DNA of 64,000 nucleotides from Methanomicrobiales archaeon. Lineage in GTDB: Archaea > Halobacteriota > Methanomicrobia > Methanomicrobiales > Methanospirillaceae. Position 1 is the stretch's first letter, and each line of letters starts with the position of its first letter. Below the pieces are notes generated by a model. The model was not told the DNA's origin, ran no database searches, and was given only the letters and a program-made list of their open reading frames with translations. Location: positions 32,001-96,000 of the forward strand of contig JBAXJR010000003.1 in assembly GCA_037137755.1 (NCBI GenBank), given 5' to 3'. Below, piece after piece: positions 1 through 64,000 of this stretch. Made by a program: the position numbers and the translations under genes.

Positions 1-342
1 TAAGTAAAGGGAGTTCCCCGGCTTCCAACCATTTGGAGCGGTCCCGGGTAACGGGATAAAATTGTACGTTACCGATCCATTCGTCAATGAAAATTTCACC
101 GGTAACCCTGAAGCTTTCGATGGGGCTAGTGACACAGTCTCTCCCTGGGAGAGGAATAACTCAACAGCAGAGGCATTCGTGATATTGACAGGGGTAGCCT
201 GGGTGACAATGTAGGGGGTTTTCGGGAGCGGGACTGCCCAGCCGAGAAAAAGAGCCCCTATGATGGCAGCAAGAGCGATTACGAGTATGACAGCGAGGAC
301 TGCGCTGATTATTTCAGATATTCCGCTCTCACTGTGATGCAT
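1..342 (-). CDS. Archaeal type IV pilin-like protein, 5' part only (runs off the window); paralog of the 499..1538 gene
   Basis: Not in the ORF track. ATG at 342 reads MHHSESG/ISEIISAVLAVILVIALAAIIGALFLGWAVPLPKTPYIVTQATPVNITNASAVELFLSQGETVSLAPSKASGLPVKFSLTNGSVTYNF..., a class III signal peptide plus hydrophobic helix, open to position 1. Confidence 0.85.
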   Translation of the reverse strand, partial: MHHSESGISEIISAVLAVILVIALAAIIGALFLGWAVPLPKTPYIVTQATPVNITNASAVELFLSQGETVSLAPSKASGLPVKFSLTNGSVTYNFIPLPGTAPNGWKPGNSLYL

Positions 343-375
343 AAAACGATATTTGGTGCTTATTGCTTAATATGG
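339..375 (-). repeat. Duplicated start/promoter segment (copy 1), identical to 1535-1571
   Basis: gcataaaacgatatttggtgcttattgcttaatatgg occurs at both loci, 1196 bp apart; contains TATA-like TATTAAG about 30 nt upstream of each ATG on the minus strand. Confidence 0.85.
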
Positions 376-498
376 AATGTGTCGTGGTTATTCTTTTAAC
401 AGGGGATACTACGATTGGAATAGACCGATCCCTGCTCAAATTGCGTTATAATGGGATTCCCCCTTACTCGAAACGTTAACTGACGATGAAAAACCCTG

Positions 499-1538
499 TC
501 AGGATATTGGAAGTCCGGCGGCAAACCGTGAAGCCACTTCAGGTGAGCCCATTGCCCTCTCATAGGTATTTAGTCCGCGGATATCCCCGTTAAAAATTCG
601 CGTATTGGCAACCCCTTCAAAAGTAATTCCTCGGGGTCCTCCCCTCTGGACTGGCCCTGTTGATGACCGAAGGCCGGAACTATCTAAATGTTGGGATGCC
701 TCCAGGTGACCATTCACGAAGATTTCCACATCCCCTGGTGTCTGGTTATAGACCCCGGTGACATAGTACCAGGTTCCGGAAACCGGCTGTGTGGTTGAAA
801 ATATCCATGTTCCCCAGCTCCCCTGTGTAACGGTTGCAAAGTCTACTTCAAAGTGCAGATCCAGCCGATCGTGCTCAATTTGGTACTGGCGGTTACTATT
901 CGTGTCCCCATTGATAACGATGGTCGTATAAGTCTGGTTTTCCAGATTAGTTGGGATTGGATCCGAAATATCTGGTTTGTTTATCCACTTTACCCATGCC
1001 TCGACAGTAAACCCCGGGTACACCGGGTAAGGTGCAGGTGTTAAACCGCCGGTAAGAGCTATTGTATGCTGAGCGATGAGGATTTTTGAGGTCGCATCAA
1101 TAATGCTCACCTTCCAGGTGCCATTTGAAAAACCGGTATTGTTCTTGACCAATGACGGGGAATCTGTGACCCATGACCCTGTTGCATTCCTGAATAAGAA
1201 GAGGGAGTTCCCGGGCTTCCAGCCATTCAGTGCAGCCCCTGGTAACGGGACAAAATTGTAGGTAACCGATCCGTTTTCGTCAATGAAAACTTTACCGGTG
1301 ACCCTGATGCCGTGGCAGGTGCGAGCGAAACCGTCTCTCCCTGCTCGAGGAATAACTGAACAGCGGAGGCGTCCGTGATGTTGATCGGTGTTGCCTGGGT
1401 GGCAATATAGGGGGTTTTCGGGAGCGGGACTACACATCCGAGAAAAATAGCCCCGATGATGGCAGCAAGAGCGATGACGAGTATGACAGCAAGGACTGCG
1501 CTGATAATCTCCGATACTCCGCTCTCACTGTTGTGCAT
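499..1538 (-). pseudogene. Type IV pilin with C-terminal LamG/ConA-like domain, split by a 2-nt frameshift at 1274-1277
   Basis: ORF 1227..1538 carries the class III signal (SESG/VSEIISAV) and ORF 499..1437 carries the rest. The intact paralog reads ACG AAT GGA TCG, this copy ACG AAAAC GGA TCG. C-terminus FTVEAWVKW...WYYVTGVYN...IFVNG...FNGDI is LamG-like. Confidence 0.85.
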
Positions 1539-1571
1539 AAAACGATATTTGGTGCTTATTGCTTAATATGG
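1535..1571 (-). repeat. Duplicated start/promoter segment (copy 2)
   Basis: Exact match to 339-375. Confidence 0.85.
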
Positions 1572-1708
1572 GATGTAAGGATGAGGTTCTTTTTATTGCG
1601 AAACCTAGAGATTGCAACAACGGTTTGTGTCTGAAATTACGCTACGTTAGCTGAATCAGTACTGCCAAAAGTGCTTTATCAGAAGTGGACATTTTTCTGA
1701 ATCTGGTA

Positions 1709-3520
1709 TTACGTGGGGTGATCTTGGATGTTATAATGGGTTTGTATCTCGGCCTGAGTCTTTACGTAATCAAAGGTCTGAACTCCGTATATGGATCCGT
1801 TGAAAACACGTTGCTGTTGAGAAGGAGGGGGATTTGGCCAATTGATGCCCGACGGTCCTCCAATCTGTTGGTTACCTGAATAAGCCCTTAGACCTGAACT
1901 GTCAACGGATCTCGAGCTCTGTGGAGAATTGTTTACGTAAATTGTCATAGTTCCAGGTGACGTGGGGTTGTATACCCCTGTAATAAGATACCATACTCCT
2001 TTGATTGGGTTTGTGGTGGAAAATACCTGAATTCCTTGACCCCCCGCCAATACTGTTGCAATGTTAAATTCAAATTTAGTATTGTCCTGGTCGTGTTCAA
2101 GATGGTACTGGCGATTAAAGTTCGAATTGCCCTTCACAACAATAGTCGCAAAGGTCTGGTTATCTAAAGGTGTAGAGGGTTTGTTTATCCATTTTACCCA
2201 TGCCCAAATTGTGAACCCTGTACATCGATTACCAAAATCTATGTTATTTGCATAACAAGGAGATGTATCTTTGAGATGAACATTCCTCCAAACACCTCCA
2301 CTTGGATATGTTTGTATCCATCCTGATTGAGAGATTTCTTCAATATCATATTTGGTATCAACATCAGGTCCCGTATAAATGAGTCCGGTTATAATATAGT
2401 CCCCATTCACATTTGTAATGGCAGATCCGGCGATGGAATTATTGCTTGTCCATCGAACATTTATCCGCCAGTCAGCCAGCCCCGGCTCATTCACATCTCT
2501 ACTCCCATCACCATCAATGTCATTCCATTTCGTTCCTGATATATATCCGCAGGATGGTAGGGAAACTGTGATTTGTTTTATAATTGAATTTGAGTTACAC
2601 GCATTTGATACGGTAAGATTGACATTATAGGTTCCGGGACTCACAAAGGTATATGAGGGACTTTGTAGTGAAGATGTTCCATTATCCCCGAAATTCCAGC
2701 TCCTGCTTGTTGGACTGCCGGTTGATTGGTCTGTGAATTTGACAGTTAAAGGGGCGGTACCTGAGGATATATTGGGATTGAATGCTGCTGATGGTTTTGT
2801 GCAGACGGCATTTACAGTAATATAATTCGGTTCGATTTTCGAATTTGAACAACCTGCATTCGAGGCAGTAAGTCGGATATTATAGACACCTGGTAATGTG
2901 AAGACTTGTCTCGGGGATTGGGCCGTGCTAAACTGGGTCCAACTGCCACCTCCTGTTTGGTTTTCCCAGATCCACGAGCTAGGATTATTGGTTGAAGTGT
3001 CAGTAAACTGGACCGTGAGTGGTTGGTCTCCTGTAAGTGGTACCCCATAAAAATTAGCAACAGGGGGTGAACATGGAATCGTAAAAGGAATTGGTCCGAC
3101 TGATCTCTGGCCGAGTAATGTCGGAGAATTAGTCCCAGTATAATATACACTTATTAATCCCGGTGGATTTGTAGAATTTACAGTGATTATCCGTCCAATT
3201 GACCATTTTTTATCTGGATTTGAATTAACCGTGAAATCTGTTATATTCTTTCCATCAATAAATACCGCATAATTTCCATCTGATATTTCATCTCCTCCGA
3301 TATGGGTGATACTTATTGAATAGGAGGGTACGCCATTGACCAGATTGGTAGTATTAACAACCGAAAACTTTACCTGTGGGACTTTGTCTGCTGATGGACT
3401 TGATATTAGTCCTGCTGCAATAACGGCTACAACAAGAACGATCATTGAAATTAGGATTAACGCACCAATTAATTCCGACACGCCTAATTCCGATATATGG
3501 CAATTTTTCTTATCCTTCAT
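1709..3520 (-). CDS. Large type IV pilin-like adhesin: pilin domain, 2 PKD, SdrD-B-like and LamG-like domains
   Basis: SELG/VSELIGAL class III signal; two PLTV.FTD.S....SW.W PKD units (WNFGDN); ISGTKWNDIDGDG..D..EPGL SdrD-B-like motif; LamG-like C-terminus. Confidence 0.85.
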   Translation of the reverse strand: MKDKKNCHISELGVSELIGALILISMIVLVVAVIAAGLISSPSADKVPQVKFSVVNTTNLVNGVPSYSISITHIGGDEISDGNYAVFIDGKNITDFTVNSNPDKKWSIGRIITVNSTNPPGLISVYYTGTNSPTLLGQRSVGPIPFTIPCSPPVANFYGVPLTGDQPLTVQFTDTSTNNPSSWIWENQTGGGSWTQFSTAQSPRQVFTLPGVYNIRLTASNAGCSNSKIEPNYITVNAVCTKPSAAFNPNISSGTAPLTVKFTDQSTGSPTSRSWNFGDNGTSSLQSPSYTFVSPGTYNVNLTVSNACNSNSIIKQITVSLPSCGYISGTKWNDIDGDGSRDVNEPGLADWRINVRWTSNNSIAGSAITNVNGDYIITGLIYTGPDVDTKYDIEEISQSGWIQTYPSGGVWRNVHLKDTSPCYANNIDFGNRCTGFTIWAWVKWINKPSTPLDNQTFATIVVKGNSNFNRQYHLEHDQDNTKFEFNIATVLAGGQGIQVFSTTNPIKGVWYLITGVYNPTSPGTMTIYVNNSPQSSRSVDSSGLRAYSGNQQIGGPSGINWPNPPPSQQQRVFNGSIYGVQTFDYVKTQAEIQTHYNIQDHPT

Positions 3521-3689
3521 TTCCCCTCATTTCATGATCGTGTTAGATTTCAGCGTAATTGATTATGGCTTGAAATAATCGTCACTGTTGTAACCCTTTA
3601 TGAGTAAAAGATAAAAAGCTATTTTTGGTGATGAATGTTCGTAATCTTATTTTTGATTGATTACAGCTTTTCCTTTTCAAAAAATACCA

Positions 3690-4118
3690 TTACACAAAAT
3701 TCGTCTTGGCCAGTAGAATTTTATTGGAAGGTCCATTATAGTATAATTCGACAACTTTAAGTGAAGGCTGATAATAAATAACAATGGTAGGGTTTTCGAA
3801 AGACCAATCTTCTTTTGTTTCTATTAATAATCCTCCCGCAGAATTATGATAGTATAAGGGAGGTACTGGATTTCCGTCAATTATTACTTGAAATTCCCCC
3901 CATTTTAGTGTATCTCCCCCCATATGAGTTATCGTAACATTATTCGATGCATTGGAAATAGATACACTTAATTCCGGTATTTTTTCTGGGCGAGGCTGGG
4001 AAATTATAACAGTGGTTACAACCATCATAAGCATTACAACAAGTGATACGAGAAGAATTGCGCCTATTAGTTCCGATACACCAGATTCTAATTCAATTTC
4101 ATCTTTTTTGATTTTCAT
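3690..4118 (-). CDS. Small archaeal type IV pilin (Pilin_N/DUF1628 type)
   Basis: LESG/VSELIGAILLVSLVV signal, ITHMGGDTL pilin motif, 142 aa. Confidence 0.85.
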   Translation of the reverse strand: MKIKKDEIELESGVSELIGAILLVSLVVMLMMVVTTVIISQPRPEKIPELSVSISNASNNVTITHMGGDTLKWGEFQVIIDGNPVPPLYYHNSAGGLLIETKEDWSFENPTIVIYYQPSLKVVELYYNGPSNKILLAKTNFV

Positions 4119-4167
4119 TATTTATTCCAGTCGTCTATTTCATCAATTTTGTAAATTCATTGTAATA

Positions 4168-5499
4168 TTAATTAAACTGGTAAGATGTTGGAGAGAGTGA
4201 TACAGTCGCGACACTACTTTGGACGTCTAATATTATATCATACCCAGAATTATCATTTATGTTCATTGTCACTATATTTCCATTCCGTGGTAGAACAGTA
4301 ATTCTATCCTTAGCATCACTATCTTGTCTTATCTTCAAAAATGTATTAAACCACATCTTTGCTACCGCATCATCATTCGAGCGGTCATCTGTCGTAATAA
4401 TAATTGTGACCGATTTCGCGTTAGGAGCTCCTGATGTTTGAGGATTGACGAGGTTATTCAAATTCACAGTTGGTTTTTGTAAATAGGTCAGCACCTCAAC
4501 CAGAGAAGAACCGCCAATAATAGAAGGTGCTGTTTTACTGATTGTGATGTTATTAATAGTTACTCGCGTTAAACTTTGGTTTGTTAGATCTTTCTTAATT
4601 GTAATAGAAGGAACTAATTTTACAACTGCCCCTGTATCCTGTTGTAAGAATACACCCCCATACTGGTAAATATAATTTTGAGTGATCCAGTAATTATTGT
4701 TAGAGTGATACTCAAGGGATCCCATTTTCGATGTCGGTACAATCACCCCTGTTTTTTGGAGATATCCTGTGGGCATATTTGTTACGGTATTATCATTGGG
4801 TTGGAAAGATAAGCTAAAAGGGTAGACAAATGACTCCTTTATGCCATAAGCACTGTTTGTCAGATCTACTTGGTAATATTGATTAGGAGCAATAGAATAT
4901 TGAATAGTCAGATTGTTTACAGTTATAATATTATTTTTCAATATTGTTATTGTTAGTGCGGTTGATGGTCCTGGTATGGTTTTTAATTGAGCTTTCCAAA
5001 TGCCATTTGTCGGTGTGATATTTACAGAAACCGGATTAGAAATATTATTACTCGTCAGAAAATTTACGAAAAGATGGTTTGGTTCAATTTGCACTAATGG
5101 TGATGGAGTGTAACTTGGTGATCCAGTTTCATCATATAGTGCATCAGCAGTCACATTTATTGAATCCCTGTCCGTAACAACCATCGTGCCCCCTGACGTT
5201 ACAGGCTGGAAGAGTGGCATATTTACAAACGAGCCCTGTGAAGAGCCGGGATTTGTCCCGAGCGTAAACGGGGAACTGACCTGGGTATTGTATTGGCCAT
5301 TAATCCAGAGCGAGTCTACCGTGGATTTATAGTCGAGGAACTGGTTCTGGACGACGTCCATGTGCGCAATTTCAAGGTCCCTTCCCGTTGCAGGTACCAC
5401 GTAGGTGAGGTACAACGATGCTATTATCGCTATCAATGCAATAATCAGCACAAAGCCGATTACTTCCGAAATCGCGTCATCTCGCCGGGAATCCACCAT
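4168..5499 (-). CDS. Type IV pilin-like protein, 443 aa (minor pilin)
   Basis: DDA/ISEVIGFVLIIALIA class III signal, E..H...V...F helix, G.L.Y.SNNNYW..Q.Y.YQ.GGVFL.Q block typical of methanogen minor pilins. Confidence 0.8.
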   Translation of the reverse strand: MVDSRRDDAISEVIGFVLIIALIAIIASLYLTYVVPATGRDLEIAHMDVVQNQFLDYKSTVDSLWINGQYNTQVSSPFTLGTNPGSSQGSFVNMPLFQPVTSGGTMVVTDRDSINVTADALYDETGSPSYTPSPLVQIEPNHLFVNFLTSNNISNPVSVNITPTNGIWKAQLKTIPGPSTALTITILKNNIITVNNLTIQYSIAPNQYYQVDLTNSAYGIKESFVYPFSLSFQPNDNTVTNMPTGYLQKTGVIVPTSKMGSLEYHSNNNYWITQNYIYQYGGVFLQQDTGAVVKLVPSITIKKDLTNQSLTRVTINNITISKTAPSIIGGSSLVEVLTYLQKPTVNLNNLVNPQTSGAPNAKSVTIIITTDDRSNDDAVAKMWFNTFLKIRQDSDAKDRITVLPRNGNIVTMNINDNSGYDIILDVQSSVATVSLSPTSYQFN

Positions 5500-5784
5500 G
5501 ATCTATTTTAACATTCTGATTTATTCTTAATAAAAGATTCCTATCGTCCCATTTAGCAGGGAAATCAATTCCTCCCAAACAGCATTATCCGATTACCGGC
5601 ATGGTTCTCTTGTGGAGAAATTGGATTTTTTAATTCCACAAATCGTCCAGAAAAATCGGAAGTATGATTTCCTGCTATCCTGGAGGAAAACCGGGTCATT
5701 ATGGTATCTGTAACGAGCCGAATGCTTAATGGTAAGGTATCCACTATAGTGCAACGTCGTATTCATTTTAAGCGGGGTTTCTTC

Positions 5785-6258
5785 ATGAAAATAACCGTAA
5801 AGGGGTTAATATTAGTTTTAATCCTTCTATCTGGTAATCTTATTTTCGGCTGTATGGGTTTAAGTACAGATGATCAATTCAAACATGAGTGGCAAAACTC
5901 TGAATCCAGTATCAGTAAAGAACTCGATCAGGTTCAGATGGCTATTGCTCACGGCGATAAAGCAATTGATTACAATGCGTTATCGTACCATAGCGGGGAA
6001 ATTGTAAAAATTACTGATAAAGAATCAGCGATAATTTCTGATATCCCTGTGAGTGATAAGTATTCTGAAGCAAAAAGGGAGTATCTCTCCGCATTAACTG
6101 ATTTACGATCCGGGTATGTTCAAATCTTCATCATATCCGACAGCGAGGATAAAGAAATGTTAGTGGATTTGATCTCATCAGGTCCTTACCTGAAGAATTA
6201 TATCGAAAAGCGGGACAGGGTCAAGACAATTATTGAACTGGCCGAAAAGAATCAATGA
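5785..6258 (+). CDS. Hypothetical secreted or lipoprotein, mainly helical
   Basis: Preferred ATG at 5785 gives MKITVKGLILVLILLSGNLIFGC, a signal peptide with a lipobox-like Cys. Confidence 0.6.
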   Translation: MKITVKGLILVLILLSGNLIFGCMGLSTDDQFKHEWQNSESSISKELDQVQMAIAHGDKAIDYNALSYHSGEIVKITDKESAIISDIPVSDKYSEAKREYLSALTDLRSGYVQIFIISDSEDKEMLVDLISSGPYLKNYIEKRDRVKTIIELAEKNQ

Positions 6259-6614
6259 AAAAGATCTGGTGTGGTGTATCCTGGTCCCGGTAACCGGTAC
6301 TTCTGATGATCATATTGTTTTGTCACATAAGCAGCGGCACCGAGGTTTGGCTCTGGATGATCCATCTGGAAAAGAATGGCAGACTACGGAAACAAGCTGA
6401 AGGAAATGGAAAGTTTCCCGCGTGGATCAAATTCCATGGGGGAGCCCCTGATTCAGAAATTACTGGTACTAATACACTTAATTGTACTGATGATAGTCTA
6501 TACTACGGAAAATTAGATCTCACGTACAATTTCAAATGCATGAGTGACACAGGCCCGGCCACTCACTGTGAAGTTCCAGAATTCCGTACGAAAAATCCGG
6601 AAGTCTTAAAATAG
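6255..6614 (+). pseudogene. Possible degraded paralog of the 5785..6258 gene
   Basis: ATG overlaps the upstream stop; a shifted frame reads GLALDDPSGKEWQTTETS versus GLSTDDQFKHEWQNSESS upstream; several frame breaks. Confidence 0.35.
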
Positions 6615-6850
6615 TCCCTGATTAGTCAATGCAGGTATGGAACCCCTTGAATATCCTTATGGAACTTTCCGTACGATGTACGGGAACTAGGTGGTTTTTA
6701 GCTGGGGGTGACACGTTCCAGGGAATTTAGTATATCCTATTCTTTCGCACAGGTCTTGATCGGAGCAGGAATGAAAAAGGATTTCGATACCAGTTCTACC
6801 TGGGACATGCTGTTCATCTCAACGATAAGCAGTTTTTGAAAAAAAGAAAA

Positions 6851-8437
6851 TCATTTAAATTCTACATTAAATGTACGATCGGTAACGACATTAATGACTG
6901 TGGCGTTAACAATAACGCCATCCCCTGCTGCTGGATATACCTTTGCGTCGGTGTCAATTTGGTACCAATAAACTTGTTTGTTCGAGTTCGGTTTCAAGTA
7001 GAATGTCTGGCTGTTGCCATAAATGACGTTGACCGCCCATGAATTGCCCAGAGGTGAAGCCATAAGGCTGTCTGCATAAACATCACCTAATCCTTGACCC
7101 CCACTTTTGCTTCCACTAATAGTAAGTGGTGAGACATAGGTGTATGTCGTGGATGCAGTACCGCCGAGTGTAGTAACAACAACGTTTACCATCCCAATTG
7201 CATGGGCGGGCGTTATCGCAGTTATCGTAGTATCGCTAACGACAGAGAAACTGATTGCATTTGTGCCGCCAAAGGTTAATGCAGTAGTGCCGGTAAAGCC
7301 AGTCCCACTGATCGTTACAGCTTGGCCGCCCGCTGTCGGGCCCGAATTTGGTGAGATGCTTGTTAACGTAGGGGTTGTTGTAAAGGTATATATGTCAGCA
7401 GACGAAGTGGCGGATGTGCCGCTGGGTGTAGTGACTGTGATATCAATGGTTCCGGCAACATGGGCCGGGGCGGTCGCAGTGATCTGTGTGGCGCTATTAA
7501 CCGTGAACGAGGTTGCGGCTGTGCCACCAAAGGATACTGCAGTTGCACCGGTAAAGCCAGTCCCTGTGATAATTACCGGTGTGCCGCCTGTTATTGATCC
7601 GGAAGTAGGAGAGACGCTGGTTACCACCGGTGCTGCAATGTAGGTAAATACACCTGTCCCGGTTGCAGTACCATTAAGCGTAGTGATGACAACGTTAACG
7701 GTTCCGAGTGCATGGGGAGGTGTTGTCGCAGTGATCGAAGTACCACTGACAACCGTGACACTGGTAGCAGATGTGCCACCAAAGGTTACTGAAGTCGCTC
7801 CGAAAAGATTCGTCCCGGTTATGGTTACAGGTGTTCCGCCCGATATCGGTCCTGAAGCAGGGGTGATGCCTGTGAATGTCGGAGCAGGAGATATTGTTGT
7901 TGTAGGTGTCGGTTCGGCCACACCTACGCCGGTATTCTTCGTATAAATGAGCACATCGTCAGTCTTGTCAACCACATCGAACCTCCATACCCCGACAGGT
8001 AGTCCCGTGCCTTTCCGGGCGGTTGTTTCATTTTTTGTGACCCCTAGGAGACCTGATTTATTGTACACAAACAGGGTATCCCCCGGTTTCCAGGTCTCCG
8101 GGCCATCGGCCGGGTCCGGGAAGGGAATAACAGTGGCGCCTGAAGGGGTCGTGAACTGGAAATCCACCGGCATCCCGTTATTGGTAGCTAAGGTGTGGTT
8201 CAGGTAGGCCGCATCACCGTTCATGTGGGACACTGAAAGGTACCAGTTGTCAGGCGAGACATTTTTTGCCTCGGTCTGGACAGCGATATAAGCAGATTTT
8301 GGATAAAAGATTGCAAGGCCGAACACGATACTGGCGACAATGGCGGAAACGGCGATTACCAGGATCACCATCAGGATAACGCTGACCGTTTCATCAAGTC
8401 CTCGATCATTCAAACAGCGGAATGCAGGGCGCTTCAT
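6851..8437 (-). CDS. Type IV pilin-like adhesin: pilin domain, 3 IPT/TIG repeats and a divergent InlB B-repeat-like C-terminus
   Basis: DRG/LDETVSVILMVILV signal; three P....P.SG...GG..V.I.GT.F.G.T.V.FGG repeats; V.YG.SQTF...PN tail. Confidence 0.85.
   Translation of the reverse strand: MKRPAFRCLNDRGLDETVSVILMVILVIAVSAIVASIVFGLAIFYPKSAYIAVQTEAKNVSPDNWYLSVSHMNGDAAYLNHTLATNNGMPVDFQFTTPSGATVIPFPDPADGPETWKPGDTLFVYNKSGLLGVTKNETTARKGTGLPVGVWRFDVVDKTDDVLIYTKNTGVGVAEPTPTTTISPAPTFTGITPASGPISGGTPVTITGTNLFGATSVTFGGTSATSVTVVSGTSITATTPPHALGTVNVVITTLNGTATGTGVFTYIAAPVVTSVSPTSGSITGGTPVIITGTGFTGATAVSFGGTAATSFTVNSATQITATAPAHVAGTIDITVTTPSGTSATSSADIYTFTTTPTLTSISPNSGPTAGGQAVTISGTGFTGTTALTFGGTNAISFSVVSDTTITAITPAHAIGMVNVVVTTLGGTASTTYTYVSPLTISGSKSGGQGLGDVYADSLMASPLGNSWAVNVIYGNSQTFYLKPNSNKQVYWYQIDTDAKVYPAAGDGVIVNATVINVVTDRTFNVEFK
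7130..7890 (-). repeat. Three tandem coding repeats of about 250 bp (IPT/TIG units)
   Basis: Protein-level repeats; the DNA block ccggtaaagccagtccc recurs near 7290 and 7548. Confidence 0.8.
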
Positions 8438-8780
8438 ATCTCAAGACAGTAGTAGCACTTGCAGCGTATATAAACCAGATCTTTAAAAAAGTTGTATGGT
8501 GCTACCGGGTGGCATCAGGGGGATGCTACAAATAGTCGTGCGGAAGTCTTTCCTTCATTCCCAACCCAACAATGTCTATTTACCTGGGATTTCCCGAAAA
8601 TTATTCGATTCCATGTAACCAAAATAATTACCAACAATAATTATTTACCATTTTAATCGTATTACCTAATACTTTATTATCCATTATCCTATACTATCTC
8701 ATACGCAGGATCGGAGGAATGAAAATACGTTCGGTATTTTCATAGTTGATGGCCGAAAACCGGTAGCAACGGGTGAAGAT

Positions 8781-9086
8781 ATGAAACAGAAAAGATTACG
8801 ATCGGGAAAGACCGGGAATTACACCAGCGTGCATGAACCGGGTACAGAATACCTGCCCCGGTCCGGCCCGGTTATCGTTGTGGATGCAACAGGCCGGATG
8901 GTGCTTCCCAAAAAAATACGGGACCGTTTTAACGCGAAACGATTTGAGGTACTGGAAAAGGAGGGGCATATCGAGTTGATCCCTATCAAACCGCTGGACA
9001 CACTATTTGGGATATTACCTGGAATCGATATAGAAAAATTGTACCTGGAACACGATCGGGAATGTGAAGAGGAGGACAAAGGGTGA
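8781..9086 (+). CDS. AbrB/MazE/SpoVT-family antitoxin (VapB-like)
   Basis: VDATGRMVLPKKIRDRF...IELIPI AbrB motif; GTGA overlap with the downstream PIN gene. Confidence 0.85.
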   Translation: MKQKRLRSGKTGNYTSVHEPGTEYLPRSGPVIVVDATGRMVLPKKIRDRFNAKRFEVLEKEGHIELIPIKPLDTLFGILPGIDIEKLYLEHDRECEEEDKG

Positions 9087-9478
9087 CCAACTCCGGAATC
9101 CTTGTTGATACCTGGGCCTGGCTTGAGATGATGGGTGGGTCCCCAAGGGGAGACCGTGCACGTGACATCATTCTCAACAGTTCACCTGTCTCTCTATCTG
9201 TCCTGACGCTCTATGAACTCCGGTACCGCCTGGAACAGATTAAAAACCGTGAGTTTGCAATAATGGTTATTAAACAGATAACCGATCAGGCAGAAGTTAT
9301 ACCCATAGATGATCAGATTGGACTCCTTGGCGGTACCATAAAGATTCAACAAATCTCAGAGAAAAAAACAATGGGCGCAGTTGATTGCCTGATCCTTGCA
9401 ACAGCCCGTGTCCATAACCAGCAAATCCTTACTGGTGATAAACATTTTGCGGGTATTCCGGAGGCTATTTGTTTATGA
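9083..9478 (+). CDS. vapC: PIN-domain ribonuclease toxin
   Basis: LVDTWAW, TLYEL, GAVDCLILATA, ILTGDKHF acidic tetrad motifs. Confidence 0.9.
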   Translation: MTNSGILVDTWAWLEMMGGSPRGDRARDIILNSSPVSLSVLTLYELRYRLEQIKNREFAIMVIKQITDQAEVIPIDDQIGLLGGTIKIQQISEKKTMGAVDCLILATARVHNQQILTGDKHFAGIPEAICL

Positions 9479-9555
9479 ACGTTAAATCCTGAAAATATAG
9501 CCCAGGTTACTATCTCTCCCTGGAGGTAGCCGATAACAATAATTCAGGGGATATT

Positions 9556-9909
9556 TTATTGAAAACTGTCCGGTTTCATCGTATCAAGGAGGGCACGGAT
9601 CTGCGGTTCGAGTTCTGGTAATTTGTGTTGTATAACATCCCAGACAATATCATAATTGATGGAAAAGTATCCATGAATGATTTTATCGCGAAGCCCGGCC
9701 ATGAATTTCCAGGGGATATGGGGTGACTCACCTTTAACTATATCCGGAACATTTTTTGAAGCTTCGCCAATAATCTCCAATGAACGGGTTATCGCATGCT
9801 CCATCGTTCTGTCTGTAGTGAGTTCTTCAAACGTAATGGTATCACGAATGGACCGGAGATATTCGATCTCGTCAAGGATGTGTTGGATATACACCCATTC
9901 ATCCTTCAA
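9556..9909 (-). CDS. HEPN (DUF86/HepT-like) ribonuclease toxin
   Basis: RSLEIIGEASKNVP...IPWK.MAGLRDKIIHGY with the RX4HXY motif. Confidence 0.92.
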   Translation of the reverse strand: MKDEWVYIQHILDEIEYLRSIRDTITFEELTTDRTMEHAITRSLEIIGEASKNVPDIVKGESPHIPWKFMAGLRDKIIHGYFSINYDIVWDVIQHKLPELEPQIRALLDTMKPDSFQ

Positions 9910-10222
9910 TCCAGATCACCTCACTCTCCACACGGGATCGGATATAATGGTCTATTCCTTTGACAGTCAGCAGATCGACTTTTCGTGAAAACAGGTCTTC
10001 GAGGTAAAACGCGAGCTTCATGAAATTATCAAAGGTTGCCTGCCCGTGTGCGAATTCGACGAGAACGTCAACATCACTTGTTCGTTTCTGCTCGCCGCGG
10101 GCAAACGAACCGAAGATGCCGATCCGTTTCACACCAAAGTCTGCACGCAAACCTGGCAGGGCCTGTTTAAGTCGGGAAAAGATCGGGCTTCTTCTCCTTT
10201 GAATTGTGAGCGGTGATTGCAA
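9899..10222 (-). CDS. Minimal nucleotidyltransferase antitoxin (MntA-like)
   Basis: GIFGSFARGEQKRTSDVDVLVEF (GSX10DXD); overlaps the HEPN gene. Confidence 0.92.
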   Translation of the reverse strand: MQSPLTIQRRRSPIFSRLKQALPGLRADFGVKRIGIFGSFARGEQKRTSDVDVLVEFAHGQATFDNFMKLAFYLEDLFSRKVDLLTVKGIDHYIRSRVESEVIWIEG

Positions 10223-10785
10223 AGATATTCTCTCTTATTAATGTGTGAGGTACTGGCACACAAAAGGCTTGTGGCGGGTGTAGGTGAGGTTCGTTTTGAG
10301 CGTTTCGATAGTTCTTCCATGTGATGGATTGACTCTCACGTAAATCGGGTGGTAAACTACAGATTTTGACTTCAACCGGATCGGAAGATGAAACCTGTTA
10401 AACAACATCCTGATAATGTCAGCACATACATTTTTTCACACAGGATATATGGGAAAAAAGTGAGTTCTGATGAAAATAAGGATAATTCGGCCTCTTTTAC
10501 TGCTAATAGGGTGGTTTTAAAAAATAATTCGTATCAAAAGCTGATGCGGTATTTCTTCAGGGCTGGTATTCCCGATAAATCGGTCGAAATTAACCCCGAT
10601 CTGCCTAATCTCTCCAGGTTATCCCGGTCTTAAAAAATCGATAAATATTGGTTTATTCAGGAGAAATAGGCGTTAAAATGGCGTTATTTACACTTATGTC
10701 AGGATAACCTGTTCTTATGGAGAGACATCAGGTATGAATCCTCTTTAACAATAAAAACGAAAAAATATAATTATTTCCTGTAATT

Positions 10786-11094
10786 TCACTTTCTCTCATC
10801 CGGTGCAACATATTTCGGGTGGAAATAGCGCCAGAGCAGGCCTGACAGGGCAATGACAATCAGGATGATACCTAAAGCCAGCCATATGGGCACGAATCCG
10901 ACATTCTGCGGAATAGCAACAGAAGGCAAAGCAAATGGAGGTGATGTCGTGGGTACAAAGGTTGTTACTGAAGTCTGCACAGTCCCAGAAGGGTAAACAC
11001 CGGTCGAATTACCTGGAACCAGAGCTGATACCGGCATGAAAAGAAGTGAAATCGCACTCAGGAAGATTAGAATATGATATACTTGGATCTTCAT
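10786..11094 (-). CDS. Small secreted, C-terminally membrane-anchored S/T/P-rich protein
   Basis: Signal peptide ending PVSA, T/P-rich linker with an NST sequon, C-terminal TM helix followed by WRYFHPK. Confidence 0.65.
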   Translation of the reverse strand: MKIQVYHILIFLSAISLLFMPVSALVPGNSTGVYPSGTVQTSVTTFVPTTSPPFALPSVAIPQNVGFVPIWLALGIILIVIALSGLLWRYFHPKYVAPDERK

Positions 11095-11227
11095 TACCTT
11101 TCATTTGGAAGGTCATTCGTATATTTCTATCTCTTCAATACGATTTGAAAAAAAGATCCTTGGATTTGTGATACAACAGTAATAATTATACGTTTCGTGA
11201 CTCTCATTTCATATACGGAATTTTCAT

Positions 11228-12472
11228 ATGACAAAAAAAAAGGGTAATACAGAGACGGGAGTTTCCGATCTGATAGGTACCATTCTTATCGTCATCCTCG
11301 TTATCGGCCTGGCCGCTGTTATTGCGGCATTTCTCATGCCGAATTTGCTGCACAAATCTGCCTATATCGCGAGCGAAGTGACTGCCTCACCGATCACCCA
11401 GCCAAGCGGACAGCAGGTGGAAGTCATCCGGCTCCTCCCGAAAAATGGAGATCCCTTTTACATTATCGGGCAGAAAAAATCCCCAGGAGGCTACCCGATT
11501 TCGGTGAGGGCCATATCTCCGGATGGACGAAATATCGGTGTGAACTGCACTGACCTGACCGGGAACCTTTACGGAAAAGAACTGTACGTGTACCCGGCAA
11601 ACCGGCCGGGTTCGGGACCTTGTGATATGTGTATTAATGACACACGGCCCACAGGTTCAATGAGGCCTATGGTAAATGGTGTCTGGACAATTCAACTTGT
11701 CGACGAGGAGTCGCATATTCTCGTGATGTCAAATGCTGATGGCAAAATTACGAAAGGTACAACCTCCCTGCCGAAGGTGGGAGGCATGCTTGGAAGTAAT
11801 GTGTATTATTCCAATTGCAGTACCCTTACACCTACCCCTGACTCAAATGCACCGACCAGTACCACGTTAGGTCCGGGCAATATGTCGTACCGGACATTTG
11901 ATGGTAGTACCCAGTATATGAAGTACCTGGATAACCCCGCCCTTGATTTTAACGGGGATATGGCAATTTCCCTCTGGTTCAATCCCAGCGATAATTCATC
12001 TACGCGACAGATCATTGGGAAAGGGCAGGCACCGAGTTATGGAAACCCTGCCACTGCAGTAAATGAGGACGACAATTACCAGGTTTTCCAGATTGGAAAC
12101 CAGCTATTGTTTGAATGGAATAATAAAGCATCACCCTACCTGCACTACCAGGCCATGACACCCCCGACCGTCCTGGCAAACCAGTGGAATTATCTGACTG
12201 TGAATGTGGAGGGCGGGAAGCTGAAAATTTATAATAATGGAGGTGCTCCCTTGGATCTTGTCTACTATAACAATAATAACCACGTTTCTCCCCCAATGTT
12301 GTCCCCCCCAACCGTGGACTTAAAGACCAACGATTATAATATGTATATCGGAAATCAATACCAAAGTGGATCGCCATATTCTTATGTTGGAGACATTGGT
12401 AGTATGGCACTTTATGACCATGCACTCAACGCCTATGAAATACAGCAGAACCTTTTGACCTATTCTGCATAA
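11228..12472 (+). CDS. Type IV pilin-like adhesin with C-terminal LamG-like domain
   Basis: TETG/VSDLIGTILIV signal; FDGS.QY...ISLWFNP...QWNYL...LKIYNNG...GDIGSMALYDHAL. Confidence 0.85.
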   Translation: MTKKKGNTETGVSDLIGTILIVILVIGLAAVIAAFLMPNLLHKSAYIASEVTASPITQPSGQQVEVIRLLPKNGDPFYIIGQKKSPGGYPISVRAISPDGRNIGVNCTDLTGNLYGKELYVYPANRPGSGPCDMCINDTRPTGSMRPMVNGVWTIQLVDEESHILVMSNADGKITKGTTSLPKVGGMLGSNVYYSNCSTLTPTPDSNAPTSTTLGPGNMSYRTFDGSTQYMKYLDNPALDFNGDMAISLWFNPSDNSSTRQIIGKGQAPSYGNPATAVNEDDNYQVFQIGNQLLFEWNNKASPYLHYQAMTPPTVLANQWNYLTVNVEGGKLKIYNNGGAPLDLVYYNNNNHVSPPMLSPPTVDLKTNDYNMYIGNQYQSGSPYSYVGDIGSMALYDHALNAYEIQQNLLTYSA

Positions 12473-12476
12473 TATC

Positions 12477-12497
12477 CCATTTTTTTTAAAAAAATGG
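12477..12497. terminator. Putative bidirectional oligo-T terminator
   Basis: ccattttttttaaaaaaatgg, near-palindromic T8/A7, 5 nt after the pilin stop and between convergent genes. Confidence 0.5.
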
Positions 12498-12625
12498 CAA
12501 TAACGGCATGAATGACAGTTTAAAAGGATAAATATTTTTATTTTTATTTTTTCTTGCTGATTGAAAAAAATCCAAAATATTAAATATATGCATCCTCTTT
12601 TATCACGGGTCTCTCTTCGAGATGA

Positions 12626-12954
12626 TCATTGCTCAGGAAATATGCACAAAGCCCTCCCTGCGGATACAATAACGAGGAATACATTTACCCAGAGTAAAAC
12701 TCCCAGGTTCCGCATGAACGCACACCATAAAATCGCCACAAAACAGATCAGGAATAAGAAAATCCAGGTCCTTAATTGCGTTGTCGTGACAAAGGTGAAA
12801 ATCCCGATGAGGGCGGCAATCGTGACGAGCGTGTAACTCATCCAGACCATTTGCTCTGTTACTAACAGGAATTATGCCCACAGGATGGCAACAAAGCAGA
12901 TCAGTAGAACATTATCCAGGTCCGCTTATGTGGTATCGCAGCTGAAGGATTCAT
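12626..12954 (-). pseudogene. Decayed small membrane protein with an internally repeated helix
   Basis: From ATG 12954: RTWIMF(frameshift)LICFVAILWA(stop), mirrored downstream by RTWIFLFLICFVAILWCAF in ORF 12626..12850. Confidence 0.45.
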
Positions 12955-13043
12955 ACGCCCCATCTGGGGATATCATACTTAACTATGTGTTTCATGACAT
13001 GGTCAGTTCATGACTGTCGACCCCCCCAAAAAATAGCAATAGA

Positions 13044-14969
13044 TCAGATGAAGAAATTGAAGATAATCACCGCAATAATGAGCATGATTGCTGCATGTTT
13101 AAGACCGGCACTGAGTGAGGCCTCTCCCATCTGACCAGCTATAATCCCTGAGAAGAACGCCTGTACCAGGCACCCGTGATACATCAGCCGGGATATGGTA
13201 TACATCGAGGCGGAACTAAAGCCGGCAAAGGCACCTGTTGCCGGGAGCCCCTTGGTATCGATGTTCCCCATTACGGGTATGAACTGGGTCGTGATAACGG
13301 CCACAACGAAAACAAAGACGATGAATGCAAGGTAAATGACTGCCGTATAGATGAACATCTCTGACATGCGTTCCTTTTTAAGGGTCTCCGACATCCGCGC
13401 ATCGCTCCCTGCGATGGTCAGCACGTCACTGATCGAACCACTCATCTTGGTCGCCTTGCTGATTAACGTAACAGTACGTGCAATCATCGGTGTCGAAATC
13501 CGCTGTTCAAATCTCATCAGTGCATCTGTAAAATTCGCGCCCCAGTCCATGTCCCGCTTGATCCGCTTTATCTCGTATGACAGGAGACCCAGCTTGGTAT
13601 TGACCATGATCGAGATCGCCTGCGATATGGTCAGCCCGACCTGGTTGATCCCGGCCATCCTGTCAAGAAAATCAGGGATCGATGCCTCAATCCCCTGGAT
13701 ATTGCGTCTCCAGAGCTCGTAAAAAATACCAAACGGGATCAGCACGATAAGAACGGCAATCACGACATGGTCATCAACCATATCGATGAACCGTTCAAAA
13801 CCGGCGGGAGGAAGACTCAGGTATACCGTGATGAGATAAACCGCTGCAACCGGGACCGTAACAAGCAGGGTCAGCTTGTAATTCATTATGAACGTCCGGG
13901 CTGGGTCCCGAATAAATTCCTTCACATTCCTGATACGGTCATAATGGAGGAGTTTTTCAAAAAATTTTCCCTCTCCCTCCTTCTTTTCGATCCTGACATC
14001 AGAATATTCCGAAAGTTCCTGTGTCCTGGTAAACCGGTTCACTGATTCAGACTTGATCGAGATCATGTCGATAAGGATGATAAATACCAGGGAGCCGATA
14101 GGGAGCAGGAGGTAAATGACAAGACCCATCTGGGTAACCGCGGCGCCACCCATCATCCCCATGACCACCATGATGATGATCAGGAACAGGGGCCCTGCGA
14201 CAAAAAGGGTAACATAGGACTCTGATATCAGCGACAGGAACTGGAGAAATTCTTTCTGTTCGAAACGGGCCTCTTCCTGGTACAACCGCACCCGGCCTGC
14301 AAGGAAGCTGGTCAGGTCCCCGCCGGTCTCGATAATTGATATCATGTCCTCGAGGAACTGTTTCATCTTTTGTGACGGGGTCGTTTCCATCAGGTGCCGG
14401 AGTGCCGTCACGACATCCATGCCAAAGAAATCGGCGTCCCTGATGACCTGCCTGAACTCGAGTGCGACTTCACCGTAAACTGGGGCATTTTCTGATATTG
14501 AACGAAAAATGACGAGTAGTTGCCCGCCACCTTTCCTCATTGCAAACATATACGCGACCGCATTATGCAGGGTGAGGTTAATCTTGGTCGCACGGTTGCC
14601 CTTCCTCATCGCCGGGTATTTCATGGCGATAAAATAAATCAGCAATGACCCGATAATAAATGAAATAACTGCCCCGATAAGGGAAATGGCCTCATTTGGA
14701 ACAGAAATCATAAGGGAATTAGGTAACGTGATTTTATACGCATTGTAAATGCCCGTATAACCAGACGGCATGCTCATGGTGAGAGTCAATGAAACAAAAA
14801 AACCGAACACCGCAAAAATAATACCGCCGAACAGCGAGACAAGCAATCCATAAAATGCATACCGCTCAGGGGTCATCGCCATGCGGGCGGAGACGAGATT
14901 TGCACTCAGGCGGGAGTATTTCTCTGAATCACGGGGGACCAACCGGTGTGCGACAGAATAAAAATTCAT
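13044..14969 (-). CDS. pilC: Type IV pilus membrane platform protein (PilC/TadC, T2SS F family)
   Basis: Two T2SS-F domains (YGEVALEF...G.D...AL...TPS; IPDFL.RMA...G.T...), many TM helices, ATGA overlap with the ATPase gene. Confidence 0.9.
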   Translation of the reverse strand: MNFYSVAHRLVPRDSEKYSRLSANLVSARMAMTPERYAFYGLLVSLFGGIIFAVFGFFVSLTLTMSMPSGYTGIYNAYKITLPNSLMISVPNEAISLIGAVISFIIGSLLIYFIAMKYPAMRKGNRATKINLTLHNAVAYMFAMRKGGGQLLVIFRSISENAPVYGEVALEFRQVIRDADFFGMDVVTALRHLMETTPSQKMKQFLEDMISIIETGGDLTSFLAGRVRLYQEEARFEQKEFLQFLSLISESYVTLFVAGPLFLIIIMVVMGMMGGAAVTQMGLVIYLLLPIGSLVFIILIDMISIKSESVNRFTRTQELSEYSDVRIEKKEGEGKFFEKLLHYDRIRNVKEFIRDPARTFIMNYKLTLLVTVPVAAVYLITVYLSLPPAGFERFIDMVDDHVVIAVLIVLIPFGIFYELWRRNIQGIEASIPDFLDRMAGINQVGLTISQAISIMVNTKLGLLSYEIKRIKRDMDWGANFTDALMRFEQRISTPMIARTVTLISKATKMSGSISDVLTIAGSDARMSETLKKERMSEMFIYTAVIYLAFIVFVFVVAVITTQFIPVMGNIDTKGLPATGAFAGFSSASMYTISRLMYHGCLVQAFFSGIIAGQMGEASLSAGLKHAAIMLIIAVIIFNFFI

Positions 14970-17137
14970 ACTCCTCGCTTCAGGAAGGCCTTTAAATCAC
15001 CGATTGATTCAATGACCCCGGCTGGATCAATATTATACGCCTGGAACAGTTGTGAGACACTGATATAATCGCGCATTCCCTGTTCTTTCATTGCGATCAG
15101 GATCATCTTGCGGATCCTGATCTCATCATCGAGCTGCTCACGACTCCATCCACGTTTTTCGGCAATATCCGCATAGACCTGGGAGCGGCCCTGGTAACTG
15201 AATCTGTCTGCCACCGGATCATAGGTGAAGACCGTGTTAACGCGGAGACTTCCGGTCACCGGGTCTGCACCGGCGATTTCCACAATCTCCTGGACCCTCC
15301 TGATCCGTTCCTGCCCCCGGTATACCAGGGCCTGGACACTGATCACATTCAGTGCCTGGAGCATGTTCCGCGGGACATTCAGGGGTTCACTCTCAAGGCG
15401 GTGGATGGCTGCGTCCACGTTCCCGGCATGGAGCGTTGAAAAGGTGGTGTGGCCGGTGTTCATTGCCTGGAACAGGGTCTGTGCCTCAACACCCCGCACT
15501 TCACCGACGATGATATACTCAGGCCGCTGTCTCATTGCCGCCCTGAGAAGGTCGAACATGGAGATCATGCTCGCGCCTTCAGCGATCGAGTCCCTCGTTA
15601 CGCTGGCAATCCAGTTCTCGTGGTAGAGGGTGATCTCTCTCGTGTCCTCGATACTGACCACCTTTGCCATCGGCGGGATAAACAGTGATGCAGCATTCAG
15701 TGAAGTAGTCTTCCCTGATGCGGTACCCCCGATGAAAAGAAGGCTTTTGTTGTTCTCGATCGCCATCCAGAAATAGACGAGCTGGTCTTCGTTAAACGTG
15801 CCAATCTCCAGCAGCTCGATAGGGGAGAACGGTTCCTCGCGGAACTTGCGTATCGTAAAGGAAGTGCCCCTTGTGGTAACTTCTTTCCCGAATGTCAGCT
15901 GAAGTCTCGATCCTTCGGGCAATGTTGCATCGATAATCGGGGAACCTGTTGAGATATGTTTTCCGGATCGCTGGGCGAGAGTAATTGCAAGGGAATCGAG
16001 AATTTCTGCTTTGAATGTGATATTTGTCTTGATGTTCCGGTAGTTCCGGTGATAGAGGAATAATGGGATCATGGTCCCGTCGCATGAAATATCCTCGATA
16101 TAGGGATCTTTCATCAGGGCCTCAATACGTCCCCAGCCGAGGAAGTTCCGAACAAGGTAATATTGCAGTTTAAAGAGCGTGTTCAGGTCCGGATTAATAC
16201 CATACTCGTGGAATAAATCATCCATCTTCTCAAGGAGCAGCTCACGCTTGTCCCTGGCCAGTTCATCATCATCGAGGATCAGGACATTCCGGAGGTCGGC
16301 ATGCACCCGCTCGATCAGTTCGTACTGGAATTCCGACAGGACCGGCTCAAACAGGAGATATTCATTCTGGTTGGTCTTTTCATTCAATGCAATGACGACC
16401 AGGGATTCCCCGACGTCAACCCAGTAGTGGTCAATCTCGCGGTAACCGCCAGGAAGTTCAGGGGCAACAAGGGGCCCTTCCTTCACGGGATCGTAGTGGG
16501 GAATGAATTTTTTTACTTTTTTACTTTTTCCAGAAGTGCCCTCTTTAGCGGCCTTGTCTTTCTTCCCTGACTCCTCATCAACATGAAATGCCCTCTTTAA
16601 TGAATCAAGGCTGGTTGTTTTTTTCCTCCCGGTCAGGGCCATTTCATCCGGGAGTAATTCAGGGACGGTTGAGGGTGTGCTCCCGGTAACATTAGCCGCA
16701 GGTAAATCGACCGTCGTATTTTGTACCGCTGTTGATGATGTCCCCTTTCCTTTACTACGATGTAAGAGGCCAGAGATCGTGTCGATAACTGATGGCCCCT
16801 TATTTTTGGCATTCGTGACCTTTTCCACCGCAGGTTTAACCGGGCTGTTTGTGCCGGCAGGGGAGATTATTACCGGTGATGGGGATTTGGGCGGCGTCTT
16901 TGATTTTATTCCCGTTTTTTTGGGTCCTAAAATAAAAGCGGAGACCTGGTCGATGAGTGAGGTACGCCTGGCAGGGGGACGGACGGCCTTGACCGTATCA
17001 GGCTTAACCGGGTTGCCGGGATTGAACGGGGGTACAGTTGCAGGGGACGAGGTTTTTTGGACAGCATCCGCTTGTTTTCCCGAACTGCTATCTCCCTTTA
17101 TTATCTTTTTAAGTTTATCCAGTCCCGGGAGCGTCAT
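14966..17137 (-). CDS. pilB: Type IV pilus assembly ATPase (PilB/VirB11/FlaI family) with a long low-complexity N-terminus
   Basis: IEDISCDG, GGTASGKTT, SIEDTREI, RQRPEYIIVGEVRG, AMNTGH..STLHA. Confidence 0.92.
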   Translation of the reverse strand: MTLPGLDKLKKIIKGDSSSGKQADAVQKTSSPATVPPFNPGNPVKPDTVKAVRPPARRTSLIDQVSAFILGPKKTGIKSKTPPKSPSPVIISPAGTNSPVKPAVEKVTNAKNKGPSVIDTISGLLHRSKGKGTSSTAVQNTTVDLPAANVTGSTPSTVPELLPDEMALTGRKKTTSLDSLKRAFHVDEESGKKDKAAKEGTSGKSKKVKKFIPHYDPVKEGPLVAPELPGGYREIDHYWVDVGESLVVIALNEKTNQNEYLLFEPVLSEFQYELIERVHADLRNVLILDDDELARDKRELLLEKMDDLFHEYGINPDLNTLFKLQYYLVRNFLGWGRIEALMKDPYIEDISCDGTMIPLFLYHRNYRNIKTNITFKAEILDSLAITLAQRSGKHISTGSPIIDATLPEGSRLQLTFGKEVTTRGTSFTIRKFREEPFSPIELLEIGTFNEDQLVYFWMAIENNKSLLFIGGTASGKTTSLNAASLFIPPMAKVVSIEDTREITLYHENWIASVTRDSIAEGASMISMFDLLRAAMRQRPEYIIVGEVRGVEAQTLFQAMNTGHTTFSTLHAGNVDAAIHRLESEPLNVPRNMLQALNVISVQALVYRGQERIRRVQEIVEIAGADPVTGSLRVNTVFTYDPVADRFSYQGRSQVYADIAEKRGWSREQLDDEIRIRKMILIAMKEQGMRDYISVSQLFQAYNIDPAGVIESIGDLKAFLKRGV

Positions 17138-17440
17138 GCCACCTCTCCTGTCACTTAATTCTTTCTATTTAGTTGTAGAGGAATCGCTATAAAAGGATAT
17201 GTAAGGTCATACACCTTTGGAAGGAGGTGGAACGTCCTAAAATACCTTAATAATTCAGAACGCTGTGATATTTTTCGATTATGCCGCAAAATTTTTATGT
17301 TGGAGTTCATTCCTGGTGACACCGCAGGATACCTGGCCGATTCCTCATAGTATGCCTGTATTCCATTCGCAGGCCGGTAATTTTTTTCGGGTCTTCCGGG
17401 AAAACATTAACAGTGCGAAGGACAAATTATAAATATAACT

Positions 17441-18280
17441 ATGGGACAGGCAGAAATTCACGACCTTTCAACAAAAAAAATGCCTACAGGCATCTCATCA
17501 CTTGACCCGATGATGGAGGGGGGGATCCCTCCCGGTACCGTCGTACTCCTGCTTTCGGAAATCGGTGCCGGTAGTTATGAATTTATCTACAGTTCCGTTC
17601 TTTCCATTTCTTCAAAGAAAAATAAAGCCCCTGTTTCTGATACGATACTTCTTCCGTCCAGTATCAGGTACGTGACTTTCACCAAGATGAGTGATGATGT
17701 AAAACGTGAGATGAAATTATCGTTTTACGACGACCTGCTCGAAGGTATAGACTCCATACAATTTGAGGACCTGTCTCAGCTCTATTTTGATGCCAGTGTC
17801 GTACCGATAGACTGGTACAGCAAGGGGGATATTGTTTCACGACTCCAGAACCGTAACAACCGCGATATCCTCTCACAGTTATCATTAACGTTCGGCCCCG
17901 GGGCAGATAACAACCTGATCGTCCTCGACTCGCTCACAGACCTTGCGACGCAATATGCAGGGACTGTCCGGTGGGGCGATCTTATGGCGTTCATGCGCGG
18001 GCTCCAGCGGATAGCAAAAAAACTGAATACAACGATATACCTGCCTCTTGCACAGGGTATACTGGATGTTAAAAATGAGCGTGAAATCGCAGATATCGCC
18101 GATGCGGTAATCCTTTTCCACTGGGAAGAGAGCTCGGCAGCCCGGCGGCAGCGGGTAATGTATTTCGAAAAATTCCGGGGCCTGATGTCACACCTCGAAG
18201 AAAAAGACCTGGTAAAGTTTTCAGTCAGGATCTCCGCTGCCATCGGGTTTGAAGTGAGTAATATCAGGGTGATCATATGA
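17441..18280 (+). CDS. KaiC-like/RAD55 RecA-superfamily protein with degenerate Walker A
   Basis: MPTGISSLDPMMEGGIPPG, SEIGAGSYEF (no Lys), IVLDSLT, EKFRG. Confidence 0.85.
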   Translation: MGQAEIHDLSTKKMPTGISSLDPMMEGGIPPGTVVLLLSEIGAGSYEFIYSSVLSISSKKNKAPVSDTILLPSSIRYVTFTKMSDDVKREMKLSFYDDLLEGIDSIQFEDLSQLYFDASVVPIDWYSKGDIVSRLQNRNNRDILSQLSLTFGPGADNNLIVLDSLTDLATQYAGTVRWGDLMAFMRGLQRIAKKLNTTIYLPLAQGILDVKNEREIADIADAVILFHWEESSAARRQRVMYFEKFRGLMSHLEEKDLVKFSVRISAAIGFEVSNIRVII

Positions 18281-18975
18281 GCGGGGGCCGGGTGAACATC
18301 GGTATTGAAGGACTTGACCAGATGATGGGTGGGGGGCTGGTCCCAGGTAGTATCGCCGCGATTATCGGCTCTTATGGTACCGGTAAGACATCCTTCGCAC
18401 TCCAGTTCTTATGGGAGGGTGTAAAGCTCGGGGAACATACAATTTACATCAGCCTCGAAGAACGTGAAGAACGGATCTTTGAATATATGGCGCAGAAAGG
18501 CTGGGACTACAAACCAGCCGTTAATAAGTTAATCACGGTATTAAAACTCGATCCATCGGATTTCAACCTTGCCATCAACCGGATTAAAAATGAACTCCCT
18601 GAACTTATCCGGACTGTTGGTGCAACACGGGTAGTAATTGACCCTATATCACTGTTTGAAGACCTTTTCGAGAGCAACTCCACAAGACGGCAGGAAATGT
18701 TCCGGTTTGTTGAAGGACTGCGAGACCAGCAGTGTACTGTTGTCATGACCAGCGAAACTGACCGGGACAACCCGTATGCAAGCCGTCACAACCTTATCGA
18801 GTACCTGTGTGACACCGTTATTATCCTGAGATATGTCAGGCCAAGTGACCTGACCGATGTCCACCTTGCACTTGAAGTGGTAAAAATGCGGTTATCGAGC
18901 CATTCGAGAGAAATTAAACCCTATGAGATCCTCCAGGACAGGATCCTCGTTCATAGCGAGGCAAATGTCTTCTGA
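18277..18975 (+). CDS. Single-domain KaiC-like ATPase
   Basis: GIEGLDQMMGGGL, GSYGTGKT, YISLEE, RVVIDPI, VVKMR.S.HSR. Confidence 0.9.
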   Translation: MSGGRVNIGIEGLDQMMGGGLVPGSIAAIIGSYGTGKTSFALQFLWEGVKLGEHTIYISLEEREERIFEYMAQKGWDYKPAVNKLITVLKLDPSDFNLAINRIKNELPELIRTVGATRVVIDPISLFEDLFESNSTRRQEMFRFVEGLRDQQCTVVMTSETDRDNPYASRHNLIEYLCDTVIILRYVRPSDLTDVHLALEVVKMRLSSHSREIKPYEILQDRILVHSEANVF

Positions 18976-19000
18976 TCTCCTGTTTTTTTAAGTTGACGGA

Positions 19001-19570
19001 TTATATCCGATCGGGTGGAATACTATCATCCATGAATGTTGAGAGGTTAGAGATCATTATAGGGTCAAGTCCTTTAATGACGGCAAGGAAGATGCCGGGT
19101 GTATCAATCAGCCGGAGACGGTTGGAGATATAATGAATAAATTTTGAGATACTTGCTGACGGGAGATAGATCAGCATGGTACTGACCGAGTCGAACACTA
19201 TACAGGGTTATTTATCCGAAAATTCGTTCAGTACCCAGATTATTGCGATACCCAGATCGGTCAGGTTTGAGAGGCTGCTGATAAACCGCACATTCGCTTC
19301 AACCTGGGGTGTTGTCCCGATCGCATAGGTTGTTTTGGCGTCTATGAAAAACATCTTCGATAGATCGAATCCTCCCCTTACGTAATTCTTTTTGAGGACT
19401 TCAGTGGGCTGGTAGGTGGTAATGATAATTACGTGGTAGCCCTTGTCCACCATCGCTTTCACGATATCGGTATTCTCCGTTTTCAACCGGTTGGCGGTGA
19501 TCAGCCGGAGGAGCAGATATTTTCCGCGGGAGATGTCCCCCGCCAGTGTCTCTATCGAATCCAGGCACAC
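19001..19570 (-). pseudogene. Inactive KaiC-like/RecA-fold protein (DUF7504/DUF835-like) interrupted by one TAA
   Basis: ORFs 19208..19570 and 19001..19198 share a frame: ...EFSDK*PCIVFDSVSTMLIY; FFIDA and VFDSVS motifs, no Walker A. Confidence 0.7.
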
Positions 19571-20198
19571 CTGCTGATAAATTCCCGGTATGCCACCGGT
19601 TTCTCTTGGTTATCGGTTACAATCGCCTGGTTCAGTTCCTGGAGGTTTTCAATGATTTGTTCCTGTGTTTTTAACCTGGAGCTGGAGGCGTATTTTGAGG
19701 TCATCAGGAGGCCCTTCATTCCCGACCTGTTTTACAAGTTCCTTCAGGTTATCATGGACTATCTCTATCGGGTGACGCAGCCGGTTGGCGGATTCAGTAA
19801 TATAGGCAATCAGGATCCCGTGGTTCGCTTCGATAACCTTTTTTTGACTCGACGAGTTCCTGCTGGTACTTATCCTTTGTTGCAGATATCACGGCGACAA
19901 TTGCCGTGACCAGGATGAACCTCATGGCACGGAGGAGAGGGGGCCAGGTCAGTTCTCCTACTACCTCGAAACTGACTACTATATGCATCACCCCGAGTAC
20001 AATTGCAAGGAATACTGCCCGTTCGTGGTACCAGATGGCGGCAAGTACGAGGAGAATATAAAATACATGGGTATAAGCCGCCTCGATTCCCCAGTAGAGG
20101 TGAATCGTCTATTCAAGGAGCAGGCAGAAGAGGACAAGCAGGACCATGGTGATTTTTTTATTTTCCGGATCCCTAATCCAGTTGAATATTCGATTCAC
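19565..20198 (-). pseudogene. Decayed membrane sensor with a HisKA-like helical hairpin
   Basis: GTG at 20198; TAG at 20109-20111; YTHVFYILLVLAAIWY sensor motif; frameshift in an A7 run (19839-19845) leads into AYITESANRLRHPIEIVHDNL; second shift near 19665. Confidence 0.6.
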
Positions 20199-20571
20199 AG
20201 CATTAATCTCCGTAGTATCTTCTCTGATCAATCAATCGGTACTACGGGCATTTTAGTCCTTTGATACCATTCACCGGGTACTACGCACCGGGTATTTCAT
20301 TACGAAGATGAAAGGGAGGATTACGTTCATCCGTTAAAAATTCAACAACCCCAAGGGTCGATATCCTGGAAAAATCACGGATTGATGAAAATTTTCGTAG
20401 TAAGGCATTCATAAGGGGTACATTGAACCTTCCAGGTGGACAAAATCCCGGGAAAAATGATCGGGAGCAAAAACCGATCACATATCTTTTTTAAAGGAGC
20501 AGATGAGAACCTGTAGGTGAATTGAGGAGTACCGGCCCGGCATCCATGCAAGCCCGATAGTCTGAACCGGA

Positions 20572-21411
20572 ATGAATACCAAAGCAATCGATCAGGCACT
20601 CTATAGTCGCATCGTGAAGGCGACCTGTAATGCCATCAGGCAGGCGCAAATATTTCTCCCTGCTGATGTGAAGTCTGCAATTAATTACGCGATGGAACAG
20701 GAAACCAGTCCCGTAGCAAAAAGTGAGCTCCGCAATATCCTTGATAACCTTTCGCGCGCTGAAGAGTCGAAACTCCCGATATGCCAGGATACCGGGGTAC
20801 CGGTCATATATCTCACACTCCCCCCGGAAGTCCCCTATTGCACCGGGCTGTTTGATGCCATCAGGGATGGTGTCCGGATGGCTACGAATATAGTCCCGCT
20901 CCGCCCGAACGTGGTGGACCCGGTAAGCAGGGAAAATACCGGGGACAATACCGGTACTGGTATGCCGTCTGTTCATGTAAGCCCCGGAAGTCAGCTCACC
21001 ATCACCGTGCTGCCGAAAGGGGCAGGTGCAGAGAACATGTCACGGATAGCAATGCTCCTCCCGTCAGAAAAGGCCGGTATCCCGAAGTTTGTCGCCGAAA
21101 CGATGCTCATCGCAGGGGGCCGGCCCTGCCCGCCGGTAATCCTTGGTGTTGGTATCGGTGGTACTTTTGACCAGGTGGCATCACTTGCCAAAGAAGCATT
21201 GCTTCTCCCGGTGGACACCATGGACCCGTTCGAGCAGGAACTGTGTGATACCGTGAACAAACTGGGAATCGGTCCGATGGGCCTTGGTGGAAATACCACT
21301 GCCCTGGCGGTGAAGGTAAAACGTGCATCCTGTCACACGGCATCCCTACCCGTTGCGGTGAACGTGCAGTGCTGGGCGTCACGGCGTGCCACAGTGGTGG
21401 TGCCCCTGTGA
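20572..21411 (+). CDS. fumA: Fe-S fumarate hydratase, alpha subunit
   Basis: PICQDTG, PKGAGAEN, GRPCPP..LGVGIGG, CHTASLPVAVNVQCWA. Confidence 0.9.
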   Translation: MNTKAIDQALYSRIVKATCNAIRQAQIFLPADVKSAINYAMEQETSPVAKSELRNILDNLSRAEESKLPICQDTGVPVIYLTLPPEVPYCTGLFDAIRDGVRMATNIVPLRPNVVDPVSRENTGDNTGTGMPSVHVSPGSQLTITVLPKGAGAENMSRIAMLLPSEKAGIPKFVAETMLIAGGRPCPPVILGVGIGGTFDQVASLAKEALLLPVDTMDPFEQELCDTVNKLGIGPMGLGGNTTALAVKVKRASCHTASLPVAVNVQCWASRRATVVVPL

Positions 21412-21953
21412 GTACCATTGCGTTACGCACACCGCTTGGTGAGGAAGTCCTGTCCCTTCTGGCCGGCGACAGGGTTACCCTGTCAGGACTTGTCTATACC
21501 GCCCGCGATGAAGCCCACCTGATGATGGAGGAACGCGGGATCCCGTTCGACCCCAAAGGCGCTGCGATTTACCACTGCGGCCCGATAATAATCGATGGAA
21601 AGGTCGTTGCCGCAGGGCCGACCACCTCGGCACGGATGAACAACCTGTCAGGTTTCCTCCTGGATAACGGTGTCAGGGCATTGATTGGAAAGGGTGGGAT
21701 GGGCGAAAAAGTTCGTGGGCAACTCAAAGGACGGGGTGTTTACCTGGCGTTTACGGGCGGTTGTGCAGCCCTCGCCGCATCATGCATGAAATACCGGGGT
21801 ATCTACTACGAGGAGCTTGGCATGGCAGAAGCAGTCTGGGAGCTCGAATTTGACAAGGTGCCGCTGGTGGTCGGTATCGATTCGAAGGGTAACGATCTCT
21901 TTTCAGATGTGAGCTGCAAAGCAAAACTACAATTCAGTTCGCTATTCAAATAA
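21408..21953 (+). CDS. fumB: Fe-S fumarate hydratase, beta subunit
   Basis: GTG start overlapping the fumA stop; TARDEAH, YHCGP, GPTTSARM, IGKGG, LGMAEAVW. Confidence 0.9.
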   Translation: MSTIALRTPLGEEVLSLLAGDRVTLSGLVYTARDEAHLMMEERGIPFDPKGAAIYHCGPIIIDGKVVAAGPTTSARMNNLSGFLLDNGVRALIGKGGMGEKVRGQLKGRGVYLAFTGGCAALAASCMKYRGIYYEELGMAEAVWELEFDKVPLVVGIDSKGNDLFSDVSCKAKLQFSSLFK

Positions 21954-21989
21954 CCTTAGGAATTTAAGTACAAGGAATAGGACACCCGC

Positions 21990-22262
21990 ATGAAGATCGA
22001 GATCGACGAGTCCCGTTGTAAAGGCTGCAACCTCTGCACCGTTGGATGCCCTTACAAGATATTCCAGGCAGGCAAAAAACCGAACCGGAAAGGTATTCTT
22101 GTGCCCCTGCTCGACCGGCCTGAACGCTGTACGAACTGCAGGCTCCGGCACCTGCACGGCAGGGTGCTGTGCGGGGTCTGCCAGATGACATGCCCTGACC
22201 AGGCAATCAGGTTCCGGGAAGAAAACCCCGGCGAGACCGTGAAGGTGGCGATTGAATATTGA
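21990..22262 (+). CDS. korD: 2-oxoglutarate:ferredoxin oxidoreductase delta (ferredoxin) subunit
   Basis: CKGCNLCTVGCP and CTNC...CGVCQMTCPDQAI; directly upstream of korA. Confidence 0.8.
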   Translation: MKIEIDESRCKGCNLCTVGCPYKIFQAGKKPNRKGILVPLLDRPERCTNCRLRHLHGRVLCGVCQMTCPDQAIRFREENPGETVKVAIEY

Positions 22263-23359
22263 GCAAGACTGAATTCATGCAGGGAAATATTGCCTGTGCG
22301 GAAGGTGCCCTTGCCGCGGGGTGCCGGTTCTTCGGTGGGTACCCGATTACACCCTCTACCGAAGTAGCCGAGCATATGGCCGTAAAACTGCCGAAAATCA
22401 ATGGGACGTTCATCCAGATGGAGGATGAGATCGCATCCATGGCCTCGATAATAGGGGCTTCGTGGACCGGTGCACGGGCAATGACCGCTACGAGTGGCCC
22501 TGGATTTTCTCTCATGATGGAAAACATCGGCTACGCGGTGATGACGGAAACTCCCTGCGTTGTAGTAAATATCCAGCGTGGCGGTCCGAGTACCGGCCAG
22601 CCTACCATGGCTGCAGCAGGTGACATGATGCAGTGCCGGTTCGGGTCACATGGTGACTACAGTGCAATCGCCCTCTGTCCATCCAGCGTCCAGGAGATGT
22701 ATGAACTCACGGTGAAGGCCTTTAACCTGGCTGACAGGTTCAGGGTTCCGGTATTCCTGATGGCAGACGAAATTATCGGGCATATGCGTGAACGGATTGT
22801 CATCCCGGACAATGTTGAACATACGCCCAGGAGACCACTCACTCCCGGTATTCTGCCGTTCCACCCCGAAGGTGACCTTGTACCTGGGTTCCCTGAGTTC
22901 GGGAAAGGGTTCGGAGTCCATGTCACCGGCCTTACCCATGATGAACGGGGGTACCCGTGTGCCACGAACCCGAAACTTCATGAACAACTTGTTATGCGCC
23001 TTTTCAATAAGATCGAGAATGCCCGGAAGGAGATTGCCGACTATGTTGTTACGAATCCGGATGCCGAAACGGTTTTCGTCACGTACGGTTCACCTGCCCG
23101 CTCCGTGGAACAGGTTCTCCATGATACGAAAAATAAAAAAATCGGGCATCTCCGCCTGAAGATGGTATGGCCTTTTCCGGAGCATGCAATAGCCGAGTTC
23201 CCGAACGCGGCACGATTCATCATCCCGGAACTGAACCTCGGGCAAATCGCGCGTGAATTTGACCGCCATACTAGGGTCCCCGTAATCCAGGTCCCGAAAC
23301 TAGGCGGAGACCTTCACCTGCCCGCAGAACTGAAAAAACTGGCTGGAGTTGGTGCATGA
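22259..23359 (+). CDS. korA: 2-oxoglutarate:ferredoxin oxidoreductase alpha subunit
   Basis: GYPITPSTE, QMEDEIAS, TATSGPG, QRGGPSTGQPT; sucCD context. Confidence 0.9.
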   Translation: MSKTEFMQGNIACAEGALAAGCRFFGGYPITPSTEVAEHMAVKLPKINGTFIQMEDEIASMASIIGASWTGARAMTATSGPGFSLMMENIGYAVMTETPCVVVNIQRGGPSTGQPTMAAAGDMMQCRFGSHGDYSAIALCPSSVQEMYELTVKAFNLADRFRVPVFLMADEIIGHMRERIVIPDNVEHTPRRPLTPGILPFHPEGDLVPGFPEFGKGFGVHVTGLTHDERGYPCATNPKLHEQLVMRLFNKIENARKEIADYVVTNPDAETVFVTYGSPARSVEQVLHDTKNKKIGHLRLKMVWPFPEHAIAEFPNAARFIIPELNLGQIAREFDRHTRVPVIQVPKLGGDLHLPAELKKLAGVGA

Positions 23360-24144
23360 CGTACGAGGACTGGTTCCGGCAGGACCGCCTGCCGCATATC
23401 TATTGCGCAGGATGCGGGAATGGGACAATCATAAACTGCACCCTCGAAGCCATTGATGAAATGGGCTGGAAAAAGGAAGAAACCGTCTTTGTTTCCGGTA
23501 TCGGCTGTTCATCAAGGGCCCCCGGGTACATTGTCACTGACTCCCTCCATACCACCCACGGCAGGGCCCTCCCGTTTGCAACAGGGGTCAAAATGGCGAA
23601 GCCCGGGTTCCACGTCGTTGTGTTCACCGGTGACGGGGACCTTGCGGCAATCGGGGGTAACCACTTTATCCACGCGTGCCGGAGAAACATCGATATTACG
23701 GTTGTCTGTATGAATAACCAGATTTACGGGATGACTGGGGGGCAGGGAAGTCCGACCACTCCGATGGGGGCTCTCTCTACCACTACGCCGTTTGGCTCGG
23801 CCGAACCAGCCTTCGATCTCTGCGAACTTGCCATCGCCGCGGGTGCGAATTACGTTGCCCGCTGGACTTCCTACCATGTGAAAGAACTCACAAAATCAGT
23901 AAAGGTTGGAATGGAAACACCCGGAATGTCTTTTATAGAAGCAATGGTCCAATGCCCGACAAATTATGGCAGGCGAAACAAATTCAAACAGGTCCTCGAC
24001 CAGGTTGAGTACCTGCGGTCGCATTCGATGCTCAGACAGAAATATCTCCTGCATGAAGAGAGGGGAGAACCTGTTCCTGATGCTACGATTGTCGTCGGGG
24101 AATTTGTAAACCGGAACCGTCCGGTCATGGGGTTACCACGATGA
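23356..24144 (+). CDS. korB: 2-oxoglutarate:ferredoxin oxidoreductase beta subunit
   Basis: CAGCG, SGIGCS, HTTHGRA, GDGD...NN TPP motif, YGMTGGQ.SPT. Confidence 0.9.
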   Translation: MTYEDWFRQDRLPHIYCAGCGNGTIINCTLEAIDEMGWKKEETVFVSGIGCSSRAPGYIVTDSLHTTHGRALPFATGVKMAKPGFHVVVFTGDGDLAAIGGNHFIHACRRNIDITVVCMNNQIYGMTGGQGSPTTPMGALSTTTPFGSAEPAFDLCELAIAAGANYVARWTSYHVKELTKSVKVGMETPGMSFIEAMVQCPTNYGRRNKFKQVLDQVEYLRSHSMLRQKYLLHEERGEPVPDATIVVGEFVNRNRPVMGLPR

Positions 24145-24683
24145 GACACGAAGTACGGTTTTCAGGTTTTGGTGGCCAGGGAATTATCCTGTCTGCCGTT
24201 ATCATTGGGCGTGCCGCCGTGATGTATGACAATAAGTTTGCTGTCCAGACCCAGGTATATGGGCCCGAAGCGCGGGGTGGTGCATCGATGAGCGCTGTAA
24301 TAATCGACGATGAGCCTATTCTTTTCCCAAAAGTCACTGTTCCGGATATCTACGTGATCATGTCACAGGAAGGGTTCGAAAAGTACGGTGCCTCCGCCCC
24401 GGAGGGTGCGGTAATGATTCTCGATTCCACGCTGGTCCATTCGAGGCCGGCCTGTACCTACATCGAGGTAGCGGCAACGAAAGAGGCCAGGGAAAAACTG
24501 GGGCGGGATATTGTTGCCAATATCGTAATGCTCGGTGCACTGGTAGCTGCGACACATGTCGTATCTGAAACAGCAATCGAGCGTGCAATCCTGGACAGTG
24601 TTCCAAAAGGAACTGAAAAGCTGAACCAGAGTGCCCTGACCCGCGGGTTTGAACTTATTAAAGAGAGAGGAACGTCAGCATGA
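24141..24683 (+). CDS. korC: 2-oxoglutarate:ferredoxin oxidoreductase gamma subunit
   Basis: SGFGGQG, YGPEARGG, ANIVMLGA. Confidence 0.88.
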   Translation: MRHEVRFSGFGGQGIILSAVIIGRAAVMYDNKFAVQTQVYGPEARGGASMSAVIIDDEPILFPKVTVPDIYVIMSQEGFEKYGASAPEGAVMILDSTLVHSRPACTYIEVAATKEAREKLGRDIVANIVMLGALVAATHVVSETAIERAILDSVPKGTEKLNQSALTRGFELIKERGTSA

Positions 24684-25765
24684 AGATACTCGAGTATGAA
24701 GCAAAAAAGGTGCTCGCAGAATCGGGCATAACCATTCCGAGGAGTGTTCTCATCAGGTCACCTGATGAACTTGCAGCGCACCTCTCGGCACTACCGGATA
24801 ACCTTGTCTTAAAAGCACAGGTGGATGTTGGTGGAAGAGGGAAGGCAGGGGGAATCCTGATGGCAGATAAGGTCCATGCAATGATGACCGCGAAAGACCT
24901 GTTTTCGCGTGAAATTAAACATATCCCTGTTAAGGAAGTGCTGGTCGAGGAACGGCTCGATATCAGGCATGAATATTACCTGTCTATTGCCGTCGACAGG
25001 TCTACAAAACGTTCGCTTATCCTCTTTGCCGATGCGGGTGGGGTGGAGATTGAAAAGACTGCAAAAGAGAACCCGGACGCAATCCGGCGGGCGTCACTCC
25101 CCCTTATCATGCATGATGTACCGCAGTTCATGGTACGGGACCTCCTTGGGGGTGCACCGAAGGAACTCGGCCCGGTAATTAACCAGCTGTACCATGTATT
25201 CCAGAAGAAAGACGCATTACTCGCAGAGATCAATCCCCTCGTTACGACACCCGAAGGGGTGGTTGCAGCAGATGCCAAGCTGATTGTCGATGATAATGCC
25301 CTGAAAAGGCAGGGTATCACGATAAACCGTGACCTCAGTGAACGGGAACGTGAGGCGGAACGGTTCGGGTTTTCCTATGTCGAACTTGAAGGGACAATTG
25401 GTGTTATCGGCAATGGTGCAGGACTTACGATGTCAACCCTCGACCTGATTGAGTATTATGGTGGCAGGGCCGCCAACTTCCTTGATGTTGGTGGCGGGGC
25501 CGAACAGGAGCGCGTAATGAATGCAGTCCGGCTGGTGGCCAGCGTCCCGTCTGTGAAAGCGATTGTCGTGAACCTGTTAGGGGGTATCACCCGGTGTGAC
25601 GAAGTTGCAAAAGGGATCATCAGCGCGGGAATAACACAACCCGTCATTGTCCGCTTGGCCGGGACAAATGAAGCCGAAGGCCGGAAACTACTTTCAGACA
25701 AAGGGTACCAGATGCCCGACACCATGGAGCAAGTGGTCAAAGCTGCTGTGGAGATGACACGATGA
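24680..25765 (+). CDS. sucC: Succinyl-CoA synthetase beta subunit
   Basis: EYEAK, KAQV..GGRGKAGG, EINPL, NGAGLTM, ANFLDVGGG, RLAGTN. Confidence 0.93.
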   Translation: MKILEYEAKKVLAESGITIPRSVLIRSPDELAAHLSALPDNLVLKAQVDVGGRGKAGGILMADKVHAMMTAKDLFSREIKHIPVKEVLVEERLDIRHEYYLSIAVDRSTKRSLILFADAGGVEIEKTAKENPDAIRRASLPLIMHDVPQFMVRDLLGGAPKELGPVINQLYHVFQKKDALLAEINPLVTTPEGVVAADAKLIVDDNALKRQGITINRDLSEREREAERFGFSYVELEGTIGVIGNGAGLTMSTLDLIEYYGGRAANFLDVGGGAEQERVMNAVRLVASVPSVKAIVVNLLGGITRCDEVAKGIISAGITQPVIVRLAGTNEAEGRKLLSDKGYQMPDTMEQVVKAAVEMTR

Positions 25766-26628
25766 TCTTCGGAGACAAAAAAACAGGCGTAATCGTCACC
25801 GGGGCCACGGGTCACCAGGGGGCCTTCCATATCGCCCTGATGAACGAGTACGCAAAGAGCGTGGGCGGCAGGGGAGTCGTCGCCGGTGTAACACCTGGTA
25901 AGGCTGGGCAGGAAGTCCATGGCGTACCGGTTTACAACAGTATCCGTGATGCGATGAAAGAACATGATGCCGGTGCAAGCGTCCTGTTTGTCCCTGCCTT
26001 CGCAGCCGGGGACTCGATCATGGAATCCGCGAGCGCCGGCCTTTCACTTGTGGTTGCCATTACCGAGCATATCCCGGTCCATGATACCATGAAAGCCATT
26101 TCCTATGCAAAAATGAATGATTGTGACGTAATCGGCCCGAACTGCCCGGGGCTCCTTTCACCCGGGGAGATAAAGATGGGTATTATGCCGGCACAATTAT
26201 TTACTCGGGGTCACATTGGCGTGATTTCGCGAAGCGGAACCCTTACCTACGAAATAGTAGATGAACTTACCCGGGCAGGGCTCGGCCAGAGTACCGTTGT
26301 CGGGATTGGAGGGGACCCTGTTATCGGCCAGACCTTTACCGATGTCCTTGCCAGGTTTTCAGAAGACCGGGAGACAAAAGCGGTCGTTATTATCGGGGAA
26401 GTTGGGGGCGCTCTCGAAGAGGAAGGCGCAAAGTCTGCCGAAATCCCGATTGTTGCCTACATCGCAGGAATATCCGCGCCCCCTGAAAAGCGGATGGGGC
26501 ATGCAGGCGCTATTATCGAGGGTGGAGAAGGCGATGCACGGTCGAAGATTGAACGACTGAAGGCGATGGGAGTCCCGGTTGCATCACGTCCATCAGAAGT
26601 GCCACGGCTGATCCACAACCTGATCTGA
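25762..26628 (+). CDS. sucD: Succinyl-CoA synthetase alpha subunit
   Basis: [34 protein letters not shown]. Confidence 0.95.
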
Positions 26629-26788
26629 TTTTTTATGGCAAAATATTGGGGACTTCCTGGCAAACCTGGTTTCAATGGTCCGGGACTGCCAGGCACTGCA
26701 CAAATGGGGAACATAAAATAATGAGAATAGGTACACGTATCATTACGTGAGTCCGCATGGCTTGGGAGACGAGAGTTGATGGATACTA

Positions 26789-27532
26789 TTGAGCGGTACG
26801 CAGGTGAGATACATGGTCCAGGCAGATGAATACGATCAGGGTTCCGGGCCGGGACAATACCTGGTACCGGGGGAGATACTACTCCGGTCTTCCATCTCTG
26901 TTGGCATCAAGAAATTCATCTTTAATGCGTACATTACAGATCGGCGGATATTTCTGGTAGACCAGAACGAAAAAAAACCCGGTATAATCTCAAAGGATAT
27001 CCCGCGTGACGTTGTGATGGGCAGCCATCTCGAATCCCCGGGGACCCCCGACCCGTTCCTTGTCCTCACCATCCGGACATCAGAAGACGAAACGAGGACA
27101 ATGAAAATTGCATTTGTCCAGGAAGGTAATGACCGTACCGCAGAGATCGAGGAATGGATCAGTCTCCTTCACGGGAGGCCGTTAAGGCCGGTAAAATCAG
27201 TCATGCGCCACCGCGAAGCCCCTGTCACGGTCCATAAGGATGATTCCCCCCGGGGAAAACCACACGAGAAACAGGTCCCGCCTCAACATACGGTCCATGA
27301 GGCACATGGTTATGGGACAATTCACCAACGAGGCCTCGATAAATCCTGGCCGTTAGAACCTGATAATGTTCCGGTGGCAGCACCCGCATACCCTGTGGAT
27401 GAACGACCCGCTGCAGGGACTGTTCAGGATACAGGTGAAATAGCATTCTGCCACCACTGCGGGAAAAGAGCCCCCCCTGGGGCAAATTTCTGTCCGTTTT
27501 GCGGGACCAAGCTGCATCGCGCTGGCAGTTAG
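26789..27532 (+). CDS. PH-like domain, low-complexity linker and C-terminal zinc ribbon
   Basis: GEILL...AYITDRRIFL (PH/GRAM-like); FCHHCG...GANFCPFCG. Confidence 0.7.
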   Translation: MSGTQVRYMVQADEYDQGSGPGQYLVPGEILLRSSISVGIKKFIFNAYITDRRIFLVDQNEKKPGIISKDIPRDVVMGSHLESPGTPDPFLVLTIRTSEDETRTMKIAFVQEGNDRTAEIEEWISLLHGRPLRPVKSVMRHREAPVTVHKDDSPRGKPHEKQVPPQHTVHEAHGYGTIHQRGLDKSWPLEPDNVPVAAPAYPVDERPAAGTVQDTGEIAFCHHCGKRAPPGANFCPFCGTKLHRAGS

Positions 27533-27605
27533 ACCTGACCCGGGTAACAAGGTCTGGTTATACCCTGATTATCCCTGTTTTTTAAAAGTGCTACAAAGGT
27601 TCTTC

Positions 27606-28664
27606 CTATCTATTTCCTTTCCGGGCGGTTACCATCCTGACATACGTATCCTTGTGGTAATCGTCCCTGATATCCCGGTCATCTATTATTGCAAGACCGT
27701 TTTCCTTCAATGCATCTCTGTATGCAGGTGTCAGGAACGCCTGTTCCTTGGTAAATCCCCCGTGCAGCTTGCTAACCCCCTGGAACGTCCATAACTTATA
27801 TTCAAGGAACTGGAGCGGGTCACGGGGGAGACCTCCCGGGGATTGGATATTCACAAAATACCCACCTTCGTTCAGGGCATTGCTGATTTTAGGTAGCAGT
27901 TCAATGGATTTTCCACTTGGATTGGAAGAGGAGATAATCAGGTCATATCCTTCACCAAATGAGTCAATGAAAAAATCTCCTGGTATCAGGTGCACGTTCT
28001 TCGCGTTGTACTGTTCTAGATAATGTTCTGTAAGCGTGACGACGTGGGGTAAGTCAAACACCCACGCCTCAATATCCGGGCGCTGTGTTCCAACAGCGAT
28101 TGCATAGAGGCCATGTCCGCCTCCAAGGTCCAGTACCCGCCTGACCCGGGAAAAACCGGGGAGATCTATTATTGCACGGATCACCGCCTGCAACCTCCCG
28201 GAGACGGCATTCTCTGCCATCGCAGGAAGTGAGTACTCCCGGAAAAAATTCTCTTTATCGTACTCCTTTGGCCCGTTATGGATAATCCGGGCAAGTGGAG
28301 TCCAGAGGTCCCGTCTCATCTGTGCAAGCTGCCTGATATAATGGACCTGTGAATAGGGGGAACTGCTGGTCAGGTATGTTGATGTCACACCTGTATCTGA
28401 GTAAATCCCGTTATTTTCGGTCAGCAGTCCTTCCACTGCCAGGGCTTCGCAGAGCAGGGTACACATTTCAACATCGGAAGAAATACGGACCGCCAGTTCC
28501 GGCGTGGTCACCGGGGTTGTACACACGTCAAAAACCCCCAGTTCGACTGCAGCACTGATAAGCGAGAACTCCCTCATACCCCGTATCGCTGTATCCAGTT
28601 TTTCAAACAATAGTCCGGGGTCTTCCGGGGGTTCCGTTATGAAGAATGATCGCGTTTCATTCAA
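27606..28664 (-). CDS. SAM-dependent O-methyltransferase (wHTH dimerisation plus Methyltransf_2 domain)
   Basis: AAVELGVFD, VLDLGGGHG, FDLPHV, GDFF. Confidence 0.85.
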   Translation of the reverse strand: MNETRSFFITEPPEDPGLLFEKLDTAIRGMREFSLISAAVELGVFDVCTTPVTTPELAVRISSDVEMCTLLCEALAVEGLLTENNGIYSDTGVTSTYLTSSSPYSQVHYIRQLAQMRRDLWTPLARIIHNGPKEYDKENFFREYSLPAMAENAVSGRLQAVIRAIIDLPGFSRVRRVLDLGGGHGLYAIAVGTQRPDIEAWVFDLPHVVTLTEHYLEQYNAKNVHLIPGDFFIDSFGEGYDLIISSSNPSGKSIELLPKISNALNEGGYFVNIQSPGGLPRDPLQFLEYKLWTFQGVSKLHGGFTKEQAFLTPAYRDALKENGLAIIDDRDIRDDYHKDTYVRMVTARKGNR

Positions 28665-28909
28665 TTCATTCCACCTGAAAGGTGATCTGCACCTGCTACA
28701 GGTTATAGTATCTTATCTGGCGGGATTGGTATAGGGACTATAAAACCGCTATTCCGATATGGTATCATGTGCACAAGAAATTTCCCGGTGGGTCTTTTGT
28801 TCCCTGGTAACGCCGCCACAATGGGGGCCACGGTCTTTTTCAGGCAACGGGTGTGCACAAGGAACCGGTCAACTACAAACCTATAATATACTCTGATTGA
28901 GAACTTTTA

Positions 28910-30736
28910 ATGAATATGTCCGGCCTGCTTTCCCCGAATTATTTTAAGGGTGTCATGAAGTCGATGGGGGTCGTCTTCGGTGACATTGGGACAAGTCCGA
29001 TATACACGCTTACCGTTATTTTCATACTGGTCCAGCCCAACATCCAGAACCTGGTCGGGATAATTTCGCTCATTATCTGGACCCTGACTATTCTTGTAAC
29101 GATCCAGTATGCATGGCTGGCAATGCAGCTGGGTAGGAAAGGCGAGGGAGGCACGATCGTGTTAAAGGAGATCATCCTCCCGATGCTTAAATCGGGTAGG
29201 GCCATCGCATTCTTTTCCCTTCTGGCAATTATTGGGGTATCTCTCCTGATTGGTGACGCGGTAATCACGCCTGCTATCAGTATTCTTTCAGCCGTGGAAG
29301 GCCTGAGGCTTATACCGGGAATTGGCGGGATTAACCAGAGTATCCTGGTTATTATTGCTGCGTTCATTGCGATCATACTCTTTTCCTTCCAGAAGAAAGG
29401 AACCGAAAAAGTTGCCTGGGCATTCGGGCCGATAATGGTCATATGGTTTACGATACTTGCAGTACTCGGGCTTTTCTACATCCTGCAGGCACCCGAAATT
29501 CTGCAGGCTCTAAATCCCTACTATGGAATCCATTTTATGGTATCGAATGGCATTACCGCCTTCTTCATCCTTTCACAGGTATTACTCTGTGCCACGGGAG
29601 GAGAAGCGTTATTTGCCGATATGGGCCAGCTGGGGAGAGATCCGATCCTCAAGGCATGGGGGGTCGTGTTTTGTGCCCTTGCAATTAATTATCTTGGCCA
29701 GGGTGCCTATCTTCTCCATCACCCGGAAGCGAAAAATATCCTTTTTGAGATGGCATATACTACTGCCCCCCTGCTCTATATCCCATTCCTGCTCCTTGCC
29801 GTTGTCGCTACGGTAATTGCCTCACAGGCGGTAATTTCCGGTATATTTTCCATTGTGTACCAGGGAATTACCACGCGTATTATTCCGCTCTTAAAAATTG
29901 ACTACACGTCGGCTGAGCTCCGATCGCAAATCTATATCGATTCCATAAACTGGTTCATGCTGCTTGCCGTGCTGTATATCCTGTTCCAGTTTGAATATTC
30001 CGAGCGCCTGGCTGCAGCATACGGGCTTGCCGTGATGGGGACGATGACCTTAACCGGTATTATGATCACCGCGATTTTCCTGCTAAAGAAGCAGTATATC
30101 CGTACTGCCATCGCATTTAGCGTACTCCTGGTGGACCTCGTATTCCTGTTCTCAACGACCTTCAAAATTCCGAACGGCGGGTACTGGTCATTGCTAATCG
30201 CGGCTATCCCGTTCACCCTGATCATGATATATATAAAAGGGCAGAAGCGGCTTTTTGCCGCAATGAACCCAATGGACCTCCCTGAATTCCGGGAACGATA
30301 TAATCATGTGTATACCCATGTGAAAAAAATCAAGGGGACCGCTCTCTTTTTCGCACGGGACGTCCAGAAGATCCCGAGTTATATCTCCCATACCATCTTC
30401 AATAACAACATCTTATACGATGACAATATTATCATCAGTCTTCACCAGCTCGACAACCCGTTCGGGGTGAACGGAAGTTTTGAGGAAGACCTGGAACCAG
30501 GGCTCCGGGTCTTCCGGATTGAATACGGGTATATGGAGATTATCAACATGCCGAAAATCCTCCGCGATGCCGATATAAGGGAGAAAACGATATTTTACGG
30601 GCTAGAGGAGATCGTCACTGATAACCTTGTATGGAAAATATTCTCTGCAATCAAACGGCTTTCCCCGTCATTTGTGCAATTCTACAAGTTACCCTCCCAT
30701 AAGATTCACGGTGTGGTAACCCGTATTGAAATGTAA
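28910..30736 (+). CDS. kup: KUP/HAK/KT potassium transporter
   Basis: GVVFGDIGTSPIYT, GEGG, ITPAISILSAVEG, TGGEALFADMG, IASQAVISG. Confidence 0.95.
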   Translation: MNMSGLLSPNYFKGVMKSMGVVFGDIGTSPIYTLTVIFILVQPNIQNLVGIISLIIWTLTILVTIQYAWLAMQLGRKGEGGTIVLKEIILPMLKSGRAIAFFSLLAIIGVSLLIGDAVITPAISILSAVEGLRLIPGIGGINQSILVIIAAFIAIILFSFQKKGTEKVAWAFGPIMVIWFTILAVLGLFYILQAPEILQALNPYYGIHFMVSNGITAFFILSQVLLCATGGEALFADMGQLGRDPILKAWGVVFCALAINYLGQGAYLLHHPEAKNILFEMAYTTAPLLYIPFLLLAVVATVIASQAVISGIFSIVYQGITTRIIPLLKIDYTSAELRSQIYIDSINWFMLLAVLYILFQFEYSERLAAAYGLAVMGTMTLTGIMITAIFLLKKQYIRTAIAFSVLLVDLVFLFSTTFKIPNGGYWSLLIAAIPFTLIMIYIKGQKRLFAAMNPMDLPEFRERYNHVYTHVKKIKGTALFFARDVQKIPSYISHTIFNNNILYDDNIIISLHQLDNPFGVNGSFEEDLEPGLRVFRIEYGYMEIINMPKILRDADIREKTIFYGLEEIVTDNLVWKIFSAIKRLSPSFVQFYKLPSHKIHGVVTRIEM

Positions 30737-30767
30737 GGGAAGTATTTTTTTGGAGGTCTAACGAGAG

Positions 30768-31835
30768 ATGGACAAGTCCCAGGCCCGGTGGATATGGATA
30801 TCCGTAGCATTTTCAACCGTAGTACTGCTAATCGTCCTCGCCACGACCTTCGATGCAAATACACTCCTGGCAATTCTCAAACTCAATCTCTGGTTCCTGT
30901 TACTTGCCCTCCTGTTACGGGTAGCCTCCTTGTTGTTCTGGGCCCTGCGTGTCAGGACAATGTCAGGATCGCTTGGGTACAAGGTGAAATTCTCACACTG
31001 CTTCAACCTCGTTATCGCCAATCTCCTTGCCGGTGCAATTACCCCCGGGCAGGCAGGTGGGGAACCGGTCAGGATCCATGAATTATACAGGGCTGATGTT
31101 AAAATCGGCGATGCAACTGCGGTTGTTCTCATGGAACGTGTCCTCGATGGCGTGGTCCTGGTCATTATGGGAGTACTGGCGATGCTCCTCCTCCAGAGTA
31201 TCTGGAGAGGCTTGAACATCGCCCTGATTATAGGTATGTTTGTCGGCCTTGCCGTAATGATCGGGCTGATACTGCTGCTTTTCTACTCGGCAAGGAGACC
31301 TGAGCGTGTTAAAGTGTTTCTGACCCGTTTAATCACCTGGGCCGGTACCCGCTGGCAGGGAAAGACTATGCAGAAGGTTACGCGGTATGCTGACATGGAA
31401 ATGGACAATTTCTTTGCAAGCCTGCACCGTTTTACTACGAGCGGGCGGAAAGGTCTCATGTATGGTACGGTATTCACCACGTTATTCTGGGCATCCGAAT
31501 TTTTCGTTGCCTCCCTTCTCCTGCTCTCTCTTGGACAGTCTCCGTTTGTCGCTGAGTCCTACCTTTTCCAGTTGATTATCGCTATCGTTATGATGATCCC
31601 ACTGACACCAGGTTCATCGGGAATCGCAGAACTCTCGGCAACTTCACTCTATGCCCTGATTGTACCTGCATCGGTACTCGGGCTATTCGTACTTCTTTGG
31701 CGGTTACTCCTGTTCTATTTTAATATCATTGTCGGCCTTATGGCAAGCCTGAATATATTCAGGCGGGAACTTCGCATTAAAGATGAAAAAACAGCAGCAT
31801 CTGATCTACTGGTCCAGGAAACTGCCGATAAATAG
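30768..31835 (+). CDS. Flippase-like membrane protein (UPF0104/LPG synthase TM family)
   Basis: AITPGQAGGEPVR, MERVLD, PLTPGSSGIAE, LWR. Confidence 0.88.
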   Translation: MDKSQARWIWISVAFSTVVLLIVLATTFDANTLLAILKLNLWFLLLALLLRVASLLFWALRVRTMSGSLGYKVKFSHCFNLVIANLLAGAITPGQAGGEPVRIHELYRADVKIGDATAVVLMERVLDGVVLVIMGVLAMLLLQSIWRGLNIALIIGMFVGLAVMIGLILLLFYSARRPERVKVFLTRLITWAGTRWQGKTMQKVTRYADMEMDNFFASLHRFTTSGRKGLMYGTVFTTLFWASEFFVASLLLLSLGQSPFVAESYLFQLIIAIVMMIPLTPGSSGIAELSATSLYALIVPASVLGLFVLLWRLLLFYFNIIVGLMASLNIFRRELRIKDEKTAASDLLVQETADK

Positions 31836-32080
31836 ACACGATGGGGTTCAACCAACTCCTTTCCCGACGCCTACTATGATATTCTTCGGCTGGGTTCAAA
31901 TAAAGAATTCACGAAAATTCCAGAAGTCTGGTCCTGGAATAACATAATCTACAACTATATCTGGATTTAAGGGGATTTCAAAGATGACTGTTTCAGGTTA
32001 TTACCCAATGGTTCCCGACACAATATTACGTGATTATAAGGCGTTTATACTCCCGGTAAAGGTTCCCTGTTTCAATCTGA

Positions 32081-33049
32081 TCACAGGTCCGGCATTTTAA
32101 TGGCCATGTACCATGCATGGGCAGCAAGGACGAAATAAATCGGGTAGTTAATTCCATATGTGTTAAATTCTCCATTTGTTGCAAATACAAGGGTTGTTGC
32201 ATACACGTCGATCTGGAATATGATAATGCCCCACCATTTCCCAAGGTAGAAATACCCCATTCCCGGCAGGACGAAATTCAGGAACCCTGCAATGTAGGGA
32301 TTCTTTCGTAGCCTGGGCCGTAATGAGAGGCCGCGTGGGAGATATGCAAGTGAGAGGCCGACACGCGGTGCAGCCTTTACCGCAGTCCACCGGACGTTAT
32401 CACTCGCATCACTCAGTGAACGGTAAATTATGGGAATAGCCGTTTCTGACCCGATAGATCCCAGAGCCCGGACTGCCTTTTCCCGGATCTCACTGTCGGG
32501 ATCGGTCATGGCCACACTGAGGGGTTCAATCGCTGCCTCTCCAATAGCCACCATTTCCTTCCACTCCTGTTTCCCGAGGTGCAGATAGGCATGCAGGGTA
32601 TCATTATCAGGCTGCCACTGGAATTTATCAAGGGCTACTGCAGCCCCGTACCTGACAAAACGGTCGCGGTCTTTCAATCCTTCCACGAGCGAGGGTATTG
32701 CCCGGTCATCTCCAATCTCCCCGAGTGCAAGTGCTGCCTCCCACCGTACTTCGTTATCCGGGTCATGGATTGCATCCCTCAGGGGTTGCACCGCCTCTGT
32801 GGCCTTTATCTCACCGAGTGCTTCCATAACACCAAGCCGGACATGCTTGTTTCGTGATTGTAATGCCACAAGCAGATGTTTCGTCCCATCCGTCCCCATC
32901 TCCCCAAGGGCTTCGGCGGCCCGCCACTGGATATCAAGGTCTTTATACGTGAGTGCCTGGATGAGACCGTGAATATCTTTGTGTTGTTTCAGCTGGTCGA
33001 TATCAGGTGGTTCAGGCCGGAACATGCTCAGTAGTTTCAGTTGTACCAC
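32081..33049 (-). CDS. HEAT/PBS-lyase repeat protein with C-terminal TM2-like membrane domain
   Basis: Repeated VR..AA.ALG.IG...A...L units; KNPYIAGFLNFVLPGMGYFYLG followed by TM helices. Confidence 0.85.
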   Translation of the reverse strand: MVQLKLLSMFRPEPPDIDQLKQHKDIHGLIQALTYKDLDIQWRAAEALGEMGTDGTKHLLVALQSRNKHVRLGVMEALGEIKATEAVQPLRDAIHDPDNEVRWEAALALGEIGDDRAIPSLVEGLKDRDRFVRYGAAVALDKFQWQPDNDTLHAYLHLGKQEWKEMVAIGEAAIEPLSVAMTDPDSEIREKAVRALGSIGSETAIPIIYRSLSDASDNVRWTAVKAAPRVGLSLAYLPRGLSLRPRLRKNPYIAGFLNFVLPGMGYFYLGKWWGIIIFQIDVYATTLVFATNGEFNTYGINYPIYFVLAAHAWYMAIKMPDL

Positions 33050-33169
33050 CTCAAGGTCAGGATGTCAGCGAAATTGCAGGTTATTCCTCCGTTGTTTTTA
33101 TGGGAGGGATGGTCCCTTACTGAGGGGACTTTATTTTTGGGAGGCTGCAGGTCGGGGGCGTTCATGGTA

Positions 33170-34144
33170 TCACAATTCAGGGATTTTATTTCCAAGGTAC
33201 CACGCATGCACAGCGAACGCTATCGAGTACGGCACTGACAACAGGGGGATCACAAGGAAGGGAAGGTGGCTGCCAGTGACTGCAATTGTCATTAAGTTTA
33301 TCGTGATAAAGACCTGGAATAAGAGGAACCCGAACCAGTACCCGAGGTAATTGTACCCGATGCCAAGGAACATCAGGTTCAGGAGGGCTGCGATATATGG
33401 GCTTGGTTTCGTTTTTGGCCGCCTGGAGAGCCCCATGGGGAGAATGGTCAGCGGGATGCCGCATTTTGGGAATGAAAGTGCTGCCCGCTTACGGACAAAC
33501 GCGTCAGGGTCACGCAGTGCAATACTGCAGGCACCCCGTGCATCCGGGGTATGGACTTCACCAAGCGAATCTACTGCTGCAGCCCGTACTCGTGGGTCCC
33601 GGTCTTTTAGTGCCCATAGCAACGGGGCACCCACCTCTTCTCCGAGTGGTGGGATTTTCTCCCATTCCTGCTTGGCGATATAATAATATGCCTGCACCGG
33701 GATTTCTGGAGGCTTCCACCCGAACGTATCAAGCGCAGTGGCCGCCCCGGACCTGACATATTTATCGGGATCCCGCAATGCGGTAACGATCGGAGCTATC
33801 GCGGATTCATCACCTGTTGCGGCAAGGGAGTATACAGCAGCCCACCGTACTTCGTTGCTCCGATCATTCCTGAGTAGTTCGATCAGGGGACCAACTGCCT
33901 TCCTGGAATGTATGACTCCCAGCGCTTCAACTGCTCCAATGCGTACGGCAATATTCCTATGCTTCAGTGAAGAAATTAAGGGTGATACGGCAGGTTCGCC
34001 AATTTCTGCAAGTCTTTCGGCTGACTTTCTCTGTATATCCTGGTCAGGGTGACCGAGCAGCGATATGAGGTCCTTTGTAGTTCCACCTTCCAGTCTTCGA
34101 TGGACTTCGGTGTCTCCCGGCCAAAATACCTTCTGGATATTCAC
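33170..34144 (-). CDS. HEAT/PBS-lyase repeat protein with C-terminal TM2-like domain (tandem paralog)
   Basis: Same architecture; PSPYIAALLNLMFLGIGYNYLG; shared HAWY...K.P.L terminus. Confidence 0.85.
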   Translation of the reverse strand: MNIQKVFWPGDTEVHRRLEGGTTKDLISLLGHPDQDIQRKSAERLAEIGEPAVSPLISSLKHRNIAVRIGAVEALGVIHSRKAVGPLIELLRNDRSNEVRWAAVYSLAATGDESAIAPIVTALRDPDKYVRSGAATALDTFGWKPPEIPVQAYYYIAKQEWEKIPPLGEEVGAPLLWALKDRDPRVRAAAVDSLGEVHTPDARGACSIALRDPDAFVRKRAALSFPKCGIPLTILPMGLSRRPKTKPSPYIAALLNLMFLGIGYNYLGYWFGFLLFQVFITINLMTIAVTGSHLPFLVIPLLSVPYSIAFAVHAWYLGNKIPEL

Positions 34145-34695
34145 ATACCACTCCGAATTTTCTTTTTGGGCGATAAGGTGTTATTCCGACAGCTGTTTCT
34201 TTAATTCCGGCTGCCCGATGAATTTCATCATCCTGAATATTCAGGTTACACAGAACATTCCGGCAGAACGATGTAATTCCGTCAATTCCTATTCACCGGT
34301 GCAAGCACAGCAAATGGAACAGCCCGTTCGTGGTACAATGTAATTAGTCATTCAAACAGTCTGCGTTTTGAGTCGAATTCACGAAATTTATGCCAGTGTG
34401 GTACATCAATTCTGAATTGAGGTTAATTAACTGGTTCTATCAAAAACATATAAACGTTTGCGGGGTTCCTTTAACGCCAGATTCCATTTTTATTAATAAT
34501 CAGTCTTTTAATACCATCTGGACTTATTTACCCGGGAAATTTATGGTAACATTCACGTCCGAATGCATCGGAAAAGTTAGGGTTTTGAAATCCATTCCTC
34601 CATATACAGGTGGACTAAAAAGATACAATAATTCGAAAAAAACCAGCGATAATTAAAGGATAATGGTTAAAATAGAAAGAAATTTACCCGGAGTA

Positions 34696-35619
34696 TTATA
34701 ATTCGCTCGAATCTCCCAGCATCTTTACTAATAACGCTTTCTGGGCATGCAGGCGGTTTTCTGCTTCGTCCCAGACCACACTCTGCGGTCCTTCGATCAC
34801 CTCATCCGTTATTTCATGTCCCCGGTGCGCGGGGAGGCAATGCATGACAATTGCATCGGGAGAGGCATTTTTTAATAAATTATTATCGACGGTATATCCC
34901 TGGAATGCCTTGATACGGACATCATATCGTGCTTCTTCTCCCATCGAGACCCAGGTATCTGTTACCACTACATCAGCATCCCTGACTGCCTGAACCGGGT
35001 CGTGCATCACTTCCACCCGTCCGCCAAGTGATCTTGCTCTTTCAACTACCTCTTCTTTTGGTAAAAAGCCGACAGGACTTGCAATATTCACAATCATACC
35101 GGTAATCGCTGAAGACAACACAAGCGAATTACAGACATTATTCCCATCACCCACCCAGGCAACTTTGATGTCGATCGTAGAACCAAAATGCTCCCAGATC
35201 GTGAGGATATCAGCAAGCAACTGGCATGGGTGCTCCTTGTCTGACAGCCCGTTAATAACCGGGACGTTCGAATACCTTGCAAAATCGACAATTGTCTGGT
35301 GTTTGTATGCACGGATCATCAACCCTGATACATACCGTGAGGCTACCCGTGCCGTGTCCCTGATCTCTTCCCCACGGCCAATCTGGAGGTCCTGTGAGTT
35401 AAGGTAGAGTGCATGCCCGCCAAGGTCATGCATACCTACTTCGAAGGAAAGCCTCGTTCGCGTTGAAGGCTTCTCAAATATCATCGCGAGTGCCTTTCTC
35501 GTGAGCAGTTCGTGAGGAGTCCCGGTGCTTTTCATTTTTTTGAGATGTTTCGCTTCTGCGAGGATCTTCTGCAATTCCTCTTCGGAAATATCAAGCAGCG
35601 AGAGAAGGTCTTTTTTCAT
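34696..35619 (-). CDS. argF: Ornithine carbamoyltransferase
   Basis: STRTR, HPCQ, GDGNN, DTWVSMG, HCLP. Confidence 0.96.
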
Positions 35620-36908
35620 CGTATCTCCTTCATATGGTCTATTCGCTTTTGGAGCAGCGCTTGTGTGCCGATATCACGGCGGTGACTTACATCCCCGCTG
35701 ACCGACGAGGCAGCTGATTCTGCAATTTTTTCTGCCTCATCAAGCGTGTCAGCCCTTCCGACAAATGCAAGGGTCCGTGATGTCTGGGTCAGGAGTTCGC
35801 TGTTGGTCAGCTCAACATTAGCATAAAACAGCAGCGCATTGCCGTAATCCCCGAATGTGAGCTGCCTGCCGGTACGCGGGGTGTCAGGGTACCCTTCCGG
35901 AACAAGGTACTTACAGACGGTAGCCTCCTTTGAAAATTTCACTGACCCCTGTGAGAGCGTCCCTTCTGTAATCCTGATCATTATGTCAGCCATATCAGAT
36001 TCAAGGAGTGAAAGGACATTCATGGCTTCCGGGTCACCAAACCTGGCATTGAACTCAATCACCATCGGGCCGTTTTTGGTATTCATGAACTGGCCGTATA
36101 ATATTCCCCGGTACGGCTGCCCGATTTTTGCCATCACGGCTACCACGTCCTTCATGATACGAAGGGCCTTTTCCCGGTCTGTATGGGTAACAAACGGCAA
36201 TGTATGGTCCGGCATACTATAGGAGCCCATACCCCCCGTATTCGGGCCCTGGTCTCCTTCGAACGCACGTTTATGGTCCTGTACAAGGGGCATCGGCACC
36301 AGGTGTGCGCCGTCAACAAATGCCTGTAGGGTGAATTCTTCGCCGATGAGGCGTTCCTCAACAACGACCTGGCCTTCCAGCTGCTTTGCATAATCGATCG
36401 CACCGTTCCGGTCCACGTGCTCTCCCATGATCCGTACACCTTTTCCACCGGTGAGGCCGATCGGCTTGATTGCGAGGTCCCCCGGGTACTGTGAAATGAA
36501 AGATACCGCATCTTCCTGGTCGTGAAAAACCCGGTATTTAGGGCATCCTGCCACCCCGTGACGGTCCATCATGACCCTGCAGAATCCTTTATCCGTCTCG
36601 AGACGGGCTGCTTCCCTCGTTGGGCCTACGCATGCGATCTGGCGGGACTCAAGCTCGTCGGCAATTCCTGCCTGCAGGGGGGCTTCGGGCCCGATAATCG
36701 CGCACTGGACACCAACACCTGATGCAAAATCCGCGATCCGTTTGACATTCGTCTCATTCTCCACAAGGACTCGTTCAGAAACAGACCAGATACCCGGGTT
36801 TTTCTTAGCCATTACTGAATAAAGTTCTACTTCGCTGTTGCGGGATAGGACGCTTGCTATCGCGTGCTCCCTGCCTCCTCCTCCCACAACCAGGATCTTC
36901 AATGTCAT
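35616..36908 (-). CDS. purD: Phosphoribosylamine-glycine ligase
   Basis: [35 protein letters not shown]. Confidence 0.96.
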
Positions 36909-36937
36909 GTATCAGACCTACCGTCTATTACTACTGG

Positions 36938-37450
36938 TTACTCTCTGGTTATCTCGCTTGCTTTAACTAGTGCATGCAATGTCACGTTATCCTTTGCCAG
37001 TGCAGCGGTGGCGCCCTGCTCCCTGTCGACCACGGTCACGACGCTACTGATACTGGCACCTGCTTCCCGGAGTGCGTGTACACCGTATATCGCTGAGCCG
37101 CCTGAGGTTGTCACATCCTCAACGAGAAGGACATTTCTGCCGTTCACATCCCCGATCAATCTGCCACTTTTTCCATGGTCCTTCTCCGCACTCCTGATGA
37201 TTGCATACGGACGTTTACCGATAAGTGACACCCCGACGGCGAGCGGGACTCCCCCTACAGCGACACCGGCTACAATTTCTGATGGGAACCTGACTGCAAT
37301 TTCCTCGCAGATGAGCTCCAGCAGGACAGGGTCCGTCATTGCCGATTTGATGTCCAGGTAATACGAGCTGGTCTCACCTGATGCAAGAATAAAATGGCCG
37401 TATTCAACTGCACCATGGCGGATAAGTGCGTCTGCGATCCCGTTTACCAT
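36938..37450 (-). CDS. pyrE: Orotate phosphoribosyltransferase
   Basis: F.LASG..S.YY.D.K, VEDVTTSGGS, VVDRE. Confidence 0.93.
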   Translation of the reverse strand: MVNGIADALIRHGAVEYGHFILASGETSSYYLDIKSAMTDPVLLELICEEIAVRFPSEIVAGVAVGGVPLAVGVSLIGKRPYAIIRSAEKDHGKSGRLIGDVNGRNVLLVEDVTTSGGSAIYGVHALREAGASISSVVTVVDREQGATAALAKDNVTLHALVKASEITRE

Positions 37451-37487
37451 GCTATTCCCTCACTCTGTATTTCGTCTTTCATTCCGA

Positions 37488-38081
37488 TTACCATGGGACC
37501 TCCTTCACGCCAGCCAGGTACCCGATGATATTGGTAGCACGGTGGAGCAGGGGCGTAATAATAAGGATTATTATCACAATCGGGATAGTCATTACGCTGA
37601 AAAACCACTGCGGATCGAATACGGCTGTAAGAAGAAATGCCCCAACCACCAGGTCATACTGGTCTGCTACCGGCCAGGGGTCCCCTGAATTCTTACCGAG
37701 ACGACGTTTGAAAAAACTCTTTCCAAGATCACCAAGCAGTGCACCGGTTGCAAGGAGGAACACTGCGGGCATGGTGAGGACAGGAAAAAAATCCCAGTTG
37801 AAATATGACGCGAGTACAATCTGGACTGCCCCGGTAATGACCCCGCATGCAATCCCTATAACAAGGCCTCTCCATGTCTTTCCACTCCCGAAGAGTCTTC
37901 TCCCGTCGTTAAAATTTTTCCCCCCGTCGATGGGTGCGCCCCCCCCGAATGCAGCTGCCGAGGAGTTTGGGATATAAGCGGGTAACATTATCCAAAGAGC
38001 GGAAACCAATGCTATTATTATTGTTTCGATACTAATAGTTGGAGCACCCCAATACCTAAAATAAAGAGCAGGTATAAACAT
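37488..38081 (-). CDS. carS: CDP-archaeol synthase (true start probably further downstream)
   Basis: LPAYIPN, PIDGG...DGRRLFG.GKTWRG, GDL.KSFFKRR, DQYD, K.VPW. Confidence 0.93.
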   Translation of the reverse strand: MFIPALYFRYWGAPTISIETIIIALVSALWIMLPAYIPNSSAAAFGGGAPIDGGKNFNDGRRLFGSGKTWRGLVIGIACGVITGAVQIVLASYFNWDFFPVLTMPAVFLLATGALLGDLGKSFFKRRLGKNSGDPWPVADQYDLVVGAFLLTAVFDPQWFFSVMTIPIVIIILIITPLLHRATNIIGYLAGVKEVPW

Positions 38082-38132
38082 TAAGGTATCGAAGGGAGAA
38101 ATTCCTCGGAAGGATGCATTGGTTTGAGTATT

Positions 38133-39596
38133 ATGCTGATCAAAAAGACGAAGAGCCTGTGCCCTGTCTGCAATACCGTGATTGATGCGGAAATTGTGGA
38201 GGAAGAAGGCGGGGTATGGATACGCCGTTCATGTCGGGAGCATGGATCATTCCGTGATCTCTACTGGTCTGACGTGGATATGTACCGCAGGTTCGATAAC
38301 TATGAGAATATCGGGTCGGGAGTCGATAACCCGCAGCGTGATGGTTCGGAGGAGGCCTGCCCTACCAATTGTGGACTTTGCAGCAACCATAAATCTGCCA
38401 CTCTTCTTGCGAATATTGACCTCACAAACCGTTGCAATTTAAACTGTGACTTCTGTTTCGCAAATGCCCGTGCCTGTGGATATATTTATGAGCCCACTTT
38501 TGACCAGATTGTTGAGATGCTCAAACTCCTCAGGAATGAAAAACCAGTTCCAGCCCCGGCGGTGCAGTTCTCCGGTGGTGAGCCTACCATGCGCGAAGAC
38601 CTGCCGGAGATTATCAGGAAGGCGAAAGAACTCGGGTTTCCACAGGTACAGCTCGCTTCGAACGGCATAAAAATTGCAAAAGATATTGCCTATGCCCAGG
38701 CACTTAAAGACGCAGGGCTCTCAACCATTTATCTCCATTTTGACGGTGTAACCCGGGATACCAACCCGAACCTTGCAATCGATGAAAAAGCTGTTGCAAA
38801 CTGCCAGAAAATCGGCCTGGGTATCGTGCTCGTCCCCACAATAATCAGGGGACGGAATGACCACCAGATAGGGGACATCATCCGGTACGCAGCCGACCAC
38901 ATATCAGCTGTCCGCGGTGTTAATTTCCAGCCGATTGCATTTACCGGTGCGGCCAGCCAGGACGATGTTATCAGGGAAAGGATTACGGTCCCGGACATAT
39001 CCGCAGCTGTTGAGAAACAGACCGATGGTGTAATCAGGAAATCTGACTTTTACCCGATTCCCTGTGTGTTACCCATATCAGCCTTATTTGAAGCGTACGG
39101 GGGAAAACCCCAGATACAGTTCACCGCCCACCAGCACTGCGGGGCTGCCACCTATGTATTTGTAACAAAAGAAGGCCTGGTCCCTATAAACCGCATGCTT
39201 GACGTAGACCAGTTCTTTGAATCTGTTGATACGATGGCTGAAAAACTGAAAAAAGGAGGGTCCATTAATAAGTACAAGACCCTGCTTGAGGGGATCAAGG
39301 GACTCCATGATTCCGTGAAGAACAGCGAACAGGGAAGTGCAATAGACTTCTGGAAACTTATCGGGAAAGCCCTCTTGTTGCAGAATTTTGATGCATTAAG
39401 GGAGTTTCACTGGAATGCACTCTTCATAGGCACCATGCATTTCATGGACCGGTATAACTACGACATCTGTCGTGTCCAGAGGTGCTGTATCCACTATGCA
39501 ACCCCAGACGGGACACTCATACCGTTCTGCACCTATAACTCAGGGCCTGTATACCGGGAACAGGTCTGGCAGCGATGGAAAAAAACTGAAGAATAA
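38133..39596 (+). CDS. tes: Tetraether lipid synthase (GDGT-MAS, radical SAM)
   Basis: N-terminal CPVC...C.EHG, CP.NCGLC..H, CNLNCDFC, QFSGGEPT, HCG, C-terminal CCIHYATPDG..IPFC.YN. Confidence 0.9.
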   Translation: MLIKKTKSLCPVCNTVIDAEIVEEEGGVWIRRSCREHGSFRDLYWSDVDMYRRFDNYENIGSGVDNPQRDGSEEACPTNCGLCSNHKSATLLANIDLTNRCNLNCDFCFANARACGYIYEPTFDQIVEMLKLLRNEKPVPAPAVQFSGGEPTMREDLPEIIRKAKELGFPQVQLASNGIKIAKDIAYAQALKDAGLSTIYLHFDGVTRDTNPNLAIDEKAVANCQKIGLGIVLVPTIIRGRNDHQIGDIIRYAADHISAVRGVNFQPIAFTGAASQDDVIRERITVPDISAAVEKQTDGVIRKSDFYPIPCVLPISALFEAYGGKPQIQFTAHQHCGAATYVFVTKEGLVPINRMLDVDQFFESVDTMAEKLKKGGSINKYKTLLEGIKGLHDSVKNSEQGSAIDFWKLIGKALLLQNFDALREFHWNALFIGTMHFMDRYNYDICRVQRCCIHYATPDGTLIPFCTYNSGPVYREQVWQRWKKTEE

Positions 39597-40099
39597 TCAA
39601 TCCCCTAATCCTGTAGATACGGAAAATACCAATGTTTTTTTTAAACACACAGTTGACTGTGAATAATTTTGAAAAAGGTTTTGCGGTTTTGAATACGTAT
39701 GAGAAGGAAATATTTCCAAAATAGTCTGAACGGGACCAACATTAGCTAAAACTACTCAGCCAGATACTAAAGAAAAATGCAATGATACCAATACAGATTA
39801 CAATAATCCATAAATTTGGATAAATCCATTGTTGATAACATGATGAATTTTGCCAATTCATTACAACCCTCTTGAAGGATTTATTTAATAAATTCTCTGC
39901 CAATTCTGAATATTCCCCTAAATCATGTTTTTTATTTTTAAAAAATATATTTCAAACTGCAGACTGTTGCTACAATTAAAAAATGGGAACACCCATTCGG
40001 GTACCTTCTTGCACAAATCCCGTTTAGAAAACCGGCGGGTGGGAAATGTCAGGTGTTTTGGCCCGGTTCTTTGTACATCTGGCATGCAATATTTTCTTC

Positions 40100-41035
40100 C
40101 TACGGGAATTCCAGTTCCAGGAATTCTCCATGTTTCATGGCGATCGAAGCGATGGCAAGGTCCTGGATAGCAAGGCCTGTAGAGTCAAAGACTGTAATCT
40201 GCCCGCTGTTTACTCTCTTCTTCCGGCCCAGAACAACTTCGCCAAGAGTTCCTGAAATCTCTTCAGGGGAATACCATCCCTGCCTGATCGGGACATTGAT
40301 CTCGCCCGAATGAACCGCCTGAACAGGGTCATCGACGATTACCATTGCCCGTTTGAGAATAGCGGGGTCAAGTTCTTCTTTCCCAGGAGCGTCCGCCCCG
40401 ATTGCATTGATATGTGTCCCCTCGTGGACCCATTCATCCATTACAACGGGTGTCTGTGAAGGGGTGGTTGTAACAATCACGTCGCTATCGCAGACAAAGG
40501 GTAGTGTACCGGTCCTGCAGTCAAAGCGGGAATACCTTGTGCAGAAATTATCAGATGACACTTCTTTCCTGCTCCATACACGGACCCTGGTCACTTCAAT
40601 TTCACGGGATATCGCCTCGAGCTGGGCTGCTGCCTGGCGCCCGGTGCCAACCAGGCCAACCGTAACCGATTTTTTCCCGGCAAGATATTTTGTTGCGATA
40701 GCACCTGCGGCCCCGGTCCTCAAATCAGTCAGCCCCGTGGCATTCAGTATAGCAATGGGAAGACCTGTCGCAATATCAAGTATTGTGGTAAGCGCCATGA
40801 CCGTAGGGAGACCCTTACCCGGGTTTCCGGGGTGGACATTTACACATTTTATTCCAGCCAGTTGCTCTGCGGGTATATACGCCGGCATTGTCCTGAAATC
40901 GCCGTTTGGAAATGTAATATAGACTTTAGGTGGCATCTGGACGTTACCCACCCCATGTTCCCGGAATGCTGCTTCTACGGCGATATTTACCTCGTGGATA
41001 TCAAGTCCGGAGTCGGGTCTTGGATAATATTTCAT
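40100..41035 (-). CDS. ala: Alanine dehydrogenase (ornithine cyclodeaminase/mu-crystallin family)
   Basis: MPPKVY, GDFRTMPAY, K.VNVHPGN, TDLRTGAA, GADAPGKEE, FDSTGLAIQD. Confidence 0.85.
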   Translation of the reverse strand: MKYYPRPDSGLDIHEVNIAVEAAFREHGVGNVQMPPKVYITFPNGDFRTMPAYIPAEQLAGIKCVNVHPGNPGKGLPTVMALTTILDIATGLPIAILNATGLTDLRTGAAGAIATKYLAGKKSVTVGLVGTGRQAAAQLEAISREIEVTRVRVWSRKEVSSDNFCTRYSRFDCRTGTLPFVCDSDVIVTTTPSQTPVVMDEWVHEGTHINAIGADAPGKEELDPAILKRAMVIVDDPVQAVHSGEINVPIRQGWYSPEEISGTLGEVVLGRKKRVNSGQITVFDSTGLAIQDLAIASIAMKHGEFLELEFP

Positions 41036-41341
41036 GGTGTAATCAGGTCTCCTGCCCGGCCTCACGGGATATTCAGACAAGAAATTGATCGGGATAATCA
41101 AATAGCTTACCTGTCTTCCACATTGTATCTATCAGGCATTATCCGGGTGTAAAGAAAAAAAGGATACTGTGTTAAAAATGCATCGAGTGACGTAACAGGA
41201 AGATTTCATCGAAAAACAACCTACATGGAGAATTATACCCGTCCCTGTTTCCAAATGAGGATTATTTTTGATAATCGAAGATTGCAGGCCATAGTATCCA
41301 GGAAAAAAGATGATTTGACTCAGGCTTAACATTTCCAGGGC

Positions 41342-41572
41342 TTAATGATCATTATCAATATGCATGATAACGTTCGCATAACCTGTACCCCTGCAGGTAG
41401 TGCACCTGCAACATCCGGCTATTCCGGTTCCATAACAGCACGCACAACGGGTGGCGGGTTGAGAAACCATGATAAACCCTTTGCCTTCGCAGGCAGGGCA
41501 TGTCATACAACCGATCTTCCCATCTCCCCTGCAATATGCGCAACTTTTCTTTAGAACCCCGGATATTTCCAT
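41342..41572 (-). CDS. Stand-alone DnaJ-type zinc finger mini-protein
   Basis: Four CxxCxGxG repeats in 76 aa. Confidence 0.75.
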   Translation of the reverse strand: MEISGVLKKSCAYCRGDGKIGCMTCPACEGKGFIMVSQPATRCACCYGTGIAGCCRCTTCRGTGYANVIMHIDNDH

Positions 41573-41910
41573 GATTACCTATAGAACCGGGCCAAAAAAT
41601 AAACATGCCGGACCTGTTGGTAAGCAGAATGATATTCAGTTTTTCTGTTTCTGCAAACCTTATCCAGCCGATTGAACATTTAAATAATTATAAATCCAGA
41701 AATTTTATTCGAAAAATCTGATATCCTCATCTCTCATTCACCTGAAACTAAATTTCTGGTATTTATTTCTGAAGCATTAAGGGACGGAAAAATATAGTGC
41801 GATATTCCGGATCCGGGTTTCCCATTGATTTATCTAGGACAACATAATCGTGATTAATAGTGAGCCGCAACAAATTATGTCATCAGGGATATTGTGCAGA
41901 GGAGAGCCTC

Positions 41911-42705
41911 ATGATCACTATCATACCAAAACCAACCGATACCGCAGGTGATAATTCTACCTCAATGGTTGCTGAAGAACTCACCAAAGCCGGCGCAGCC
42001 TATACGTTTATAAATCCTGATTCCATTGACCCTCTTTCAGATCCCTGCTCTGGTGAACTGATCTGGGTATGCGGGCTCCGCCAGGATGACCACCAGTTCG
42101 AGGTGATCAATGCCCTTTCTGTTGATAATCTTGTTGTCAACTCCCCTGATTCGATATTTACCTGCGCGAGTAAAGTAAAAACATCTGCACAATTGATAAA
42201 AAAACGCATAAGGACGCCGGATACCCTTTTCACTGCTTCTGCGGAAATTGCTGGACGTTTTATTGAAACGCATGGCAGGGTGGTATACAAACCCGTGTAC
42301 GGGTATGACGGAAATGGTATCCGCCTGATCAAAACAGCTGGAGAACTTGGGTCCGGCCCCTATTATCTCCAGGAATATGTCCCAAATGACCGGGACTACC
42401 GGATTTTTGTTATTAACGGGAGATCAGTCGGTGCAATTGTACGTCGTTCTGATTCCCTTGCGCATAATATTCACCAGGGAGGTATCGGTATCCCGGTCGA
42501 GATAGACCCCGAGATGGATGCAATGGCCGGGGAAGCAGCCATGGCGGTCGGGGTCGATTACGGGGGTGTTGACCTTCTCAAAGATGATGATGGTTATACG
42601 GTGCTTGAAGTAAACGGGACTCCCAACTGGCACTGCATGAGCGCCCCTATACCGAGACTCCTTGCAGAATACCTTATCGCGAAGCAACGACAGTCCAGGT
42701 GTTAA
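41911..42705 (+). CDS. RimK-family ATP-grasp glutamate ligase (MptN/CofF-like)
   Basis: YKPVYGYDG.G, YLQEYV, DYRIFV, N.HQGG, GVDLL, LEVNGTP. Confidence 0.85.
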   Translation: MITIIPKPTDTAGDNSTSMVAEELTKAGAAYTFINPDSIDPLSDPCSGELIWVCGLRQDDHQFEVINALSVDNLVVNSPDSIFTCASKVKTSAQLIKKRIRTPDTLFTASAEIAGRFIETHGRVVYKPVYGYDGNGIRLIKTAGELGSGPYYLQEYVPNDRDYRIFVINGRSVGAIVRRSDSLAHNIHQGGIGIPVEIDPEMDAMAGEAAMAVGVDYGGVDLLKDDDGYTVLEVNGTPNWHCMSAPIPRLLAEYLIAKQRQSRC

Positions 42706-42898
42706 TCGCAAAAGATTAGTTTTTTGGCTCTGGCCCTGTTGATAACAAAGAAAAATCGCCTCTTCGCTGTTTCGTGTGGGTAAATAACCTGAACATAAGA
42801 TATCTACAAATAAAATCTAAAGGCAATAAAGCATTAGAATTGAAAAATAGCCTTCAATATTGGAAATACTATGAATAATTGCATCAACACGCACTGAA

Positions 42899-42962
42899 CC
42901 GCCGCCGGGGCGTCCTTCGGGGGCGGCGGAACTCTCCTAATCGGGGTTTGGGGCGGAGCCCC
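42899..42962. repeat. GC-rich double hairpin in an AT-rich intergenic region
   Basis: ccgccgcc (42899-42906) pairs with ggcggcgg (42922-42929); ggggttt (42943-42949) pairs with gagcccc (42956-42962) using G-U. Confidence 0.6.
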
Positions 42963-43059
42963 ATCAATTCATTTTTATATCACCCGCATAATTACCCACT
43001 CAATTTGACGAAGAGCCGAAAAATCAGTTATTATTCAAAAAGAGATGATTATCCATTGG

Positions 43060-43344
43060 TTACTGGGAATATTCCATTTCTTTCAATGTTTTTTCTGCCA
43101 GTTCCTTCATACGCGCGGAAATCCTGCCTGACGCTGAAAATTCCACGTCTTTCATGGCATTTGCAAGCTCGTTACCGAGGACAAATATTGCATACTTATG
43201 CTCCATCTTGCTCTTATGTGTCTGGTTAGGCTGGATCTTCAGGGAGTAGTACTGGGCGAACTTAAGGTCCGGGTTAATGCTCTCAAAATAGTCCTTTATA
43301 TTGAATAGCATCTGGTGTAAGGTAATTAATTCCTCTTTATGCAT
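43060..43344 (-). CDS. UPF0058 family protein
   Basis: MHKEELITLHQ...HKSK.EHKYAIFVLG. Confidence 0.88.
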   Translation of the reverse strand: MHKEELITLHQMLFNIKDYFESINPDLKFAQYYSLKIQPNQTHKSKMEHKYAIFVLGNELANAMKDVEFSASGRISARMKELAEKTLKEMEYSQ

Positions 43345-43409
43345 TGTTCGTATCATCCCCAAGATCAAATAGTAAATTTTATCTTAAATAAGTATGGGGA
43401 AGGAAATAT

Positions 43410-44663
43410 TCAGGCGATTTTTATCAGCCTGATTGAGATTGGGCGCTTTATAATCCCCTTGAATTCGCGTGCTGCGACGTACTCCACGCCGGTCTCGACC
43501 ATGTGGTCAAGGAGTTTCTGGTTCACCTCACCATCCAGGACAACACCCTGGAAATCACCATTCAGTTCACCGAGAGCCGTTTCAACCTCCCCTGTTTTTA
43601 GTTCCCGGAGGAGATCATAGTCTTTGGAAAGGAACCGCGCAATATGGTGGCCCCGCACAGCCCGGATGTGATCAGTAAGCGTCTTTGCTATCCCTGGTTT
43701 TTCAGCTAGACGAGGTTTTACTTTTCGATCGGGGATGCCGGCTGTTGCTCCTGCCGGTTCACCGGGTGATTTTTCCATAGGTGGTTTCTCCGGTTTCTCC
43801 AGGGCCATGTCCGCCGATCGTTCCTCCTCTTCCCCGGTAAAGAACTGGTCACGCACATATTCCACCGGGACCTTGTTCCGGAGTGCCTTGATGACCTCTT
43901 TCCTGGTCATATCCTCGACACTTTTTCCACGGGGTGAGTGTGCAACATAATCAATGTCAGCCACCTGTAACAGTTCCCGAAGTATCAGTTCTCCCCCGCG
44001 GTCCCCGTCAAGGAACGCAGTTGATGTTTTTGTTTCGGTAAGTTCGATAATGGTCCCGGTGACTTTTGTTCCTTCGACAGCGACTGCATTTTTTATGCCG
44101 AATTTTAAGAGGTTAATGACGTCCGCGCGACCTTCCACGACGATTATCGCATCGCTATCCTGTACGTTTGGGCCTGCCGGAACTTTATCCTCCCCGATTA
44201 CACCGATTTTTTCAATACGGATACTCTCCCTGACATCATCCAGCAGTTCGTAGCTGTCGATCGATGCATCATTGAAATAACCGGTGAGCAACTCCTTCGC
44301 TCTTTCCACGATAATTTTTCGTTTTACAACCCTGATATCCTCTATACTTTCAACCGTCACATGGGCTACACATGGCCCGACACGGTCGATTGTCTCGAGA
44401 GATGCGGCAAGGATCGCTGTTTCCGCACGGTCCAGCGAAGAAGATATCAGGATCTCTCCCTTTGTCTCCCCCTTCCTGCTGGTTATCTGGACGTCTATTC
44501 TCCCAACCCGCCCGGTGCGCTGTAAGTCCCGCAGGTCGAGTTCCTCGCCGAGTAACCCTTCAGTCTGGCCAAAAATGGCACCGACTACATCAGGTTTCTC
44601 GACCACCCCCTCTGCCGTGAGGTGGATGTGAATAAGGTACTTGGTAGTATCAGATGAATACAA
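43410..44663 (-). CDS. dnaG: Archaeal DnaG (TOPRIM, exosome-associated)
   Basis: TTG at 44663; DVVGAIFGQTEGLLG, VVEGRADV, DGDRGG. Confidence 0.95.
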   Translation of the reverse strand: MYSSDTTKYLIHIHLTAEGVVEKPDVVGAIFGQTEGLLGEELDLRDLQRTGRVGRIDVQITSRKGETKGEILISSSLDRAETAILAASLETIDRVGPCVAHVTVESIEDIRVVKRKIIVERAKELLTGYFNDASIDSYELLDDVRESIRIEKIGVIGEDKVPAGPNVQDSDAIIVVEGRADVINLLKFGIKNAVAVEGTKVTGTIIELTETKTSTAFLDGDRGGELILRELLQVADIDYVAHSPRGKSVEDMTRKEVIKALRNKVPVEYVRDQFFTGEEEERSADMALEKPEKPPMEKSPGEPAGATAGIPDRKVKPRLAEKPGIAKTLTDHIRAVRGHHIARFLSKDYDLLRELKTGEVETALGELNGDFQGVVLDGEVNQKLLDHMVETGVEYVAAREFKGIIKRPISIRLIKIA

Positions 44664-45036
44664 GGTAATGCCCCCCCATGTGTCATGCAATAATTCATTC
44701 GCGTGATCATAGGTAGTTCCTAGTGGTATGCAGGATCTCTTAAAATGTGTGATATTGTAAAAGGTTTTCCTTTTTTCAAGTACGTGTTGTACCTGTTTTT
44801 TTTATAGCGAATGGATTAACTGTGTAATTATTGTCGACGTATAGTCAAAGACATGGCATTTACTACTGTTTTATAATTTTAGCTTCAATAATCCAATTTT
44901 TCCAAAGATTGTCCATTTTTGCCCATTTAACTATTGCAAATTGTATCACATCAAAGAATCCTGACTATAATTGTGAAAGAAACCCTATAGCGGACTCCAG
45001 GGAAAAAAGATGTGTCTGTTCCGATAGGCAACATAG

Positions 45037-45594
45037 CTATCCTGTAAATATTTCCGCAACCTGGTGAGACCTGAAATCACTCATGGTGAACGGGGTTGTC
45101 CTGAACTTCCAGACCCTGTTTGGTTCAAGATAGTTAACTGCCGCGATGGCACTCCCAATGGCGTTACCATCCGCATCGAAGAGCATGATGGTCACGGTAA
45201 CCAGGTCGATCCGCTCGGCACCGATATTCTTTATCGTGCCGACGATCATTCTAGCCCCGGTTGGATCGGTTTCCACATGGGATTCGAGAAGTCGTACTTT
45301 ATGTGCGGGATTATATTGATATTTCACGAATCCAAAAGGCCGCTGTACATATGCCTCCACCTGGATGGGTGTCTCTTCCGGAACCGGGCTTGCAGGTGCA
45401 ATGGTTCCCTGAGCCGTAATCTGGGAAACCAGGGGTGTAATCGCTGGCGTGGCAATTGAAGTGGTTGGAATTGGAACCGGCGATACCTGGTTAACCGGAG
45501 CAGGATTTGTACACCCTGCAGACAGGAGCAATGCGATGAGGAAAAGGACCGGTACAGCAATCCTTGTATTGAATTTCATGGTTCTATCATCCAT
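45037..45594 (-). CDS. FxLYD-domain lipoprotein
   Basis: LLSAGC lipobox, P/T-rich linker, VGTIKN...MLFDADG...LEP...WKF. Confidence 0.82.
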   Translation of the reverse strand: MDDRTMKFNTRIAVPVLFLIALLLSAGCTNPAPVNQVSPVPIPTTSIATPAITPLVSQITAQGTIAPASPVPEETPIQVEAYVQRPFGFVKYQYNPAHKVRLLESHVETDPTGARMIVGTIKNIGAERIDLVTVTIMLFDADGNAIGSAIAAVNYLEPNRVWKFRTTPFTMSDFRSHQVAEIFTG

Positions 45595-45684
45595 TCATTG
45601 AATATCTGCAGGTACTATTTGTTTTCTACCCGGGCGACCAGTTGGTTAATCATATGCCTGCAGGTACAATCTGGTTACCTCTGA

Positions 45685-46005
45685 TTAACCCGGAACTTTC
45701 GTTTCAATCCTTGAAGTTATCATCTCTGCGGAAAGTCCCCGTACAAGGACTTTTTTCCGGGTGGATGTTAAACCAGATACGATGCTCACATCGCTTTGCG
45801 AAACATCCAGCACCCCGGCTATCAACCCGATAATGGCAATATTTGCTTTACCATCAACTGGCTGTGCTGAAACCTGGCAACCAAGCGCTTTTCTCCAGGG
45901 ATTGTAACCGGATGGAAATGTGCCAGATTTACTCCCGGTTGAGACCTCGATGGTAATAATCGTCCCATTGGTGGAGGTAGTCAGGGCCTCAGATATATTC
46001 ACCAT
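45685..46005 (-). CDS. UPF0235/DUF167 family protein
   Basis: P.DGKAN..I, V.IVSG.TS..K.V. Confidence 0.88.
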   Translation of the reverse strand: MVNISEALTTSTNGTIITIEVSTGSKSGTFPSGYNPWRKALGCQVSAQPVDGKANIAIIGLIAGVLDVSQSDVSIVSGLTSTRKKVLVRGLSAEMITSRIETKVPG

Positions 46006-46150
46006 CCACTAACTATCACCTGGTACCTACATAATCTGCCCGGTTCCTGTAGCAGCTTATAACCTATTCAATAACAAGAGGTTAGAATACGAATCCATGG
46101 TAAAAACATGTGTCCGGTAAATTTGTTTTGTTTTTTCCAGAATATAATTG

Positions 46151-46352
46151 AAATGTCGCCCGACGTTAACAAGTTGGGATCACCAGTGGCATGTCGCCGT
46201 TCTTCACCCGCTTTTAACCCTGTCGGGCGGTGCCTGTCGCAAAACCGGGTTGTCCCGAAGTTCATTTCCAGGCGCTTGCCAGTCGATCACCCGGGGACCT
46301 ATGGAAGTGCTGTATCGGCACCATTAGCCTTTCGTCGTCCCGGTATTTATCC
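46151..46352 (-). ncRNA. Candidate two-hairpin box H/ACA pseudouridylation guide RNA
   Basis: Two hairpins, each with a UGA...UGA K-turn/K-loop and each followed by ACA (46235-46237 and 46154-46156); pocket sequences complementary to conserved 23S rRNA segments as recalled; ends approximate. Confidence 0.72.
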
Positions 46353-46364
46353 AATGCCTTTGTA

Positions 46365-47714
46365 TCATTTCACCGCGTGGTACCCTCTCCCCGGGTACCA
46401 CCGCGAGCCCCCGTTAAAAAATTCCCCGTTGTGGTAGACGATCTTCCCTTCCATTATCACCAGTTCCGGAAATATTGCTTGCATTCCCGTGAACGGTGTC
46501 CATCCGGCCCGGCTGTGTAGTTCTCCGGGGTCTATCCTGGTAATTTCCTGTGAGTAGAGCGCAAAATCTGAACGCTCTCCCGTTTGAAACCCCGCGGGAG
46601 GTATCCCCAGGATTTCGCAGGGTCTTCTGGATACCTTTTCTACCAGTGACGAAACAGGGAGATTTCTCCGCCGTACTTCGGCGAGGAGCAGCGGGACCAT
46701 GGTCTCCACACCTGGTATTCCTGATGGTGCATCTATGAAATCCACTGCCTTTTCATCTATCGTATGCGGTGCGTGGTCTGATGCGATAACGTCAATCTGG
46801 TCCCACATATGCCAGAGCCCTTCCCGGTTTTTGTTATCCCTGATCGGCGGGTTAACTTTTGCACAGGCATCTTTTGGAAGGAAGTCCTCGTTTGCAAGGA
46901 GGAGGTGGTGGGGTGTCACTTCAAACGAGGTCCTGGAAACCCTGGAATGTTCATTAGATTCCCGGGTCATTTTGTCCAATAGTTTCCTTTGCTCCATAAC
47001 AACCGCTATTGCCCGGGCTGTACTCATGTGACAAAAATGGAGCTGACACCCGGAACTATTCAGCTGGCAGACCTTCCTTACAGCATCTGCCTCGCCATCC
47101 GGGGTGCGGTTGGAATCGTGGGCGGCCATTGTTTTCGGTGTGGATGGTCCGACTTCTTCTGCATGAATCGTTGCAAGGCACCCCATATGGTGGATTACCG
47201 TGAGGGCCTCTGAAAGGTCATGAGATGACAATGCTTCCCCGTAACTTGAAGCATCTGCAAATATCTCGCCGAATGCCATTGCCCCCGCGCTCCATAATGA
47301 AGGCAGGTCAGAGCCGGGTGTCACTCCCGCATTGATTGCAAAACCGCAGCATGCATCCGATACAGCTTCTTTAACGCGACGGGTAAAGCGGGAGTGAGTG
47401 GTGAGGGCAGGGACCGTATTTGGCTGGTCGACCACCAGGGTTACACCCCCTGCAATTGCACTCATTGTCCCGCTATGCCAGTCTTCTTTTTCTACCTGGC
47501 TTCCCCCCCGCATATGCACGTGCATGTCCGTCGCAGCTGGCACGAGAAGCATGCCATGTCCTTTTACAATCTCATCAGCCTGCCCGGCTGCACCAATATG
47601 AACTACTCTGCCTCCCTTAAATCCGATATCCGCTCTTCTTCCGTCAGGGAATGTTACGTCAAGAAGGGCAAGGTCTAACCCGGGCATTTGTACCAGACGT
47701 TGGAGTGGATTCAC
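46365..47714 (-). CDS. pyrC: Dihydroorotase
   Basis: DMHVHMR, DQPNT.P, HAEE, H.CHMS, EVTPHHL, KVNPPIR, ASDHAPH, G.PGVE. Confidence 0.9.
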   Translation of the reverse strand: MNPLQRLVQMPGLDLALLDVTFPDGRRADIGFKGGRVVHIGAAGQADEIVKGHGMLLVPAATDMHVHMRGGSQVEKEDWHSGTMSAIAGGVTLVVDQPNTVPALTTHSRFTRRVKEAVSDACCGFAINAGVTPGSDLPSLWSAGAMAFGEIFADASSYGEALSSHDLSEALTVIHHMGCLATIHAEEVGPSTPKTMAAHDSNRTPDGEADAVRKVCQLNSSGCQLHFCHMSTARAIAVVMEQRKLLDKMTRESNEHSRVSRTSFEVTPHHLLLANEDFLPKDACAKVNPPIRDNKNREGLWHMWDQIDVIASDHAPHTIDEKAVDFIDAPSGIPGVETMVPLLLAEVRRRNLPVSSLVEKVSRRPCEILGIPPAGFQTGERSDFALYSQEITRIDPGELHSRAGWTPFTGMQAIFPELVIMEGKIVYHNGEFFNGGSRWYPGRGYHAVK

Positions 47715-47809
47715 AATAAAATAGTGGTCTCTTCATCGAACAGGGTGGGTTCCGTTTGAACCCGTTACAATACGGAACACAGACAAGAAAAAAATGAAAT
47801 CCCTGGTCC

Positions 47810-50059
47810 TTACCTGTGTTCGTCCGGGAGCAGGCATGCTTGTCCTTCTTCATGTGGCTTTGGCTTTTCAAACCCACCCATAACGGACAGGATCGCAGGC
47901 ATGATGATGATGGCCCCTATCAGTGAAAAACCGACCGCAATCAGTGTCGTGATACCGAAATTGCTGATAATCGGAAAACTGGCAAATAAGAGGGCCGAAA
48001 ACCCGAAAAATGTTGCCAGTCCCGAGATTGTAATTGCGGTACCGATCCTCTCAACGCTGTGATGAATGGCACTCATAGGGTCCCCGAGATTATCAAACTC
48101 CTCGGCATACCGCTCCATAACAAGGATTGTGTATTCAGCTGCGACTCCGATTGTCATGGACCCCAGCGTGGCTGTCAGCGGGGTATAATCTATCCCGAGC
48201 AGGTACATCGCGGCCGCATTCCAACCCACGACAAGGATAATCGGTACGAGCGGTGTAATTGCATGTACTCGCCGGTAGACGAGCAACAGGAACACAAATA
48301 CCAGGACGAACCCGAGTGCGGTCATCTGCTCTTTAGAAGATGACAATGAGCCAATCAGGCGGGTGAACAAGTCAAAACTACCGGAAGGGACTGCATTAAT
48401 GCCGGAAGGTGGTGGATTAAATGCGATATCCTGGATCATTTGTTCTTTTAACGAGGATTGCTGGTTTGTCTGGAGTTTTATCGTAACAAACTGGATTACT
48501 CCGTCCGTGGAACCCACAAGGTACGTCTTTTTTATATCTGGTGGGATATTTAACATAACCGCGTCAAGTTCACTCTGCGTTGCCGGCATCTGGCCATTAT
48601 TGTAAGCTAGGATGTAGGTGACGATACTGGTGGCACTGGTAAACTCACTATGCCGGTTCAGTTCATCTTCCTGGAACTGTTTCATCCATTTAATGGTGGA
48701 CAGGGAACTTACCCCGTCCCCGTTCAGGTAAATTGGTGCGGTGCTCGTCGCACCGTACATCCTCGTTACCTTGTCGTTTAAGACCTTTGCCGGCATATCG
48801 GAAGGCACAAAGGCATTTTCATTGGTCTGGATAGGAATATAGGAATCAATCTGGAACCCTATGACTGCGATGACGCATGCCACGAGGAGGATCGGGACAG
48901 GGTTTTTTGCAATTTTCATCGACGTTTTTGTCAGCAGTGCACTGTACGAAAAGCCGCCTTTTGATGATTGTTTCTTAACTTTTGGTTTGTATTTCAGGAG
49001 TATGGCTGCAGTGGGGATGCCGACGAGGGAGGCCAGGTAACAGCAGGCCACCCCGATGATTGAGACCAGGCCAAAACCCTGGATCATCGGCACCGGGGAG
49101 ATAAACATGGCCACAAAACCCATGCAGGTAGCGAGCATTGCATAGAGGACCGCAGGACCTGTCCTTGTCACGGTCATGAATACTGCCTGCTCCATTGAGC
49201 CCTTTCTGATCTCTTCGTCAAAACGGGCATGGAACTGTATGGCGTAATCAATCCCCAGACCTATCATGACCGGGAATGCCCCTATCACTGCCATGTTCAA
49301 CTGTATACCGACCAGTCCCATCAGCCCCATCGCGGATACGAGGCCAATTGCGACCATCAGCACGGGGAGGAACCGGTGACTGACGAATGAGAACAGTATC
49401 CCCATGACTATGATCATCAGGATCAGTGCGGCAAAAATAAGTACGCCGCTTGCGGATCCCATCGAGCTCTTCATCTGCTGTGAGAATGCTGCACTACCTG
49501 TCAAGGATATTTTTACACCAGGCGGCGGATTGGAATTATCAACGAGGCTCTGTAAATTGTTAAGTAGGTTTGTTTTGGCTTTTTCAGAAAGCCCTTCATT
49601 AACATCCACCCTGATGATAGTAATGAGATTTGACTGGGTGTAGACCGAAAGGACTTGTGGCGGTACCCTGGTTTCCGCATCCTGGATCTCGCCAATCGAG
49701 GTGGGAAGTGCCCCGTTATTGGCCTGCTCCAGGAGGTCTGCAATACCGCTAACGCTCTTAATGTTCTGCTGGCTGCGGATCGACCCTTCCAGCCCGTCCA
49801 TAAACCTCAGCATATCAGGGCTTATTGGGGTATCGGTATCGATGAATAAGACTACCGGGTCAGACTGGAAGGTGGTGATGTATTTATTATACTGGCTTCC
49901 TTCCGGTGAGTCCTTCACCATGTATGTTTCCCACCCGTTCTGCATGGAAATCGTCGTCATGCCGTAAAGGCAGACAATAAATAACGCTACAACGATTCCT
50001 GCGACCAGCATCGGGTGATGGGTAATTCCCCGGGCAAGTCGTTCAAATATACGTTTCAC
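47810..50059 (-). CDS. HAE3/MMPL-family RND transporter
   Basis: Two repeats of TM plus extracellular loop; IGLGIDYAIQFHARF and IGVAAEYTIL..ERY. Confidence 0.9.
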   Translation of the reverse strand: MKRIFERLARGITHHPMLVAGIVVALFIVCLYGMTTISMQNGWETYMVKDSPEGSQYNKYITTFQSDPVVLFIDTDTPISPDMLRFMDGLEGSIRSQQNIKSVSGIADLLEQANNGALPTSIGEIQDAETRVPPQVLSVYTQSNLITIIRVDVNEGLSEKAKTNLLNNLQSLVDNSNPPPGVKISLTGSAAFSQQMKSSMGSASGVLIFAALILMIIVMGILFSFVSHRFLPVLMVAIGLVSAMGLMGLVGIQLNMAVIGAFPVMIGLGIDYAIQFHARFDEEIRKGSMEQAVFMTVTRTGPAVLYAMLATCMGFVAMFISPVPMIQGFGLVSIIGVACCYLASLVGIPTAAILLKYKPKVKKQSSKGGFSYSALLTKTSMKIAKNPVPILLVACVIAVIGFQIDSYIPIQTNENAFVPSDMPAKVLNDKVTRMYGATSTAPIYLNGDGVSSLSTIKWMKQFQEDELNRHSEFTSATSIVTYILAYNNGQMPATQSELDAVMLNIPPDIKKTYLVGSTDGVIQFVTIKLQTNQQSSLKEQMIQDIAFNPPPSGINAVPSGSFDLFTRLIGSLSSSKEQMTALGFVLVFVFLLLVYRRVHAITPLVPIILVVGWNAAAMYLLGIDYTPLTATLGSMTIGVAAEYTILVMERYAEEFDNLGDPMSAIHHSVERIGTAITISGLATFFGFSALLFASFPIISNFGITTLIAVGFSLIGAIIIMPAILSVMGGFEKPKPHEEGQACLLPDEHR

Positions 50060-50434
50060 AATATCCTGTCCTTTTCATGCTTTTTTCGGGTCTTTTTAAA
50101 CTCCGGGTATTCTGTAATAAAATATCCCGTTGGTGTTAACAAATTCTTATCTGGTTGATACCCGGATACATCATATACCATTATGGAGTCATATATCAGG
50201 AATGGAAGGGAATTACGAGTAGTCTGGAACACAGAATGTTTTTTTCCAGGATTTTCAATGCACTCCCGATAGTCTGAAACCAGGTTCTTGTTTCAATTTA
50301 CTGATAATTTTTCGCATGGATTGGTAATAAAGTATTTGTTGTGAATAAGACAACAATATTTTCTAAAGGTCTCTGGAAGCGGCATTCATTGATTCGGTGT
50401 TTTGATATTCCTGCAAATTCTTTCCTCCCAGGTT

Positions 50435-51133
50435 CTACTTAGAAATCAGGAATCCGTTAGTTTGCATGAAGTACAATGCATTGCAGGGGTCATCGGTGAA
50501 GAATCCGTCAACTCCCATAATAAGAGCCATTTTTAGCTCACCCCAGGTGTTGAGGGTCCAGGGTAGGACCCGGTTTCCTGAATCATGAGCATGCCTTACA
50601 AGGTCCGGTGTAAGGATATCCAGCCGGGGAAGGATACAATCAAACGAAAACCCGCTCTCCTCAACATGATGGTTCCACTGGTTGTTCGGCACAATAATTC
50701 CGGTTTTTAAACCGGGAAGACATGTTTTCATTATTGACAGGCTCCCGCTATGAAATGAGACCGCCATAACATTTGCTACGATAAAATTTCCGAGGACGCT
50801 ACAAATAATTTCCTCGCTGCCTGGTTCTTTGATCTCTATAATAATCCCGCGGTTTCCCTGTATTACCACGGTAATCACTTCTTCAAGGGTAGGGATCTTT
50901 TCCCCGTTACCTGCATCAAGTTCTTTTAATTCTTTTAATGACAGGTCATTGACCTGTCCTGTACCGCTGGTGGTCCGGTCAAGTCTTGCGTCATGAATAA
51001 TAACCGGGATACCATCGCGGCTCAGCCTTACATCTACCTCAACATAGTCGGCACATACCATCCCGGCGCTGATTGCCTTCAGGGTGTTCTCCGGGGCTAT
51101 TGCCCGGGCTCCGCGGTGCCCAACTATCCACAT
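50435..51133 (-). CDS. Glycerophosphodiester phosphodiesterase
   Basis: GHRGA...PENTL, EVDV.LSRDG....HD, IEIK, WT.N, TDDP. Confidence 0.92.
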   Translation of the reverse strand: MWIVGHRGARAIAPENTLKAISAGMVCADYVEVDVRLSRDGIPVIIHDARLDRTTSGTGQVNDLSLKELKELDAGNGEKIPTLEEVITVVIQGNRGIIIEIKEPGSEEIICSVLGNFIVANVMAVSFHSGSLSIMKTCLPGLKTGIIVPNNQWNHHVEESGFSFDCILPRLDILTPDLVRHAHDSGNRVLPWTLNTWGELKMALIMGVDGFFTDDPCNALYFMQTNGFLISK

Positions 51134-51623
51134 CAGTACTACAGTCTCCTGGTTCTGGTTAATGGTAACCCCTCGTTGAAAAATACTTTGTCGTTGTACC
51201 CGGGAATGAAATATCCAGTGTATTTTTGTCATGAAAAAACAGTATGGAGATGGTGAAGGCAGTCCTGACCAGCTTTCAATAATCCCTTCCCTTATGAAAT
51301 GAAATAATATAATACTAATTCCTGGCCCTTTCTTTCGAAACTAAGTGAAATGGCACGCATCTAGAAATCATGTTATCCTAATCGTGATGAATGGTTGGAT
51401 AATCATTCGATGATGCAGTTGAACTCTTGGTGAGGTTTTACACGTATGACGGGAACGTATGTTTGTCAGGTATGCGGGCAGATTTATGGTCCCGCAGAGG
51501 GAGTTTTGGATGCAGTAATCTGTCCAGGCACAGCATTTGATTCACATCCCGGGACCTCTGGCATTTCCCAGCCTTTCGATCACCAAAAGAAAAGTTTACC
51601 ATGATGTAACGGGAAGTGCAATA

Positions 51624-52814
51624 ATGGTTATCAGAACTGTAACTCCGGACTGCTACTCGATCGCCGCGCTCGATTTTGACAGGCGGCTTTTTGATGCACT
51701 TGTCCCATTACCTGATGGAACAAGTTATAATGCCTATATAGTTAAAGGAAGCCAGAAGACTGCACTTATCGATACGGTTGACCCTTTAAAAGAGCTGGAA
51801 CTGGTTTCTGATCTAATCCGCCTTGGTGTTGATTCGATAGACTATGTAATTGTAAATCACGCTGAACAGGACCATGCGGGGTCCCTTCCTATGATCCTCG
51901 AGTTGTTTCCATCATCAAAGGTTGTGACAAACGAGAAATGCAGGGATCTCCTTATCAGTCACCTCGATCTGGAAGAAGAGCGGTTTATTACAATAAAAGA
52001 CCGCGAAACACTCTCCCTTGGAAATAAGACCCTTGAATTTATCATTACGCCATGGGTCCACTGGCCTGAAACGATGCTCACCTATCTCAGGGAGGACCGG
52101 GTACTTTTTTCATGCGACCTTTTCGGAACGCACTACGCAACTACTGACCTGTTCATGAAAGATGAAAAAATCATCTATATCGCCGCAAAACGATATTATG
52201 CGGAGATTATGATGCCCTTCCGGGCTAGCATCAAGGGGCATATGGAAAAAATCGGAGCAGTTGCTATTGATATTATCGCACCGAGTCATGGCCCGGTTTA
52301 CAATAACCCAGGTTTCATCATCAATGCGTATAATGAGTGGATATCAGATTCGGTGAAAAATGAAGTGGTAATCCCCTATGTATCGATGCATGGCAGTACA
52401 CGGAAGATGGTGGACTACCTGACAGGTGCATTAATTGAACGTGGCATTGCGGTGAAACCCTTTGATATGACAGTTACTGATACCGGGAACCTTGCCATGT
52501 CACTGGTTGATGCTGCGACGGTGGTAATCGCCACCCCTACTGTCCTGTTTGGTCCGCATCCGCAGATTGTCTATGCAACGTACCTTGCGAACATGCTCCA
52601 TCCCAAAGTGAAATTTGCATCTGTGATCGGTTCGTATGGCTGGGGGGGAAAGACGGTCGATGTGCTTAAATCCATGATGACTCACATCAAGCCTGAACTG
52701 CTCGAACCGGTGCTTGTCCAGGGATTACCAGGAGAAGCATGTATCAGGGATCTCGACCGTCTCGCAGACGATATTGCCCGGAAACACAAAGAAATAGGTA
52801 TGTTACCTCAATGA
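51624..52814 (+). CDS. fprA: Flavodiiron protein (A-type flavoprotein)
   Basis: GTSYNAY, NHAEQDH, HWPET, SCD.FG.H, PSHG, flavodoxin SMHGST and GSYGWGG. Confidence 0.93.
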   Translation: MVIRTVTPDCYSIAALDFDRRLFDALVPLPDGTSYNAYIVKGSQKTALIDTVDPLKELELVSDLIRLGVDSIDYVIVNHAEQDHAGSLPMILELFPSSKVVTNEKCRDLLISHLDLEEERFITIKDRETLSLGNKTLEFIITPWVHWPETMLTYLREDRVLFSCDLFGTHYATTDLFMKDEKIIYIAAKRYYAEIMMPFRASIKGHMEKIGAVAIDIIAPSHGPVYNNPGFIINAYNEWISDSVKNEVVIPYVSMHGSTRKMVDYLTGALIERGIAVKPFDMTVTDTGNLAMSLVDAATVVIATPTVLFGPHPQIVYATYLANMLHPKVKFASVIGSYGWGGKTVDVLKSMMTHIKPELLEPVLVQGLPGEACIRDLDRLADDIARKHKEIGMLPQ

Positions 52815-53038
52815 TTGCGTGAGAAAACAGTTGCCAGTACCCCTGGTTTATTTATTTTATTATGTTTCCATTCCTATTTGGTGCCCGTTTTAATAAGATA
52901 CCGTTTTAGCTGCTCCCAGGACTTTTTAATTATCGAACTATTAACCGACATTATTCCATGGCGGGCTCATAGAAAATCAATTATTTTTACTTTAACATCA
53001 GAAAATTGAATAACCTCACCGTCCAACCTGTTATCCCA

Positions 53039-53851
53039 ATGAAGCAGATCGCCCTGTACGGGAAGGGTGGGATCGGCAAGTCCACCACATCGGCCAACCT
53101 GTCAGCAGCGCTGGCAGAGAAGGGCCTCGATATACTCCAGATTGGGTGTGATCCCAAGCGTGACAGCACGAGAATGCTGATGCAGGGCAGGTTCATCCCT
53201 ACGGTAATGGACCATGTCAGGACAGAAGGTGATGCCGATGTCAGGCTGGAAGATATCATGTTTACCGGGTACCGCGGGGTCCGGTGCGTCGAAGCAGGAG
53301 GGCCTGAACCCGGTGTCGGGTGTGCCGGGCGGGGGATTATTGCCACCTTCCAGATCCTTGAACGCCTGGGTGCGTTGAAAGGCGATATCATTGTCTATGA
53401 TGTCCTCGGAGACGTTGTATGCGGGGGGTTTGCCATGCCGATGCGTGAAGGGTATGCGCAGGAGGTCTACCTTGTTACCTCCGGGGAACTCATGTCATTA
53501 TATGCGGCTAATAATATCTGCAAGGCGATTCAACGCCTCTCCCTGAGGGCGAAGAACCGGTGCCGCCTTGCGGGTGTGATCTGCAATTCAAAAAATATGG
53601 AAAATGAAGAGCAGCTCGTCGTCGAATTTTCGAGGCAAATCAACAGCCGGCTTATCCAGTTTATCCCCCGTGACAGGACTGTCCAGCTGGCCGAGGTTCA
53701 TAAAAAAACTGTGATTGAATATGCCCCTGAATCCACGCAGGCAGGGATTTACCGGTCTCTTGCAGGGATTGTTGCGACGAATGAACAGTTTACAATTCCC
53801 ACACCAATGAGTACCGATGACCTTGAATCCCTTGCCTTTGAGTACCTCTAG
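53039..53851 (+). CDS. NifH-like Fe protein (group IV nitrogenase-like reductase component)
   Basis: [44 protein letters not shown]. Confidence 0.93.
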
Positions 53852-54884
53852 GACCGGTGGCTGCACCCTTACCGGGGCGCTTTCGGTCACGACCGGGATT
53901 AAGGACTCGGTGACGATAATTCATGGCCCTCCTGGTTGTGCGCATCATAACTTTTCGCTCCTCCATGCGACAATCCTTGATAACGACTGCATGGTAATCC
54001 CGAAAGTCATGTCTTCAGGGCTTTCCGAACATGATGTGATATTCGGAGGTGAGGAAGCGCTTATGAAGGTGATCCAGCAGGTCGCATCCGGGGATCCAGG
54101 AATAATATTCGTTCTTTCGACCTGTATCACCGATACGATTGGCGATGATGTCCTGGCCGTTACGGAGAATGCGGGAGTTCCGGTCTGCATGGTACCTACC
54201 GGGGGATTTTTGGGAGGCGATTTCGAAAAAGGTTTTTCACGGGCGCTGATTGCAGTTTCAAACCTTGCACTTCCCATGATTATTCCTCCTGAACGGGACC
54301 TGGAAATTTCCGGCTCCGTTAATCTGATAGGAGAAAAAAACCTTGAGTATGAGGTGAAACAAAACTTCCTGGAAGTCAAGCGCCTGGTTTCCCTGCTTAA
54401 TCTTAGCATCAATCTTCGTTTTGCCCATGATATTACACGCTCCGATATTGACCGTCTCCCCCTTGCATCGGTGAATATTTTAAGAGAACCCGCACTATCA
54501 GGAGTCGGTGATCACCTGCTGTCCACATTCGGTACTCCGTACCTCAACTCATTTCCGCTCGGTATCCGCGGGACCCTGTCCTTTATCAGGAATATAGCTG
54601 CCCGGTCTGGATCTTCGCCGGATGAAGCGATCGATAGTGAAAAAGAACACCAGATGGAGATACTTAATGGATTTTCAGACCTCCGTGGTGCCCGTGTAAG
54701 ATTTACCATTCCGGCAGGGCACCCGGAATATCCCCTGGTTAAGGAGATCTCCATGGCTATCGGGTTTGAGGAATCCCCTGATGGCACCTTATTGCCGGTG
54801 CCTTATCCATTCCCGGTGGGGACAAGTGGAATGAAAAGGATGCTTCACCTCTGGAGGAGGACACTACCTTGCCTGGTTGCTTAA
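53817..54884 (+). CDS. Nitrogenase component 1-like subunit A, function unknown
   Basis: GC16TLTGA, HGPPGC41, DVIFGG, STC103[14 protein letters not shown]. Confidence 0.88.
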
Positions 54885-56005
54885 ACCCTGTATGGCCATG
54901 TGCGCTGACCGGGGCAGTTGCGGCTCTTTCCGGGTTTTCTGGCATCGCGGTAGTAATTCACGGCTCAAGTGGTTGTTATTTTTACCCTGCCACCTTATTG
55001 CACCATGATCTCCACAGCACCTTCCTTGTTGAACAGGAAGTGATTTTCGGTACGAGTGAACGGCTTGTTGAAGTTGTGAAGGACCTTTCCCTGACTTACA
55101 AAAAAGTGGCGGTGGTCAACTCGTGTGTCCCATCTGTTCTTGGTGAAGATGTCCGGGATATTCTTTTAGAATATGACATAATCTTCGTTGACAGCCCCGG
55201 ATTTACTGGTGACTTTGAGTCCGGTTATCTTCATGCAGTAAAAGACCTGCCTGTCTGTATGCAACAGGGTACAGAACAGGTGAATGTTGAAGGGGTAAAT
55301 CTTATCGACCCGTTTGCCCGCGGTAACCAGCGCGAAGCAGAACGGCTTCTTCAAATGGTGGGAGTTTCTGTAGGCACAGTCTTCTGCCATGATTCATACG
55401 AGTCGCTTAACAATGCAGCCGGCTATTCAGTTACGGTAAATCCGGACCTCCCTGCAGGTTATGGGTGTCAACTTGGCTCTCTCCTCGGCCTTCCTTCACT
55501 ACGAAAAACGGTAAATAACCTGGCAGACAGGTTTTGTAATGCAGATATCGTGGGAATTGAATCCGAGATACTCATGGTCGAAGAACGGATTACAAAAGCA
55601 GCTGACAAGTACCTGAAACGGTTTGATCCTCCATCAGTAGCCATTTTCTCCACCTGTTCATACTCAGGATTTGCCGCTGCCACGTTACACCAGTACCTTG
55701 ATGCGGATATTGTGTTTTGCGGGTCACGAAATGAACCGCAGCCTGCCTGTACAAACGCCATCAGGGTAACTTCTCTGGAAATAATTGAGGAAACAATTCA
55801 TGAGCATGCTCCCGATCTGGTCCTCGGGTCGACCTTTGAACGTTCTGTTGCAGGAAATGCCGCATTTTTCGGGCTCACCCCTCCAATCCGTGGGGAGTTC
55901 CGGCTTTCATCAAAACCACTCGCCGGTACGGAAGGTGAACTGGTGTTCATGGAAGACATTCTGAATGCCTGTATGGACCGCCAGCAACGGAACCCAGTGA
56001 AATAG
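54869..56005 (+). CDS. Nitrogenase component 1-like subunit B, function unknown
   Basis: PC11ALTGA, HGSSGC36, EVIFG, NSC86VPSVLGED, DSPGF.G, PDLVLGSTFER. Confidence 0.88.
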   Translation: MPGCLNPVWPCALTGAVAALSGFSGIAVVIHGSSGCYFYPATLLHHDLHSTFLVEQEVIFGTSERLVEVVKDLSLTYKKVAVVNSCVPSVLGEDVRDILLEYDIIFVDSPGFTGDFESGYLHAVKDLPVCMQQGTEQVNVEGVNLIDPFARGNQREAERLLQMVGVSVGTVFCHDSYESLNNAAGYSVTVNPDLPAGYGCQLGSLLGLPSLRKTVNNLADRFCNADIVGIESEILMVEERITKAADKYLKRFDPPSVAIFSTCSYSGFAAATLHQYLDADIVFCGSRNEPQPACTNAIRVTSLEIIEETIHEHAPDLVLGSTFERSVAGNAAFFGLTPPIRGEFRLSSKPLAGTEGELVFMEDILNACMDRQQRNPVK

Positions 56006-56122
56006 CCATCGATAACGATTTATTTACCTCTTCTGCTTCATGTGTATTTTCCATCACTTTCACCCTGCGCATATCGAGAATTTATATATCGCGATAATAA
56101 GAGTGGATCTTTGGCAGATGAA

Positions 56123-56551
56123 ATGACCATGATTTCAAAAGCAGGATACTTTCAGCAGAACGGGTATGCAGCACTTGATGACGAAGGAACGCCAAAACAG
56201 ATCGCTGAGCTCAATATCCGCGGAACAAAATACGGGATCCGGCTCGATGAATTGAAGGAGGCCCTGTATGGTCACCACCCGGCACGGGTTGAGCGGGTAT
56301 TTCAGAACTGGCAACAGTACCTGGGTGGCATTGCAGGACTTGCCCACATATCCCGCTCGGGAAAGGCATTGAATATTGAACTTGTTGAAGGGGGAAGATA
56401 TACCGTTGCCCTTGACTCTCTGGTTTCAGCACTTTCCCGGCGAGGTGTATATGCATCGGTTGGAGAGATTCCGGAACCCGTCTCATCATGGGATATCAGG
56501 GGAAGAAAAATCGCACACGGTCAGCAGACAATCCCGGTGCATGTGACATAA
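56123..56551 (+). CDS. Hypothetical protein with an internal two-fold repeat
   Basis: LNIRGTKYGIRLDELKEAL versus LNIELVEGGRYTVALDSLVSAL. Confidence 0.6.
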   Translation: MTMISKAGYFQQNGYAALDDEGTPKQIAELNIRGTKYGIRLDELKEALYGHHPARVERVFQNWQQYLGGIAGLAHISRSGKALNIELVEGGRYTVALDSLVSALSRRGVYASVGEIPEPVSSWDIRGRKIAHGQQTIPVHVT

Positions 56552-56596
56552 GCTGGAACTATTCCATTGTCTGAATATAAAAAAATGAGATGAAAA

Positions 56597-57712
56597 TCAG
56601 GTCTTTACAATAATCTCTGCAATTGCATCCCCGACCCCGGTGGTCCCTGACTGGCCCCCCATATCTTTTGTTACATTTCCAGCCAGGATGCATTTCTCGA
56701 TTGCGTTGACAATTGCACCGGCAGCTTGATGCTCACCGATATGGTCAAGGAGCATGGAACCCGCCCAGATGGTGGCCATCGGGTTCGCTACCCCTAAACC
56801 CTTGTACTTTGGAGCAGATCCATGGATGGGTTCAAACATCGAGGTCCCTTCCGGATTGATGTTCCCGCCCGGGGCAAGGCCAAGCCCTCCCTGTATCATT
56901 GCACCGAGATCGGTGATAATATCGCCAAACATGTTCGGGGTGACCACGACATCGAACCACTCCGGGTTCTTTACGAACCACATCGTGATGGCATCGACAA
57001 AATTAAACTCAGTCGTTATTCCGGGGTGCCTGGCTGATCTTTCGAGGAAGACGTCCCGCCATAGGCCATACATATCAGAAAGCACGTTTGCCTTGTCTAC
57101 GGATGTTAATTTCTTCTTTCGTTTCTCTGCAAGGTTAAATGAATAATCTATGACACGACGTGCTCCTTCCCTGGTAATAACCCCGATCTGGTAGGCGATC
57201 TCTTCCGCATCGCTCTCCACATCGAGATCAAATTTTACGTTATAGAGCTCGCGGTTGATTAATAGTTCAATTTTCTGTTGTTGTTTGAACCGGGAACCAA
57301 TGCCAACGTAGAAATCCTCGGTGTTTTCTCTCACCACGATAAAATCAATATCTTCAGGACGCTTCCCTGCAAGTGGTGTAGCCACACCTTCAAGCAGGCG
57401 GATTGGTCTCAGATTAATATATTGATCAAAGTAAAAGCGCAAGGATAAAAGGATTCCCTTCTCCAGGATACCCGGTTTTACCCGTTCATCTCCTATTGCC
57501 CCGAAATAAATTGCCGGAAACGCTGATAATTCTTTTAAGTCTTTCTCGGTCAGGAGAGTACCGGTTTTGAGGTATCGTTCTGCACCGATATCAAAGTCAG
57601 TCCACTGGATATCAAAGTTAAACCGCTCACCGGCGGCATCCAGGACTTTTTTTCCTTCAAGAATGATTTCCGGGCCGATACCATCCCCGCCTATTGATGC
57701 GATGCGATACAA
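56597..57712 (-). CDS. leuB: 3-isopropylmalate dehydrogenase (beta-decarboxylating dehydrogenase family)
   Basis: [39 protein letters not shown]; follows leuCD. Confidence 0.78.
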
Positions 57713-58188
57713 ACCGGCACCTCCTGGAATTCCCGGGCATATTCTACGAGGCCCCCGGATGTTACTATTTTCATCAGGAACTCCGGAATTGGCTCTATAG
57801 GGAATTTCTGTCCTTCAACGATAAGATAACCCCCGGTTAAATCAACCATTACACTATTCCCTTCGATAATGGAATCGGCCTTATCGCAGACTACGGGAAG
57901 CAGGCCCACATTTATCGCATTGCGGTAAAAAATCCGAGCAAATGATTCGGCAATCACCATGGTGATTCCGGCACCTTTCAATGCAATCGGTGCATGCTCA
58001 CGGGATGAGCCGCATCCAAAATTCTTGCCTGCAACAATAATGTCTCCGGGTTTCACTTCACTGGTAAATTCATCCCGTATGCCTTCAAATGCATGTTTTG
58101 CAAGCTCATGGGGGTCGTAAATGGTAAGGAACCTTCCTGGTATTATTGCATCTGTGTCGATATTATCTCCAAACTTCCATACTCTCAT
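57691..58188 (-). CDS. leuD: Isopropylmalate isomerase small subunit (LeuD/AksE family)
   Basis: [26 protein letters not shown]; the loop reads FLTI rather than the homoaconitase-type YLRT. Confidence 0.75.
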
Positions 58189-59441
58189 TATTCCACCTCC
58201 CTTGGATCGGTTATTTCACCATAGATACCACTCGCTGCTGCCGTGGCAGGTGAACAAAGGTAGACCGATGCACCGGTACTACCCTGCCTGCCCTTAAAAT
58301 TGCGGTTGGACGTGGAGAGAGAGACCTCTCCGGGGGCCAGGAGCCCGAATGCGCCTCCCATACATGGTCCGCAACAGGGTGCTTCAACAAGAGCCCCGGC
58401 GGTAACAAAGCGTTCTACCAGTCCTGCACGCAGCGTCTTTAAATATTCCTGCCGTGATGCAGGTATAATGATGACCCTGACATTATCTGAGAATTTCCTG
58501 TTCCCAAGTACTTCTGCAACCTCAACAAAGTCTTCAAACCGCCCGTTCGTACATGAACCGATAAATACCTGGTCCACTTTCGTCCCGGCAACGTTGGTCA
58601 CATCGACTCCGAGGTCGACATTATGTGGTTCTGCGACCTGTGGTGCGAGATTTTTCACATCATAGGTGCGGTCCTCAGTAAAGGACGCGTTATTGTCGCT
58701 CTCCAGTGAAAAAGGGACAATTTTCCGTACCCTGCTAATATAGTCCCAGGTAATAGCATCCGGAGGTACTATCCCCGCCTTTGCTCCCATCTCGATTGCC
58801 ATGTTGCAGCAGGTCATACGCCCTGACATGTCCATGGCCTTCATGGTAGTTCCGATAAATTCAATCGCCTTGTACGTCGCACCGTCTGCCCCTATATCTG
58901 CAGCTATTGAGAGGATCAGGTCTTTAGGCCCCACTCTTTTCTGGAACGCTCCATTTGCAGTTACCCTGATAGTTTCCGGTATGCGGAAATATAATGCCCC
59001 GAATTTCAGGGCAAATCCCATGTCCGTGGAGCCGATACCTGTAGCAAATGCTCCTGCGGCGCCATACATGCAGGTGTGGGAATCAGCACCCACGACGATT
59101 TCACCCGGAGCTGCTTTACCCATCTCCATGGTCACCTGGTGGCAGACACCCTCCCGGAGGTCATAATTGAAAATTCCCTGCTCTTTAGCAAAATTTCTCA
59201 TATATACATGATTTTCGGCAGCCTCTATCGAGTCAGCAGGGATCTGGTGGTCAAAGAGCATGGTGATCCGTTCGGGGTCATGGACATGTTTCCCCCCCAT
59301 TTCGTAAAATTTTCGGATTGCAAGTGGTCCGGTGATATCGTGGATCATGGCGTTATCAACAGGCGCCATCACTACCTCACCTGCACAGACATCCTTTTTG
59401 CATTTCATCGAAAATATCTTTTCAACTATCGTTGCACCCAT
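58188..59441 (-). CDS. leuC: Isopropylmalate isomerase large subunit (LeuC/AksD family)
   Basis: DSHTC, IGSCTNGR, CGPCMG, SNRNF.GR. Confidence 0.78.
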   Translation of the reverse strand: MGATIVEKIFSMKCKKDVCAGEVVMAPVDNAMIHDITGPLAIRKFYEMGGKHVHDPERITMLFDHQIPADSIEAAENHVYMRNFAKEQGIFNYDLREGVCHQVTMEMGKAAPGEIVVGADSHTCMYGAAGAFATGIGSTDMGFALKFGALYFRIPETIRVTANGAFQKRVGPKDLILSIAADIGADGATYKAIEFIGTTMKAMDMSGRMTCCNMAIEMGAKAGIVPPDAITWDYISRVRKIVPFSLESDNNASFTEDRTYDVKNLAPQVAEPHNVDLGVDVTNVAGTKVDQVFIGSCTNGRFEDFVEVAEVLGNRKFSDNVRVIIIPASRQEYLKTLRAGLVERFVTAGALVEAPCCGPCMGGAFGLLAPGEVSLSTSNRNFKGRQGSTGASVYLCSPATAAASGIYGEITDPREVE

Positions 59442-59729
59442 GCTCGATCACCTTTTCTATTTGATTTTTTATTATATTCCACTTTGGGTTGACTTCTGTT
59501 AATAAAAGCCGTTACCTTCAGGTTATACTACCTCCAGTGATATTGACGACGGATTATTATGGTAATCAAATGTAAGGTAATGCTATTTTGGTCATTTCAG
59601 GCAGGGATAGGAAACGAGGTACAAAAAAATCCTGATAGGATATGGTTCACAGGTAACATTACACCTACAGATTTTGCAAACAGCAGAAGGTCTATTATAT
59701 CCGGAAAAGACACAAAGTCGACGATTTAT

Positions 59730-60470
59730 ATGCGAAAGCAATTGATGCTACGAGGTATGGTATGCATGTTCCTGATAGTCCTCACCCTAGGGACTGTTAC
59801 CGCCGCAACAGGCAATTCATTGGAAAATAATGCAATTACAAAGCAGTGCAACAGCAGAACTCCTGGTTACACCCGACGTTGCGGAAGTCTTACTATTCAG
59901 TCCAGACACAACGTGCTGATGTCAAGGTAACCCCGAGTGAAAATGTGAAAATAATGACTGATATATTGAATTCTCTGGTGAATGCCGGAGTACTAAAAGA
60001 TCAGAGTAACACGACCGGGTATACTATTTACCAATCTATGAAGACAATAGCAACAAACTGTTTTCCAGGAAAGTCAGGATGTACCTGGTTACCAATACCT
60101 TCGTTATCACGTTAAACGATATCAGTCGGGCGGGGGATGTAATAGATATCTCGGTTGCTTATGGTGCAAACCAGGTCAATTACAGCTCTTTTATACTTGC
60201 TGCCGAAACTGCACAGTCCCATCGTAGTGTTGCCCCGGCAAAGGCGGTTCAGCCGACGAGGGCTGATGTCAATACTGCTGCGAGAGCGATCGGTGTAAAC
60301 ATTACCGGTGAAAAAGAGGCGTTATCGGTAGCAGTCTGACGCCTGTAGTCTATGATAGTTAAGGTCATTGAAGATGGAAGGTGGTGCATCATCAGTCTTG
60401 TCTATGCCGATCACACCAGGTGATGTGAAGGTGTCTGCATTCTGTCATGGTAAGCTATCTTTTACGTTAA
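59730..60470 (+). pseudogene. SIMPL (DUF541) domain protein, multiply frameshifted
   Basis: Fragments in different frames: signal peptide, VTNTF.ITL.D....G.VID..V..GANQVN, and PITPGDVKVSA near the end. Confidence 0.75.
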
Positions 60471-60602
60471 TACCCGTTCCCCAGTCCAACGGGTACATCA
60501 GTTTTTTTATTTAATCCAATAAAATCCGGTTAAATTTGTTGGATTGTACCGTTAATAACAATTTTAATGCTTGAGGCCGTAACTTATGTCGGATTTAAAA
60601 TA

Positions 60603-61046
60603 ATGGAAAGAAATATTGGGTTCAAAGAGAGGAGATATATCGAGGAATTACGGATCCTCACGAAGTCAACAGCACTTGATTGTGTGATAGACGAGCGTTT
60701 CTGCCGTGTTATATATGTTGTAAAAATCGGGGACATGGGTCTTGCCATTGGAAAAAAGGGGGAAAATATCCGAAGAATGCAGAGTGTGCTTGGAAAACGG
60801 GTTGAGATGGTTGAGTATGCTGATTCAATGGATGAATTCGTGGCGAATGTGTTCCGGCCAGCTGAAATAGATCACATCCAGAAGAAGGACGGCGATCTAC
60901 AGGTAGATGTGTTTCTTAAGAAAAAAAATGACCTTGGTATCGCTATTGGCAAAGGGGGATGTAATATAGAGAAAGGCCGGGTACTACTGAAACGATTTTT
61001 TGGTTCTGATTTATGCGAAGTCCTTGTTGAAGGTGGGATCGAATGA
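60603..61046 (+). CDS. nusA: Archaeal NusA-like KH protein
   Basis: DC.IDE, MGLAIGKKGENI, LGIAIGKGG.NI. Confidence 0.88.
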   Translation: MERNIGFKERRYIEELRILTKSTALDCVIDERFCRVIYVVKIGDMGLAIGKKGENIRRMQSVLGKRVEMVEYADSMDEFVANVFRPAEIDHIQKKDGDLQVDVFLKKKNDLGIAIGKGGCNIEKGRVLLKRFFGSDLCEVLVEGGIE

Positions 61047-61336
61047 GTGATACAGACGTCCTCGAAGAACTGTTCAGGGTAATCGATGACAGGATCGTCA
61101 ACCCAAAACCCGGGTCGTATGTGACCAGTCTTGTGACCGACCCGAAAGGGATTGATAAAGTCCTTGAAAAGGTTGGGGAGGAGACAACAGAGTTCATTAT
61201 TGCTGTGAAAAATGGATTCCCTGCACGCACGGTTGAAGAGGCTGCAGACCTTCAGTTCCACCTTCTGATAGCACTCCGCCTTGCGGGAATAGACCTGTCC
61301 GACCTTATGAAAGAGTTGAAAAAACGCAGGAAATAA
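61043..61336 (+). CDS. hisE: Phosphoribosyl-ATP pyrophosphatase
   Basis: SYV..L, KVGEE..E, EAADL.FH. Confidence 0.93.
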   Translation: MSDTDVLEELFRVIDDRIVNPKPGSYVTSLVTDPKGIDKVLEKVGEETTEFIIAVKNGFPARTVEEAADLQFHLLIALRLAGIDLSDLMKELKKRRK

Positions 61337-61493
61337 GAATTCTTTGCTGGATATAACTTTTTACATAATTTTTTGAGTCCTTATTGTTATAACCCGGTTT
61401 TAAAAAACAAGGTATTTTTTTAATGTATTTTTCAATAGCCAAGGATATCGGGCTGGTTATTCTGCCCGTTCCTATAATGTTTTCCCCTTATTT

Positions 61494-61958
61494 TTATCCA
61501 TAGAGGTACGCCTGTAACCCTATAAATGGCGGGAGGTCAGAGATGTGCAGGCCTGAGGCCCAGGCTACCGCACGTTCAAGGAATATATCTGATTTACATC
61601 GTAATGCAATGGCAATCCCATCGCTCGGGCGGCAGTCTATCATTTCTACCTGGTTGTCCCGGTAGAGCATGAGGTTTGCATAGTATACCCCATCTTCGAG
61701 AGAATCGATATGAAGTGCCCTCAGTGAGACCTGGTAACGGTTGAAGAAGTCAAGAAAAAGGTCATGTGTCAGGGGTCGTGGGGCAATTTCGTTCTGTAAT
61801 GCAGTATGTATGGAAATTGCTTCCCAAAGTCCGATATATATCGGGACGCAGGTGTCACTCGTTACATCAAGAATAACAGCAGGTGAAGTACCGCCTTGTG
61901 ATACAGCGACAAAAACCCCCCTGACACTACAGGGAATCAGATCCATGTGAGGATCCAT
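61494..61958 (-). CDS. Bifunctional nuclease (DUF151) family protein
   Basis: PIYIG.WEA, RPLTHDL, DCRPSDGIAIALR. Confidence 0.92.
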   Translation of the reverse strand: MDPHMDLIPCSVRGVFVAVSQGGTSPAVILDVTSDTCVPIYIGLWEAISIHTALQNEIAPRPLTHDLFLDFFNRYQVSLRALHIDSLEDGVYYANLMLYRDNQVEMIDCRPSDGIAIALRCKSDIFLERAVAWASGLHISDLPPFIGLQAYLYG

Positions 61959-62006
61959 CTGTCTGAATGATGATAAAGAGTTCGCGTCATATGCAGTCTT
62001 ATATCA

Positions 62007-62582
62007 TCAGACCGCAAAAAGGTCCCGGTTCCCAACAATCCTGAGAACCCCTGCTCTGAGTGCTGCATCGAGCCATCCATGACCATAACTGAAACAAGCG
62101 AGTGCATCCTCATACCGTTCTATCCGCAAAAACATTCCCCCCCCCGCCAAATAGGTTGTTGCAACAGCAATTACCCGTTCACCACCTTCATACCAGCAGA
62201 TACCTGTCTCGGAACCGGGTTTTGAGGATCTTGTAGCACTATTGAGAAGCCGCTGGTACCGGCAGGCCTTTTCAACAAGCTGGTGGTTACAATTGACCGG
62301 GATTGAAGTACCGTCTGACAACAGGTTTCTGCAAAGAGGTTGCCCGGATGTAATGATACCTATATAGCGACCGGTATCCAGCCAGCCTGCAGCATATGCA
62401 AAACTTGCAAGTGCATTAACCGGGTCATCCCTGGCCGAAAAACTGTTGCCGTCTTTTTGGTAGCATTGAGCCATGCCGAGAATCTCACTGCCGGCACGAG
62501 CAAGCAGGCTTTTTTGGGGCGCCAGAATATCAGAATGCTCTAAATTCCAGGTTAAATCCTTATGAAACGTTCTGATTTCCAT
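62007..62582 (-). CDS. Tandem DUF357 domain protein
   Basis: Two units: [14 protein letters not shown] and [15 protein letters not shown]. Confidence 0.85.
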
Positions 62583-63327
62583 AACCCGCAAACACCTCCA
62601 GGTATTCCCGCTCCATATCATGGAGTCCTGCAGGAATCAACATTATATGAAGCGGGCCGCCAAAATTGGCCTCTTTCATTGTAGCAGCCCCTCCTGCCAG
62701 TACCATTGGTTCGGGTGAACCAGCCCGTGCTATCCCGATATAGCAGGGAATTTGAAACCCTGCTTCAAAAACCATTGGTTCGAGGAGGTTTACTGCCTCG
62801 TGGATTGTCATATACCGCTTCTCCTGGATATCCAGGTAGACAATGGTGTGCAGGTTATCCTCCTGGTTTTTCCTGATCACATCAGCAGGTGTTGTCGGGC
62901 ACCATTTACCGTGGGGAAATGGAAGTGAGCAGGACTTTCCAAACCGGTAATTCTGCAACCCGGAAAGACCACAGACCGCAGATACAATTGATGATCCATG
63001 GATTATCTCTGTCCTGATCCCCATGTGCGCAGCCCTGATTCGTAGATCGATGTGGGTAGTGGAGACCATCGGATCTCCTCCGGTAAGGAAGACCACATTT
63101 TTTGTCAGCGCGTGAGTGAGGAATATCTCAGGGTGTTGTTCCACGTCGTCCCTTTTCAGGACCTTCAGTTCTGTACCATAGTAGTTCACCATCGCTTCCC
63201 GTGAGGTCCCGGTGAGAAGCGAGGTATATGCTTCAAGATAGACCTGATCTGCATTTCTTATAGCCTTTAAACCCTTCGCTGATACGTCTTCAAGATCATA
63301 GAGCCCAAGCCCGACAAAAGTAAGCAT
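62560..63327 (-). CDS. dph5: Diphthine synthase
   Basis: [43 protein letters not shown]. Confidence 0.95.
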
Positions 63328-63423
63328 CTTATCATCGCCGTCCTTTATTGCGTTTCCTGGTGGTATTACAATACCTTTAGTTCAGTGTGATTATTGAACG
63401 TATACTGGTACTAGTCCCCGGTC

Positions 63424-63918
63424 TCAACATCCAGGTCCCTCTTCCTCATTTTCTTCAATGTGAAGTGCAGATTTGCGGGGTTCTAGATATTCCTGTTCTG
63501 TGCTCCATACTACAAAACGTGTCAATCCGGGAGAAAATGCTGGCTTATCTCCTCCGGTCATTCCTTGTGGGATTGGCTCAGCAGAGACAAGGTGTCCGTT
63601 ATGGATCACATAGAGGCGGCGGAAAGGCCAGTCCTCTTCAGGTTTGATCTCCCGGTCATAATAGACCTGCCTTGCAAAGGCGAGTGTGCAGTAATTTCTG
63701 CCAGGGAACTCGAACAGGACGTCCTGCATGTAGCGGCGTATATACCAGCGCAGTTCTCCTGCAATGGATAAGCCGCTTACAAGTGATTCGATTGGGATGA
63801 TCACCCCTCCCGGCCTTTCTTTCGGGTGATAAAACCGTAATGCCTCCCTGGAGGTCTCGGAGGCATAGAGTGTGTGATGGAGGTCGATACCTTCACGCTG
63901 GAGAAAAAATATGTTCAT
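63424..63918 (-). CDS. Conserved euryarchaeal hypothetical protein (DUF5804-like)
   Basis: DL...L..SETSR.AL.FY, L....EL.WY.RRY. Confidence 0.65.
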   Translation of the reverse strand: MNIFFLQREGIDLHHTLYASETSREALRFYHPKERPGGVIIPIESLVSGLSIAGELRWYIRRYMQDVLFEFPGRNYCTLAFARQVYYDREIKPEEDWPFRRLYVIHNGHLVSAEPIPQGMTGGDKPAFSPGLTRFVVWSTEQEYLEPRKSALHIEENEEEGPGC

Positions 63919-64000
63919 TCGAGCTATTCCAAGAGAATAATCCATTTTTCAATAATAAAATACTGCGCTGTGCCGACAGCTGGAATACTTATCAATTAGG

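Follow-up and report, generated by a model that had tools for sequence, protein, structure and literature searches.

The closest known relatives of the RNA reported here are archaeal box H/ACA guide RNAs of the family that includes HgcG, Pab40, Pf7, Afu-4 and sR-h45. In Haloferax volcanii, deletion, rescue and in vitro assays showed that stem-loop SL1 of sR-h45 makes Ψ2605 in the 23S rRNA and that SL2 makes Ψ1940 and Ψ1942 (PMC7075261). The hairpins HP1 and HP2 described in PMC2584109 are termed homologues of stems II and III of Pf7 there, and haloarchaeal relatives are likewise given as two-motif RNAs. The target of motif 2 is disputed between a site with A-loop spacing and the U2586-equivalent site, according to PMC2377435, which also gives a 14-15 nt rule for the distance to the ACA box and whose authors reject the A-loop assignment for Afu-4. 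For the hairpins themselves, PMC4652768 places the K-turn or K-loop 8-11 pair positions above the pocket. The eukaryotic H/ACA snoRNAs U19 and snR191 use the same chemistry on the same helix 69 uridines, which are universally conserved (PMC7075261, PMC2584109); however they carry an H box and lack a K-turn.

By sequence comparison, the locus described here is a divergent two-hairpin member of that known family and not a new kind of RNA. Our best explanation, to which we give a probability of about 0.9 as a whole, is that the minus strand at ~46322..46151 of the window (the entire 64,000-nt stretch of DNA that was analysed) encodes, in a Methanomicrobiales archaeon that probably belongs to the Methanoregulaceae, a box H/ACA guide sRNA of ~170 nt with two hairpins and a putative promoter of its own. 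These hairpins correspond to motifs 2 and 3 in the three-hairpin RNAs HgcG/Pab40/Pf7/Afu-4, and to stem-loops 1 and 2 in sR-h45. The RNA most likely guides the pseudouridylation of 23S rRNA. Its features are listed from the 5′ to the 3′ side after the complete element.

46151..46322, minus strand: whole putative sRNA, ~170 nt, delimited by the onset and stop of conservation, the alignments and covariance model R1
46344..46352, minus strand: TATA-like A/T-rich block GGATAAATA with purine-rich bases before it; A/T-rich block aligned in 30/30 loci
46317..46321, minus strand: 5′ leader GUGCC, able to pair with the hinge GGCAC or with GCAC of the 5′ lower stem
46303..46310, minus strand: hairpin 1, lower stem 5′ arm GCACUUCC (covariation)
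46296..46302, minus strand: hairpin 1, pocket 5′ strand AUAGGUC, each base either invariant or shared by at least 90% of 55 sequences
46287..46295, minus strand: hairpin 1, upper stem 5′ arm and G·A dinucleotide (46288-46287); A46287 invariant, G46288 at least 90%
46264..46286, minus strand: hairpin 1, apical stem-loop with 3-nt bulge AAU (46266-46264), K-turn-type motif; U46264 invariant
46254..46263, minus strand: hairpin 1, 3′ G·A dinucleotide (46263-46262) and upper stem 3′ arm (conservation, covariation)
46247..46253, minus strand: hairpin 1, pocket 3′ strand ACAACCC, invariant save A46253 (at least 90%)
46238..46246, minus strand: hairpin 1, lower stem 3′ arm GGUUUUGC (46246-46239) and a G (covariation)
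46235..46237, minus strand: ACA box 1 (hinge box), invariant in 55/55 sequences
46230..46234, minus strand: hinge GGCAC, complementary to the 5′ leader (covariation analysis)
46222..46229, minus strand: hairpin 2, lower stem 5′ arm CGCCCGAC (covariation)
46214..46221, minus strand: hairpin 2, pocket 5′ strand AGGGUUAA, complementary to helix 69 UGACCCU; one G of its GGG core (46218) invariant
46204..46213, minus strand: hairpin 2, upper stem 5′ arm and G·A (46205-46204); 6/7 upper-stem pairs change on both sides
46182..46203, minus strand: hairpin 2, apical stem-loop with 3-nt bulge GGU (covariation)
46171..46181, minus strand: hairpin 2, 3′ G·A (46181-46180) and upper stem 3′ arm (conservation, covariation)
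46165..46170, minus strand: hairpin 2, pocket 3′ strand GUUAAC; GUU invariant, A at least 90%
46157..46164, minus strand: hairpin 2, lower stem 3′ arm GUCGGGCG (covariation)
46154..46156, minus strand: ACA box 2 (3′-terminal), invariant in 55/55 sequences; conservation stops here

Relationship to the HgcG and sR-h45 RNAs

The RNA resembles sR-h45 in having two hairpins in the same order, the 5′ pocket fitting the U2586 equivalent and the 3′ pocket fitting helix 69, with 14 nt from the 3′ guide pairing to the ACA box. The pocket cores are also alike (GUC and AACCC in hairpin 1, GGGUUA and GUUA in hairpin 2), a comparison made through high-GC members found by R1 and through rRNA numbering, and in both systems a G of helix 69 is limited to wobble pairing (PMC7075261). 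However, the hinge is only 5 nt here (GGCAC) in place of the 56-base linker of sR-h45, and the hinge box is ACA rather than AUA. Unlike the haloarchaea-like copies, the 5′ pocket has extra conserved bases (AUAG... and AC...) that add a 12-bp complementarity to the A loop. With HgcG/Pab40/Pf7 and Afu-4 the RNA shares a motif 3 that is aimed at the helix 69 uridine (2016 in P. abyssi, 1970 in A. fulgidus), whereas the first of their three hairpins is missing: there are two motifs instead of the three of RF00064, and the RNA is directly preceded by the putative TATA-like box and by the end of the upstream gene with its stop codon. The numbering is in agreement with these correspondences, since the U2586 site minus the helix 69 uridine equals 665 in a high-GC genome, as does 2605-1940, and the A-loop uridine minus the helix 69 uridine equals 631 in 4/4 genomes of family f8, as in the published A. 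fulgidus positions (2601-1970).

In regards to Rfam 15, no family matched over the whole window at the gathering threshold, and a search of the region at E <= 10 gave only a spurious lncRNA match (E = 3.2). The HgcG model RF00064 did not detect this copy at E <= 10, either in the region or in its own genome, so that the gathering cut-off of 77 bits is not reached; it also missed the 3/3 Methanomicrobiales loci tested, and was over the cut-off in 0/14 control genomes. Membership is argued transitively, through loci that are matched by the covariance model R1, built from 55 homologous sequences, and also by RF00064 (HgcG, Pab40). The R1 loci of three out-group genomes reach 88.4-90.3 bits on RF00064, against the cut-off of 77, with hairpins 1 and 2 aligned to its second and third motifs, and six further R1 loci score 25.5-66.9 bits (E 2.3e-4 to 4.7e-17). 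Among the papers listed by full-text literature searches (15 of 1,071 in one case), none described an H/ACA RNA from Methanomicrobiales; the supplements of PMC2584109, PMC2377435 and PMC4652768 may show methanogen homologues or Afu-4 pairings.

Conservation and covariation of the two hairpins

The feature is a genuine RNA gene, far above chance. It was matched in 55/61 Methanomicrobiales genomes (E <= 8.4e-10) with 69-100% identity, in a comparison where the identity of the flanking proteins goes down to 42-54% and 36-53%. Conservation among the relatives begins at ~46324-46319 and ends at 46153, and R1 matches 46148-46328 with 187.9 bits. Full-length R1 matches were found in 84/151 genomes sampled across the phylum. 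In a separate exact-pattern scan, the archaeal sequences among the matches listed were all from Methanomicrobiales but for one 'Methanobacteriota archaeon', and there were chance matches in Streptomyces and other bacteria.

The initial annotation had proposed a two-hairpin box H/ACA guide RNA from the sequence, and every string that it quoted was located on the minus strand at 46352..46151, including the apical inserts of 21 nt and 22 nt and both ACA triplets. The proposal is supported by a conserved, covarying fold of two hairpins, both with a pocket, a tandem G·A motif of K-turn type and an ACA box. Scored over 54 distinct homologues, the fold pairs 89.1% of cells, in contrast to 32-46% when the partners are slid, and 30/46 pairs change on both sides, with 191 such cells compared with 23-45 in the slid versions; the observed pairing and covariation values were reached by 0/500 shuffles. 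Among the 55 sequences, the two ACA triplets, the pocket cores and the G·A dinucleotide pairs are invariant or conserved in at least 90%, while the stems vary; both the covariation and the ACA conservation (55/55) that the annotation had named as checks were found. The folding energy of the single sequence was no better than that of shuffles (z = -0.26) and its minimum-energy fold is not the H/ACA fold, which makes single-sequence folding uninformative for pocket-rich RNAs such as this one.

Both hairpins have the lower stem of ~8-9 bp, the pocket and the upper stem expected of archaeal box H/ACA RNAs, with an ACA box immediately 3′ of each lower stem. Both also have the conserved GA/GA and bulge U of a K-turn below covarying apical stems, a predicted L7Ae site, and the 9-10 positions from the pocket to the second G·A are inside the 8-11 range of PMC4652768. 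Hairpin 2 is as it had originally been drawn, its lower stem CGCCCGAC/GUCGGGCG being 99.3% paired with 5/8 pairs changing on both sides over the 54 distinct homologues; the apical pair 160-181 is AU in 31 and GC in 18 cases, and helix 167-170/176-178 is 100% paired. In hairpin 1, the lower stem is formed by GCACUUCC and GGUUUUGC (46310-46303 with 46246-46239) and covaries, with two helices paired at 97.5% and 70.4% and 7/8 pairs changing on both sides. Pairs 22-24/104-106 account for the former value (one pair is AU in 30 and GC in 22 cases), and all five pairs of 31-35/99-103 change on both sides (5/5). Within this genus, the stem has three central mismatches, leaving 5/8 pairs formed. The apical pairs 52-78 and 53-77 of hairpin 1 are 96.3% paired and each changes on both sides.

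Predicted targets in 23S rRNA

The organism's own 23S rRNA gene was not found in the 106-contig assembly of the source genome, and pairing was consequently tested on the 23S rRNA of relatives. On the 23S of 10 relatives, a bipartite complementarity around an unpaired U, at 14-16 nt from the ACA box, was found. In the 3′ pocket, GUUA pairs with UAAC and AGGGUUA with UGACCCU of helix 69, which puts the equivalent of E. coli U1915 at 14 nt from the ACA box. This is the site, and exactly the spacing, that the initial annotation had predicted, and the sequence UAAC-UA-UGACCCU is present in four same-genus 23S rRNAs. Helix 69 was the top or tied-top 23S site in 4/4 same-genus 23S rRNAs, but it was not the top site in 5/6 other relatives, and 8/300 shuffled pockets equalled the match. 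Across the 55 homologues, GUUA is 14 nt from the ACA box in 52/52 rows that give the helix 69 pairing. The 3′ pocket would dock on helix 69 for modification of the U1915 equivalent, and U1917 could also be modified if UAUG were left unpaired, as in Haloferax.

The 5′ pocket fits two sites. In the A-loop register, AUAGGU pairs with GCCUAU and ACAACC with GGUUGU (GGUUGU-UC-GCCUAU), the U2555 equivalent being 16 nt from the ACA box. This match of 12 bp (6+6) with one G·U is the strongest complementarity of hairpin 1; the A loop was the top 23S site in 10/10 relatives and its score was reached by 0/300 shuffled pockets. In yeast, snR10 guides an A-loop pseudouridine. In the U2586 register, GGUC pairs with GACC on the 3′ side of U2586 and AACCC with GGGUU on the 5′ side, at 14 nt from the ACA box. 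This site was the consistent runner-up in the 23S rRNA of 10/10 relatives and is kept at 13-14 nt in 29/31 rows of the wider family. Its 9 bp are ~1 sd above the best sites of shuffled pockets (mean 8.0, sd 0.9), and the U2586 assignment thus rests on homology, not on statistics. In the 23S rRNA of one relative, the equivalents of U1915 and U1917 are at positions 1955 and 1957, those of U2554 and U2555 at 2583 and 2584, and that of U2586 at 2615. The A-loop complementarity that was originally pointed out for this pocket stands, but its spacing is 16 nt and not 14-15 nt, and the fit to U2586 at 14 nt had been missed.

It is possible, and we put it forward tentatively, that in methanogens and other non-halophiles of the phylum the pocket has a dual register, in which the same 7+7 bases would dock two 23S sites of the peptidyl-transferase region located 31 nt apart, yielding two pseudouridines. 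In one register, that of Haloferax, AACCC and GGUC would bracket the U2586 equivalent at 14 nt from the ACA box; in the other, which was the first assigned to motif 2 of Afu-4, ACAACC and AUAGGU would bracket the U2555 (or U2554) equivalent of the A loop at 16 nt. If this is true, the A-loop register would have been lost in haloarchaea, a loss that would account for the dispute over position 2601 or 2632 for Afu-4 as well as for the presence of only three pseudouridines in haloarchaeal 23S rRNA.

Alternatively, hairpin 1 might serve the U2586 equivalent only, as in Haloferax, and the A-loop match would then be a by-product or a non-productive docking, a reading that we regard as open to doubt though not far-fetched. 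The U2586 register copies the geometry of sR-h45 SL1, with AACCC and a 9-nt lower strand giving the 14 nt, it is present in those 29/31 family rows with haloarchaea-like ones included, and PMC2377435 argues for the U2586-equivalent site as the true target of motif 2 in Afu-4 and Pf7. However, AUA and AC are unpaired in that register and are nevertheless invariant or at least 90% conserved across the order, as well as kept in 19/31 rows from many families; the 6+6 match to the A loop is, as noted, beyond all the shuffled pockets, and PMC4652768 has Af4.2b with L2601 in its list of modifications 'as shown by Tang et al.'.

Somewhat less probable is the assignment of the initial annotation, in which hairpin 1 would guide an A-loop uridine only. 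This is where the strongest match lies, a statistically unusual one that ranks at the top in 10/10 relatives, and motif 2 of Afu-4 seems to have been given the same site, judging from the 631-nt spacing (PMC2377435, PMC4652768). Nonetheless, the 16 nt to the ACA box exceeds the usual 14-15 nt, the pseudouridine at the U2586 equivalent has been demonstrated as the product of the homologous hairpin in Haloferax (PMC7075261), and the U2586 register is present unchanged in this RNA.

Gene boundaries, neighbourhood and significance

The 5′ end of the RNA is placed at ~46322 by promoter spacing together with the onset of conservation, and the 3′ end would be the ACA followed by a short U tail. The TATA-like block sits 21 nt upstream of the conserved GGUGCC, and its role as a promoter is suggested by archaeal promoter geometry. 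The leader-hinge helix 11-14/118-121 is paired at 97.2% and the alternative pairing of the leader with the lower stem at 88.9%; both are kept, and the data fit either the hinge or the lower-stem arm as the partner of the leader. The leader-hinge helix, which encloses hairpin 1 and its ACA box, might possibly gate the choice of register or of hairpin.

These boundaries differ from those first drawn, where the RNA began near 46352, between the TATA-like box and the likely transcript start, and where ACCGGG/CCCGGU closed hairpin 1 around an extra mini-hairpin within the pocket strand. We find that architecture very improbable, even though ACCGGG and CCCGGU are complementary in the window and part of their pairing is used by the single-sequence minimum-energy fold. 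The ACCGGG arm (46344-46339) is kept only in 10 close same-genus species; in three further genomes of the genus it is altered (AGCGGG in one, AUCCGG in two) with an invariant partner, so that the changes are uncompensated, and the other genera of the 30-locus alignment have unrelated sequence in its place. The arm is, moreover, situated upstream of the point where conservation sets in (~46322) and downstream of the TATA-like block (46352-46344), and a different lower stem of hairpin 1 covaries strongly. What had been taken for a mini-hairpin consists of the 5′ leader together with the arm of the true lower stem.

The order amidohydrolase, RNA, DUF167 was found in 47/48 Methanomicrobiales loci, the sole exception being cut by a contig end. 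A role other than that of a guide is nonetheless highly implausible, whether as a structured leader or cis-regulatory element on the 5′ side of DUF167, which lies downstream, or as a 3′ element belonging to the amidohydrolase gene upstream. Such a role might be suggested by this gene order, by the start of DUF167 ~20-30 nt past the ACA in some relatives, and by one RNA-library contig that extends 85 nt beyond the ACA into a relative's flank. However, outside Methanomicrobiales the RNA persists with DUF167 beside it in 0/12 loci and the amidohydrolase in 4/12, in the three out-group genomes this locus scores above the cut-off as a bona fide H/ACA RNA of RF00064, and the invariant ACA boxes, the G·A motifs and the rRNA-complementary pockets have no role in a leader.

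In favour of the guide RNA reading, genes for Cbf5 (352 bits), Nop10 (77 bits) and L7Ae (60 bits) were found in the genome, each with a score over its cut-off. The Gar1 match is below its own cut-off (24.9 vs 29.3 bits). By analogy with the HgcG and sR-h45-type RNAs, L7Ae would bind the tandem G·A motif of each hairpin, and Cbf5-Nop10-Gar1 would bind each lower stem with its ACA box. Fourteen RNA-labelled runs contain 47-63% of the sampled words. Each of the four metatranscriptome runs examined (4/4, from four studies) has a single short contig that matches the window without a difference over 46153/46164..46309/46312, although such contigs show neither ends nor strand and may derive from DNA carry-over. 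The flanks at 45800-46140 and 46327-46700 were covered by none of the contigs in these four runs, an absence that carries no weight as evidence. The contig ends at 46309/46312 may just reflect read length, given that the contigs are 151-153 nt long.

With this locus, a concrete gene for an H/ACA guide RNA is at hand for the Methanomicrobiales that escapes the present Rfam model, and R1, which recovers the family in 84 of the 151 genomes across the phylum, could therefore improve the annotation of archaeal genomes. The specific pseudouridines that it predicts, three or four in number, lie in helix 69, the A loop and helix 90, all functional centres of the methanogen ribosome, and the RNA would be a natural case for testing whether a single pseudouridylation pocket can act on two distant targets.

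Boundaries and conserved fold

The initial annotation had proposed a two-hairpin H/ACA guide RNA, and all the strings it quoted were found on the minus strand (46352..46151), including the two UGA...UGA motifs, the 21-nt and 22-nt apical inserts and both ACA triplets. When 60 relatives and the organism's own genome were searched at the DNA level, 55 of the 61 same-order genomes had strong matches (E <= 8.4e-10, 69-100% identity); of the other six, five had noise-level matches and one a partial match. In other genera, query coverage always starts at about 46324-46319 and stops at 46153, immediately past the second ACA. In a 30-locus alignment with flanks, conservation of the RNA opens with GGUGCC, and a TATA-like A/T-rich block preceded by purines lies 21 nt upstream of it. 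Its position, together with standard archaeal promoter geometry, would place the transcript start at about G46322/46321. In the same alignment the ACCGGG arm (46344-46339), which had been taken as one side of the 5' lower stem, falls within the promoter-to-start spacer; within the genus only 10 close species retain it, three further genomes show uncompensated changes, and other genera have unrelated sequence there. Both the 5' boundary and the 5' lower stem first proposed are therefore wrong, and choosing ACCGGG as a lower-stem arm is what created the apparent 'mini-hairpin in the pocket'.

The single-sequence fold is thermodynamically ordinary (z = -0.26). The structure was read from an alignment of the 55 homologues, with one partial match (locus L062) excluded. 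Standard pairs occupy 89.1% of 2476 cells, as opposed to 31.9-46.3% when the partners are slid by 1-3 columns, and both sides change at 30 of the 46 pairs (191 such cells versus 23-45 for slid partners). No column shuffle out of 500 reached any of five fold measures, so that the covariation in relatives, initially suggested as a check, is strong. The features read from these alignments are as follows.

Features of the H/ACA RNA gene (window positions)
46352-46344, minus: TATA-like block GGATAAATA
46321-46317, minus: 5' leader GUGCC
46310-46303 with 46246-46239, minus: hairpin 1 (5') lower stem GCACUUCC/GGUUUUGC, 5 of 8 positions pairing in this genus
46302-46296 and 46253-46247, minus: hairpin 1 pocket strands AUAGGUC and ACAACCC
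46288-46287 with 46263-46262, minus: end of hairpin 1 upper stem, U-A and tandem G·A
46266-46264, minus: hairpin 1 3-nt bulge, then apical stem
46237-46235, minus: hairpin 1 ACA box, after a single G
46229-46222 with 46164-46157, minus: hairpin 2 (3') lower stem CGCCCGAC/GUCGGGCG, 99.3% paired
minus: hairpin 2 pocket strands AGGGUUAA and GUUAAC
46205-46204 with 46181-46180, minus: hairpin 2 upper-stem tandem G·A
minus: hairpin 2 bulge GGU and apical stem
46156-46154, minus: hairpin 2 ACA box

Against covarying stems, conservation among the 55 sequences is complete or at least 90% at the two ACA boxes, the G·A dinucleotides, the bulge U and the pocket cores, a pattern that marks archaeal box H/ACA guides. 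The hairpin 1 lower stem carries three consecutive central mismatches in this genus (C·U, U·U, U·U), and about half of all homologues have mismatches at its centre. The leader GUGCC can pair either with the hinge GGCAC (46234-46230) or with GCAC of the lower stem (46310-46307), and both pairings are kept across 54 distinct sequences; a leader-hinge helix would enclose hairpin 1 and its ACA box, an unusual arrangement for H/ACA RNAs.

Candidate target sites in 23S rRNA

The 23S rRNA is absent from the organism's own assembly, and target pairing was therefore evaluated on the 23S of four same-genus and six other same-order relatives and on the 16S of one of them. All three rRNA target sites are identical across the 10 relatives' 23S, and the three motifs were found once each in five further out-group 23S. 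In an unbiased bipartite scan, helix 69 (UAAC-UA-UGACCCU, E. coli U1915 equivalent) ranked first or joint first for hairpin 2 in each of the four same-genus 23S, with 4+7 bp and 14 nt to ACA; under a strict 'UN' rule it was not the top site in five of the six other relatives. The pocket elements conserved over the 55 homologues are GUUA and a GGG(U) core, with GUUA exactly 14 nt from ACA in all 52 rows for which a pairing was returned. These results support the helix 69 target initially predicted for the 3' pocket. The pairing score is at least 8 in 44 of 55 homologues with UAUG left unpaired and in 23 of 55 in the strict 'UN' register; the UAUG-unpaired configuration has been reported experimentally for SL2 of the Haloferax volcanii H/ACA RNA sR-h45, which makes psi1940 and psi1942 (PMC7075261). 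Since 8 of 300 shuffled pockets matched rRNA as well as the real one, the case for helix 69 draws as much on conservation and homology as it does on statistics.

The highest-ranking 23S site for hairpin 1 is, in all 10 relatives, the A loop (GGUUGU-UC-GCCUAU, E. coli U2555 equivalent). It pairs through 6+6 bp, one of them G·U, and lies 16 nt from ACA; none of 300 shuffled pockets reached its score (mean 8.0, sd 0.9, maximum 11.0). The 16 intervening nucleotides are not disqualifying, because activity at spacings up to 17-19 with ACA present is reported by Majumder et al. (PMC7075261). The single 16S scanned holds a near-equal match, which would need the upper stem to be unfolded. The A-loop target originally put forward is thus reasonable but incomplete: GGGUU-UA-GACC (E. 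coli U2586 equivalent), 31 nt further downstream in the 23S, is the runner-up in all 10 relatives and also fits, pairing through 5+4 bp at 14 nt from ACA. In a wider family alignment, scored with one relative's rRNA as a stand-in for every row, the U2586 register occurs at 13-14 nt in 29 of 31 rows, and 19 of the 31 score at least 11 in the A-loop register, none of them with a haloarchaea-type pocket. Across the order, AUA and AC, which matter to the A-loop register only, are invariant or conserved to at least 90%. The 3' pocket strand of hairpin 1, together with its lower-stem arm, can also form as many as 10 contiguous pairs (3 G·U) with rRNA upstream of U2586.

Published guides bear on both sites. 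Haloferax SL1 is described as making psi2605 with '3 and 5' base pairs, two A's of the 3' pocket strand pairing with U2603 and U2604 (PMC7075261), and one high-GC family member has its U2586-type site 665 nt downstream of the helix 69 U, which equals 2605-1940. In four genomes of family f8, carriers of the three-hairpin RNA of Rfam family RF00064, the A-loop U follows the helix 69 U by 631 nt and the U2586-type U follows it by 662 nt. The published A. fulgidus positions differ by the same amounts (2601-1970 and 2632-1970), from which we infer that the original assignment of motif 2 of the Archaeoglobus RNA Afu-4 (2601) was the A-loop site. Muller et al. dropped 2601 for 2632 on spacing rules (PMC2377435), and Toffano-Nioche et al. 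still give Af4.2b with L2601 'as shown by Tang et al.' (PMC4652768). Both the A loop and the U2586 equivalent are plausible targets of hairpin 1 and our data favour neither; a possible dual-register 5' pocket is the RNA's only less ordinary aspect.

Genomic setting and presence in RNA libraries

Genes around the RNA (window positions)
43410-44690: Toprim-domain protein ORF, 426 aa, ordinary and unrelated to the RNA
45685-46005, minus: DUF167 ORF (PF02594), flanking the RNA
46365-47714, minus: amidohydrolase-family ORF (Pfam PF01979), flanking the RNA on the other side
47810-50059: MMPL/RND-type membrane transporter ORF, 749 aa, ordinary and unrelated to the RNA

The order amidohydrolase, RNA, DUF167 on one strand is found in 47 of 48 Methanomicrobiales loci, with the flanking proteins' identity down to 36-54%; the sole exception is truncated at a contig end. 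Outside the order, DUF167 adjoins the RNA in 0 of 12 loci and the amidohydrolase in 4 of 12, and the RNA is therefore an independent gene and not an appendage of its neighbours. DUF167 starts about 20-30 nt after the 3' ACA in several relatives, as against 150 nt in the window, and one RNA-library contig extends 85 nt beyond the ACA, matching a relative's flank, so that the sRNA promoter may also serve DUF167 by read-through.

The genome encodes Cbf5 (352.1 bits, cut-off 238), Nop10 (77.2, cut-off 27.2) and L7Ae (60.4, cut-off 22.1), and a Gar1-like ORF falls under its cut-off (24.9 versus 29.3 bits). Between 47 and 63% of the sampled words of a 241-nt query occur in fourteen RNA-labelled public runs. 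All four runs examined, from four studies, yielded a single contig each, 151-242 nt long and with full identity to the window over 46153/46164..46309/46312; these contigs document presence in RNA libraries only, being silent on ends and strand and possibly of DNA origin.

Relationship to the HgcG family

Rfam 15 returned no family over the whole window at the gathering threshold, nor over 45950-46500 at E <= 10. R1, a covariance model built from the 55 sequences, was matched over its full length in 84 of the 151 genomes of a phylum-wide sample, among them all 19 Methanomicrobiales that it contained. RF00064 (HgcG, Pab40; cut-off 77 bits) scores 90.3, 89.0 and 88.4 bits on three out-group loci also matched by R1 and 25.5-66.9 bits on six further loci. 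At these loci the two R1 hairpins align to RF00064 motifs 2 and 3, and the RF00064 match reaches about 110 nt further 5', an additional first hairpin. RF00064 found nothing at three of three Methanomicrobiales loci (E <= 0.1) and only noise in the organism's own genome (E = 8.5). The overlap of the two models, together with these misses, makes the RNA a divergent two-motif member of the HgcG/Pab40/Pf7/Afu-4 family. Among 14 named control genomes, which include those of Haloferax volcanii and Methanocaldococcus jannaschii, none exceeded the RF00064 cut-off.

Weak R1 matches in high-GC genomes of 3-4 Mb have two hairpins with a longer linker between them, the layout reported for haloarchaeal sR-h45 (Grosjean et al., PMC2584109; Majumder et al., PMC7075261), and these genomes are probably haloarchaea. 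In an exact-pattern scan of named genomes, the archaeal matches listed were all Methanomicrobiales (Methanoregula, Methanolinea, Methanoculleus, Methanocalculus and Methanogenium) except for one with no finer label than 'Methanobacteriota archaeon'; bacterial matches were due to chance. At locus L062 of a same-order genome (G039, contig 1, 2914073-2914474), two R1 matches about 140 nt apart (E = 2.3e-13 and 9.6e-12) in place of a single one suggest an insertion or duplication within the RNA copy.

Full-text literature searches of limited coverage found no published description from Methanomicrobiales, though an earlier one may exist. The family is much broader than the current RF00064 model detects, and its two-hairpin, short-hinge form escapes that model; the double-hairpin H/ACA guide sRNA is real and is an addition to a known family.

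Follow-up and report, generated by a model that had tools for sequence, protein, structure and literature searches.

Nitrogenase-like enzymes perform some of the hardest reductions in biology. Several clades of these enzymes lack a known function (PMC13474568). Three overlapping genes, here designated H, A, and B, in a stretch of 64,000 nucleotides from a Methanomicrobiales archaeon (GCA_037137755.1; hereafter the window) raise the question of what reaction such a system carries out in a genome in which nifDK was not found by a PF00148 profile search of the contigs.

Organization of the H-A-B locus

The features of the locus are listed in Table 1. The open reading frames and the Pfam matches agreed with the preliminary description of the genes as one Fe protein and two distinct short component-1 subunits. 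The H frame may start at 53006 or 53039 and ends at 53851 on the forward strand; H and A overlap by 35 nt, and A and B by 16 nt. By inspection of the sequence, several TATA-like runs were recognized in the AT-rich region upstream of H, which is likely to be the promoter region of the H-A-B unit. An RNA-library contig of 228 nt from one freshwater metatranscriptome (the run contained 5% of the sampled words) was identical to positions 54245-54472 of gene A, a weak hint of transcription for which DNA carry-over is another possible source. No contig of this run covered H or B, which is uninformative in either direction.

Table 1. Features of the H-A-B locus (positions in the window)
Feature	Position	Strand	Basis
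H: NifH-type Fe protein, identified as CfbC, 270 aa	53039..53851	+	Pfam and NCBIfam scores
A: alpha-type (NifE/NifD-like) component-1 subunit, 355 aa	53817..54884	+	Pfam, solved relatives, AF2 model
B: beta-type (NifK/NifN-like) component-1 subunit, 378 aa, TTG start	54869..56005	+	Pfam, solved relatives
AT-rich intergenic region 5' of H, likely promoter region of H-A-B	52815..53038	+	Sequence only

As originally noted, nifB, nifEN, nifI, and cfbABE are missing from the window; those homologues that were found in the genome sit on other contigs. A bona fide cfbD is located on contig C51 (495.5 bits on the CfbD model), with cfbE- and cfbB-like ORFs on either side and a CbiX/cfbA match at C51:10064-10402, forming a cluster cfbA-cfbE-cfbD-cfbB in which cfbC was not found. 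A, B, and this cfbD are the only PF00148 matches in the genome. P-II genes are on contig C20, and a nifB homologue is on contig C8 (351.1 bits; cut-off, 343.65).

Identification of H as CfbC

H matched Pfam Fer4_NifH (PF00142) at 365.5 bits. On the NCBIfam model F430_CfbC (NF033200) it scored 415.7 bits, above the cut-off of 402, and on the nifH equivalog 382.8 bits, under the cut-off of 394.35. It carries the P-loop motif GKGGIGKS and the cluster ligands Cys95 and Cys128, corresponding to Cys96 and Cys132 of CfbC, the ligands of the bridging [4Fe-4S] cluster (PMC13474568). H is the sole strong NifH homologue in the genome, the next PF00142 matches being at 39.9 and 32.8 bits. Since the only NifH homologue exceeds the CfbC cut-off and the cfbD cluster is devoid of cfbC, H is considered to be CfbC, common to CfbD and A/B. 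On the same grounds, no support was found for H-A-B as a minimal system that is complete in itself and has a private Fe protein, and the check for a separate cfbCD elsewhere in the genome turned up cfbD but no second cfbC.

The assembly of this genome is 90.6% complete, and a NifH copy could be missed here but not in complete single-contig relatives. The possibility that H is a dedicated Fe protein, cfbC being lost in assembly gaps, was rejected, since in these relatives as well a single NifH homologue was present, adjoining A. Among the 151 genomes of the order Methanomicrobiales, exactly one NifH homologue (E<=1e-50) was detected in 99, more than one in 50, and none in 2. H was located directly 5' of A in all 26 loci inspected, and cfbD was 0.4-0.9 Mb away from H-A in four complete single-NifH genomes. 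From these gene counts, here and in the complete relatives, we infer that one Fe protein serves both CfbD and A/B. In the literature search, no paper treating CfbC and CfbD together in Methanomicrobiales was found.

Conserved features of subunits A and B

Subunit A matched Pfam Oxidored_nitro (PF00148; threshold, 28.6 bits) at 175.5 bits over profile positions 1-275 of 399, and subunit B at 123.4 bits over positions 1-398. Among the solved relatives, the best matches of A were NifE (4.4e-26) and NifEN (1.8e-19), and that of B was NifK (10zk_B, 1.3e-13). The AlphaFold2 model of A (pLDDT 87.8) contains only a strand-helix-strand-helix remnant past residue 293. The model and the partial profile coverage together confirm that A is truncated, retaining domains I and II but lacking most of domain III. 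Foldseek searches with A returned component-1 proteins throughout, with NifEN at the top (9i0f_A; E 3.7e-18, TMq 0.65).

The Cys residues of A are at positions 16, 41, 58, 103, 124, and 352, and those of B include 4, 11, 36, and 86 in addition to others. In HMMER alignments with solved NifE and NifK, C16, C41, and C103 of A fell on the conserved-motif Cys of GC..GA, HGP..C, and (S/T)TC..GDD, respectively, and C11, C36, and C86 of B on those of C..GA, HGS.GC, and (S/T)(S/T)C. The assignment of both triads to the positions of the P-cluster ligands in NifD and NifK was thus correct. All six, together with C4 of B as a fourth Cys beyond its triad, are invariant in 21 of 21 orthologues, in which a total of 43 positions in A and 29 in B are invariant. 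At the position of the cofactor-ligand Cys (NifE Cys250 or NifD Cys275), A carries an invariant Arg (R223), and apart from His36 of the HGP motif no additional invariant Cys or His was found in A among the 21 orthologues. Residue 116 is Thr in A of the window, unlike in the 20 remaining orthologues, which carry Cys there. The earlier proposal that FeMo-co is absent agrees with these missing ligand positions (Arg223 and the loss of domain III), but the absence of nifB from the window is no argument for it, given nifB on contig C8.

Predicted A-B complex and its Fe-S center

Complex prediction for A and B gave a score of 0.75, as compared with 0.00 for the best of three controls; this mark was attained by 58 out of 80 complexes of known structure and by 2 of 110 mismatched pairs, counts that are rough because the alignments were built differently. 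The prediction runs agreed in at least 89% of contacts, with a partner pLDDT of at least 89. The predicted interface includes B residues 2-11, 33-35, and 86-87, and all regions carrying the ligand Cys fall within it. This result may mirror likeness only, because similar complexes (NifDK and NifEN) have already been solved. By this modeling, A and B are predicted to bind each other, and they probably pair like NifD/NifK or NifE/NifN, as A2B2. The center at their interface would be either P-cluster-like [8Fe-7S] or a pair of [4Fe-4S] cubanes.

Distribution and gene neighborhood in Methanomicrobiales

Orthologues of A (E<=3e-61) and of B (E<=1e-20) were each detected in 148 of the 151 sampled Methanomicrobiales genomes, across six families, as intact full-length frames with 36-54% identity. 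The carriers include cultured genera in database records, for example Methanoculleus and Methanoregula. Outside this order, no orthologue of A was found in the 173 genomes sampled from the rest of the phylum. In one genome of 99% completeness (G053), A and B have both been lost, whereas H, cfbD (494 bits), and nifB (341 bits) are retained. In f5/g14 genomes B is displaced by 2-4 kb and is still conserved. Homologues of nifB were detected in 145 of the 151 genomes at E<=1e-40, of which 124 were above the cut-off. We propose that the function of A/B is confined to Methanomicrobiales, in which it is useful and not strictly essential.

The gene neighborhood was compared for 21 loci, twenty of 17 kb plus the window. 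The recurrent neighbors were FprA (14 of 21 loci), TrkH (12 of 21), a phosphoribulokinase-family protein (9 of 21), and desulfoferrodoxin (8 of 21), and isopropylmalate/homoaconitase-type genes also recurred. The nearby transporters varied by family (ECF-cobalt-type, Opp/Nik-type, OpuA-type, and ABC exporter). No clue to the substrate was found among the recurrent neighbors in these 21 loci.

Comparison with known nitrogenase-like systems

Of the known systems, CfbCD would share its Fe protein with A/B and also occurs in methanogens. CfbD is likewise a short catalytic subunit (about 350-380 aa) devoid of M-/L-cluster ligands, but it is homodimeric, each subunit having two Cys (PMC13474568), whereas A/B would be a heteromer with 3 + 4 invariant Cys. 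On the CfbD model (TIGR03282; cut-off, 268.4 bits) A and B gave only 50.7 and 49.7 bits. Two objections foreseen in the preliminary description, the lack of a separate cfbD and membership in the CfbD clade, do not apply, since cfbD is present on C51 and A/B fall outside that clade.

Among solved structures, NifEN comes nearest to A in both sequence and fold, and it is an alpha/beta heteromer working with a NifH that also serves another partner, as proposed for A/B. NifE, however, has the L-cluster Cys that A lacks along with most of domain III, and NifN keeps one beta-type Cys only, whereas B has all three. NifEN is linked with nifDK, while A/B are present in genomes without nitrogenase. The scores were 108.7 bits for A on the nifE model (cut-off, 505.1) and 20.2 bits for B on the nifN model (cut-off, 326.8). 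NifDK, VnfDK, and AnfDK share with A/B the six Cys at P-cluster positions and the alpha/beta pairing. NifDK differs in having the cofactor ligands Cys275 and His442, for which A/B have no equivalents, and in subunits longer by 100-150 aa; the scores stayed at 71.6 bits on the nifD model (cut-off, 653.55) and 52.0 bits on the nifK model (cut-off, 427.3).

DPOR (BchNB/ChlNB) and COR (BchYZ) work on the principle proposed for A/B, that is, an ATP-driven Fe protein, a heteromer whose only Fe-S cluster is at the interface, and direct reduction, of a tetrapyrrole in their case. The fold match is comparable (3aek_B, TMq 0.69). In DPOR, three Cys and one Asp surround one [4Fe-4S] cluster (PMC13474568), and the present host is not a phototroph. 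The best score on the BchN/B and BchY/Z models was 74.6 bits, for A on BchB (cut-off, 490.35).

In MarHDK ('group IV-C'), six Cys at positions matching those of A/B bind a P-cluster, but the enzyme needs MarB and an L-type cluster held by Cys and His ligands (PMC13474568) that A does not have. A matched the Rhodospirillum rubrum MAR chain 9d9u_C at 4.7e-16 and 62.1 bits, and the match to the other 9d9u chain was at 30.0 bits; these subunits are of 519 and 466 aa, against 355 and 378 aa for A and B. No radical-SAM gene, as a partner of the MarB type, is present in the H-A-B cluster. The absent ligand Cys, the low kinship, and the lack of MarB suggest that A/B are not MarDK, a judgment made with trees composed of proteins other than MarD. 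As a whole, the curated model scores and the trees uphold the proposal that A/B is an uncharacterized heteromeric component 1 apart from CfbD, NifDK, NifEN, and BchNB/YZ.

Nearest relatives of A and B

In the trees, A clustered together with NifH-NifD-like fusions and with homologues from bacteria, in a clade comprising 24 rows (SH-aLRT 99; 97 in the other tree). The grouping of B with their K-like partners reached only 85. CfbD formed a separate clade with support of 100, as did NifD/E and NifK/N. A, B, and ten other nitrogenase-like proteins matched only the Nif, Vnf, Anf, Bch, and Cfb models of NCBIfam, and all that the ESM Atlas yielded were clusters of the family itself, carrying the label 'nitrogenase component 1'. 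The best match outside the family among 1.84 billion representatives was a Bacillota/Limnochordia metagenome protein (P0261, 164.5 bits), and only one locus emerged when metagenomes were searched with the closest relative from bacteria.

Fusions of NifH with NifD/E-like proteins, paired with NifK/N-like proteins, have been noted in Archaea, Firmicutes, and Deltaproteobacteria (Dos Santos et al. 2012, PMC3464626). These nearest relatives in the trees are functionally uncharacterized, as are A/B. They differ in that the H domain is fused, whereas H of the window is a separate gene doubling as CfbC; on the CfbC model, the corresponding domain of the G318 fusion scored only 329.6. Their D part is also longer (about 440 aa, compared with 355 aa for A). 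In two genomes of one Methanosarcina-like genus, genes for CbiZ, a BtuF-type binding protein, a FecCD permease, and an ABC ATPase are followed by the fusion and its K-like partner. CbiK was identified after the fusion locus in G318 only, and a third fusion locus (G322) is without corrinoid-uptake context. On a Bacillota/Limnochordia metagenome contig, a BtuF-type binding protein and a FecCD permease precede homologues of H, D, and K. Evidence for a corrinoid context in this sister clade is limited to a single archaeal genus and a single bacterial contig, and the BtuFCD/CbiZ/CbiK context was not seen in Methanomicrobiales.

The sole literature mention found that may concern the A/B family is the pair Mlab_1040/Mlab_1039, in which Dos Santos et al. 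(2012, PMC3464626) described 2 + 1 Cys as conserved. In contrast, 3 + 4 invariant Cys were found in every A/B orthologue aligned, including two f6 genomes.

Proposed function of A/B and the alternatives

H-A-B would be an operon for an ATP-dependent nitrogenase-like reductase, in which H (CfbC) has two clients, CfbD encoded elsewhere for F430 synthesis and the A/B heteromer. The ligands of the Fe-S center at the A/B interface would be the Cys of the P-cluster positions, three from each subunit, together with the fourth invariant Cys of B. Because A/B have no canonical M-/L-cluster site, electrons would pass straight from this interface cluster to a bound organic substrate, as they do in DPOR, COR, and CfbCD. 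To this reading, a CfbC-driven two-component reductase with a P-cluster-like center acting directly on an organic substrate, we assign a probability of about one half. A tetrapyrrole or corrinoid-type molecule is a tentative first guess for the substrate, and on balance the guess is doubtful. One lead towards it is the grouping of A with the sister clade, some members of which have the corrinoid-uptake genes described above. The characterized relatives of known substrate that lack an M-/L-cluster site (DPOR, COR, and CfbCD) all reduce tetrapyrroles, and yet ISR, predicted to hold [4Fe-4S] clusters only, cleaves a sulfonate (PMC13474568), so that the lack of an M-cluster does not by rule mean a tetrapyrrole.

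The least unlikely of the alternatives is that A/B is a NifEN-like scaffold or enzyme receiving an [8Fe-9S-C] cluster from the orphan NifB, with H acting as NifH does on NifEN. The closeness of A to NifE/NifEN in sequence and fold agrees with it, and so does nifB, above the cut-off in this nitrogenase-free genome and found in 145 of 151 genomes of the order; NifB has been reported to be universal in methanogens and essential in M. acetivorans, and a nitrogenase-like client was proposed (Saini et al. 2023, bioRxiv 10.1101/2023.10.20.563283). Such a cluster would nevertheless meet an invariant Arg instead of NifE Cys250 or NifD Cys275, the loss of most of domain III, which carries the NifD His ligand, and no other invariant Cys or His in A besides His36. 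In addition, G053 retains nifB without A and B, and A/B cannot be the general client, because A was not found in the 173 genomes outside the order while NifB is reported to be universal. A complex cluster at a non-canonical site of A/B may still be conceived, given nifB in the genome, but the specific form of this idea, a carbide-containing L-type cluster from the orphan NifB driven by CfbC, is held to be improbable. C-S bond cleavage for sulfur acquisition, as by MarHDK or IsrHDK, is quite unlikely: sulfur-metabolism genes lie near most group IV systems whose function is unknown (PMC13753814), but no such gene recurs beside H-A-B in the 21 loci. The six Cys shared with the MAR P-cluster and the match of A to 9d9u_C are offset by the Cys and His of the L-type cluster missing from A, by the different subunit sizes, and by the fact that A is no more similar to MAR than to NifD or NifE.

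A role within the F430 pathway that uses CfbC, be it as a helper peculiar to this order, as an alternative catalytic component, or as a reductase for repair or modification of F430-type corphinoids, is likewise improbable. A/B are linked to cfbC in 26 of 26 loci, in putative co-transcription, while cfbD is not, and questions on lactam-ring closure and a possible missing cyclase are open (PMC13474568); the co-directional FprA and desulfoferrodoxin are oxygen-stress genes that, speculatively, would suit repair of the oxidized cofactor. F430 synthesis, however, does not require A/B, since G053 has cfbC, cfbD, and nifB but no A/B, Methanosarcina CfbCD is sufficient in vitro (PMC13474568), and methanogens outside the order do without A/B. 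Very improbable is the retention of A and B as decaying or non-catalytic paralogues solely through linkage to cfbC. The loss of most of domain III, the one lineage without both genes, and Thr116 in the window's A could be taken as decay, but the frames are intact in 148 of 151 genomes for each gene across six families at 36-54% identity, all seven Cys are among the 43 and 29 invariant positions, and B is conserved even where it lies 2-4 kb away.

Implications

The A/B family, uncharacterized so far, is a near-universal gene pair of a whole order of methanogens, cultured genera included. It unites an unusual set of features, namely, a full P-cluster-type Cys set with a seventh Cys, an alpha subunit that is truncated, and a cofactor pocket devoid of ligands. 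The natural null lineage represented by G053 and the cultured carriers make A/B approachable by experiment. A/B is also a concrete candidate in the question of a non-nitrogenase NifB client raised by Saini et al. (2023). If A/B were fed by NifB, they would represent an unrecognized class of complex-cluster reductase in Methanomicrobiales and give one answer to the role of NifB in methanogens that do not fix nitrogen. If CfbC is shared as proposed with the essential F430 pathway, it would be the second case of one Fe protein for two catalytic partners, after NifH with NifDK and NifEN.

Organization of the H-A-B gene set

H, the gene for a NifH-type Fe protein, and A and B, the genes for two short subunits resembling nitrogenase component 1, overlap by 35 nt (H/A) and 16 nt (A/B), an arrangement that fits translational coupling. 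TTG at 53006, upstream of ATG, is the less likely start of H because the ATG yields a canonical N-terminus. The Pfam match of A was limited to profile positions 1-275 of 399, and the C-terminal end of its AlphaFold2 model (mean pLDDT 87.8, pTM 0.86) is a short strand-helix-strand-helix remnant; the truncation of A in its last domain, claimed in the preliminary description, therefore holds. The anatomy given there was right overall, with three overlapping genes and A and B of 355 and 378 aa, and its Cys positions in A and B were exact.

Features of the window and related loci (positions without prefix refer to the window, G000:C3:32001-96000; other prefixes are sampled genomes and their contigs)
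Feature	Location	Strand	Remarks
Flavodiiron FprA-type gene, upstream of H	51537-52814	+	
H	53039-53851	+	Fer4_NifH (Pfam), 365.5 bits
A	53817-54884	+	355 aa; Oxidored_nitro (Pfam), 175.5 bits
B	54869-56005	+	378 aa; TTG start; Oxidored_nitro (Pfam), 123.4 bits
Small ORF	56042-56551	+	likely start, ATG near 56123
Isopropylmalate/homoisocitrate dehydrogenase and (homo)aconitase small/large subunit type, three genes	56597-59441	-	
nifB homologue (L099)	G000:C8:25689-26504		351.1 bits; cut-off 343.65
Short PF00148 protein	G004:C1:938355-939083		
Short PF00148 protein (L073)	G154:C1:706750-707865		
Short PF00148 protein (L072)	G201:C6:51100-52254		
Three further D/K pairs and extra NifH	G017:C1:2062830-2081341		
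Loci of the G017 region in the row above	L086, L089, L092, L095, L097		
Fusion and K-like partner	L107 (G318:C1:1336000-1355000), positions 2870-11889; also L112		737 aa and 449 aa

H as the CfbC Fe protein of the genome

In the genome carrying the window (2.64 Mb, 106 contigs, 90.6% complete), PF00148 matched three genes, A, B and one on contig C51. The latter, with 495.5 bits (cut-off 268.4), is a true cfbD; its neighbours are a CbiX-type cfbA, a Mur-ligase-like cfbE and a cobyrinate-diamide-synthase-like cfbB, and cfbC was absent from this cluster. Across the whole assembly PF00142 gave a single strong match, H, the next two scoring 39.9 and 32.8 bits. H passed the NCBIfam model F430_CfbC (415.7 bits, cut-off 402) and stayed under the cut-off of the nifH equivalog (382.8 against 394.35 bits). 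Since CfbC is necessary to a methanogen, H is, as judged from its sequence, CfbC. The Fe protein, previously regarded as private to the A/B system, is thus a shared one, and of the separate cfbCD expected elsewhere in the genome, cfbD was found and cfbC was not. Among 151 Methanomicrobiales genomes, exactly one NifH homologue (E<=1e-50) was detected in 99, more in 50 and none in 2; the distance between cfbD and H-A was 0.4-0.9 Mb in four complete genomes that have only one NifH.

An unexpected nifB homologue was identified on contig C8, and despite this stand-alone gene nifDK was not found in the genome; the P-II genes are on contig C20. A nifB homologue was present (E<=1e-40) in 145 of the 151 genomes and exceeded the cut-off in 124, in agreement with Saini et al. 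(2023, bioRxiv), who report that methanogens universally carry NifB and that it is essential, and who propose an unknown nitrogenase-like client.

Distribution of A and B and a natural deletion

Database homologues numbered 885 for A and 754 for B, the named sources being Methanoregula, Methanoculleus, Methanoregulaceae and Methanomicrobiales, with labels such as 'nitrogenase component 1' or 'oxidoreductase'. Within the order sample of 151 genomes in six families, a full-length A orthologue (best E <= 3e-61) was found in 148, the exceptions being G053 (3.1e-10), G037 (1.1e-23) and the 62% complete G098 (no match). B was likewise found in 148 at E <= 1e-20, and was missing in G053, G073 (71% complete) and G098. 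Outside the order, the best match to A in 173 genomes of the phylum was at 1.5e-28 with 33% identity across residues 15-267, by sequence an ordinary NifE/NifD-level similarity. H is located immediately 5' of A in all 26 loci, and B comes next after A in 16. The other 10 loci belong to genus g14 (family f5) and have B non-adjacent to A; where both genes could be placed (e.g. G004 and G090), the separation is 2-4 kb and B is on the opposite strand.

G053, a 99% complete genome, retains H, cfbD (494.4 bits) and nifB (341 bits) and has neither A nor B. Directly 3' of its H comes the small ORF that in the window is located 3' of B, in a preserved FprA-Dfx-TrkH-H synteny, and by gene order G053 represents a clean natural deletion of A and B.

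Relationship of A and B to known nitrogenase-like proteins

A and B scored far under the cut-off of every curated model, A giving 108.7 bits with nifE (cut-off 505.1), 74.6 with BchB (490.35), 71.6 with nifD (653.55) and 50.7 with CfbD (268.4), and B 52.0 with nifK (427.3) and 49.7 with CfbD. The NCBIfam matches of A, B and ten other nitrogenase-like proteins were to Nif, Vnf, Anf, Bch and Cfb models only. The solved structures nearest to A were NifEN and NifE (4.4e-26 and 1.8e-19), followed by a chain of the Rhodospirillum rubrum methylthio-alkane reductase (MAR; 4.7e-16) and NifD (5.8e-16), and NifK was nearest to B (1.3e-13); by Foldseek, NifEN, BchB, NifD and MAR chains were at similar TM-scores (0.63-0.70). 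In a scan of 1.84 billion representative proteins, the A family itself scored 224-428 bits (full-length members and strongest fragments), and the best match beyond it, P0261 (164.5 bits; 372 aa), comes from metagenome genomes of Bacillota/Limnochordia.

In trees by FastTree (110 rows) and IQ-TREE quick with LG+C20 (65 of those rows), A formed its own clade (support 97 and 100), placed by IQ-TREE within a 24-row clade (SH-aLRT 99) together with bacterial homologues and NifH-NifD-like fusions of about 730 aa. B also formed its own clade (support 100), and its grouping with the K-like partners of the fusions was supported at 98 by FastTree and only 85 by IQ-TREE. CfbD, NifD/E and NifK/N were separate clades (support 100 each). 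Together with the cfbD on C51, this sets A/B apart from CfbD, and the description of an uncharacterised nitrogenase-like heteromer proved right.

Other short single-gene PF00148 proteins of about 390-410 aa, NifE/BchB-like, were observed in G004, G154 and G201, and the type also occurs in other orders; that of the Methanoculleus-like G004 lies about 2.5 kb from cfbD (941515). G154, G201 and the database protein P0293 formed one FastTree clade (support 98) apart from CfbD, NifDK/EN and A/B, IQ-TREE leaving the placement of G201 unresolved; G004 was included in neither tree. The complete Methanoregulaceae genome G017 carries nifHDKEN, cfbD and A/B, with 13 PF00148 matches in total; its three further D/K pairs and extra NifH reached no curated cut-off.

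Cluster-ligand residues and A-B pairing

In HMMER alignments with solved structures, C16, C41 and C103 of A align with the Cys triads of NifE and NifD, and C11, C36 and C86 of B with that of NifK; the cofactor-ligand Cys site of NifE (motif vCSKAM) reads REPAL in A. Over 21 orthologues from six families, 43 positions of A, including C16, C41, C103 and R223, and 29 of B, including C4, C11, C36 and C86, were invariant, and no further conserved Cys was found among these orthologues except at position 116 of A. This residue (window 54162-54164) is Thr in the window and Cys in 20 of 20 other orthologues, within a motif (A/S/I)(V/I)C, and to our knowledge is not among the known cluster ligands.

Modelling of the complex, proposed in the preliminary description, predicted an A-B pair with a score of 0.75, the best of 3 controls scoring 0.00. 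Of 80 solved complexes, 58 reached this level, as did 2 of 110 mismatched pairs, counts that are only a rough guide here because custom alignments were used for A-B. Contacts agreed by at least 89% between runs, with partner pLDDT of at least 89. The predicted interface involves residues 11-16, 37-44 and 102-104 of A and 2-11, 33-35 and 86-87 of B, and all seven Cys regions fall within it. The prediction supports binding of A and B to each other; it may instead reflect likeness to solved complexes, since those of NifDK and NifEN are already solved.

Gene neighbourhoods

The recurrent neighbours of H-A-B in Methanomicrobiales are FprA (14 of 21 loci), TrkH (12), a PRK-family kinase (9) and desulfoferrodoxin (Dfx; 8), all 5' of H and co-directional. 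Many relatives (among L049-L068) show a co-directional row of FprA, desulfoferrodoxin or PRK-family kinase, TrkH and H-A-B; of its members, TrkH and Dfx are absent from the window. Isopropylmalate/homoaconitase-type genes follow 3' in 9-10 of 21 loci, those of the window being candidates for leuBCD or the coenzyme B genes aksFED, and the transporters close to H-A-B vary by family. The small ORF, without Pfam or NCBIfam match, is kept 3' of B in family f1 only, and a TTTATATAT box about 40 nt 5' of its likely start suggests its own promoter. A 228-nt freshwater metatranscriptome contig is identical to window 54245-54472, within A, and of the words sampled from the locus, 63-97% occurred in DNA runs of lake and freshwater metagenomes.

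More telling than the Methanomicrobiales neighbours is the context of the sister clade (the fusions and bacterial homologues). CbiZ, a BtuF-type binding protein, FecCD permease and ABC ATPase precede the fusion and its K-like partner in two genomes of a single Methanosarcina-like genus, with CbiK thereafter identified in G318 only; on a Bacillota-type metagenome contig, homologues of H, D and K are preceded by a BtuF-type binding protein and FecCD permease. The BtuF/FecCD/CbiZ context is missing at a third fusion locus (G322). The gene order in G318 suggests that the fusion clade is linked to corrinoids or metal-tetrapyrroles.

Possible function of the A/B pair

The available text of a 2026 review (PMC13474568) gives assigned or proposed functions for groups IV-A (Nfa), IV-B (CfbCD), IV-C (MAR) and IV-F (ISR) and lists IV-D, IV-E and VI as of unknown function; 'Methanomicrobiales', 'Methanoregula' and 'Methanoculleus' do not occur in this review of nitrogenase-like systems. 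In their available texts, a 2026 mBio survey (PMC13753814) drew its test set from bacterial genomes, and Dos Santos et al. (2012; PMC3464626) noted nitrogenase-like proteins without assigning a function. The A/B family, already noticed in genome surveys, is of moderate to high interest; no paper characterising its function was found in the literature searched, and supplementary clade lists may include it.

H, as CfbC, would drive the A/B reductase component, the centre of which would be P-cluster-like or double-cubane; with no pocket for an M- or L-cluster, an organic molecule bound to A/B would be reduced directly. Our tentative best guess for this substrate is a tetrapyrrole or corrinoid-type compound, in view of the Fe protein that A/B shares, of DPOR, COR and CfbCD as precedents, and of the sister-clade context. 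Three rivals remain. The stand-alone nifB would suit A/B as the client of an orphan NifB; the NifE ligand Cys is replaced in A, and G053 keeps nifB. Cleavage of C-S bonds in the manner of MAR or ISR is consistent with the MAR chain among the structural matches, where NifEN and NifE rank nearer. A direct role in the F430 pathway would accord with the sharing of CfbC, to be set beside the cfbD kept in G053.

The H-A-B gene set is real, conserved and expressed-looking. From the presence of A and of B in 148 of 151 genomes each and the loss of both in G053 with cfbD kept, the A/B pair is a core feature of Methanomicrobiales, yet dispensable, and F430 synthesis does not require it.
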